Part shown: one piece after another, positions 1 through 31,146 of the stretch
Position numbering within the stretch: the first letter of the stretch is position 1
Layout of the letters: every line of letters begins with the position of its first letter
Assembly: GCF_011630105.1 (NCBI RefSeq)
Contig: NW_022686322.1
Span: 3,767,837-3,798,982 of the forward strand
Reading direction: 5' to 3'
DNA from: Anneissia japonica
Taxonomy: Eukaryota
DNA length: 31,146 nucleotides
Program-made: the position numbers and the translations under genes
The notes under the pieces: generated by a model
What the model was told of the DNA's origin: nothing
The model's input: the letters and a program-made list of their open reading frames with translations, nothing else
The model's database searches: none

Positions 1-230
1 TATATATATATATTTATATATATATATATACTGATATCAAGCTATTGCTGATTGTTGTTTATTTCAGTATGCTTTCAATATATATATATATTTTACATAT
101 GTATATATATACACATATATATATATACACATATACATATATATATATATACAAAAACACATATATATTTATTTATTTATTTATATATGTATATATATAT
201 ATATATCACAAATATATTATGGTAATAACC
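1..230. repeat. (TA)n / (TATACA/TATG)-type compound microsatellite
   Basis: Read directly from the sequence; the six-frame ORF 45-338 is a translation artifact of this tract. Confidence 0.9.
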
Positions 231-1832
231 ATTAACAGCATATGGCAATTGCATATATCTAGCTCTATCACACGTTTTCGTTTTACAGTACAGATCGGTT
301 ATTATTATATTAATATGTATGCTAAAAAGCTAAAATAATGGAAAATGGCAGCCATTTTAAATTGTAATAGCTCAAAAATGTGTACAATATTTAGTTAACT
401 GTTGTTGTCATTGTTATGAGTGAATTTCCAATTGAATACTGCATTTTAATGACATAAACTTACAGTATTAGTGAACATTTTAGGAAAAAATGGCGGCCAT
501 TTTGAAAAGGCCCCACTTACGTATGAAAAAAAAAATGTTGCACTTATTCTTTTGATTTATCTATGGTTACTCTACATCATATCCAATTTTTTAAAAATAT
601 AGCAAAAAAAATGCAACCAACCAAAGTTTGCTGGACTTGCTCTTAGGCCTATCACAAAATGAATCCTTATAAATCAAAAACTTATGGGCTAGGTGGCATG
701 CCTATATTAATTATTATAGCCTATCACAACGGCATGATTATGCTTTCATTTTCATTTTTGTCAAAATATACTTTCCATCTAATAAATTTCATATTAGATT
801 AATTACTGTAGGCCTGTTACTAATGATCATATTGGAAATTTGAATAAGAAAATAATATGTCGTCGATTAACGGACGGAAAGTATGATGATAGGCTGTAGC
901 CTAGGCCTACAGCTAGCAGTAGACCGTACCGTACCTGAGTTACCCCTGGTATAAATTTTTATAAAGGTATTTGCAGCAAAATGTCTCTGAAAACTATTTT
1001 CGATTTGATTTTTGTTGGAAGGTAACAGCTTTCTTTATCATTAAAGTAAGCTTTTAATGATTTTTCCCAATCTTTGGAAATCTGATGACAAGACAATAAA
1101 GACTTTAACATCGCCCTCTACCAAATTCACTCGCATCATTTTTCAAGCAATAGATATGACGTAATTATTTCGCGCACTGATTGGTGAATAGTGGTCAACG
1201 CCCCTTATTGATAATTAGCATCAAGGTTAGGTAAACCTGGAGGCCTGGCGTTGCGCCATCATGTGAAAGTTGCTTTGCTTGTTGTGTTCGGTGAATGTAC
1301 GGACCTCGGTGGCCTTTAGAACATTTCTTTTTCTTGAATTAGAGACAATTACGGTAAGATTTAATTAATGATAAGTATAAAGATATATGATATTTAATTA
1401 GTTGTTAAATTAATAAAAAAAAAGATCAAGATACATGTAAAATTTTTTAAAAATGACGTGATCTTTTACGTGGGCCAACCAGGTTAGTCCACACCGCGAT
1501 ACTGATACTGTGACTGTGTATCGAATGACTCAGGAGTGCAGACGTAAGCTGTTTTCCAGGGGATTGATTGCACCACAGTTTCGTCAGCTTAGCATAGCCT
1601 ATATATGAAGGAATTTGTAGTGGTTACCGAAAGCACTACACTTACTGCACTCCAGCAACAACACTTCTCAGGGAAAAGACGGCTAGGCCTGGGTTGTATG
1701 GGATTGAATTTGCTTGTGATCTGTTGAATATACGGTAAAGTACAGCATAGAAACTTCACTAAAGTTATCTAGGAGGGGGACAGTGTTATACTCTAGGTCT
1801 AGGCTAGGCCTAATCTAGTCCTATACCTTTTC

Positions 1833-1925
1833 AGGGGCGGATCTAGGATGAAATTTGGGGGTGGGGGCATCACTCGGTGCGGCCACTCGGTGCGAAGCAC
1901 CGAGGGTGGGGTGCCCCTCCTAATA
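1833..1925. repeat. G-rich dispersed repeat (GGGGCGGATCTAGGATGAAATTTGGGGGTGGGGGC…) with related copies at 18236-18410 (inverted pair) and 31053-31146
   Basis: A shared GGCGG(A/C)TCTAGGA(T)AAATTT…GGGGG head; the reverse complement of 18360-18410 (CAGGGGCAGATCCAAAATGTTTTTAAACGGGGGATGGGGGCC) aligns to 1833-1875. Confidence 0.45.
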
Positions 1926-2582
1926 TTAGGAAATTTTTTGAGAAAAGTAACACTAAGACAGTCGTACACGGCATTCTAATCTAAAGGATTAGATCGTGTT
2001 GCTAAATTGCTATGGAGTCGTGATAAATATATTTGATAATTCGTAAACATGTTTTCTGCCAAATGACTCTAATGACTGTTGTAGGTGCGATATATTATTA
2101 TATATTATTATGTTGCATATTATGTTGTCATTAATTGATTATATCAAAGAGTATAAATAGAACAAGAGAGCCAACAACGCTCATTGAGAGCGTAAAAAAA
2201 CGATACGCCCTACGCAGCTAGTGTAGGACGCCAACTAACGCTTGTATGTGTTTTATTACCCAGTACTCCACCGTGCACGTTCGGCTTATCTGTTTATCTG
2301 TTCTCCACAAGATATAGTACTTTTGTAGAGGGCGGTATTTGCGCTTGTATAAAGCTGACCTAAAGTAGATCTATGTAAACATAAGATGATAAACATAGTG
2401 TAGGGCCTATGATAGTTGCATGGAGGAAATTTTTCCCCTCCATGATAGTTGAAAGAATTTATACATACAATGCTGTGCAAATAACAATATGTGTAAGAAA
2501 AACATAATATAATGCTTGCAATAGATATTGGAGAAACCTATTTTTAATACTTTACACAAACAGCGAGTTTATTATACAAATG

Positions 2583-2668
2583 AATTATTATTATTAATAT
2601 TATTATTATTATTCATTATTATTATTATTATTATTAAAAATATATTTATCATCATCATCATCATCATT
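2583..2668. repeat. (ATT)n followed by a (CAT)n microsatellite
   Basis: Read directly from the sequence. Confidence 0.9.
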
Positions 2669-3360
2669 ATGTTTTTAGCCATTATAAATTCTCATTCCTT
2701 CTTATGCAGTTTACACAATCAAACTAATATGAATGCAAAGGTGGTCAGTATATAAGAGAGCAATATATTTTATTTGTGCCATCAAACAATTATATAGTAA
2801 ATATAATATATAAGCTATAACAATATTAATAACAACAATGACAATATTAATAACTTACGAGTAGTCATGCTCTTCTATCCATTTTTTTCCATTTTATTTA
2901 TCAAATATGATATTCAAAAAATATTAATGATAATATTAATAGTTACAATTATAATATTTTCAGATTCAATTAGCATCAATCTGTCTGCATATATAGCATA
3001 TATTCAACATAGCTTTATCAATGCTCTTAAATTCATTTTTTTAAATTTTCAAATATATTTTAAACATATTAATTGTAATAAATCAGTCGTGGGTTTGATT
3101 CCTATCTGAAACAACCGTGATTTTTTATCAAGTATTTGAATTGTACTGAGCATTTAGTACTATATAACACGTCATGTGGGCAAACATCATTTCGTGAAAT
3201 TTTATTGGAGGAAATAATAAAATTCTAGTGTAGTACTTTAATAAACATCCAATAATGGTTTCAAGCATTAGCCACATATCGTGTATGCAAAAATTCATAA
3301 CCAAGGTTTTGGAAAATCAAATTTGCTTGTTTACAAACTTTTTTACAACGATTTTTAATA

Positions 3361-3427
3361 ATAAAAATTATGATAATAATAGTAATAATAATAATAATAA
3401 TAATAAACAATAATAATAACAATAATG

Positions 3428-3488
<61 letters not shown>

Positions 3489-3510
3489 TAATAATTGTTA
3501 TTATTATAAA
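3361..3510. repeat. (TAA)n microsatellite, about 150 bp
   Basis: Read directly from the sequence. Confidence 0.9.
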
Positions 3511-4140
3511 CCAGCGTACTATGCGGTTAGACTCTTATAACTTATGCAAGAGTAAGTCAATTGAGAGAGCAGCTTAGCAGTCGGCTAATACTACTTTAGT
3601 CGGCTTTGTACTCACCGCTCTTTTTCTTTAGGGAAATGAAAGAAGGAGCAATTTGGGGTTTTTTGGCTGTTATTATAACAATTAAAAGCTGAACACCTTA
3701 ATGCCATACTGCTAGCTGTACGTCTGCACACGCGCATTGAACCGCTCATGCGTGACGTTCACCCGCGTATATGTTATACGTGCACAGAGTTTTAAAAGTT
3801 TTCTACTTACTGAGTTCATAGCGGGCGTGCTTCGATCGTGCTCTATGGTAAAAAATTAATATACAACCGTTAGTGGGCGTCCTACACAGGTGTGACGTTT
3901 TTACGAACGGGACTTTGCTCTCTTGTTCTATTTATACTCTTTGATTATATGCTCATAAATAAAATTCGCAAATACCAATGTACAGTAACTATACCAAAAG
4001 ATTGTACTTTTATTTTATCATTTAGTGACCACATGTTCACCACGAGCCTTGTTGATGCGCGCCAGCGTAATCAACAAAAACCAACACCAACTTAAGTACT
4101 ATAGTAATAAATAATAAATAGGCCTAGATATGATCTTTTC

Positions 4141-4207
4141 TCTTTTTTCTTTGTTCTCTATCTCCCCCCCCCCCCCCCTCTCTCTCTCTCTCTCCCTTTT
4201 TTTTTTG
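4141..4207. repeat. Poly-C / (CT)n / poly-T low-complexity tract
   Basis: Read directly from the sequence. Confidence 0.85.
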
Positions 4208-5217
4208 GGCCTCCCCTGGATCCACCCCTGCTTTTAAAGGTAGGCCTAGCCTCACTACAGCCTATGTTGTTGTACTAACTAAAGTCTATAAAAGTATCCA
4301 ATGATGATTTTACCATCATTTTGAGACAAAAAATTTTGCCCTCCTAGCTAGGCCTAGGCCTAGTGATATTCCTTTGGTTGTTAAAATGAAGCATAGGCCT
4401 AAGTATACATACTGTTCCAATGTAATATTTTCTGCATAATATTCAAGTTTATAAAATAATAATTATTGGTATTTATTTAAATAAATTTGTGCAGTAATAT
4501 TTTCATAAAATTAGTACCAAAAATTTTACAATTTTTAGTTGGAAAACAGTTGCATTGGAAAGAATATTAATTATCTAGACGTCATCAATGTCATATAAAA
4601 ACCAGACAAAAAATATGCTCTATTTATTGGATACGTATTACCATGTAAAACACACTCATGCAAATATAAGTTTTTTATATTAAAAAATGCAACAATTAAA
4701 TATTTTCCTTATATCTTAGCCCTCCTCAAGCTGTTTTATTATTTTAAAGAATATTGCTGCCATAGCAATATTTAAATGAAGTTATTGACTCTCATTCACT
4801 GCTCTAGGGTAATGAAAGCGTCATGTATACTATGCAACAATGCCGTTCGTTTATATAGATTACAGATTGTAGTATTGCAGTGAAGCATGGTCCTATTCAT
4901 CTCACAGCTAGGCTATGGGTGAAATGAAATAGGAATTAGATATCAAGGATAATTTGTTTGATTGTATCCTAATGGAAAATACATCAGAAAATGAAAGGTT
5001 TCAAAATATGATTAATAGGAAGTATTACCTGACACTACAGAAACTATCTCTTGTGAATGAAACAATTCAGGTATTTTTTTTAAAAACCTGTACTTAATTT
5101 TAGATTTGAACAATAATATTCTTGTGTAAATATTGTTTTGTGTTAAATGCAAAACATCTTTTTTGTTCTGTTTTTTTTTAATACCTGCAACTAGAAAATA
5201 TTTTGTTATATATTATA

Positions 5218-6180
5218 CTGCACAAGCATATTAAAGCCCCATTCCTGGCAAAACTTCATTTTTAAAGAAAAATCTGATTTCTATATACCGGTATGTTAGA
5301 AAAATTTATATTATGAAATTGCTAGTTTAACTGAATTTAGACAATTCCTAAACATGAAAAAAATGCAAAATAAGACTCAAATTTTATTTTTTGTTTCCCA
5401 ATCCATTCAAAAAATAATAGAGGATGATTTTTTTTATGTTTCATTTTGCGATAGGTCTATCGAAATATTTTAGGCACCGGAAAAATTAGCCTAGCAACAC
5501 CTCTATTTAGGTTCTGTTATCAGACATAAAAAATGGCCGACGTGTTAATTTCTGTTTCTGGTGTTATACATATATTATAATATTTTATTGGAATTATTTC
5601 AAACTTGTTAAAAAATATTAACTGAGATTTTAACAATTAAACAAACTTACCTCAAACCTAATTGATCGAACACAGTGTGCAAGATGCGCGGTACAAAAAC
5701 TAATCTCATAGGGTGGGCACACTTTATTTATTGCTCACAATTGTATCGGTGATGTAAACAGGAACAGTAAAACAGATTAATTAATATTTTTATTTAATCA
5801 TTGTGGGATGAATTAAAATATCTTATCATTAGAGTTCATGGCATTTGTGGGCAAGATAAAAAATAAAGAATGCGGCGGTTTCGCGAACGCTTGACTTCAT
5901 AAAGTATACACAAAAAGCAACTGGCGAGAGCATTCCAGCTTGTGTGATCTGCAACCTCTGAATTTGCCTACACTAGTAACGAAAAAGTCGTGGAGAAAAT
6001 GGTAATCTCCTATGAGAAATAGTCTCTACTTATCATTTTTTTTTCTCCTTTAGTGTAAATCTAAAATTCATGGCATTTTTTTTTTATGGTATATAAATAA
6101 TTAGAGTAATGCATGCAAATTGTTCTGAAAAAAACTTTTTGAAAATGAAATTTTGCCAGGAATGGGGCTTTAATGTGCAC
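5218..6180. mobile_element. Non-autonomous DNA transposon (MITE-like), about 963 bp, with 45-bp terminal inverted repeats and TA flanks (Tc1/mariner-type target-site signature)
   Basis: 5218-5263 CTGCACAAGCATATTAAAGCCCCATTCCTGGCAAAACTTCATTTTT pairs with the reverse complement of 6135-6180 (GTGCACATTAAAGCCCCATTCCTGGCAAAATTTCATTTTC). TA at 5216-5217 and 6181-6182. No ORF of 60 aa or more lies inside. Confidence 0.6.
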
Positions 6181-6279
6181 TAAACTTTGGTCCCCAATGC
6201 AGTACACGTGAAACTAATTGTTAAATAGTAGTAAAAAAAAATACACTTGCTTGGAACAATTATGATCATTTTTATGCCC

Positions 6280-6664
6280 AAGGCAGTTCATGCAAATGAA
6301 AATAATTGTTAGGATACATAGTCAAAAATGTGTAAACAAATTGCCTAGTTAAAGTTGTCCAGGTTCAGGGTTGTACTGTAGCTGTAGAAAACTAGGGATT
6401 GGTGGTATACATTTTGAGGGTGGGTGGGTGATAACATAAACTCTAAGAGAGTGTTTTAACGATATGTGCAAGAGGGTTAATAAAGGTGGGTGGAGGGCTA
6501 TGAAATTAGCTGTAGACTGGGTGGAAAACTTCAAAGTTGGGTGGCCCCGCCCAACTCCTCCTACCATAATTACATCCCTGAAGGCAGTACATGAAAATGA
6601 AAATAATTGTTAGGATACAAAGTCAAAAAAATGTATAAACAAATTGCCCAGTTCAAGTTGTTCA
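6280..6664 (+). repeat. Tandem duplication, unit about 301 bp, 1.3 copies, ending about 110 bp upstream of the MVP ATG; the unit contains a G-rich tract and a CCCCGCCC GC box (6546-6553)
   Basis: 6280-6361 (AAGGCAGTTCATGCAAATGAAAATAATTGTTAGGATACATAGTCAAAAATGTGTAAACAAATTGCC…) recurs at 6581-6664 with about 8 differences. Confidence 0.7.
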
Positions 6665-6775
6665 CGTAAGGGCACTCATTACTACAAGGTTGAACATTCT
6701 CTTTTATTTTATTGATTTGAAAGTTAAACAAGCTTATTTTTCGCCTTTTAATATTCACAGTTTCTGGAATAAAAT

Positions 6776-6924
6776 ATGGAAAAAGGCAAACGTACAACCG
6801 CTGGAAGTGATGACTCCATCTACCGCATTCCCCCTTACTATTACGTTCATGTACTAGACCAAAACAGCAATGTGACTAGGGTGGAGATCGGACCCAGGAC
6901 TTACATAAGACAGGATCACGAAAG
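6776..6924 (+). CDS. MVP: Major vault protein, coding exon 1 ([49 protein letters not shown] + split Arg codon)
   Basis: ATG at 6776; translation collinear with the vertebrate MVP N-terminus (…[35 protein letters not shown]); donor AAAG|GTTAGT at 6925; phase 2. The exon is preceded by a pyrimidine tract + CACAG, suggesting an upstream non-coding exon. Confidence 0.85.
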
Positions 6925-7300
6925 GTTAGTACCTGTAATTCTTTAATAATTAATCAATAAGAAACAATTTCTTAACAAACATTTTGTACATTTCCTAATA
7001 CTGGATTTTTAATAGAATCTGAAAACTCTCAAAGTGTTTAATTGTTCATATGCTTCTATTAAAGTGCTGTACTTATACTGTACATAACTGTATAATTCAG
7101 CTTTTGCTTATTTACAGTCTTTATTGAAGGTCTATGAAAAAGCATGGTATGTGAGTGATTGGCAAGAAAAGCATTCTCTCTATCTAACCTTTAATTAGCA
7201 AAGCATTTAACTTAATTTATAAAGCAAGTGATTTAATTGTTTAATTTGACGTTGGAGAATAATCCAGAACTCACAGTGTCATTGGGCTAAATTGCATACA

Positions 7301-7405
7301 TACAATAATTATATAATTATAATAAAAATTATAATTATAATAATAATTATAATAATTATAATTATAATAATAATTATAATTATATAATTATAATAATTAT
7401 ATAAT
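7301..7405. repeat. (ATAATT)n-like microsatellite in MVP intron 1
   Basis: Read directly from the sequence. Confidence 0.85.
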
Positions 7406-7444
7406 TGCATACATGATGCATGACCGTAAAGAGGCACTTACTGT

Positions 7445-7600
7445 ATAGTAGCTTCATTTAAGTCCTTATCCGAGAAGACTGGGTTCTGCCAACTGAACCC
7501 TGGGCTAGGACTGGCTCGAACCAGTGATGATGTTAAGGCTGTAGTTAGCAGCATTCTTGCGTTACTGCTCAACCACTCAACTTGGTCACTCAACACAAAC
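7445..7600 (+). repeat. SINE-like dispersed repeat copy (5'-truncated) in MVP intron 1
   Basis: ATTTAAGTCCTTATCCGAGAAGACTGGGTTCTGCCAAC…GTTAAGGCTGTAGTTAGCAGC…CAACTTGGTCACTCAAC matches the reverse complement of 23935-24060. Confidence 0.5.
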
Positions 7601-7704
7601 ACTGTATCTTACAACAATTATTTCTTATATAAAATAATTATTTTTTGAAAGATTAAATTGAAAGAAAAATCATTACAAATATTTTGTTGGATTTTGAAAC
7701 ACAG

Positions 7705-7900
7705 GGTGATATTTGGGCCACAGAAGATGATTATGGTGCCACCAAGGAATTATTGCATCATTGAGAATCCCTCTCAGAAGGACAAAGACGGTGCTGTCGT
7801 ACTGGACAAGCATGGACAGGTCAAACTCAACCACGCTGACCAGGAAATCCGTCTAGCTCAAGATCCATTTCCTCTGTTCCCTGGAGAGGTCCTGAAACAG
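7705..7900 (+). CDS. MVP: MVP coding exon 2 ([23 protein letters not shown]…[17 protein letters not shown])
   Basis: Acceptor ACAG|G at 7703-7704 completes the split Arg codon; matches human MVP …VLFAPMRMVTVPPRHYC…[19 protein letters not shown]; donor CAG|GTACAT at 7901. Confidence 0.85.
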
Positions 7901-8017
7901 GTACATAGTCCTTGAGAGGAATTGTGATCATGATTTTAATTAATTCCTTGTGGGAAAATAGATTGCAAATTTTGAAGTACTTTATTATGACAACGTTGTT
8001 ATATTTTGTTCCAACAG

Positions 8018-8368
8018 GCAGTTAGTCCTCTGAAAGTTGTGCCAGCCAATTGCGCTCTTCGCCTGAGGGCTGTCTTGGACTATGAAGACCCCAGCGGAGA
8101 GAAGAGAGTTGCTGGCGATGAATGGCTCTTTGAAGGGCCTGGTACATATATCCCACGCAAGGAGGTAGTTGTAGACGAGACTGTCAGGGCAACTATCATC
8201 AAGCCCAACCAGGCTATTAAGCTACGTGCTCGCAAGGAGACCGAAGACCGTGAGGGTAATGCGAGGGTCACGGGGGAGGAATGGCTTGTTAAGAAAGTTG
8301 GTGCGTACTTGCCAGGCGCATACGAGGAGGTCGTTGATGTTGTGAATGCTTATGTGCTTACTGAGAAG
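8018..8368 (+). CDS. MVP: MVP coding exon 3 ([50 protein letters not shown]…[32 protein letters not shown])
   Basis: Acceptor CAACAG|GCA at 8016-8017; 351 nt, phase 0; strong identity to human MVP repeat domains ([22 protein letters not shown]…[16 protein letters not shown]); donor AAG|GTTTGT at 8369. Confidence 0.88.
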
Positions 8369-9416
8369 GTTTGTGATAATTTATATTATAGTGATTGGTA
8401 ACCATGGTAATGGTATACAACATGGAAAAGTATCTTATTTCCATGATTTAAAAGAAATAATTATGTTGAGGATTAGAAATAGAACTTTAAACTGATTGAG
8501 GAGAATGTACCTGTTACATTAATATTTTGCATGGGGTATGTAGAACATTAACATTTATGATATAAATTTGTGATAGTATCTAAATTTGATTAAAACAAAT
8601 TGCTGTGTAGGCTAAATTACATAGAAATGTAGAAATATTAAAATATTATTGCTAAATTTCACAATTGTCAATACCACATATAGGTAAAGAACTTAGGCAA
8701 TTCATCAAAAAACTGTAAATATAAATATAATAAATTTTGCACAACAAAAATGTTAGTTTTTATTTTCGCAATTGCAGTTTTAATTTTGTTTTCCTCACCA
8801 AAAAACGTATGTGAATGTGACACTAACTGTTGAGAGGAAGTGTGGTTGCATAAAGACATCCAAGTGAACCTTTATTCATCCTGTATTCGGGTCTGTATCA
8901 CTGCAGTGTCAGAGGAAATTATCATTCTCAGGGTCACAATATTTATGGCCACATCCTGAACTGAAATTGAATTATGTGACAGATAGAAATTTTTTTAATT
9001 TTTTGCAAGTGTGAATGTGTGCTTTTTATATTACCATTATAGATCAAACTGTACATTAAAATTGATTAAATTGTTATGAGTGTGAATGGATGACAATTTA
9101 TAAGTTAATAGCAGTTAAAGTGTATAAAAGTACATTGTTAAACACTTCATGAAATCATCTAGTTACACTAGACTTTTTTATACCTTGTTTCGCGAACTTA
9201 GATCGTCAGAGGAGGGTGGAAAAAAGATAAATATTTAATTTATTTTCTTATTTAGCAAATAGTTTTGCGAAAAAACATCAAGACTGAGGAGAAAATAAAA
9301 CTTTGTTGGTGAATTTAAACAGTGTCATTAATCAGTAAAATTAATCAAATCTCTAATTTGATTAATTATTATTCAAAATTTGTGTTATCAATTGTTTGTT
9401 CTTCATTTTAAAACAG

Positions 9417-9542
9417 AAAGCACTTCACCTGCGTGCCAACCGTACATTTACTGATGCCAAAGGTGTGACGAGAAAGAATGGTGAAGAATGGTTGGTGAAG
9501 ATGGAAGACAACGAGGCACACATTCCTGATGTCTACGAAGAG
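9417..9542 (+). CDS. MVP: MVP coding exon 4 ([42 protein letters not shown])
   Basis: Acceptor AAACAG|AAA at 9415-9416; 126 nt; matches human [42 protein letters not shown]; donor GAG|GTGGGT at 9543. Confidence 0.85.
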
Positions 9543-10021
9543 GTGGGTTACACATCAATCAAAAACGTCCTTTTGGAAAGCAGCAATGTGGCTTTAGGCT
9601 GTCAATTGTTAAACCTCTTGTTTGTGCCCTTGAGTATGTCACTTTACCTGCATTACTTGTCTCCACACAGGAGGTAAATTTGTGCCTGGTATGATAGGAA
9701 AGTAATAATGCGTACATAATTAGAGCATTACTGGAACGATTCCTTACAAAGAGGAGACTTTTTTTCACATCCTGTGTGGTTATGTCAGATCAGGTCACGT
9801 CACGTCACTCTTATAGTTACAGACCATGGGGACGCTTCGATGATAACGAAATGACAATGGTGTTTGCTTATTAAATTTAAATCAATTTGTTTCGTAAGAG
9901 TACAATTTTTTAAAAAGAAAGTGAAAATACAATATCAATAAAGCCCATAGAGCACAGACATTTGAATTAATATACATACTTGAACAATTACTATGTTTTA
10001 GAAAGTTAACTATCATATACA

Positions 10022-10440
10022 ACATTTTTGATAGTAATTATTACAAATATTAATGAATAATAATATTTATTTATTAAAATTTATTACAGTAACTATTAGA
10101 GATATTAATGAATATTAACATTTATTTATATTTATATTAGTAATAATTAGAGATAATATTCAATATTAATACTTATTTATATTTATAATAGTAATTATTA
10201 GAGATAATGAATATTAATATTTATTTATTTTTACTTATAATAGTAATATTTATTTATATTTATAAAGTAATTAGAGATATTAATTAATATTTATATTTTT
10301 AATAGTAATTATTAGAGATATTGAAGAATATTAATATTTATATATTTATATTTATAATTTATTAGAGATATAAATGAATATTAATATTTATTTATTTGTA
10401 TTTATAATACTAATTATTAGAGATTAATGAATATTAATAT
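10022..10440. repeat. AT-rich minisatellite (about 55-60 bp unit, about 7 copies: …ATTAGAGATATTAATGAATATTAATATTTATTTATATTTATAATAGTAATT…) in MVP intron 4
   Basis: Repeated TTAGAGATA…GAATATTAATATTTATTTAT blocks read directly from the sequence. Confidence 0.7.
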
Positions 10441-10453
10441 TACTCCTTTACAG

Positions 10454-10564
10454 GTTGTTGGCTTGAAGGATATCATTACCCTAAATAATCGACAATACTG
10501 TGTGATCTTGGACCCAGTTGGTGACAATGGTAAGCCACAGCTCGGACAAAAGAAACTTGTCAAG
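10454..10564 (+). CDS. MVP: MVP coding exon 5 ([37 protein letters not shown])
   Basis: Acceptor TTTACAG|GTT at 10452-10453; 111 nt; matches human …[24 protein letters not shown]; donor CAAG|GTATGT at 10565. Confidence 0.85.
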
Positions 10565-10750
10565 GTATGTAATCGACTAGTTACCTTAAATTTTAAACCT
10601 AAATACAAAATACTAGTAATTATTAATCATTATATATTATATTTATTTTAGTTTCTGATTAACAATTATTTGTAATAAAAAATAATTTTGGGAGTTCAGT
10701 ATTACATTATATAAAGAGTTCAGATAATATTCTTTTATTTTTTGTTTCAG

Positions 10751-10876
10751 GGAGAAAAATCTTTTTTCATGATGCCTGGTGAAAAGCTTGAGAAAGGAAT
10801 TCAAAACGTGTTTGTTCTTGGAGAAGATGAGGGCATTATCTTGCGGGCAAAGGAAGCATTTAAGGACAACCTTGCG
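10751..10876 (+). CDS. MVP: MVP coding exon 6 (GEKSFFMMPGEKLEKGIQNVFVLGEDEGIILRAKEAFKDNLA)
   Basis: Acceptor TTTCAG|GGA at 10749-10750; 126 nt; matches human [33 protein letters not shown]…; donor GCG|GTAAGT at 10877. Confidence 0.85.
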
Positions 10877-11434
10877 GTAAGTTGCCAAATCGCCAAAATT
10901 CTCCCTAAAATTTTTTTTTTACTATTGTCCAAAAATAATCCATTCTAATTCACTGACAAAATAATTTGATAAGGACTTTAGGTTTTGCTTTTGCAGGGAA
11001 GAAGATCTAATACAGTTTGCACTGTCATTTGAGACTATCTTTGGGACCTGAAAATTTGGGGTTTTCTCAGAGTTTTCGATCTTTACATTGAGGGTTAGCT
11101 TTAGTTAATAGCTTGAAGATTGTTAGAGGGATCTCGAAGGAGGGTACTTATCTAGACAGATACTATAGAAAATCTTCCAAAAATGTAATTAAAACTTTGT
11201 TTAACTCATTTAAATAGATAATCAACTTTTAATGAACACATATAAAAGTCTAATTATTTTTTTGCTGATTTATATACCTTTTGGTACAAAACTTCTTAAA
11301 TTAATCAGTTTAAAAGCCCTGGTCCATCCAAAAATATAAAAATTTTATTATGTATTTTCTTGTTTTAATTCATTAATTGAAGGCTAATTAAACTTTTAGT
11401 AGTCTTGGTACTGAGATTTCAGTTGTATTTATAG

Positions 11435-11587
11435 AAGGATTGTGAACGCAAGCCGGGTGATAAATGGATGATGCGTGGACCAATGGAATATGTGCCACCC
11501 GTGGAAGTGGAGGTACTGACCAAAAGGAAGGCAATCCCATTGGATGAGAACGAAGGTATCTATGTGAGGGACACAAAGACAGGAAAG
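11435..11587 (+). CDS. MVP: MVP coding exon 7 ([51 protein letters not shown])
   Basis: Acceptor TTTATAG|AAG at 11433-11434; 153 nt; matches human …[44 protein letters not shown]; donor AAAG|GTAAGT at 11588. Confidence 0.85.
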
Positions 11588-11932
11588 GTAAGTTGAATAT
11601 ATATCAGCCAGTGGTGGGAGGGAGTTATAGTTGTAATAGGGGATCTAACTGATGGAATGTTATTGCATAAAGTTAGTGTACGGTTTAGAGTTCTAAACTA
11701 ACAGAGCAGATTTGGGTTCTGCACCTGACACTGTAAACAAAGAGTGGAATTCAAACCTATGACAATATAACAATTTGAGAGCGTCGACCCAGTGTTTCCA
11801 AAATTACCTGACATTCAAGTATTTACTGGGCCCAGCAGATCTTTTCTTTTGAAACTGTTTGAAATTTATACCAATTTTAATATAGGTTAACCAATGTCAT
11901 TTTTTTTTTATCTTACTTATTGTCTTCTTAAG

Positions 11933-12165
11933 GTACGTGCTATTACCGGAATTACTTACATGCTAAACCAGGATGAGGAACTTTGGTGTAAAGAACTGTC
12001 ACCAGCTGTTGAAAATCTACTGATGAGTATGAAAGACCCTATTGCTGATCGTGGTTCTCGGGGCGCACCAGTGGTCGCAGAGAGAGAGAAGACAAAGGTG
12101 GTCACCCTTCGTGTTCCCCATAATGCAGCTGTACAGATATATGATTACAAGGAGAAGAAAGCCAG
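11933..12165 (+). CDS. MVP: MVP coding exon 8 ([30 protein letters not shown]…[18 protein letters not shown] + split Arg)
   Basis: Acceptor TTAAG|GTA at 11931-11932; matches human [30 protein letters not shown]…[19 protein letters not shown]; donor CCAG|GTATGT at 12166; phase 2. Confidence 0.85.
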
Positions 12166-12800
12166 GTATGTTTTTTGTCAGGCTTTTTGTTTATGTATTA
12201 TATGTCATACCCGAGATCGAGATAAAAAAAATTCTGAGGCTGAATGTGTATCCTAGGCTTGTAAGTCTGCATTAAAGGAGTGGGGTCTGGGGGTCCACAA
12301 TTGAAATTTCAATTCAAAAACTGCAGTAAAATTGATCACATCTTTATCTATGATTATCTTCTGCTGGATGGTTCACCCTCTTTAAATATGCTCAAATAAA
12401 TAAGTAAATAAATTAGCAGCTGAATGTAACTATCCTTATGTAAACTCAGCCAATTTTTTCATCTATAGATTTTTTTTCTTTTTTGCTATAATAAGAATTT
12501 AACCCATTTTTAATTTTAGTATTTATACTATAGCCTAAAATACCAATAGTTAATTCTTATTGTATAAACACATGAAAAAAATTAAACTCATGAATACAGT
12601 ATTAATGATTCTTTCTGAACTAAAGTTAATTACACTATTTTATTTCTGCATTTTTTCTTGTTCAAATAGTTTCTTCAAAGATGCTAGGAATAACTGATAT
12701 ATATATTATTATTATTATGGAACTCTGGAATCCTTTTACCTCCATACCTACATTGTCTTTCAAATTGTTTAGTGTTGTAACAGTGTTATTCTTTATATAG

Positions 12801-12998
12801 AGTTGTGTTTGGACCAGAGCTGGTGATGCTTGGTCCTGATGAGCAGTTTACTCAACTGAGTCTGTCGGGAGGAAAGCCAAAGAGACCAAACGTCATCAAA
12901 TCCTTGTGTCTGTTGCTGGGACCTGATTTTTGCACAGACATCATCGTTATAGAGACAGCAGATCATGCTAGGCTACAGCTCCAGCTGTCTTATAACTG
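12801..12998 (+). CDS. MVP: MVP coding exon 9 ([66 protein letters not shown] + split Trp)
   Basis: Acceptor TATATAG|A at 12799-12800 completes Arg; matches human [29 protein letters not shown]…[32 protein letters not shown]; donor TG|GTAGGT at 12999; phase 2. Confidence 0.85.
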
Positions 12999-13825
12999 GT
13001 AGGTTTTACATAAATATTCATTGCCATCATCCTCTCAAAGTTAATTCTTTAGTGAATATGTGATCGTAATGATACATATTACCACAGCCTCTATGACTTT
13101 CATATTATAACACCAGGCACTGGATCAAACATGTCCAGGGGAGTATTTCTACTGGAAATTCTAGTTTAATTCATTGTCAGACATTTGTATGTATATGATG
13201 TGATATAAAATATAATATGTTAGGCTTATATAGTGCCTAATGCCAACAAGGGCTCTAAGCGCTTAATTTATACCCCCGGTCATTGGATCAAGCACATAAT
13301 ATGGAACACATACTCAGCTCCCTGGGGAGAATTCCATAATGTTGCAGCTGTAATCAGCGCATTTTGTGTTTGAACCTACCAAGTAGCCACTTGTACCCCT
13401 GGGTGGAGAGAGACAGCTGTAGGTAAACTGCCTTTTCTAAGGACACAAGCAAAATTCCCGAAGGATTGATCCTTGACCTCTAGGTTGAGAAACAACTCCT
13501 GTTGGATAGAGGCAACAAATTTTAATAATTTCACTTGCCGAAGGACACAGCAAACCAGGGGACAACTTCAAATCTCAGCTGCTGGGCCAAACACTCTTAA
13601 ATTATATAATTAAATTTCACATACAAAATATAGTAACTGATAATAATTATAAATATAGTACAGTATTTTCATTTACTGTTATTTTATTATTTATGCAATT
13701 TGTCGATATGATTGTCTAATTGTGTATGAATTTCGAACACTGAACCCGATTCCCTCAGCTAAAATTGCCTACATGGTATATGTATACAATTTGTAATGTT
13801 AATAGCAATGTATTTCATTTATCAG

Positions 13826-13970
13826 GCATTTTGAAGTCAATGATAAGAATGATGACAATGATGCAGCTAAATTGTTCAGCGTGCCAGACTTTGTCGGAGA
13901 CGCTTGCAAGGCTATTGCCTCTCGAATCAGAGGTGCTGTGGCCGGTGTCCAGTTTGATGATTTTCACAAG
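13826..13970 (+). CDS. MVP: MVP coding exon 10 ([49 protein letters not shown])
   Basis: Acceptor ATCAG|G at 13824-13825 completes Trp; matches human [48 protein letters not shown]; donor CAAG|GTAAAT at 13971. Confidence 0.88.
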
Positions 13971-14756
13971 GTAAATAAAAGAAATACGCGCCCGATAGGT
14001 GCACGAGTATACTGCAGAAACTAGGTCAAAATTACTCTATCGGATAAGGTGCTAATCATCAGCAGTTGGTCATCTGTCAAAACATGGGACTAATTACCAA
14101 CTTCTGTATAAAACGACATTCACACTGTACTTGGCATGCCTGTAAAATGAAATGAACCTTAACACGTTCCAGTTTACAGTAAAATTCCATCAACCATAAC
14201 ACATTCCATTTTACAAAAAAATTCCACTACCACATCATAGAGTATATCTGTGCAAGCGTAGTATACTCAACAACTAATAATTGTAAGGTCACCATCAACA
14301 AGTTTCTTGAGTTTTTAATGTGATTAATTTTTATCCAGTAAGTTGTAAAATTATAGAATAATTGTTGAAATCTGAAATGTGTTACAGTTCAGGAATATAG
14401 ATTTTGTAATATGAATTTCAATCATTATTATACCATCTTGTTTCAAGTCACCATGACTATGTCAGAGGTCAAGGTATATGTCTAATTATTTTCTACATTT
14501 TATGGCTGTTGGTCTGTACAGTGTTTAATATACCCAATGCATTTTTCTTATAAATTTAAAATTGTGCAGAAAATTGCATGGAAAATAGGTGTGCAAAGCA
14601 ACATGTAATAATTGTTTGTGTGTATCAGCCCTTATTTTAAAAATTTATGTCAAAGCCTAATTATTTTTCAGCAGGGTCACACTTTATGCTTATATTGTGT
14701 CCTGATCTTCAGCATCAATGTGGAAACCCTATATTTATTATAATTGCTTTCTTCAG

Positions 14757-14968
14757 AATTCTGCCAAAATCATCCGTGCATCAGTATTTGGGTTTGACGA
14801 CAAGCAGAAGGTCCGTGATCGATTCCTGTTCCCTCAGAACAACCTGGTTATAACCAGTATTGATATCCAGTCAGTGGAACCAGTTGACCAGCGTACCAGA
14901 GACGCTTTGCAGAAGTCTGTACAACTGGCGATTGAGATCACAACCAACTCCCAGGAAGCCGCAGCCAG
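14757..14968 (+). CDS. MVP: MVP coding exon 11 ([70 protein letters not shown] + split Arg)
   Basis: Acceptor CTTCAG|AAT at 14755-14756; matches human NSARIIRTAVFGF…[48 protein letters not shown]; donor CCAG|GTCAGA at 14969; phase 2. This is the exon that is duplicated at 19390-19601. Confidence 0.88.
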
Positions 14969-15471
14969 GTCAGAGTTCAGACATGATTGTTCACTTATAT
15001 TCCATTCATATTCCAGTTTTGCTTGGTATTTCATACAGACAACATGTACACTTGCTATGCAGGGTAGAACGATGCTCTATTAACTCAGCCTCTTTATGAG
15101 GCTCAAGCTGTGGAGTTGTTTTGAGGTATGAGAAATAATTTGGGAGTCTGACAATGTTTGAAAACCAGATGCTAAGATTGGAAGGCAACCACCTGTAGCA
15201 CTGTTTACTGTTGTGGAGTGATCAACAGACTTCCTCTTGTTCAGCTAGATAATTTAACAACCATTATTCATACATGGCCTTATTCTAATCAATATATAAG
15301 CTGAAGATGTCTTTACCCTCCCAACAATCAGTTTAGAATGTATTTGCCATTTTACATAATATGTGTGTGTGAAAGTGCATGCATAATGCATTGTATATTG
15401 GCTGTCTGTCAGAGTACTACTACATTATTGAATTTTTAATTGATCTATTTGATATTGTTCGGTACATTTAG

Positions 15472-15715
15472 ACACGAAGCTGAAAGACTTGAGCAGGAGG
15501 CAAAGGGTCGTCTAGAGCGTCAAAAGATTTTGGACGAAGCTGAAGCTGAGAAAGCACGCAAGGAACTGCTGGAGCTACAGGCCAATAGTGCAGCTGTTGA
15601 GAGCACTGGACAGGCAAAGGCTGAGGCTCAGTCCCGTGCTGAGGCTGCTAGAATTGAAGGCGAGGCAGCTGTTGAGCAGGCCAAGCTGAAGGCAGAGGCT
15701 GCTAAAATTGAATCT
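15472..15715 (+). CDS. MVP: MVP coding exon 12 ([82 protein letters not shown])
   Basis: Acceptor CATTTAG|A at 15470-15471 completes Arg; matches human [80 protein letters not shown]; donor TCT|GTAAGT at 15716. Confidence 0.85.
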
Positions 15716-16000
15716 GTAAGTTAACAAAATTCTTCTAACTGGCATTTTGTCCAAGTAAGTAAAGCAGCTTAGAGCCTGCTGCACACGAGTAAACAGACTT
15801 GCAACTGAAGTTATTGTCTTGTGTGTGGTGAAATTAGGAACCTTTTGAACCTGCATGACTGGAAATAATTTCAGTAACGCTCAAAAATTGTGTTCCTTGT
15901 CAATGGCGTATTTCAAGGAGGTGCCTGGGCACCCCTACCTTTTTGTTCAAATGTGAAAAAAATAATAGAAAATGAATGGCAGTAAATGGCAAACTAAGTT

Positions 16001-16265
16001 AAAGGCCTGTTTATACTAGCAACGATAATTATAAAATGCTAAAAAGCAATTGTTCCTATAGAAAATAAAAGAAATGAAAGAGGTTTTCACAATAGCACGC
16101 TTTGATAACGATTTATCATGTGTACGATAAAAAAATATTTTCGTATACACGATAAATTGTTATCGAATCGTGCTAGTGTGAAAACTTCTTTTATTTTCTC
16201 TATGAACAATTGCTTTATAGCATTTTATCGTTATCGTTACCGTTGTAAGTATAAACAGGCCTTTA
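16001..16265. repeat. Near-perfect 265-bp palindrome (two arms of about 130 bp, no spacer) in MVP intron 12; hairpin/foldback element
   Basis: Left arm AAAGGCCTGTTTATACTAGCAACGATAATTATAAAATGCTAAAAAGCAATTGTTCC…; the right arm is its reverse complement with a few mismatches, ending …TAAACAGGCCTTTA at 16265. Confidence 0.75.
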
Positions 16266-16442
16266 CTTTATACATTAACAGGCATTAATTTGTCATTAAT
16301 ATGAACAATTCTTGTTTTTTTATTTATATATTGCTTCTACTAATCTCATAGAATTGCATTGGCTGACAACTGTTGGGTGGAATGAGTGGCTGGCTTTCGA
16401 TATGACATTATTGTGCCATAATATGAGGAAATCACAGATAAC

Positions 16443-16848
16443 ATATGTGGCAAAGACAAGCCAAATCAGTCACTCGTCGCAAAAATCGATTTTGAGTTAT
16501 TAATACAGTGTTAGAGAGTAAAATAATATATATAAAATGGTAAAAAAATCATAGTTACATGCGTTTAACCACACAGCTGTTTAAAGAACAATATATGAGA
16601 AATTAGCCATCAAAGGTTATGATTTCAGGCATTTCTCATGCAGAAACTATCTTTAAATCCTTAAAAAGTATTGTTTTAACATTGAAAATTGGGAAAATAA
16701 CAGCATGAATGATGTGTAGATATATAAAGGTTAGTTTAGTGCAATAAAATAGATTTTTAAAAATTTGACATTCCAGCATGTTTTTTGCCATTTTCTCTCA
16801 AACACGATTTGCGACGAGTGACTGGTTTGGCTTGTCTTTGCCACATAT
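16443..16848. repeat. Inverted-repeat pair (about 45 bp arms, about 325 bp spacer) in MVP intron 12; MITE-like
   Basis: 16443-16483 ATATGTGGCAAAGACAAGCCAAATCAGTCACTCGTCGCAAA equals the reverse complement of 16808-16848 (TTTGCGACGAGTGACTGGTTTGGCTTGTCTTTGCCACATAT) with 1 mismatch. Confidence 0.6.
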
Positions 16849-16925
16849 TAATTTTAGTGTGGACACAGGTTTACGTGTTACACAGTCATCAAATAACATA
16901 ACTTCATTTACATTGTATCTTACAG

Positions 16926-17237
16926 CAATCAGAACTCGAACAACTGACAGTTGCGAGAGAGGCAGAGAATAAGTACATCAGCCAGCAGAACGAGATGGAA
17001 ATCAGCAAAACTAAAGAAATGAGCGACATCGAGACGGCTAAATTCGATAGCATGGTGTCGTCCATCGGTGCAGATACCATCAGGGCCATTGCAACATCTG
17101 GACCAGAGATGCAGGTGAAGTTGCTGCAATCTCTTGGCCTCAAGTCTACCTTGATTACAGATGGTACCAGCCCCATCAACCTCTTCAATACTGCCAACGG
17201 ACTTGTTGGTGCTCTTGCGCCACCATCAAACAATTAG
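16926..17237 (+). CDS. MVP: MVP terminal coding exon 13 ([17 protein letters not shown]…[52 protein letters not shown])
   Basis: Acceptor CTTACAG|CAA at 16924-16925; matches human …[48 protein letters not shown]; stop TAG at 17235-17237. The CDS total is 2556 nt (851 aa + stop). Confidence 0.88.
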
Positions 17238-17268
17238 GTTCAAAGCTTTTTTAACAGCAATTGATGGC

Positions 17269-17274
17269 AATAAA
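17269..17274 (+). other. MVP: Candidate MVP polyadenylation signal AATAAA, 32 nt past the stop
   Basis: Hexamer AATAAA read directly; further AATAAA copies lie at about 17366 and 17767, so the 3'UTR end is ambiguous. Confidence 0.45.
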
Positions 17275-18718
17275 ATATATTTCTAGATGTATTGGAAAGG
17301 AACATTTGAATTATGTTTTACCAATGGGTGTTTTATAAATTCATTAGATTTTTATTGGAAAGGAAATAAAACACTTATTAAAAAATCGGCTAACTGTGCT
17401 AAATTGCTGTATTAAAAGATAAATTTATTAGTTTTGTTAGTTTGGTGTTTGTAAAAATGAACTTTATATTTGTAGATAAAATTATCAAGGATGATATCAA
17501 AAACAGTTGTAGATTGGTTAATTTTGTTTATGATGATTGCTTTTTAGGTCTCCATATTTGTAGGATGTTTTTGGTCAATATGAAAATGGATTATATAACA
17601 TTTATATATAAAAGGAAGATAAATTTGTTTTATCAAATGATTGAGAAAATTTTGATTTTGTAATACTGTAATTAAATTCCTATTTTAATACAGTCATGAA
17701 CATTTAAATGTGAAATTGTGCCATATATTATAACAGAAATAATGTTTATTAAAATTGCTGTTAAAGAATAAATACAATATATTTTATATATCTATATAAT
17801 ATAAAATGCAGGCAGATGAATTATGCATTGACAGGCCTGTGTATTGATATTACAGAAGTTTGAATTAATGAGTTTTTAGTAATAAAGTATCAATTTAGAA
17901 AAAAAAATGGAAATATGTTTTCCACATGATCCAAAGTAAGTGTTCTATACAGATATTTATTATCATTGTTCTAATAATACTATATGAATTCTGTACATAT
18001 ATTGTTTGTATTATTTTGCATTACAAATTTCTTGAGTTTAGACCAATTGTGAGGGCCCAAATTTAAAAAATATACTCAAGAGAAGTATTAATACTTGTGT
18101 TTTGTTGTATGTGTTTTGTAGTCTAAACCCTCTCATTCGTAGTAAGTGCTTCAGGATAGTTTAATTGATGAGTATAACCTCTTTCAAACACAGTTAGGTC
18201 CCTCTGGTCCTATTACAACAAGGCATGACCACACCCATGAGATTGAGACAGGTGCGGATCCAGTAGGGGAACCCCTCCCACTTTTCCACTAAATTTCAAG
18301 GCATATCAATGTTATGTATTGAAAATACACACTACTCGTTTATCTATTCTGAGAATGTTGTGGCCCCCATCCCCCGTTTAAAAACATTTTGGATCTGCCC
18401 CTGTGAGAGGTATATATATCATGGTCTTAGCAATGAAATCGTATATCCTTTTTTCAACAAAAAAACATTACACATTTTAAAAAGTCAATCATTCAAAATA
18501 CTGTATTATATCATGTCTGAAGTGCAAGTCTTAAATTTTAAAAAGAAATATTTACAAGTCTTGCTATTACATATTTACATTAATTAAAATGTCCATAGTA
18601 GAAAACACACCTGTGTCTGCTGCGATATAAACATGTTTTGTAAAAATAAACTTTCTGATAAAATTTACAAAATGCATGAGGAGAAGCAGCAAGTTTTACT
18701 TTTCACATCAAAGTCAGT

Positions 18719-18955
18719 TTAGCTATCTGTAATAGCAACATCCTTTGTCAGCGAGATTCCAATTTCTTTAAAGTCTTCTGCAACACTCCTGATCATAGCA
18801 GCTGCTTGATGTTTAGAAACTGCAGGTACTGATTCTGTTCCTGGAATCCCCTTTCGTTTGGCATCCAACTCCAATAAAGCCTCCATTTTCATTGCAATTT
18901 GTTTGCACTGTTCTTGTCTTTGTTTCATTCTAGCCAGCTTTGCATCTTTCTGTGC
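18719..18955 (-). CDS. 3'-terminal coding exon of an unidentified gene (AQKDAKLARMKQRQEQCKQIAMKMEALLELDAKRKGIPGTESVPAVSKHQAAAMIRSVAEDFKEIGISLTKDVAITDS*)
   Basis: A - strand ORF preceded by a good acceptor (pyrimidine tract + TTTTAG|GCA at 18957-18956) and ending in TAA at 18721-18719. The coiled-coil-like sequence is not recognised as any family. Upstream exons would lie beyond the chimeric junction at 19116. Confidence 0.4.
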   Translation of the reverse strand, partial: AQKDAKLARMKQRQEQCKQIAMKMEALLELDAKRKGIPGTESVPAVSKHQAAAMIRSVAEDFKEIGISLTKDVAITDS

Positions 18956-19115
18956 CTAAAATAAAAAGGAATGCAAGATAGGAAATTACAGTACACGTTT
19001 GCATAAACGATCTACAGTATTTGAAGAAGTTTTTATCTAAAATTTATTTAGTAATACAGTAATAACATTTTGCTAGGCCTATATCTGTGTGTGTGTGTAT
19101 ATATATATATATATC

Positions 19116-19153
19116 CTGTCTCTTATACACATCTAGATGTGTATAAGAGACAG
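19116..19153. other. Nextera/Tn5 mosaic-end junction adapter (ME-rev + ME-fwd), a library artifact embedded in the assembly
   Basis: Exact 19-mer CTGTCTCTTATACACATCT (19116-19134) is followed immediately by its reverse complement AGATGTGTATAAGAGACAG (19135-19153). This is the circularisation junction of Nextera mate-pair libraries, and it is not a natural metazoan sequence. Confidence 0.92.
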
Positions 19154-19775
19154 GTGTTTAATATACCCAATGCATTTTTCTTATAAATTTAAAATTGTGC
19201 AGAAAATTGCATGGAAAATAGGTGTGCAAAGCAACATGTAATAATTGTTTGTGTGTATCAGCCCTTATTTTAAAAATTTATGTCAAAGCCTAATTATTTT
19301 TCAGCAGGGTCACACTTTATGCTTATATTGTGTCCTGATCTTCAGCATCAATGTGGAAACCCTATATTTATTATAATTGCTTTCTTCAGAATTCTGCCAA
19401 AATCATCCGTGCATCAGTATTTGGGTTTGACGACAAGCAGAAGGTCCGTGATCGATTCCTGTTCCCTCAGAACAACCTGGTTATAACCAGTATTGATATC
19501 CAGTCAGTGGAACCAGTTGACCAGCGTACGAGAGACGCCTTGCAGAAGTCTGTACAACTGGCGATTGAGATCACAACCAACTCCCAGGAAGCCGCAGCCA
19601 GGTCAGAGTTCAGACATGATTGTTCACTTATATTCCATTCATATTCCAGTTTTGCTTGGTATTTCATACAGACAACATGTACACTTGCTATGCAGGGTGG
19701 AACGATGCTCTATTAACTCAGCCTCTTTATGAGGCTCAAGCTGTGGAGTTGTTTTGAGGTATGAGAAATAATTTG
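19154..19775 (+). repeat. 622-bp duplicate of MVP intron10-exon11-intron11 (copy of 14521-15142); chimeric assembly segment or haplotig fragment
   Basis: Collinear identity at a constant offset of +4633 bp. The identical ORF-track entries (14647-14853 = 19280-19486; 14718-15083 vs 19351-19716) confirm this. There are 3 substitutions (14897 C>G, 14906 T>C, 15066 A>G). The left edge is the Tn5 junction adapter, and the right edge switches abruptly to RMND1 sequence. Confidence 0.88.
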
Positions 19776-19817
19776 TTGCAATTAAAAAAAAATTATTTTC
19801 AGGTATTGGCACATGGG

Positions 19818-20327
19818 ATGCAATTTAAGATGTCGTCTTCATTGAATAATCTGTCAATAGTCTTACCAAGATGGATGACAAAAGTCTGGCAGAAAACATC
19901 AATTGGGATAACGGCCATTAGTCAATCAATGCATTGTTACAGATTGAACAATCATCACAAACAAAACCTACTACAAAGTAGTATTAAAATGTATTCATCA
20001 AGTTATTCAAGGAGGTTCTCATATGAAAGGCATCAAATCATCCCCCATAAAATACCCTGGAAAATACCAGTACTAAATTTTGCAAATATAAAGTTATCAT
20101 TAATCAAGAATCAGTATTCACTCAGCTGTGTGCGAAAGCAAAACTTTTCTTCCAAGTCAACGTCGGGCAATACAACAAATGCCAACACAGATCCACTCAA
20201 CAGACCGATAGTTTATGCCATGAAACTTAAAAAAGGCACAAGTAATAAAGCAAATCGGAAAGGACAGAAAATGAAGATAGCAAAACATAGAACAAAGAAA
20301 CCAGCCAGATTAGCAAAAGACACAGAG
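19818..20327 (+). CDS. RMND1: RMND1 (DUF155) homolog, first coding exon, start uncertain (MQFKMSSSLNNLSIVLPRWMTKVWQKTS…RLAKDTE); basic N-terminus free of acidic residues, consistent with a mitochondrial presequence
   Basis: The ORF is open from 19761, but 19761-19775 lies inside the chimeric block. The first ATG beyond it is at 19818 (next at 19830). Donor GAG|GTGAGT at 20328; phase 0. The 5' boundary of this gene is compromised by the misjoin. Confidence 0.55.
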
Positions 20328-20453
20328 GTGAGTTTATAATGTGGCGACCCCCACTCCCCTGGCGACCCCCACTCCCCTCTCTCCACAAAAACATTGAAAA
20401 CAATTATAAATATAATTTTTTTTTTTAATGTATTTTTGGGACATTTTCTTCAG

Positions 20454-20562
20454 GGACTTGGAGTTGTGACTGCATTTTCTACTGCGGAAGAATACAACTT
20501 GGAACATCTAAGTCTCGATCTTCAAGCACAAGGTTTGTTCAGAGAAGCTTTTATGCCACAAG
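20454..20562 (+). CDS. RMND1: RMND1 coding exon 2 (GLGVVTAFSTAEEYNLEHLSLDLQAQGLFREAFMPQ)
   Basis: Acceptor TTCTTCAG|GGA; matches human RMND1 …[23 protein letters not shown]; donor CAAG|GTAAAT at 20563; phase 1. Confidence 0.8.
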
Positions 20563-21200
20563 GTAAATAGATGTTCATATTCATTTGTTTTGTTTGTTTT
20601 ATCAGTTTTTGTGTTTAGGAGCATTAAAAATTTACAGATTAAAAATATACTGACACCTTAGTCTGACATGAATTTGAAAAAAAATTAGCATTTTTAATGT
20701 ATATTTGTTTCCCTATTATCTGAAAATTAGAACACTAAAAAAAAAAAAACATTTCTGGTAAAAAATGTATAGATATTTGATTTTGTGAAACATTTAAACC
20801 ATATTTTATTTAATTTTTTTAATTATTTGATAATGGTTTTAAGAAACATATTTGACATAAAATTTTCAAATACTGCAAAATTTGATTAAATTTAATAAAA
20901 CAAAAAAACTAATATTATTAGAAAGTTTATTTATATGCATTTACAGTAAAATGGAAGCAGAGAATGTTTTTGAAATTTATTTTTCTATAATTGTCAGAGC
21001 AGTATAATAATTTATTCATAATTCAATAATTTATATAAATTCCAATATAATGGTGCAGCACTATAAATAATTGAAAAGAAAGTCTTGATTGATTAGTTGA
21101 TTGGTTGGTTAAGGAATATTTTATTCTACAGATAAATTAAATTGTGTTTTATGTGTTTTTTTAATTTTTCTTTTTAAACTCAACTTTTTTGTTTAAATAG

Positions 21201-21322
21201 ATGCACAAGATGTTCTTCATATGCAGGTTTTTGAGAAGTCCGACGATGAAGATGAAGAACCAAGAGAAATCTTCCTGTTTAGGGAAGGTTCAGTTGTCTT
21301 CTGGAATGTTCCTGAACAGCTG
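21201..21322 (+). CDS. RMND1: RMND1 coding exon 3 (DAQDVLHMQVFEKSDDEDEEPREIFLFREGSVVFWNVPEQL)
   Basis: Acceptor TAAATAG|AT; matches human …[23 protein letters not shown]; donor CTG|GTTTGT at 21323. Confidence 0.8.
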
Positions 21323-22470
21323 GTTTGTGTCATAGCTCCCCTTTGTAACATAATTAAGTAAATGTAATTTTTGTTGTATTTTGTATGTGTGTTTTTGTTA
21401 ATACAAATAGTATAGTGGGTTGTGTACTATTTGGTATTTATTCCTAGAAAAATGGATTTAGAAGGTGTGATTGTATAATTTCTTTTTAAAAATTTTATTC
21501 AATTTAGTAAAAAATTCATATACCGCAAAAAAGAACAATATATTTTTCGAAGACTAATGATATATTTAACTATATCACATGTTTAATATTTATGATTCTG
21601 TACATGGTACAACAAATCTCATAACTTTATTTTTTACTTATATCTTGTATCTTGTTTAGAACAGAGCATATATATAAAGAGTTGCGATATTCCCCTCCTC
21701 GGTTTACAAAACACCATCCATTTTTGTGTCCAAATCTTCCCGATAAACACATGCAAAGTATTATGAGTTAGGTACATTACACAGTATTTTCACATGATTA
21801 ATTCTGTTTATGATGTTATTGCTTAATTAATAACTATTTAATATCAAAAGCGTGATTTAGAATTTATCTTTAGAATTTGAATATTTGTGCATGTTCACAT
21901 GCACTTGATAATAAATTTGATTTACATATAAATTATAATTTTGTTAAAGGTTTGTCTATTCTATGACTGAAAAGAACTGCCTTTCTTGTCAAAAATTATG
22001 TTTTGCTCTTAACTTTAGGCCTAAACCATATCAGTTTATATATTGCGGCCAACTGACCTATACCATTTTAATATTTATAAATAAATAATTAAATTAATAA
22101 TATAAGATTTGTATAGGGCTCGCTCATATTCAATTTAAAGAACAATATTGATAATTCAGAACATAGGAATGCACATTGCGTTGGACACATAACACGCATC
22201 ACGTTGGACACGGAATGGCTTCTAAATGATCAATGTCGCAATTCTTTCTACCTATGGCTCTGGTTTAGAATACAGTCTAGCGCCCTCTATAATTTATCTT
22301 GCAAAACTTTTGTTGAAAAATACAGTGATATGATATTCAGATGATAATTATCAATGTATATATTATATACCATCTCATATACGTATTTGATAAACTGTAT
22401 TCTACTTGAGTCGTTAAAAACCAGTGTCAAGTGCTGTCTTCTTTATGTTAATTTTTTTTTCAAATTGTAG

Positions 22471-22571
22471 ATTAAAGGTGTGATAAGGACAATAACAAAA
22501 CACCAAACCCATGCTTATGAGATTGCATTAGTCACTTGGGAGAATGAACAGATGAGCTATACATATGATAG
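22471..22571 (+). CDS. RMND1: RMND1 coding exon 4 (IKGVIRTITKHQTHAYEIALVTWENEQMSYTYD + split Arg)
   Basis: Acceptor ATTGTAG|ATT; matches human …[27 protein letters not shown]; donor GATAG|GTAAGC at 22572; phase 2. Confidence 0.8.
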
Positions 22572-23068
22572 GTAAGCAGTAGAAGTTGTGCTAGCATGGG
22601 GGGGGGATGTGGGGGCAGGAAGCACCCACCATCCCCATTGTTCGACACCACAACAAGGTCGTGGGACCAAATATAATAATTCGCATATCCGCATAACGTT
22701 ATTTTGATTGCTAATCCCTAATGAAGCTCAATGTGGCCCAACTTAGCCATAAAACATCTCCCTGTGAAGCCTACCGGTGATTTTTATTTGGGGACCCTGA
22801 TAGAGGTTCTAGTCGGCCCCTCGGTTTGCACCCCCTGTCAGACAGGTCGGACACTTGTCAGCAAATTTCTGGGGCCACCACTGGTAAGCAGAGAGAAAAC
22901 AAATATTTGTGATGAATGTATTTTTTTAAATTTCTTCAGACATCATGACTAAAAGAGATACCGGTATTCTGGAAGGGACATGCCAGAGTGGAACTAAATG
23001 ACCGCAACCAACAAATTCACCAATTGTTTGCATAAATTTACATTAAGATTTGTAATTTTTTATTGCAG

Positions 23069-23178
23069 GGATGTGACAAGAATAGCAAATGGTGATACTA
23101 TAATATTACATGAGAACAATGATCCAGAGAAAACTGTTTTAGAAAAATTTGCATTTTCAAATGCACTCTCACTATCTG
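23069..23178 (+). CDS. RMND1: RMND1 coding exon 5 (R DVTRIANGDTIILHENNDPEKTVLEKFAFSNALSLS)
   Basis: Acceptor TATTGCAG|G; matches human …DDAILEKFAFSNALCLS; donor CTG|GTAAAT at 23179; phase 1. Confidence 0.8.
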
Positions 23179-23526
23179 GTAAATGAACTATGATGTTTTT
23201 ATAATACTGTAGCTCCTAATGACAATACTAAATATATTTTATTTAGCCCATTTTAACAAAACAACCCCAGTGCAAGCGTACAGTGCAAGCTAATACTCTA
23301 TATTACTTTTGTGTAAAATAGAAGACAACAAACATGTTTCTATTCTATACCATTTTTACCCCTCTTCAATTATATGTATATATTATAATTATATTTATAT
23401 ATGTATATGTATATTGGTGTATTTGTGGCTACCGATGATAGGAAAGCGAAAAGAGGCTTTGACCATCATGCACTACAATATATAAAAGTGACGTATTATT
23501 ATTTTTTTGTTTCTGTTTGTCTCAAG

Positions 23527-23591
23527 TGAAACTAGCTATCTGGGAATGGTGTTTAGATCAATTTGTGGCTTCAATAGAGTGGGTTCCTGAT
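23527..23591 (+). CDS. RMND1: RMND1 coding exon 6 (V KLAIWEWCLDQFVASIEWVPD)
   Basis: Acceptor CTCAAG|TG completes Val; matches human [22 protein letters not shown]; donor GAT|GTAAGT at 23592. Confidence 0.8.
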
Positions 23592-23929
23592 GTAAGTATT
23601 TAATTCATACATAGATAATTTGCTTATATCATAATTTTTTATTATGATAATCACTGTTAAAAAATATTTGTTTAAATATTATAAATTTTTTCTTTATCAT
23701 TATTAAAAATAATATATAATTACTATCAAGTAGTAAAACCCTAGAGAATACATATTAAGGAGAATCTGTGAGGGGAATTATTCCAGAAAGAAACACTTCT
23801 GGGCACAGTCATGTGGTTGTAAAAATGCTGTTTACCCCAAATTTAAATTAATAATCTGCTGTATATAGACATTAAATGAATTTTTGCCTATGATGTTTTG
23901 CTCTATATATTATTATTGTTGAGGTTTTA

Positions 23930-24290
23930 CATTTGTTAGAGTCGAGTGACTGAGTTGTAAGGCAGGGGCGCTGCTAACTACAGCCTTAACATTGCTCCTT
24001 GCCCAGTAATTGGTTGGTAGAACCAAATCTTCTCGAATAAGGACTTAAATATGGACTTAAATATGGGAGGTCAAGTGTATACATCTGGCTTGTGTGCACT
24101 TTAAAGAACCCATTGCATCTTTTTGAAGAGTTTGGTCCTATGGTTCATTTCAGTCCCTGTTGTTCAGTCCTTGTGGAATGATGTGAACTAAACACCGTTC
24201 TGTGGCTGCTACAGTAGTCATGGACCATCCCCATACACAATTCAGCACATGACGCTGCGAGTTATGGGTTTTTTCCTACATTTACCTTTA
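23930..24290 (-). repeat. SINE-like dispersed repeat copy (longer, inverse orientation) in RMND1 intron 6
   Basis: The reverse complement of 23941-24060 aligns with 7455-7600 (ATTTAAGTCC…GTTAAGGCTGTAGTTAGCAGC…ACTCAGTCACTCGAC). The extent towards 24290 is inferred. Confidence 0.45.
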
Positions 24291-24303
24291 TACATTTCAA
24301 CAG

Positions 24304-24501
24304 AATCTGAAAGCTGGGAAAAAACTTAAGATGAGTAAGGAGCAAGTGTTGCGAAAGCTTGGCGAATTGTTCAGCTTACGTCACCGTATAAACCTAACCT
24401 CTGATCTACTTATCTCGCCTGATTTCTACTGGAATCGAGATGATTTAGAGCTACTGTTTACTAAGACCTGTAATTTTCTTAGTATAGCCAGAAGAACAAA
24501 G
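24304..24501 (+). CDS. RMND1: RMND1 coding exon 7 ([66 protein letters not shown])
   Basis: Acceptor TTCAACAG|AAT; strong match to human [66 protein letters not shown]; donor AAAG|GTAATT at 24502. Confidence 0.85.
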
Positions 24502-24995
24502 GTAATTTTTATTGTTCTCATTGGACTTTGCAATGTTTTGAAACATTAATACTAATTACATCTTCACTGCACCCTAATGAAACTCTCATATACAGTCAGC
24601 AGGGGTCCCAAGTTTCCCGGAGTCTCCAAAAAATCGGGACAGTTTCCCCCACTCCTGCAAGCAAGCAAGCAAGAATCTCCTGGAAAAAAACCCATCTTTT
24701 ACAAATTCATAATATTTGTATGTTTTTACAACTTTATTATCAATTGTCACACGGAAGTCAGTGCCTATGTGTATCACAATGCGTAGAAAAATAAAATTAA
24801 ATGTGTTAAGAAAACTCATTTAACCTGATCTGACTAACCAGACCCCAGTAGTGAGTCATAGTTAATAAATAAAATACATTTTTTTTCGATCACAAGCTAC
24901 CAAAAGTTTGAACTGTATGTCTTCTCTACTGAATTCATACTTACTGATAGTACTGTACATAGTTTCATTAAATTATATCTTGTTGCATCTTCAAG

Positions 24996-25112
24996 GTATT
25001 AAATGAGAAGCTAAATCATTGTTCGGAGCTGGTGGAGTTGATGCGGACACACCTCAATGAACAGCACTCCTTCAGGTTGGAATGGATGATCATTGCCCTC
25101 ATTACAGTTGAG
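24996..25112 (+). CDS. RMND1: RMND1 coding exon 8 ([39 protein letters not shown])
   Basis: Acceptor CTTCAAG|GTA; matches human [39 protein letters not shown]; donor GAG|GTAACT at 25113. Confidence 0.8.
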
Positions 25113-25586
25113 GTAACTAAAACAAACATAGTTTCAAGTGAGGCTTGAAAAATTTTAATTCATGCAAAAGGAGTTCATTAAAAGATGAGCAAAATTGACT
25201 TAATGTGTGTAGAGTTGAGGGCAGATTGAAGTATGTTGTCTCTTGTGGACTGGTGTATAAAGTGAAGTGGGGGTCATTGGCAAATCCAGCAGTATTGAAA
25301 GAGGTGCTTGCCTCTTGGCAGCAGCCAAAAAAATCTCTAAGTGTAAAATAAGAGATTAAAACTCAATGGGGTGAGGGGGTGGCTATTCCATCTGCTTTGC
25401 CTCCTGGACCTCCAAAATAGGTAAGGGAACACCCTCAACCAACCCCCTCAGACCATAGTTTCTCGATTGCCTCTCATGCCCTCTGGCAAAAAAAAATTAT
25501 GGATTCGCCACTAGGGTAGGATTGTTTTTCAACAGTTTACCATTTCCAAAGTAAATTATTGTTTTGTTTTCTTCTTATGTTGCTAG

Positions 25587-25682
25587 GTTATTTTTGAAAT
25601 TGTGCATTATATCAAAATGTATGTGCAGGAAAAAGGGGACCATCTCCAGGGTGAACATTATGAAACAAAGAAGGCTTCTTAG
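25587..25682 (+). CDS. RMND1: RMND1 terminal coding exon 9 (VIFEIVHYIKMYVQEKGDHLQGEHYETKKAS*)
   Basis: Acceptor TGCTAG|GTT at 25585-25586; matches the human C-terminus VMFELGRVFF; stop TAG at 25680-25682. The reconstructed CDS is about 1428 nt, about 475 aa. Confidence 0.65.
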   Translation, partial: VIFEIVHYIKMYVQEKGDHLQGEHYETKKAS

Positions 25683-25766
25683 CTGCAGCGGAAGACATGA
25701 TGATTGGAGCATTATGAAATAAAGAAGGCTTCTTACATTGCAGCGAAAGATATATACTGGTTGGAG
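25656..25766 (+). repeat. Tandem duplication (2 x about 55 bp) spanning the RMND1 stop codon and proximal 3'UTR
   Basis: CATTATGAAACAAAGAAGGCTTCTTAGCTGCAGCGGAAGACATGATGATTGGAG is followed by CATTATGAAATAAAGAAGGCTTCTTACATTGCAGCGAAAGATATATACTGGTTGGAG. Confidence 0.65.
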
Positions 25767-26794
25767 CAACAAGTTATTTGAAAGATGATTATGTAAATAA
25801 GACTGAATTATTTTAAAATAATTTTACAACATGCTATGCTTATTTTAAAAGTTATTTTAGGCCTACTCTTATGAAATAAGGGGTAGGCTTATTTATACCT
25901 TGGTGGAACAATTTGGAAATTGCTTAAACCTTAAATGATGAGGTTATGACTGGAAAACTACAGTATGTATTTATGTTGCATGTTCAGAGTATGAATATAA
26001 TTTACAGGGCACTCCTAGCTCCCCATAGTTGGAGTAAATATTAACTAAAATAATTAAAAAGACATTAATAAAAATACAGATATTTGACAAATATTGTCAA
26101 GACTTTATTTAAATTTATTATGACATGTCAGTTATACACACTATATTTGCTTTCTATTTAATTTATCATTAATACTTCAGTACACTGTATACACAGTACA
26201 TTAATTAGACAAAATGTGCAACACAAAAATAGCTGTGTTGAACCAGACACCAAAATGGTAATACTAGGCTAGGGCGCATGATTTGCATGATGACATGACC
26301 CTACTGTATGATGGATTCATTCATCCATGACCATTCTGCATTCTATACACAACGTACATTGGGGCAACACTACAGTACATCTTAGAATTCAGATGATGAT
26401 AACTCGGAATGCTTCCATGTGCAATGGATTCAGCATGCAATTCAACTCTCCTTAAAACCACTGAAGTTCTAAAGTATGTAGAACTGTAATATATCGGTAT
26501 TGATGTTTAGACCATATCTATTAGTGGAGATAATAATGCCTTTAAAACATGTATGAAAATTCTTTCCAAGGTAAGCCCTTATTCAACACTATAGGTATAG
26601 CATTCTGAGTTTGAGCAAGCCACTATGTAAGATATTGAACACCTACAATGTGATGCACAAACCCAGAATTCAGGTTCCAGTTTATTTTGGCTGTTTAATA
26701 TATTTGACACAAGGTACAAATCGACTTGAGTTAAACTTGACTAATTCTGTGTTGGACGGTAGCAAGTTGCATATCTGAGCTAGTATTTGGACGG

Positions 26795-26800
26795 TTTATT
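26795..26800 (-). other. TEKT1: Candidate polyadenylation signal (AATAAA on the - strand) for the tektin gene, about 170 nt past the stop
   Basis: TTTATT on the + strand, which reads AATAAA on the - strand. Confidence 0.4.
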
Positions 26801-26968
26801 TGTAAGAATCACACCAGCATTCTCACTATCTTGACATAACATTTTTATTAGCGGTAGAATTTCTCTAGTAGAATACACTTTGTTGAGATCAATACTTCAA
26901 TCAAGTGGATGAGTTTCAAAAAATTGATTTTGCAATAATTTAATTAATATTTGGTTATATTTCGAAAT

Positions 26969-27325
26969 CTAGAATTTTTTAATGAAGATGCTCTTGCGAA
27001 TTCCCATACAGTTAGCTTCATCAATGTTCAATGTATTTGACTTGACATCAATGTCTTCCTCCAAGCGAAGTTGGTTGCGAATTAGGCCTTTAAGCTCCAT
27101 CTCTGCTTGTGCTAAGGTTTCTTGAAGCCGTTTAACATTTGTATCAATCTCGGCAACTTCATTGATAAGACGGTATTGGACGGGATCACGACAGAGTTCA
27201 ACATTTGGACGCGTAGTTCGGGCATCAAGTCTGGTTTCGGATAACTTCATTGGTCCAGTTTTGTCCCCAATTGCTTTCTGTAGTTTCTCGATATTTCCTT
27301 CCATGTCGCGTATTTGTCCAAGAAT
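26969..27325 (-). CDS. TEKT1: Tektin-1-like terminal coding exon 5 ([118 protein letters not shown])
   Basis: Acceptor CTCTTCAG|ATT; contains the tektin signature nonapeptide RPNVELCRD; matches human …[82 protein letters not shown]; stop TAG at 26971-26969. The total CDS is about 1209 nt (402 aa). Confidence 0.85.
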   Translation of the reverse strand: [118 protein letters not shown]

Positions 27326-27956
27326 CTGAAGAGGTCAAAGACATAAATTTACATAAAAAACACCAACACAATCATCTTTCTAATCTAATTTGTTGTCTCT
27401 CATTAACCAAAAAATTACTTTTTTTGTCAAATTCTTGTCTCTAATAATTATTTGTTGAGCAAAATGATCTTGAATTTCTTTTCATATTTTACAATTTTGA
27501 TAAATGGAAATAAAATGTACAAAATACATAATTAAATAGTACCATTTCTAAATTCTTTGCACAGAACCATAAATTGGCTGTTAATATGATCCTGCAGTAA
27601 GGTATAAATTAGCAAAGATCTGAATTGTTTTCTCAATCGATAATTTATGAAATCTGTTTAACTAAGCAATTTAATGTAGTTGGGTTGGATTTTTTTTTAA
27701 TTTAAAATGTGTTGCTACAGTCAAGGAGACGCTAACGTTAAGGAGTGTACAGTGTAATATAAGCCAGCTAGAACCATTCTGATAATGTTTGGAAATTCAA
27801 TAATGATAAGTTAACTGGCATTCCAAACAACAAGTCAGGTCTTATTATACTATACAATACTTAATTCTTTGTATTTGATTACAAAGTGGCAGTAAAGATC
27901 ACATGACCGATTGGGCCTACTGAAGTTGTAAATTATAAATGCCGAATGACACATAC

Positions 27957-28179
27957 CCTGGCCAGGTGTGATTCTAACTTGCTCTTAGCCAATGCTGTCT
28001 CCTCAATCCTCTTAGTGAATGCGAGGTTTGTATCATTAACTTGTTGCTGCATATCATCGGCTGTCGTCGCCAGGATACTGTCAATTACGCTACGCAGATC
28101 TACTGCACATTTTCTTTGTTTTTCAGCCTTGTTGATATTCTCGTTTGAGAAATCCTGCCAATTTTCGGGAGTTACAGAG
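27957..28179 (-). CDS. TEKT1: Tektin-1-like coding exon 4 (N SVTPENWQDFSNENINKAEKQRKCAVDLRSVIDSILATTADDMQQQVNDTNLAFTKRIEETALAKSKLESHLAR)
   Basis: Acceptor TTTTACAG|C; matches human [75 protein letters not shown]; donor CCAGG|GTATGT. Confidence 0.8.
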
Positions 28180-28750
28180 CTGTAAAACAAAAGAAGATAT
28201 TGTGATTGATAGAAGTGATAGAAGTGATTGGGGGTTTATACATATCATGTACATACAAAATAATAGAATAAATAATAAAATTCATTTGATACCTCCATGA
28301 TTCATAATGAGAATTGCCATCGCACAAACCAGCATACTTTTGCTAAATACTACAACGAGTAATTAGCATAAGAAAGTGGCAGTATTGTATACTTAGTATC
28401 TGTAGAGATAAAGCCATTATGCTTTTACCCATAACAATGGCAATAGTAAATAAATTTCAGTAAATGACCTATCATTTTAAAGCTAATAATGTGAAGAATA
28501 ATATTAAACAGTCCATTTTCTTGTTTTGGTCACTAATGCTGGTTTGGCCACGGCAAGCTCCTTATATATCTCTGTTTTCTTTCAGTTGAGTAGTCGTCTT
28601 TTATGGGGACCTTCAACACATTAAAAAGTAAGGGATTGTCTCCTAGGCTACTGCCCAATTACTACCAAAAGGAACCATCTGAAAATGAATCTTTAGGCTT
28701 TCATGGGCTATCCTTGTTGCTCACACTAATTAAACCCAATTCAAACTTAC

Positions 28751-29023
28751 TTGGCCACAATCTTTGCTGATCCAGGGACTGATCGGAGACCGGAATGATC
28801 ATCCCGGAGTTCACGACAGTCGCCATCAATGCTCAGCGCCTGGAATTTGTCCTTCAGATCTTTCTCAAGGTAGTATTTCTTTGATCGCATAATCCTAATC
28901 TGCTCCGTTGTTTGCTCCAGTGTACGCTGCAACAGCGACATCACACCTTGAATAACTTCACGCTCTTTAATAAGGTTCTTCTGGACATCGTCATGCACTA
29001 AATCGATTGACACACGGCCTTCT
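28751..29023 (-). CDS. TEKT1: Tektin-1-like coding exon 3 (R [90 protein letters not shown] + split Asn)
   Basis: Acceptor CTAACAG|A; matches human [67 protein letters not shown]…; donor CCAA|GTAAGT. Confidence 0.8.
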
Positions 29024-29452
29024 CTGTTAGAATAAAAATAGATGAAAAATCAATATAATAGTGATTTATTCTCACCACAACATGAGTTACATTGTTGAAA
29101 ATCACTTGAGTTAATAATGGTACATTTTCATAGATTACAGTACAGTATAAGCTTTTATTTGGAATTTTAATGAAGAGATATGAACTTTTCATTTTTAGAT
29201 ACTGTATATGGAATCCTGGTTTGGGGGAACCACAGCCTCTGTTTAAATAACAGTAAATAAATAATTGGAATAAAAGCTCTAAATTTGAATGAAGAACACT
29301 TTTATAGTTAAAAAACCAAAAATATAATTACTGAAATATTCAAAATAATTGGGACCACAATTTGATAAAAAAAAAATTTCACTGTGACTGATCTCTACGA
29401 TGATACCAATGATACAAATAATTTTGTTGTGGAAACCTCGCAAATGCTTTAC

Positions 29453-29618
29453 CTATTTGCCAGACACTGATTTACAATTGCAAGTGGTTGTTTGCATGCC
29501 TCAAAAGCGCTTTCTAATCTGGTCTTGTAAGCTAGTAGCATATCAATCTCCTTCTTACTATCATCTAGTTTACGGTCCAATTCGTCTTTCCAAAATGTCA
29601 CATCATCTATTCTTTGAT
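29453..29618 (-). CDS. TEKT1: Tektin-1-like coding exon 2 (DQRIDDVTFWKDELDRKLDDSKKEIDMLLAYKTRLESAFEACKQPLAIVNQCLAN + split Arg)
   Basis: Acceptor (T)nCAG|AT on the - strand, preceded by a poly-T tract; matches human [22 protein letters not shown]…[28 protein letters not shown]; donor AATAG|GTAAAG. Confidence 0.8.
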
Positions 29619-29998
29619 CTGAAAAAAAAAAAAAAAAAAGGATTCAAAATGGAGAATGAAACTACTTCAAAAACTTAAAATAAATGGTCTCTAAGGATTA
29701 AAAAACAAAAGGGGGTGGGTAGTGGAACAAACTCTTCCAACAAAACCCCAGTAAGTATGTGCTAGTGGTTACATAAGTTATCAAAGGCAATACTGTATCA
29801 AAGTTTTATGCTAACAAAAAACAATTGAAATGATTTATCACAATTAGCGAAATAATTATGCTGCAATTAATTTTTTTAATTCTTCGGGCAAATTAGTCCT
29901 ACTTTCTAAACAATAGATACAGTTGCCCTGTTTCACTAGGCACTACTGGACTCACTTCACCAATGCAGACTATAAAAAACATTCAGATGTTTGCTTAC

Positions 29999-30188
29999 CA
30001 AATTTCTTATTTACATCCCTTTGTGTCTTTTTCGTTGTCTTGTCTGTCTCTTCAATCAATCTATCACTCTCTGCAATCAATCTCTCTGCACTTGCCCGTT
30101 GCTTTTCAGCACTATCATACTCAAGGCAATTATTTAGCGTCCACTCAGGATGTGTGAATGTAGTTGGTGCTTGAATAAGCTTTGCCAT
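29999..30188 (-). CDS. TEKT1: Tektin-1-like, coding exon 1 (MAKLIQAPTTFTHPEWTLNNCLEYDSAEKQRASAERLIAESDRLIEETDKTTKKTQRDVNKKF)
   Basis: Start ATG at 30188-30186 (- strand); matches the human TEKT1 N-terminus [24 protein letters not shown]…[30 protein letters not shown]; donor TTTG|GTAAGC (- strand) just below 29999; phase 1. Confidence 0.82.
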
Positions 30189-31146
30189 ATTGATTTGTGA
30201 TATCTGGAAAAGATTTATAGTTTTAATAAATTGATTATACAATACACATAGCCTTATCTAGCTCATTATCACAATGATTCCATAATCTATTTAATGATTG
30301 AAATACATACTACTGTGGCAAATTTAATTATGTCCAATAAGAATGGTAAAATTATAATTAAATACCTATTCACAAAAAACGCAAACCTCACTGTAAACTG
30401 TTTACAACAATTCATTCAACCAATTCAGAGATTTCCCATGTGCGTTGATTTGCTGTTGATTTGATCGTGTAAGTTGTTCAATACTTGCTTTTTAACGAGT
30501 AGAAACTCCTTTGTTTTTACAAAAATTTGTTTGGTGAAGTTAATGTACTTCACAAGACTACAATATAAACATTTTCACGTTTAGTGAAGATTTGATTTTC
30601 GTACATGGTACAGTACATTCATGAATTTAACTTGTCAACAAAAGAGCCTCGCCAAATCAGTGCCGTGGTGAGCTTGGGCACCGCAGCTTGGGGTGGGCCG
30701 AGGCTAATTTCGAGCTGAAAGTTGAACTCATAATAGTCATATTAACAAACATTTAACCAGAATCGTTAAATTTATGTGACCGATAATGCAAGTTTTTTTA
30801 AGTATGACTGCGCATGCGTTATTTATTTCACGTAAATATTTCTTTTTACTGATTAGTTTATGATGGAGTGCATTTCAATACTTGAAGTATGTATTATACT
30901 TTCTGATTAGTTTACTGTGACATAAATAATTAAAAATATAGGCCTAGGCTAGGTATCCACTTCCTATCTAGGCCTAGGCTAGCCTAGGCCTATATAAAAT
31001 AATAAAAACACAAATAAATAATGTTTTCTTAATCTTTATTCTTACTTAGGCCTAGTAGACAGTGGCGGCTCTAGGATAAAATTTATGGGGGTTAAGATGT
31101 CTGACTGGGGTGGGGGGCTAAGTATTTATGGGTGTAAGTGCGCAGC

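Follow-up and report, generated by a model that had tools for sequence, protein, structure and literature searches.

A full-architecture major vault protein gene predicted in the feather star Anneissia japonica, with an apparent mate-pair artefact downstream

The major vault protein (MVP) is considered an ancestral eukaryotic protein that some lineages have lost. Rat and human MVPs have solved structures (PDB 4V60/4HL8, 11dr and 9z4w) and share a layout of nine repeats followed by shoulder, cap-helix and cap-ring. The architecture of the half shells, shoulder and caps is summarised in PMC13347060, which names the waist contacts of human MVP as Asn22, Gln38, Asn40, Asp39 and Arg42 and the lateral R1 pair as Arg9:Gln21. 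MVP sequences are also known from echinoderms (PMC3762200), and the same paper, citing Stewart et al. 2005, records direct studies of sea urchin vaults.

We analysed a 31,146-nucleotide stretch of DNA (the window) from Anneissia japonica, a comatulid crinoid (feather star). An initial annotation, made by reading the raw sequence, had described a complete MVP gene in it. We found that 6776-17237 almost certainly holds a single, intact MVP gene of full architecture, with a product that would, by homology, assemble into 78-mer vaults.

Gene model, introns and conservation in a second crinoid

Using a guide MVP sequence, tblastn identified 13 coding blocks in collinear order along 6776-17237, all on the + strand. 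We rebuilt the model independently, setting exon boundaries by inspecting the splice sites at the flanks of each block. The resulting coding exons are as follows.

6776-6924, + strand: coding exon 1, with the ATG at 6776; aa 1-49 plus 2 nt; N-terminus and repeat R1
7705-7900, + strand: coding exon 2; aa 50-115
8018-8368, + strand: coding exon 3; aa 116-232; two Vault repeats with GDEWL/GEEWLV motifs
9417-9542, + strand: coding exon 4; aa 233-274
10454-10564, + strand: coding exon 5; aa 275-311
10751-10876, + strand: coding exon 6; aa 312-353
11435-11587, + strand: coding exon 7; aa 354-404
11933-12165, + strand: coding exon 8; aa 405-481 plus 2 nt; Vault_4 region
12801-12998, + strand: coding exon 9; Vault_3 / R9 and shoulder start
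13826-13970, + strand: coding exon 10; shoulder domain
14757-14968, + strand: coding exon 11, genuine copy; shoulder end and cap-helix start
15472-15715, + strand: coding exon 12; cap-helix coiled coil
16926-17237, + strand: coding exon 13; cap-helix end and cap-ring region, with the TAG stop at 17235-17237

Under this one set of boundaries, 12/12 introns run from GT to AG, as the initial annotation had claimed for all of its joins. The joined exons form 2,556 nt that encode 851 amino acids followed by TAG, free of internal stops and frameshifts. The exon number, reading-frame length, start at 6776 and end at 17237 that had been claimed were all reproduced exactly. The protein motifs quoted in support were likewise recovered, two in exon 3, one in exon 4 and one in exon 13. 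The last of these, GPEMQVKLL, is present but had been placed in the coiled coil; it actually falls where the cap-helix ends and the cap-ring region starts, from about chain residue 814 onward. The poly(A) site of MVP could not be placed because AATAAA is too frequent in the surrounding AT-rich sequence, where it occurs 125 times.

The introns had been said to carry miniature inverted-repeat elements (MITEs), a minisatellite and a long palindrome. All of these features are present, with 'MITE' as a plausible label for the inverted-repeat elements.

7290-7406: AT-rich microsatellite/palindrome in intron 1
10024-10441, no strand assigned: AT-rich minisatellite in intron 4, with a unit of ~51 nt in 7.8 copies; 12 nt separate its end from the exon 5 acceptor
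15995-16270, no strand assigned: 276-bp foldback palindrome in intron 12, DNA fold of -89.7 kcal/mol
16443-16848, no strand assigned: 406-bp MITE-like element in intron 12, with 41-nt terminal inverted repeats that are 98% complementary

The folding energy of the foldback at 15995-16270 compares with a mean of -22.7 kcal/mol for shuffled sequence (z = -19). One could speculate, tentatively, that the inverted-repeat pair in intron 12 derives from recently active MITE families and that the minisatellite near the exon 5 acceptor has length-polymorphic effects on splicing. The identification of the gene as MVP is unaffected by either reading.

The MVP locus of another crinoid, Antedon mediterranea, contains the same 13 coding blocks with amino-acid boundaries identical to those of Anneissia. 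Nucleotide similarity between the window and the Antedon locus is restricted to the exons and starts exactly at the ATG at 6776. The Antedon gene spans 6.3 kb, in contrast to 10.5 kb in Anneissia, because the Anneissia introns are larger and richer in repeats. When MVP was aligned across 13 species (12 orthologs), all 12 exon junctions were gap-free, with the partial exception of junction 6 (exon 6/7), which sits in a loop whose length varies among orthologs. Together with an identical NCBI model, the exon-only conservation and the junction alignments indirectly back the predicted splicing. Codon comparison of Anneissia with Antedon (Nei-Gojobori, 845 codon pairs) gave dN = 0.053 and dS ~1.8, a value near saturation; the resulting dN/dS of 0.029 indicates that MVP in Anneissia is under strong, long-term purifying selection.

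The surroundings of the gene within the window contain two further genes.

~19832-25145, + strand: exons of an RMND1/DUF155-family gene, downstream of MVP (Pfam, 86 bits)
~26972-30257, - strand: tektin gene (Pfam, 407 bits)

Upstream of MVP (1-6775) we found no recognisable coding sequence. The RMND1-like exons, a tektin exon and the open reading frame at 18722-18955 had 0 tblastn matches within 10 kb of the Antedon gene, so no flanking genes are shared over that distance. Searches of the whole window with Rfam at gathering thresholds and with ARAGORN detected neither a tRNA nor any RNA family, vault RNA included, and the other vault components, TEP1, PARP4 and vault RNA, are absent from the window.

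The predicted protein beside mammalian MVP

Profile and structure searches both place the 851-aa product with the major vault proteins. Its Pfam scores were 236 bits for Vault (4 stretches), 134 bits for Vault_2 (2 stretches), 130 bits for Vault_3 and 65 bits for Vault_4, all far higher than the gathering cut-offs of 23-29 bits for the Vault families. The N-terminal repeat families (PF01505, PF17794, PF17795 and PF17796) cover R1-R9, with no repeat domain missing. The SPFH-like MVP_shoulder domain (PF11978) scored 184 bits at residues 522-640, corresponding to profile positions 1-118 of 118, and likewise exceeds its gathering score by a wide margin. The HMM search thus returned the full repeat set and the shoulder, with no sign of a frameshift.

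Among all PDB chains, the top matches were major vault proteins at E = 0 (9z4w, 11dr, 4hl8/4v60 and others). The collinearity with vertebrate MVP that had been proposed from the raw sequence held up: residues 11-844 of the crinoid protein align with residues 3-851 of a solved mammalian chain at E = 0. Identity over this alignment is 67.3% (561/834 aligned residues, with 15 gap positions): the shoulder and the cap-ring region both stand at 76%, the cap-helix at 67% and the repeats at 65%. Within the repeats, only a 1-residue and a 4-residue gap interrupt the collinearity with solved MVP. Residues 641-844 match chain residues 648-851 without gaps, which accounts for the C-terminal cap-helix (coiled coil) and cap-ring region, and a separate solved C-terminal fragment, 9z5n_B, matches crinoid residues 746-844. 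These matches indicate that the product is a full-length MVP with nine beta-sheet repeats, an SPFH-like shoulder, a cap-helix and a cap-ring, the domain order of the mammalian proteins.

The crinoid protein belongs to the same length class as its mammalian counterparts (851 versus 861-893 aa) and differs from them in several details. Its N-terminus is 8 residues longer, three loops carry short deletions (1, 4 and 10 residues), and it lacks the proline-rich C-terminal tail, ending 7 residues past the aligned region. Taking the R1 contact residues named in PMC13347060, we read their crinoid equivalents off the PDB-chain alignment at an offset of +8. These are N30, Q46, H48, D47 and R50 at the waist and R17:Q29 for the lateral pair. 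Judged by sequence, 6/7 of the named R1 contact residues are retained, including the Asp39:Arg42 salt-bridge pair of the waist, where the two half-vaults join; the only change is Asn40 to His48.

Database searching and string comparison revealed 100% identity over 851 aa to an NCBI/UniRef entry, 'major vault protein-like [Anneissia japonica]'. A public gene model therefore already exists, and the annotation of MVP examined here is correct but not new. The next matches were MVP of Antedon mediterranea at 92% and then, at ~81%, the MVPs of sea urchins, sea stars and hemichordates. The five MVP Pfam families are precomputed on all of the protein matches listed, which number at least 120. Echinoderm and hemichordate MVPs (Antedon mediterranea, Diadema, Acanthaster, Patiria and Saccoglossus) are orthologs of near-equal length, with 81-92% identity.

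A second copy of exon 11 and the alternatives to a single intact gene

The tblastn guide search also detected a second, protein-identical exon 11 at 19366-19608, and self-comparison of the window traced it to a 622-bp block.

14521-15142: segment around genuine exon 11
19116-19153: exact 38-nt Nextera mate-pair junction adapter, CTGTCTCTTATACACATCTAGATGTGTATAAGAGACAG
19154-19775: block 99.5% identical to 14521-15142, holding an intact exon 11 (19380-19591) with its splice sites

Such a block, with exon 11 and its splice sites intact, is what would be expected of a real segmental duplication or of a decaying second MVP copy. We consider this reading very improbable, because the copy starts directly after the adapter, for which no exact occurrence is expected by chance. 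The adapter consists of CTGTCTCTTATACACATCT followed by its reverse complement, AGATGTGTATAAGAGACAG. In a circularised mate-pair fragment, the fragment end is joined via the adapter to the fragment start, and the arrangement here implies a circularised fragment covering ~14521-19115. A (GT)n(AT)n microsatellite immediately precedes the adapter, and GT/AT microsatellites are typical sites of assembly gaps and gap filling. The 38-mer is printed as a mate-pair circularisation (junction) adapter in PMC7357533. The implied fragment size of ~4.6 kb falls inside the range of the six mate-pair libraries of 2-18 kb used for the A. japonica genome assembly (PMC7351957). In Antedon, moreover, exon 11 does not recur in the 10 kb downstream of MVP. 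The three substitutions that separate the two copies of the block are compatible with sequencing errors or with reads that come from the other haplotype. It was the adapter that led us to drop partial duplication of exon 11 as a real event; this junction, the fragment size, the microsatellite site and the single copy in Antedon together mark 19116-19775 as an assembly artefact and not a partial gene duplication. The MVP gene model is untouched by it.

The gene at 6776-17237 could also be intact in appearance only, as an unexpressed or recently inactivated pseudogene. Set against it are an uninterrupted open reading frame of 851 codons with 12 canonical introns, Pfam domains that all score at full length, and a dN/dS of 0.03 against Antedon at near-saturated dS, which speaks for selection acting over a long time. 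The chance that the gene is inactive seems to us negligible, smaller still than that of a true duplication, and it was on the selection evidence that this reading was dropped. We therefore retain the reading of a single intact gene accompanied by a spurious copy of exon 11. The putative ATG of the next gene follows 56 nt after the end of the spurious block.

For curation, a mate-pair adapter was left untrimmed in the public assembly, and the spurious 622-bp block that repeats exon 11 there is a potential pitfall for studies of duplication or exon shuffling.

Vault assembly and significance

By analogy with the mammalian particle, 78 copies of the crinoid MVP would build a hollow vault composed of two 39-mer halves. 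The half shells would meet via their N-terminal R1 domains, the shoulder would serve as a hinge, and the caps would be coiled-coil bundles of cap-helices. From the 67% identity to proteins that assemble in this way, we infer that crinoid MVP would self-assemble into 78-mer vaults. Its expression in the crinoid is a prediction, backed indirectly by the identical NCBI model, the conserved exons and the selection on them.

The initial annotation had further proposed that an intact MVP marks a lineage that retains vault particles. This is reasonable; its novelty does not stand, since echinoderm MVPs and sea urchin vaults are already on record (PMC3762200). Reading of the raw sequence alone sufficed for a correct reconstruction of a 13-exon animal gene. 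An MVP in a crinoid is to be expected and adds little biologically: the gene is ancestral, it is documented in echinoderms, and the exact protein is in NCBI.

Adapter and exon 11 copy downstream of MVP

[quoted passage not shown]

19116-19153, Nextera-type mate-pair junction adapter, 38 nt, exact
19154-19775, 99.5% copy of 14521-15142

The copied block consists of MVP exon 11 together with sequence from introns 10 and 11 on either side. We considered a true duplication of this block and rejected it because the copy adjoins an exact mate-pair junction adapter. We therefore attribute 19116-19775 to a chimeric mate-pair read incorporated in the public assembly; it implies a circularised fragment of ~4.6 kb.

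Repeats and an open frame around MVP

Three further features were found in and around MVP.

6280-6364 and 6581-6667, direct repeat, 87 nt, 88-90% identity
7456-7582 (MVP intron 1) and 23940-24050 (RMND1 intron), inverted pair, 71%
18722-18955, - strand, 78-aa open frame, protein-like composition

The direct repeat sits shortly 5' of the MVP start codon, and the inverted pair reflects a 127-nt piece of MVP intron 1 copied in reverse orientation; both are probably dispersed repeat fragments. The open frame lies in the interval from the MVP stop to the artefact. It did not match any Pfam family and lacked a counterpart in the MVP locus of a second crinoid, Antedon mediterranea (L001), and may be an exon or a chance open frame.

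Neighbouring genes and local gene order

Two genes follow the artefact.

19832-25145, + strand, RMND1/Sif2/Mrx10 (DUF155) family gene, exons
26972-30257, - strand, tektin gene, at least five exons, Pfam Tektin

The concatenated tektin exons score 407 bits against Pfam Tektin, and the match includes the RPNVELCRD signature. Just 56 nt separate the 3' end of the artefact from the putative first-exon ATG of the RMND1-family gene (19832), which makes the sequence of this gene's promoter and 5' UTR unreliable. Whereas the Anneissia window has both genes, the Antedon MVP flanks (L001 1-7055 and 23495-26324) contain neither RMND1 nor tektin; the neighbours there are an LDL-receptor-A/trypsin gene and a COR/Death-domain gene. 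Within 10 kb, the two crinoids thus do not share the same local gene order.

Follow-up and report, generated by a model that had tools for sequence, protein, structure and literature searches.

A long palindromic sequence is found in Anneissia japonica within the last intron of a gene for the major vault protein (MVP). This raises the question of whether the palindrome is the remnant of a mobile element, a duplication that arose on the spot, a structure kept for its RNA, or an error of assembly. MITEs are non-coding deletion derivatives of cut-and-paste DNA transposons, range in size from tens to a few hundred bp, and are mobilised in trans by transposases that recognise their terminal inverted repeats. 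In one account, they are described as small, bounded by terminal inverted repeats, present in high copy number and showing a preference for genic regions (PMC5172404). The palindrome, analysed here in a stretch of 31,146 nt (the window), is probably a MITE-like insertion that is solitary, old and decayed. A MITE in an intron is common, and the element would be an ordinary passenger, another of a known kind.

Location in the MVP gene

The host intron is found at positions 15716-16925 (plus strand). It is 1210 nt in length with a GC content of 32%, begins with GTAAGT, ends with TTACAG and is in phase 0. It is preceded by the penultimate MVP exon (15472-15715, plus strand, encoding RHEAERLEQ...AAKIES) and followed by the last coding exon (16926-17237, plus strand, encoding QSELEQL...APPSNN), which has its stop codon at 17235-17237. 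When spliced, the C-terminal 185 residues match the major vault protein family (PF11978, E = 2e-84) and display 77% identity to Nematostella. The exons are spaced exactly as in L002, an environmental metatranscriptome sequence that represents a related spliced transcript. The protein match, the GT..AG boundaries and the exon spacing of this transcript confirm the original prediction that the palindrome lies in the last MVP intron. The element starts 285 nt past the donor site and ends approximately 660 nt before the acceptor.

Structure of the palindrome

Positions 16001-16264 form one long inverted repeat, with looser pairing that extends out to 15996-16268. The arms are ∼125-130 nt each. In the arm alignment, the left arm covers 16001-16133 and includes a 9-nt slippage duplication, and the right arm covers 16135-16264 and includes one of 6 nt. 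The arms are separated by 7 nt and the minimum-energy fold has a loop of 13 nt, giving a range of 7-13 nt for the centre. When the left arm is compared with the right arm in reverse complement, 112 positions match, 13 are mismatched and 16 are gapped, the gaps being accounted for by three indels of 1, 6 and 9 nt. Counted over aligned columns, arm identity is ∼90%; a BLAST self-alignment that includes the gaps gives 77.6%. The palindrome had been described as near-perfect with a handful of mismatches, and as having arms of ∼130 bp with essentially no loop. The palindrome and its arm length stand, but 'near-perfect' is an overstatement because 13 mismatches and three indels separate the arms, and the loop of 7-13 nt makes 'no loop' a mild overstatement as well. 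The element is 262 bp in length, has a GC content of 29%, and its longest stretch free of stop codons is 59 codons.

A long pre-mRNA hairpin had also been proposed, and RNA folding supports it firmly at the level of prediction. The predicted RNA fold has a free energy of -139.5 kcal/mol, compared with -45.4 +/- 4.2 kcal/mol for 200 shuffled sequences that preserve dinucleotide composition (z = -22.6); none of the 200 shuffles folds as stably as the palindrome. Folded as DNA, the sequence gives -89.7 kcal/mol (z = -19.0). The RNA structure contains 115 bp, eight of which are G-U pairs, in helices of 3-21 bp. The longest unbroken helix is thus 21 bp, and the terminal helix is a perfect 17 bp. 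An imperfect hairpin of ∼115 bp would therefore be expected in the pre-mRNA because nearly the whole length of the element is self-complementary, and it would be removed together with the intron.

Terminal repeats and flanking sequences

The ends of the element can be read in two ways. In a PIF/Harbinger reading, the element spans 16003-16262. It begins with the left terminal inverted repeat AGGCCTGTTTATAC (16003-16016, plus strand), which is perfectly complementary to the right end, the terminal inverted repeat GTATAAACAGGCCT (16249-16262, minus strand). The candidate target-site duplications are then TAA on the left (16000-16002) and TTA on the right (16263-16265), which differ at the middle base and do not form a direct repeat. 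In a reading based on a TA duplication, the element spans 16002-16263, has the ends AAGGCC...GGCCTT and is flanked by TA at 16000-16001 and at 16264-16265. These TA flanks are perfect, but TA is self-complementary and is frequent in sequence that is ∼70% AT. In either reading the terminal inverted repeats are perfect over 14-15 nt, and the ends are the best-preserved parts of the element.

A published survey describes PIF/Harbinger elements as having the terminal motif G(N)5GTT and a target duplication of 3 bp (TAA/TTA), and the consensus that it gives for one family, MtPH-E, starts with GGGCCTGTTTGRAAC (PMC2213677). Of the 11 bases of the MtPH-E consensus GGGCCTGTTTG, nine recur in the termini of the palindrome, AGGCCTGTTTA, although this consensus comes from a plant and the host here is an animal. 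The matching bases stand at the correct distance from the TWA triplet. Both ends read A-GGCCT-GTT(-TA), where the N5GTT portion fits the superfamily signature and position 1 is A and not G. A search for TWA followed by [G/A]N5GTT, and for AACN5[C/T] followed by TWA, with complementary ends, finds the element as its sole site in the window and ∼75 kb of related eukaryotic loci.

The element shares several properties with Tourist-like PIF/Harbinger MITEs such as mPing, mPIF and the Medicago MtPH elements: it is small, AT-rich and non-coding, has terminal inverted repeats and is intragenic. Its terminus resembles that of MtPH-E, and the triplets outside it, TAA and TTA, are the targets of this superfamily (PMC2213677). 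It differs from Tourist-like MITEs in that its first base is A instead of G, its two flanking triplets are unlike each other, and its complementarity is nearly full-length and not confined to ends of 14-25 bp. Stowaway-like Tc1/mariner MITEs offer a second comparison. Here the likeness consists of TA on both sides (of 16002-16263), small size, AT-richness and the ability to form a hairpin, but TA flanks are uninformative at 70% AT, and TA is its own complement. As judged from the termini and flanks, an origin from PIF/Harbinger (Tourist-like, with a TWA target) would be the most likely, and appears somewhat more likely than the alternative of Tc1/mariner (Stowaway-like, with a TA target).

It had been suggested that the palindrome is a foldback transposon remnant. 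The transposon part of this proposal is the best supported of the alternatives originally offered, given the perfect terminal inverted repeats, the TA or TAA/TTA flanks, the AT-rich non-coding intronic sequence and the lack of the element in the intron of a relative. Foldback (FB) elements are similar in having long inverted arms, a short centre and no coding sequence. The arms of FB elements consist of tandem subrepeats, however, and are usually much longer. Tandem Repeats Finder detects just a 9-nt unit repeated 2.1 times and a 6-nt unit repeated 3.3 times in the arms, and a classical Foldback element was rejected. The palindrome is thus termed MITE-like rather than a classical Foldback because its arms have no subrepeat arrays.

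Copies, relatives and the possibility of a local duplication

There is one copy of the element in the 31-kb window, whether the search uses the 15-nt terminus and tolerates three mismatches or is a sensitive BLAST with one arm. Searches outside the window were also negative, and these are weak negatives because the collections searched seem not to contain the host genome. Exact look-ups of 11 open reading frames of the window had no record, a search with the penultimate MVP exon gave no match at 100% identity, and among accessions traced in the literature SRR1810205 proved to be an environmental metatranscriptome. A two-terminus pattern found no homologous element in viral, metagenome and prokaryote-genome collections; its sole find was a gammaproteobacterial element, described below, that has 15 nt of terminus in common with the palindrome. 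In viral contigs, a search with a 17-mer yielded just two matches, both attributable to chance. At the amino acid level, neither a search of 5.8 billion proteins with an alignment of the two translated arms nor a phmmer search with translations of the element against 1.84 billion representatives revealed a protein relative; both are likewise weak negatives, with the host apparently absent. No open reading frame of an autonomous partner (DDE transposase plus Myb-like protein) is present in the 31-kb window, and no transposable element paper with the exact terminal sequence was found in a literature search.

The single copy in the window, and the lack of others in the collections searched, are also what would be expected if the palindrome had never been mobile. 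A unique intron segment of ∼130 bp may have been copied in reverse orientation beside itself, for which replication template switching or fold-back repair would provide a route. Complementarity almost throughout the element, about a centre of 7-13 nt, is consistent with such an origin, and the TA or TAA/TTA flanks can equally be read as additional bases of the palindrome. Nevertheless, the termini are the best-conserved parts, with 17 perfect bp, as would be expected of ends bound by a transposase and not of a segment duplicated at random. They also resemble PIF/Harbinger ends and abut TWA, and similar elements bounded by inverted repeats are present nearby. A locus-specific inverted duplication is considered unlikely.

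RNA-level properties

Does the hairpin itself have a function? Under this explanation, which is compatible with a MITE origin, the palindrome would be a selected RNA element that regulates MVP or other genes, either as a functional long hairpin, as a precursor of the endo-siRNA or miRNA type, or as a structure that recruits ADAR. The very stable predicted hairpin, with its z-score of -22.6, favours this possibility. In a study of the C. elegans dsRNAome, most editing-enriched dsRNAs were found in introns of protein-coding genes (PMC4408787). More broadly, two reports describe intronic long dsRNAs of animals as being edited by ADAR, with some overlapping endo-siRNA loci (PMC4408787; PMC5850803). 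An Rfam scan adds weak, generic matches to miRNA precursors. There are eight matches, all of them below threshold (13-30 bits, compared with gathering scores of 50-229), and the best, to mir-5880, scores 30.2 bits where the threshold is 97. These eight matches represent a generic hairpin likeness to miRNA-precursor models.

The shortfall of all the Rfam matches argues against a selected RNA, as do further observations. The antisense strand folds nearly as well as the sense strand (-134.0 kcal/mol), which is expected because the palindrome exists at the DNA level. Transition mismatches that give rise to G-U pairs number five on the sense strand and two on the antisense strand, a bias that is not significant. 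Finally, the orthologous intron of the closest relative compared (L010) has no conserved counterpart, and the arms are decaying by way of indels. A selected RNA element is thus improbable.

The palindrome resembles intronic long-hairpin dsRNA loci (ADAR substrates, hpRNA and endo-siRNA loci) in that a hairpin of ∼115 bp is situated in an intron of a protein-coding gene. It differs from long inverted repeats of the siRNA type in arm length: its arms are ∼130 nt, and LIRBase applies a cut-off of 400 nt, filtering out inverted repeats with shorter arms as likely MITEs (PMC8728187). By analogy, ADAR editing of the hairpin as a by-product is plausible because intronic long hairpins are typical substrates for ADAR hyper-editing and sometimes for Dicer. 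A further step would be exaptation, in which the MITE-derived hairpin is expressed as an intronic long-hairpin RNA that is hyper-edited by ADAR or diced. We regard this as very improbable. If it were true, small RNAs from the hairpin would act on other genes that carry related copies.

A gammaproteobacterial element of similar length

A structured element of ∼264 nt is found in three gammaproteobacterial contigs, at positions 5989-6252 of L005, 5116-5379 of L006 and 7131-7393 of L007. Its termini are GGGCCTGTTTATAC...GTATAAACAGGCCC. It has in common with the MVP intron element its length and the 15-nt terminus GGCCTGTTTATACTA; the interiors are unrelated. The predicted secondary structure, a closing stem with a pair of internal hairpins, has a free energy of -156 kcal/mol (z = -12.6). 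The copies in L005 and L006 adjoin open reading frames that resemble lptF/lptG, and the copy in L007, a MAG contig, adjoins a different permease open reading frame. The L007 copy has a diverged interior, yet blocks such as CCCTTCGGG are kept. No Rfam family was found for this element; a bacterial MITE is one possible identity, and a structured RNA not yet classified is another. The shared terminus GGCCTGTTTATACTA could represent an end for which, in both domains of life, there are transposases of the IS5 and PIF types that recognise it and are related to each other, a proposal that we rank as still less likely than the exaptation considered above.

Divergence of the arms and the question of assembly

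The arms differ by 13-15 substitutions. In an extended alignment, seven are transitions, four of these at CpG sites, and eight are transversions. Two of the three indels between the arms are slippage duplications detected by Tandem Repeats Finder, one in each arm. That of the left arm is a 9-nt unit, AAATAAAAG, present 2.1 times at 16063-16081, and that of the right arm is a 6-nt unit, TTATCG, present 3.3 times at 16225-16244. The differences between the arms are those of evolutionary decay in a genuine genomic palindrome.

An artefact does occur in the same assembly. At 19116-19153 there is a Nextera mate-pair junction adapter that was left untrimmed, consisting of CTGTCTCTTATACACATCT and then the same sequence in reverse complement. 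Directly after this adapter, 19154-19775 is a 622-bp duplicate of 14521-15142, a segment made up of an MVP exon with flanking sequence; the two are 99.5% identical. The adapter and the duplicate are an assembly or scaffolding artefact, and the contiguity of the sequence downstream of ∼19116 is therefore not to be trusted. The original prediction correctly placed a mate-pair artefact ∼3 kb away and reported no adapter inside the palindrome; with up to three mismatches allowed, no further adapter copies are found in the window outside 19116-19153.

The prediction had also raised the concern that the palindrome is itself such a junction. A fold-back that takes place in vitro copies a single molecule and yields identical arms. 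The real adapter junction 2.85 kb downstream, with its 99.5% duplicate, gives some reason to consider that the palindrome formed during library construction or assembly, as a mate-pair junction or by a chimeric fold-back. Between the arms, however, there are substitutions at 13-15 positions and three indels, where a fold-back would leave none, and these differences include the two slippage duplications and the four CpG transitions. In addition, the nearest adapter is more than 2.8 kb away. Because the arms have diverged and no adapter is nearby, the artefact explanation is rejected as scarcely credible, and the concern falls with it.

Other repeats and features of the window

The host intron contains another element with inverted repeats at its ends, located at 16443-16848 and separated by 180 bp from the palindrome upstream of it. 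This second element is 406 bp in length. Its 41-nt ends (ATATGTGGCAAAGACAAGCC...) are 98% complementary and its interior of ∼324 nt is non-palindromic. With TGTGGC.../...GCCACA taken as the ends, the element has TA at either flank, and the RNA fold has a z-score of -10.6. This is probably another MITE-like insertion, with termini unrelated to those of the palindrome.

Further upstream, a segment of ∼1.8 kb at 2143-3945 has 32-nt inverted repeats (97%) at its ends. It contains a nested inverted pair at 2221-2247 and 3861-3887 (93%), has TAT at both flanks and carries ATT/ATA microsatellites; possibly it is a larger non-autonomous DNA transposon. A pair of 41-nt inverted repeats at 5226-5266 and 6138-6178 (93%) surrounds a segment of ∼950 bp, and a direct repeat at 6280-6364 and 6581-6667 (88.5%) adjoins this 5226-6178 segment. 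An internally repetitive block with tandem and palindromic repeats is found in an MVP intron at 10024-10441 and has a GC content of 22%. On the minus strand, 26969-27304 is an open reading frame of 111 amino acids, which resembles a tektin exon and would point to a neighbouring minus-strand gene.

The host intron in relatives

The best exon-level matches to the penultimate MVP exon are 85-95% identical. In many assemblies, exon-level open reading frames begin with RHEAERLEQ and end with ...KIE(A/S), followed by GTAAGT. These exon boundaries are common to many relatives, and the intron position is therefore old. The closest relative among those compared is an ENA contig, L010, with 82% nucleotide identity in the exons. 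Its intron is at the same position and in the same phase (phase 0, GTAAGT..CAG) and is 506 nt in length. Nothing resembling the palindrome was found in this orthologous intron. The intron of the window is 704 nt longer, which is close to the 262 and 406 nt of its two inverted-repeat elements, and the excess fits two lineage-specific insertions. An alignment with the L010 intron reveals no empty site; the two introns are diverged to saturation.

The host intron is present in L010-L013, all of which share the position without the element, and is absent from the more distant L001, L003 and L004. L001 has an intron of its own ∼190 nt further downstream, which is missing from the window (L001 8975-8980, 9170-9396). 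The idea that the transposon insertion created the intron, as an introner-like element, draws on the three relatives that have no intron at the site, but it was rejected and is left with next to no probability, since the element lies inside an old intron whose position is conserved in L010-L013 and in the many exons ending ...KIE(A/S)|GTAAGT, and since, at its distance from the donor and acceptor, the element supplies neither splice site.

For the preferred MITE-like reading, the sequence of events would be as follows. The element would have inserted into a pre-existing MVP intron within this lineage and decayed afterwards, with the hairpin arising as a by-product.

Significance

If the MITE interpretation is correct, the palindrome represents one more decayed intronic MITE in an AT-rich animal genome. 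It is not an assembly error, which sets it apart from the adapter junction located 2.85 kb further downstream. For annotation purposes, the element is to be masked as a repeat and not entered as a miRNA. In this species it may be of use as a presence/absence marker, or as a generic ADAR substrate.

Follow-up and report, generated by a model that had tools for sequence, protein, structure and literature searches.

A very probable last exon of a small stathmin-related gene beside a mis-filled gap in the Anneissia japonica assembly

The open frame found on the − strand at 18955-18719 of the window (the whole stretch of 31,146 nucleotides from Anneissia japonica analysed here) is very probably the authentic last exon of a two-exon stathmin-related gene, whose exon 1 was lost to a mis-filled assembly gap. 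The exon is a new, probably unannotated member of an existing but unnamed and uncharacterised stathmin-related family. This family of ~140-aa proteins appears to be unstudied so far, and searches of the literature on stathmin in echinoderms or sea urchins yielded nothing about it. The features concerned, in window coordinates, are:

About 6776-17237, + strand: major vault protein (MVP) gene, with many exons and complete-looking, from translated exons
14521-15142, + strand: original of the duplicated block, from sequence comparison, with 14521 as left end of the circularised fragment
17238-18718, − strand: 3′ UTR of the small gene, together with the intergenic space up to the convergent MVP gene, the MVP stop being at 17235-17237
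18719-18955, − strand: terminal coding exon, very probably exon 2 of 2, of the small stathmin-related gene, from translation and homology
18956-19115, − strand: retained 3′ end of intron 1, 160 bp, with the acceptor ...ttttattttag at 18956-18966
19116-19153, no strand: Nextera mate-pair junction (circularisation) adapter, 38 nt, exact match of both halves
19154-19775, + strand: artefactual copy of an MVP intron and shoulder-domain exon, 622 nt, three mismatches, 99.5% identical
19776-19817, no strand: genuine sequence resumed after an adapter-less breakpoint at 19775/19776, from the divergence of the copies and the RMND1 alignment
From 19818, + strand: RMND1 (Pfam DUF155), from alignment of the A. 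japonica RefSeq protein
About 26969-30242, − strand: tektin gene, tail-to-tail with RMND1, from translated exons

Coding frame, homologues and gene structure

On the − strand, 18955-18722 translates to AQKDAKLARMKQRQEQCKQIAMKMEALLELDAKRKGIPGTESVPAVSKHQAAAMIRSVAEDFKEIGISLTKDVAITDS, and a TAA stop follows at 18721-18719. The 79-codon ORF described in an earlier note on this DNA thus consists of 78 sense codons and the stop, and the clean TTTTAG/GCA acceptor which that note placed in front of it is borne out: directly 5′ of the frame stands cctatcttgcattcctttttattttag/GCA, a good pyrimidine tract followed by AG. Because the AG of the acceptor belongs to an in-frame TAG stop, the open frame starts exactly at the acceptor. 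From orthology (see below), we infer that the acceptor at 18955/18956 is in use. On the 3′ side, the − strand poly(A)-like hexamers nearest to the small gene, ATTAAA at 18165 and AATAAA at 17961, are candidates for its 3′ end. A tRNA scan of the whole window with ARAGORN found none.

The window is AT-rich eukaryotic DNA and holds 44 open frames of 78 codons or more, versus 14.8 ± 3.8 in dinucleotide shuffles. As the shuffle test gives many frames that long, ORF length alone is not beyond chance and was rejected as evidence; the exon is judged real because of its homology.

An exhaustive HMMER search of the 78-aa peptide against 1.84 billion representative proteins recovered 19 representative proteins at E ≤ 1e-3 (range 2e-26 to 5e-4), all of them matched in the C-terminal halves of proteins of ~71-153 aa. 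The top match was XP_071945441.1 (P0121) from Antedon mediterranea, with E = 2.1e-26 and 71% identity over residues 60-136 of 136; its last 78 residues are 71-72% identical to the window exon, with which it shares length, stop and intron position. Matches came from Antedon, Diadema, Patiria, Ptychodera, Saccoglossus, Lingula, Patella, Owenia, Pecten and Haliotis, and further family members from Glandiceps, Acanthaster and Lamellibrachia, a spread that takes in echinoderms, hemichordates, a brachiopod, molluscs and annelids. At full length the family proteins measure 131-153 aa, and they are unnamed or carry the names 'uncharacterized' or 'hypothetical'.

Their C-terminal half shows a family signature, R.E(E/Q)C...LL.(Q/L)DAKR.G.PGTE...(M/V)S...A...I.SV..(D)F, and the near-invariant alignment columns (R, E, C, L, D, A, K, G, G, S, V) are all present in the window peptide, which on this signature is assigned to the family. 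The earlier note had been unable to attribute the peptide to any family; the HMMER search now places it in the uncharacterised stathmin-related one. Within the window, tblastn with 22 family proteins gave matches only at 18722-18955, and an HMM of the C-terminal half of the family scored E = 1.6e-34 on the exon frame and hit nothing else. The window exon and Antedon exon 2 have 78 codons each, no indels and an identical stop position (pN 0.16, pS 0.57, dN/dS 0.17), and nucleotide similarity between Antedon and Anneissia is confined to 18714-18957, that is, to the exon alone, from the acceptor to just past the stop.

Other searches with the peptide were less productive. A Pfam scan of the 78 residues found no family and only a sub-threshold match to DUF2732 (E = 0.037), which we treated as noise. 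A word-indexed protein search returned no match. This miss is a false negative: the Antedon protein shares exact words of 5-7 residues with the peptide (KQRQEQC, DAKRKG, PGTESVP). Because the exhaustive HMMER search then found the family, the word-indexed result of 'no Anneissia protein' carries little weight, and blanks from such an index are unreliable for short queries. By exact look-up, the protein collection contained the peptide in none of three versions (69, 78 and 57 aa), and across the indexed, exhaustive HMMER and exact searches no protein of the collections contained the window peptide. The suspicion that the gene had been lost in annotation is upheld to that extent; that the small gene is unannotated in Anneissia is likely.

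Some family entries (P0126, P0128, P0132, P0134, P0136 and P0138; 71-85 aa) consist of the exon-2 half alone. These short entries begin at a Met near the equivalent of 18928; their sources are mostly short contigs from ENA or Logan, and they are probably truncated gene models. As they look truncated, the first exon of the family seems to be missed often, and not only in Anneissia.

The organization of the gene can be read from its orthologues. The Antedon gene (locus L001) has two exons, on the strand opposite to RMND1: exon 1, MSTTHSNKVQNVSFDVLLDDSCKNDKTRVPKRLLANNGYKLSADQLQIKQQEAEKRRQ, is followed by a gt donor, an intron of ~245 bp and exon 2 (ACKDYK...ITDS). Likewise, the gene comprises two exons in Glandiceps (L002) and Acanthaster (L003), and in all three species it is split at one and the same codon by a phase-0 intron, which directly follows RR(K/Q/E) in the long helix. 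The window acceptor at 18955/18956, where the acceptor side alone is visible, coincides with the exon 1/2 boundary of these genes, and it is orthologous since Antedon residue 59, the first of exon 2, aligns to 18955. The view of the earlier note that this is the 3′-terminal exon of a − strand gene therefore holds, as the exon is orthologous to the last exon of the two-exon gene of Antedon, Glandiceps and Acanthaster.

Gene order agrees between the two crinoids. In Antedon, the small gene (−), RMND1 (+) and a tektin gene (−) follow one another, with ~1 kb between the start codons of the small gene and RMND1, and the gene at the tektin position (locus L001, 16374-19297) matches PF03148. The window shows the same arrangement, the exon pointing away from RMND1 with tektin beyond; the head-to-head RMND1 and tektin neighbours are thus shared, and the place of exon 1 is taken in the window by an artefact. 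In Glandiceps and Acanthaster the small gene adjoins a G-patch gene, not RMND1, so that adjacency to RMND1 may be crinoid-specific. On the other side, MVP is convergent with the small stathmin-like gene in the window. Antedon has a ROCO/COR/Death-domain gene there instead, and this left-hand neighbour is thus not conserved between the two crinoids.

From the orthologues, the upstream part is expected to be a single exon of about 58-72 codons. The best match to exon 1 obtained by tblastn of the 22 family proteins against all six frames of the window had E of about 1, and an N-terminal HMM run over 1,751 stop-to-stop window segments gave a best E of 0.23. The N-terminal exon is thus absent from the six window frames, in line with the claim that the upstream part of the gene is missing at the misjoin; that claim spoke of upstream exons in the plural, and of this the missing exon stands and the 'several' does not. 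From the acceptor to the ATG of RMND1 the window measures 913 bp, made up of 660 bp of adapter and duplicate and 252 bp of genuine sequence, versus 1,430 bp in Antedon. Given this deficit and the lack of a counterpart in the window, the assembly lacks, at this point, exon 1, the remainder of intron 1 and the divergent promoter region. The absence of exon 1 says nothing about the real gene, because its expected place is occupied by the 660 bp of artefact.

The missing exon would encode the start codon, an SF(D/E)V...PKRL motif and a helix segment of the form ...EKQ..AE.RR; for the family as a whole, the motif reads SF(D/E)V...P(K/S)R(L/F). The complete transcript would join ...RR(K/Q) to AQKDAKLARMKQ..., giving a protein of about 136-150 aa from a gene lying tail-to-tail with MVP and head-to-head with RMND1.

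The adapter-bearing junction and alternative readings

Genuine sequence upstream of the exon closes with a (TG)n(TA)n microsatellite at ~19085-19114, probably the end of a contig, and stops at 19115. The adapter comes next, 160 bp upstream of the exon on the − strand: CTGTCTCTTATACACATCT occupies 19116-19134 and its reverse complement AGATGTGTATAAGAGACAG 19135-19153, with no mismatches and 0 occurrences expected in shuffles. In Nextera mate-pair chemistry, a junction read runs from the right end of a fragment through the adapter to its left end. The order in the window, ...19115, adapter, 14521..., is the one that a single circularised 4,595-bp fragment gives, and that size falls within the 2-18 kb range of the libraries. 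An identical 38-mer has been described as a mate-pair ring adapter (PMC7357533), and the A. japonica genome was built from short-insert and six 2-18 kb mate-pair libraries, with Platanus for assembly and scaffolding and GapCloser 1.10 to fill gaps (PMC7351957).

The duplicated block itself diverges sharply from its original after 15142/19775. Up to there the two differ at 14897 (C/G), 14906 (T/C) and 15066 (A/G). Two of these differences lie inside the MVP exon and leave its translation unchanged; the third lies past the donor of that exon, which was placed by eye. All three fit the other haplotype and look like heterozygous SNPs of the sequenced male. The adapter and duplicated block announced in the earlier note are thus confirmed down to the exact 38 nt, the 622-nt copy of 14521-15142 and the mate-pair geometry.

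We propose the following reconstruction. The contig would have ended in the microsatellite at about 19115, and the gap filler would then have extended it with an untrimmed chimeric mate-pair junction read. The fill would have walked 622 bp along MVP sequence before joining the next contig at 19776. Because the gap 19115-19776 was closed with a chimeric mate-pair read, the truncation lies in the assembly and not in the animal. The locus does not differ from the mate-pair adapter and gap-filling misjoins of short-read drafts, of which it is a textbook example. The false second MVP shoulder-domain exon could itself be mis-called as a gene fragment or a duplication.

Three other readings of the locus were weighed. 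A real segmental duplication of the MVP exon might have truncated the gene in the animal, and both the length of the 622-bp block, which exceeds a single short read, and its three differing positions count for such a biological break. This explanation is highly improbable, as the junction carries an exact synthetic 38-nt Nextera adapter, on which ground we exclude it. Indeed, the adapter is flanked by exactly the ends expected of a single circularised 4.6-kb fragment, a second haplotype in a heterozygous individual would account for the three differences, and the pipeline used mate pairs together with GapCloser. The frame could also be a chance one, or a decaying pseudogene fragment, that happens to lie beside an assembly error; in so AT-rich a window, frames of 78 codons or more arise readily, as the shuffles illustrate (14.8 ± 3.8), and neither Pfam nor the word-indexed search found anything for the peptide. 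However, significant homologues of the exon occur across four phyla, the exon is colinear with Antedon exon 2 from acceptor to stop, with 0 indels and a dN/dS of 0.17, and its synteny with RMND1 and tektin is conserved. We consider this reading extremely improbable, to the point of exclusion, owing to the HMMER homologues, the tblastn and HMM matches confined to the exon, the dN/dS and the exon-limited DNA similarity. The homology check suggested in the earlier note accordingly yielded coding homologues under constraint and no sign of a pseudogenic fragment.

Nothing would be missing if the gene were complete in a single exon and started at the ATG at 18928, which is in frame and would give a 69-aa protein (MKQRQEQC...); database members of 71-75 aa begin at the equivalent place (P0128, P0132, P0134, P0136, P0138). 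Yet the nine codons between acceptor and ATG are conserved with Antedon (AQKDAKLAR versus ACKDYKLAQ), the similarity to Antedon begins exactly at the acceptor, and an N-terminal exon is present in each orthologue that was mapped to a chromosome-scale or scaffold locus. Since the short entries come mostly from ENA/Logan short contigs and are probably truncated models, we hold this reading to be very unlikely and retain that of a two-exon gene with its first exon lost to the gap.

Relationship to stathmin

The gene is stathmin-related by orthology and not by the content of the window, because the stathmin profile PF00836 matches only the N-terminal halves of the orthologues. Among ten orthologues scanned, nine were matched there (E up to 0.0031), five of them above the gathering score (25.1-31.3 bits versus 24.7), with alignments covering profile positions ~7-85 of 136. 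With scores of 25-31 bits versus 24.7, in a low-complexity charged helix, the relationship suggested by this profile is borderline. The window peptide had no match to PF00836 at the gathering score or otherwise.

Comparison with structures gave a similar picture. The family profile matched Stathmin-4/RB3 and stathmin chains of the PDB at E = 2e-5 to 2e-4, profile positions 6-76 aligning with chain residues 11-82. Stathmins (STMN1-4, and the RB3-SLD of tubulin T2R complexes) thus resemble the N-terminal halves of the orthologues over stathmin residues ~11-82, where both have an (A/S)FE(L/V) strand, a basic/proline linker and a helix of the form ...EE(I/L)..K...AEERRK..E. We take the aligned region to be the (A/S)FE(L/V) strand of the stathmin N-terminal cap, the linker and the first tubulin-binding helical repeat. 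The match of the family profile to stathmin repeat 2 is weak (10 bits), and is an alternative placement of the same segment that aligns to repeat 1. By hhalign, the family aligned with residues 13-79 of human STMN1 at 93% probability, and the PDB result corroborates the alignment independently. For the exon-2 half alone, hhalign against STMN1 returned a probability of 0.5%, and the idea that this half is a diverged second stathmin repeat was rejected. With its first 17 residues the window exon prolongs the stathmin-like helix; its remainder lies outside the similar region.

An AlphaFold2 model of the Antedon orthologue, computed with the family alignment, had a mean pLDDT of 83, residues 1-42 being low-confidence. 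It predicts two helices, at 43-92 and at 106-135, with a loop between them at 93-105 (DAKRKGLPGTESVPS). The window exon corresponds to Antedon residues 59-136, and would in this model contribute the distal two thirds of the long helix together with the conserved DAKRKGIPGTES loop and the C-terminal helix. A Foldseek search of the model against the PDB found no informative neighbour, only generic helical hairpins at E > 0.4; matches to a phage small terminase, the ING4 dimerisation domain and Mediator Med11/22 were rejected as meaningless at this level.

In stathmin and RB3, a single uninterrupted helix of ~95 residues carries two tandem tubulin-binding repeats; canonical stathmins sequester α/β-tubulin and destabilise microtubules. 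The predicted structure of the Antedon protein departs from this two-repeat architecture, its long helix ending at ~92. In contrast to stathmin, the family has one helical repeat; the conserved Gly/Pro loop and second helix that come after it have no stathmin counterpart. We call the gene stathmin-related, and not stathmin, because it has one repeat rather than two and because the part of it present in the window has no profile match.

Single-repeat proteins of this type offer two points of comparison. The engineered single-repeat R1 (PDB 4f6r chain C, 6gvm) was matched by the family profile at E = 2.2e-5 over positions 26-77, about as well as natural stathmins. As R1 is an artificial construct, the resemblance is architectural only, and the natural family adds its conserved C-terminal loop-helix module. 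R1 binds a single tubulin heterodimer, the stoichiometry that would apply to the family. A candidate parallel is vertebrate STMND1 (stathmin domain-containing protein 1), which has a single stathmin-like segment after an S(F/Y)DV...P.RL-type motif and a C-terminus that is not known to be related.

As to function, family members would bind α/β-tubulin in the manner of stathmin through their one repeat, and would thus hold one heterodimer, not two. The window exon would supply the end of the helix, then the family-specific conserved loop and second helix, a module that could fold back on the long helix or form a separate interaction or regulatory surface. That the family is a single-repeat, stathmin-type tubulin-binding protein with a family-specific C-terminal module is a tentative proposal, to which we give less than even chances. 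The fuller picture of a natural single-repeat stathmin holding one tubulin heterodimer, with the C-terminal loop-helix as a built-in cap, an autoinhibitory module or a partner-binding module, is possible and rather doubtful.

Neighbouring genes and consequences

The gap also affects RMND1. The A. japonica RMND1 protein (P0001) is ~98-100% identical to the window exons in blocks that do not span introns. It begins MQFKMSSS..., with its start codon at 19818, and since only 42 genuine bp (19776-19817) remain upstream, the 5′ UTR and promoter of RMND1 are also lost in the mis-filled gap. The true start of the protein may differ from the annotated one (MQFKMSSS...); over its first ~100 residues A. 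japonica RMND1 does not align with Antedon RMND1. The genes that we take to be MVP and tektin were recognised from their translated exons.

Several repeats were observed in the window. A dispersed element of ~110-125 bp, probably a SINE- or MITE-like repeat, occurs at 7456-7582 in an early MVP intron and, in opposite orientation, at 23940-24050 in an RMND1 intron, the two being 81-82% complementary. MVP introns also contain two MITE-like elements, one at 16443-16848 with 41-nt terminal inverted repeats (98% complementary, 324 bp apart) and one at 16021-16238 with 53-nt terminal inverted repeats (91% complementary, 112 bp apart), as well as an AT-rich minisatellite at 10014-10433 with a period of ~51 nt and at least seven copies (...TATTAGAGATATTAATGAATATTAAT...). 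A 55-nt direct repeat (6280-6334 and 6581-6635, 91% identical, 301 bp apart) lies just 5′ of the first MVP coding exon, and long (AAT)n tracts occupy 3356-3500 and 2584-2670.

The A. japonica draft, an Illumina assembly, thus holds an unremoved mate-pair adapter and a mis-filled gap at the locus of the small gene. Through this gap the small gene loses its exon 1 as well as the promoter/5′ UTR region that it shares with RMND1, and MVP gains a false copy of one exon. An adapter screen of the entire assembly would probably reveal more such sites, and claims about gene loss or gene counts in crinoids that rest on the A. japonica assembly should allow for misjoins.

If the proposed function is true, the family would represent a microtubule regulator that echinoderms, hemichordates and lophotrochozoans have retained, with no member found here in vertebrates, arthropods or nematodes. 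It could then provide a simple natural model for the complex of one tubulin heterodimer with a stathmin-like protein.

Follow-up and report, generated by a model that had tools for sequence, protein, structure and literature searches.

A stretch of 660 nt (positions 19116–19775) of the window, by which we mean the whole 31,146 nt of Anneissia japonica DNA analysed here, is best explained as an assembly artefact derived from an untrimmed mate-pair junction read and not as a biological feature, a reading to which we assign a probability of roughly 0.96. The stretch comprises a 38-nt adapter junction followed by a displaced 622-nt copy of part of the MVP gene, and it lies between a truncated stathmin-like gene and the start of RMND1. 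The block is presumably absent from real genomic DNA; the corresponding interval of a relative lacks it and holds a real exon in its place. The features on which the argument draws are the following.

14521–15142, plus strand: real MVP source segment, colinear with the MVP homologue P0001, in which the exon occurs once.
14757–14968, plus strand: real MVP exon that encodes the last part of the shoulder domain and the beginning of the cap helix, recognized from Pfam MVP_shoulder and the alignment to P0001.
18719–18955, minus strand: exon 2 of the stathmin-like gene, its last exon, with the stop codon; splice acceptor tttattttag/GCACAG; supported by phmmer, tblastn and profiles.
18956–19115, minus strand: real 160-nt remnant of intron 1 of the stathmin-like gene, cut by the artefact; supported by the acceptor at 18955 and the 254-nt intron of the relative.
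19086–19115, no strand assigned: (TG)n(TA)n microsatellite with a final C, the last real sequence before the adapter.
19116–19134, plus strand: Tn5 mosaic end CTGTCTCTTATACACATCT, exact match in the non-transferred-strand orientation (strand according to PMC2229646 and PMC4248319).
19135–19153, plus strand: Tn5 mosaic end AGATGTGTATAAGAGACAG, transferred strand, whose 3′ G adjoins the copied sequence at 19154.
19154–19775, plus strand: spurious 622-nt copy of 14521–15142, with 3 mismatches, that takes in the end of one MVP intron, the 212-nt exon and the beginning of the intron after it.
19390–19601, plus strand: false "second MVP exon", with the same translation as 14757–14966; past the MVP stop and absent from the syntenic interval of the relative.
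19776–19829, plus strand: real sequence resumes, 54 nt before the RMND1 ATG, after the second breakpoint at 19775/19776.
19830–20333 (3′ end approximate), plus strand: first coding exon of RMND1, from the list of open reading frames, tblastn to RMND1 exon 1 of the relative, and DUF155 downstream.

The 38 nt at 19116–19153 match CTGTCTCTTATACACATCTAGATGTGTATAAGAGACAG exactly, that is, CTGTCTCTTATACACATCT followed directly by AGATGTGTATAAGAGACAG, and this sequence occurs once in the whole window (0 mismatches) and in none of 100 dinucleotide-preserving shuffles; each 19-mer half is also unique in the window when up to 3 mismatches are permitted. The 38-mer consists of two engineered Tn5 mosaic ends placed back to back, with 0 nt separating their inner ends. 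A hyperactive sequence, the 19-bp mosaic end took the place of the wild-type OE and IE ends in vitro, and the Illumina oligonucleotide is listed as CTGTCTCTTATACACATCT (PMC4248319), the transferred strand being defined as ending in AGATGTGTATAAGAGACAG-3′ (PMC2229646). By these published definitions and inspection of the sequence, both mosaic ends present the 3′ end of their transferred strand directly to genomic DNA, that of 19116–19134 lying on the minus strand and adjoining genomic base 19115. This arrangement is a requirement of tagmentation. The identical 38-mer has been described as a biotin-labelled "ring adapter" with which fragments of ~4 kb are circularised for mate-pair sequencing (PMC7357533), and in the Illumina Nextera mate-pair procedure tagmentation with biotinylated junction adapters is followed by circularisation, shearing and streptavidin capture, after which the junction adapters need to be trimmed with NxTrim (PMC6298255). 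The 38-mer represents a technical circularisation junction and not natural DNA. A scan of the window for the standard Nextera primer tails TCGTCGGCAGCGTC and GTCTCGTGGGCTCGG found neither, and the window contains 0 Ns, no TruSeq sequence and no further adapter sequences. A home-made, non-Nextera protocol that used the same adapter would have an indistinguishable outcome, an artefact of this very type.

Two inverted 19-bp Tn5-type ends that face outward, as they do in a transposon, might instead suggest insertion in vivo of a Tn5-derived element, whether natural Tn5/IS50 or a laboratory transposon of the EZ-Tn5 type. We regard such an insertion as virtually impossible: the ends are the engineered mosaic end and not wild-type OE or IE; the 0 nt between them leaves neither transposase nor cargo; the flanking 9-mers, ATATATATC and GTGTTTAAT, do not form the 9-bp target-site duplication; and the flanks, instead of being contiguous target DNA, come from two places separated by 4.6 kb. 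Moreover, the back-to-back form occurs in 0 of 5,426 complete genomes of E. coli, the natural home of Tn5.

Bacterial draft assemblies also carry the junction. A scan in which every bacterial and archaeal species was represented by a single genome located the identical 38-mer in unrelated bacterial drafts, in at least 120 stretches (loci L001–L120), with RefSeq NZ_ records among the carriers. Hosts among the matches listed belong to the Proteobacteria, Firmicutes, Actinobacteria, Cyanobacteria and Tenericutes, and include Pseudomonas, Enterococcus, Collinsella, Streptomyces, Scytonema and a Tenericutes bacterium. Base-for-base identity between unrelated bacteria and an animal argues that the 38-mer is no natural element. 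The earlier note had taken the 38-mer for a technical circularisation junction, and the ring adapter described in PMC7357533, the engineered form of its ends, its presence in bacterial drafts and its absence from the complete E. coli genomes all bear this out. Several copies per 8 kb occur in some assemblies, for example those of Ca. Enterococcus wittei 10A9_DIV0425, Pseudomonas sp. HS-2, Collinsella ihumii GD8 and Ideonella MAG2. A literature search for Nextera mate-pair libraries behind the assemblies of Collinsella ihumii, Bittarella massiliensis and Olsenella massiliensis found nothing.

False local duplications accompany about one third of the matches listed, and their direction is informative. 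A junction read starts in the right end of a fragment, crosses the adapter and continues into the left end of that fragment, so the sequence to the right of the adapter is expected to re-read upstream DNA on the same strand. Among the matches listed, 93 bacterial loci with a single adapter were usable for a test with 40-mer flanks: the right 40-mer recurred upstream in 23, downstream in 2 and as the reverse complement in 1, and for the left 40-mer the recurrence was downstream in 19 loci and upstream in 1 (sign tests by our own arithmetic, ~1e-5 for the right flank and ~2e-5 for the left). The jump back of 4,633 in the window has this same geometry, and the prediction that circularisation makes for the direction of the jump thus holds both here and, at 23 versus 2 and 19 versus 1, among the bacterial matches listed. 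Kilobase-scale jumps with truncated copies and an abrupt switch occur in bacteria as well (L086, jump of –2,133 and copy of 122 nt; L060, –726 and 445 nt), so the second breakpoint of the window is not unusual for artefacts of this kind.

In the window, 14521–15142 and 19154–19775 form a direct repeat of 622 nt on the same strand with a spacing of 4,633. The copy follows the adapter without any intervening base and breaks off sharply at 15142/19775, beyond which the original runs on as GGAGTCTG... and the copy as TTGCAATT.... The two versions differ at 3 of 622 positions (14897 C/19530 G, 14906 T/19539 C and 15066 A/19699 G; 99.5% identity), and both exonic differences are synonymous, such that the 70-codon peptides of the two copies are identical. 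The earlier description of this segment as a re-reading of 14521–15142 from 4,633 bp upstream is therefore correct in position and length, but not in the exact identity that it implied. Most likely the three mismatches represent the other allele. The left contig probably ends at position 19115, and the circularised fragment would have extended from 14521 to this same position. The implied fragment of 4,595 bp (14521–19115) lies within the insert range of such libraries, usually 2–12 kb (PMC6298255), and the order of fragment end, adapter and fragment start on one strand agrees with the mate-pair fragment of ~4.6 kb that had been proposed. The further proposal that a single junction-spanning read produced the whole structure succeeds for the geometry but not for the length, since 622 nt exceeds one Illumina read and the program must have gone on to use additional reads of MVP origin. 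The abrupt switch noted at 19775/19776 is evident: the copy stops there, and the RMND1 ATG follows 54 nt downstream.

Three differences in 622 nt, the exonic ones synonymous, are also what a slightly diverged duplicate would show, and the block could in principle be a real, recent segmental duplication of MVP intron, exon and intron that carries an adapter-like 38-mer at its edge by accident. This is scarcely credible. An exact match to a synthetic 38-nt sequence has essentially zero probability by chance, the copy begins at the very first base past it, the syntenic interval of the relative (L121) is without MVP sequence, the copy displaces a necessary exon 1 of the stathmin-like gene, and allelic variation accounts just as well for three SNPs in 622 nt. 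There is also a very slight chance that the 622-nt block is a recent MVP duplicate located elsewhere in the genome, from which the mate-pair fragment began; the adapter would still be an artefact, and the additional exon would then represent a real second locus.

The identity of the repeated exon is clear: it matches Pfam MVP_shoulder at 1e-13 and has 1,037 homologues, the best of which are 91–92% identical. The MVP exons of the window are colinear with the homologue P0001, in which the repeated segment is single, and the terminal MVP exon with its stop codon ends at 17237, which places the second copy ~2 kb past the end of the gene. A paralogous MVP exon is difficult to reconcile with this position past the MVP stop and between two other genes, and with the interval of the relative; the view that the extra MVP-like exon at 19390–19601 is not a paralogue is thereby upheld.

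Several repeats were noted in and around the MVP gene. Two MITE-like inverted repeats lie between its last exons, one at 16443–16483/16808–16848 (41-nt arms, 98% complementary, 324 nt apart) and one at 16021–16073/16186–16238 (53-nt arms, 91% complementary, 112 nt apart). A repeat of ~125 nt at 7456–7582, in an MVP intron, recurs in inverted orientation at 23940–24050 in an RMND1 intron (81–82% complementary), and is probably an interspersed element of SINE or MITE type. The window further contains a very AT-rich minisatellite at 10014–10433 (GC 13%, units of ~51 nt), as well as long (TAA)n/(ATT)n tracts at 2584–2685 and 3356–3510 that form imperfect inverted repeats.

On the left side of the artefact, the minus-strand segment 18719–18955 starts at a good splice acceptor and ends in a stop codon, which makes it a terminal exon and leads one to expect an upstream exon to its right. 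A word-indexed homology search with this exon returned no homologue. An exhaustive phmmer search identified 19 relatives, the best of which, P0121 (136 aa), is 71% identical (E 2e-26), with an alignment confined to residues 60–136 of P0121. The family consists of small proteins of 136–153 aa, and we use "stathmin-like" as a loose label, since the N-terminal halves of the homologues score 25–31 bits against the Pfam Stathmin cutoff of 24.7 and are thus barely above it. When eight stathmin-like homologues were searched against the window with tblastn, matches occurred only at 18955–18722 (E 2e-32 to 2e-14), and no match of their N-terminal 58–72 residues to the window was accepted. Profiles gave the same division: the C-terminal half found exon 2 in a six-frame search of the window at E 6e-35, and the best hit of the N-terminal half in all six frames had an E of 2.1. 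One tblastn match to the stathmin-like N-terminus at 20937–20890 on the minus strand (E 3.9) is bounded by stops within a 22%-GC RMND1 intron and was judged to be due to chance. Since neither tblastn nor profiles yielded an N-terminal match, exon 1 is absent from the window, which retains the C-terminal half of the protein and lacks the N-terminal half. The missing exon 1 is predicted to comprise ~58 codons and to resemble MSTTHSNKVQNVSFDVLLDD...EKRRQ. The minus-strand gene had earlier been said to end at 18955; this is mistaken, in that 18955 is the acceptor of the last exon and the gene is cut off.

The chromosome of a relative offers a template for the intact locus. The gene for P0121 lies on a 39-Mb chromosome record (GCA_964355755.1, OZ206122.1), where the order is tektin (+), RMND1 (–), stathmin-like (+) and a Roc-COR-Death gene; when flipped, this reproduces the order and orientation in the window, with stathmin-like (–), RMND1 (+) and tektin (–). 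A head-to-head pair of stathmin-like gene and RMND1, with tektin beyond RMND1, is therefore common to both, and the exons of the window are 59–94% identical in amino acids to the relative's locus. The other side of the stathmin-like gene is occupied by the Roc-COR-Death gene in the relative and by MVP in the window. In the relative (L121, 10001–10665), exon 1 of the stathmin-like gene spans 10001–10174 and is followed by an intron of 254 nt and by exon 2 from 10429, the intron having the same phase-0 position as the acceptor in the window. A search of the relative's 20.6-kb locus found no mosaic end and no MVP-like sequence. Exact-sequence look-up of the two ORFs that flank the junction returned no record.

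The comparison also bears on the extent of the loss. The stathmin-like and RMND1 ATGs of the relative lie on opposite strands, 1,003 nt apart. The exon 2 acceptor and the RMND1 ATG are separated by 1,431 nt in the relative and by 874 nt in the window, 660 nt of the latter being artefact and only 214 nt real. A rough estimate is that ~1.2 kb may be missing, which would comprise the remainder of intron 1, the whole of exon 1 and the divergent promoter region between the stathmin-like gene and RMND1. The lengths behind this figure are those of another species, and when the flanks of the junction were aligned with its DNA, similarity was confined to coding exons and the non-coding DNA did not align. 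The suspicion that true sequence before RMND1 is missing is thus well founded, as stathmin-like exon 1 is present in the relative and absent from the window.

Two abrupt, non-homologous breakpoints and a gene cut at the junction could also arise from a scaffolding misjoin, in which the contig with MVP and the stathmin-like gene and the contig with RMND1 and tektin would not be true neighbours. We consider this very unlikely, given that on the relative's chromosome the stathmin-like gene and RMND1 stand head-to-head, with tektin next, in the order and orientation of the window. The shared gene order and orientation indicate that the scaffold join in the window is very likely correct and that only the fill is wrong.

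To the right of the artefact, the plus-strand exons belong to RMND1 (DUF155, 3e-24), and the tektin gene follows on the minus strand at 26969–30242 (4e-108). The longest mechanical ORF over RMND1 exon 1, at 19761–20339 on the plus strand, has its ATG and first 5 codons within the spurious copy; its start is thus chimeric, and an ab initio gene model could select this false start codon. The true RMND1 ATG is likely that at 19830.

Taken together, the preferred reading of an untrimmed junction read would involve the following steps. High-molecular-weight DNA would have been cut and tagged with Tn5 mosaic-end adapters at ~14520/14521 and ~19115/19116, and the 4,595-bp fragment circularised, such that its right end (...19115) was joined via the 38-nt junction of two mosaic ends to its left end (14521...). 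Shearing and biotin capture would then have led to junction reads that were sequenced with the adapter untrimmed. The left contig may have stalled in the (TG)n(TA)n microsatellite within intron 1 of the stathmin-like gene, where an assembler or gap closer could have extended it through a chimeric read into MVP for 622 nt, using reads from the other allele (the three SNPs). This fill would have been joined to the next contig, which starts at 19776, 54 nt upstream of the RMND1 ATG. As a result, the 660-nt fill would replace the ~1.2 kb that includes the remainder of stathmin-like intron 1, exon 1 (~58 codons) and the divergent promoter.

The effects of the artefact are a false MVP-like exon, the deletion of stathmin-like exon 1 and the promoter, and a chimeric ORF upstream in the RMND1 region, and consequently gene models built automatically, counts of paralogues, analyses of promoters and breakpoints of synteny would be wrong at this locus. 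One such site probably implies many more in the assembly, and screening of the whole assembly for the 38-mer is warranted. The contaminant is widespread in public bacterial drafts, RefSeq included, where it brings false duplications and deletes real sequence. The value of the observation lies solely in curation and data quality.

Among known systems, the closest counterparts are the junction chimeras of Nextera mate-pair libraries that NxTrim targets, which have the same 38-nt junction of a mosaic end and its reverse complement, and the same order on one strand, the implied insert of 4.6 kb lying within the usual 2–12 kb of such libraries; in contrast to such reads, the chimera described here sits in a consensus assembly and has been extended to 622 nt, beyond the length of a read. 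The adapter-contaminated drafts of Ca. Enterococcus wittei 10A9_DIV0425, Pseudomonas sp. HS-2 and Collinsella ihumii GD8 share the 38-mer and the upstream duplications on the same strand. Most bacterial cases among the matches listed have jumps of 80–700 nt and a copy that covers the whole small circle, whereas the window combines a kilobase-scale jump with a truncated copy, the loss of real sequence and an animal host. A real Tn5/IS50 insertion resembles the window in its 19-bp Tn5-type inverted terminal sequences, but differs in that the window has engineered ends, no internal DNA, no 9-bp duplication and flanks that are not contiguous.
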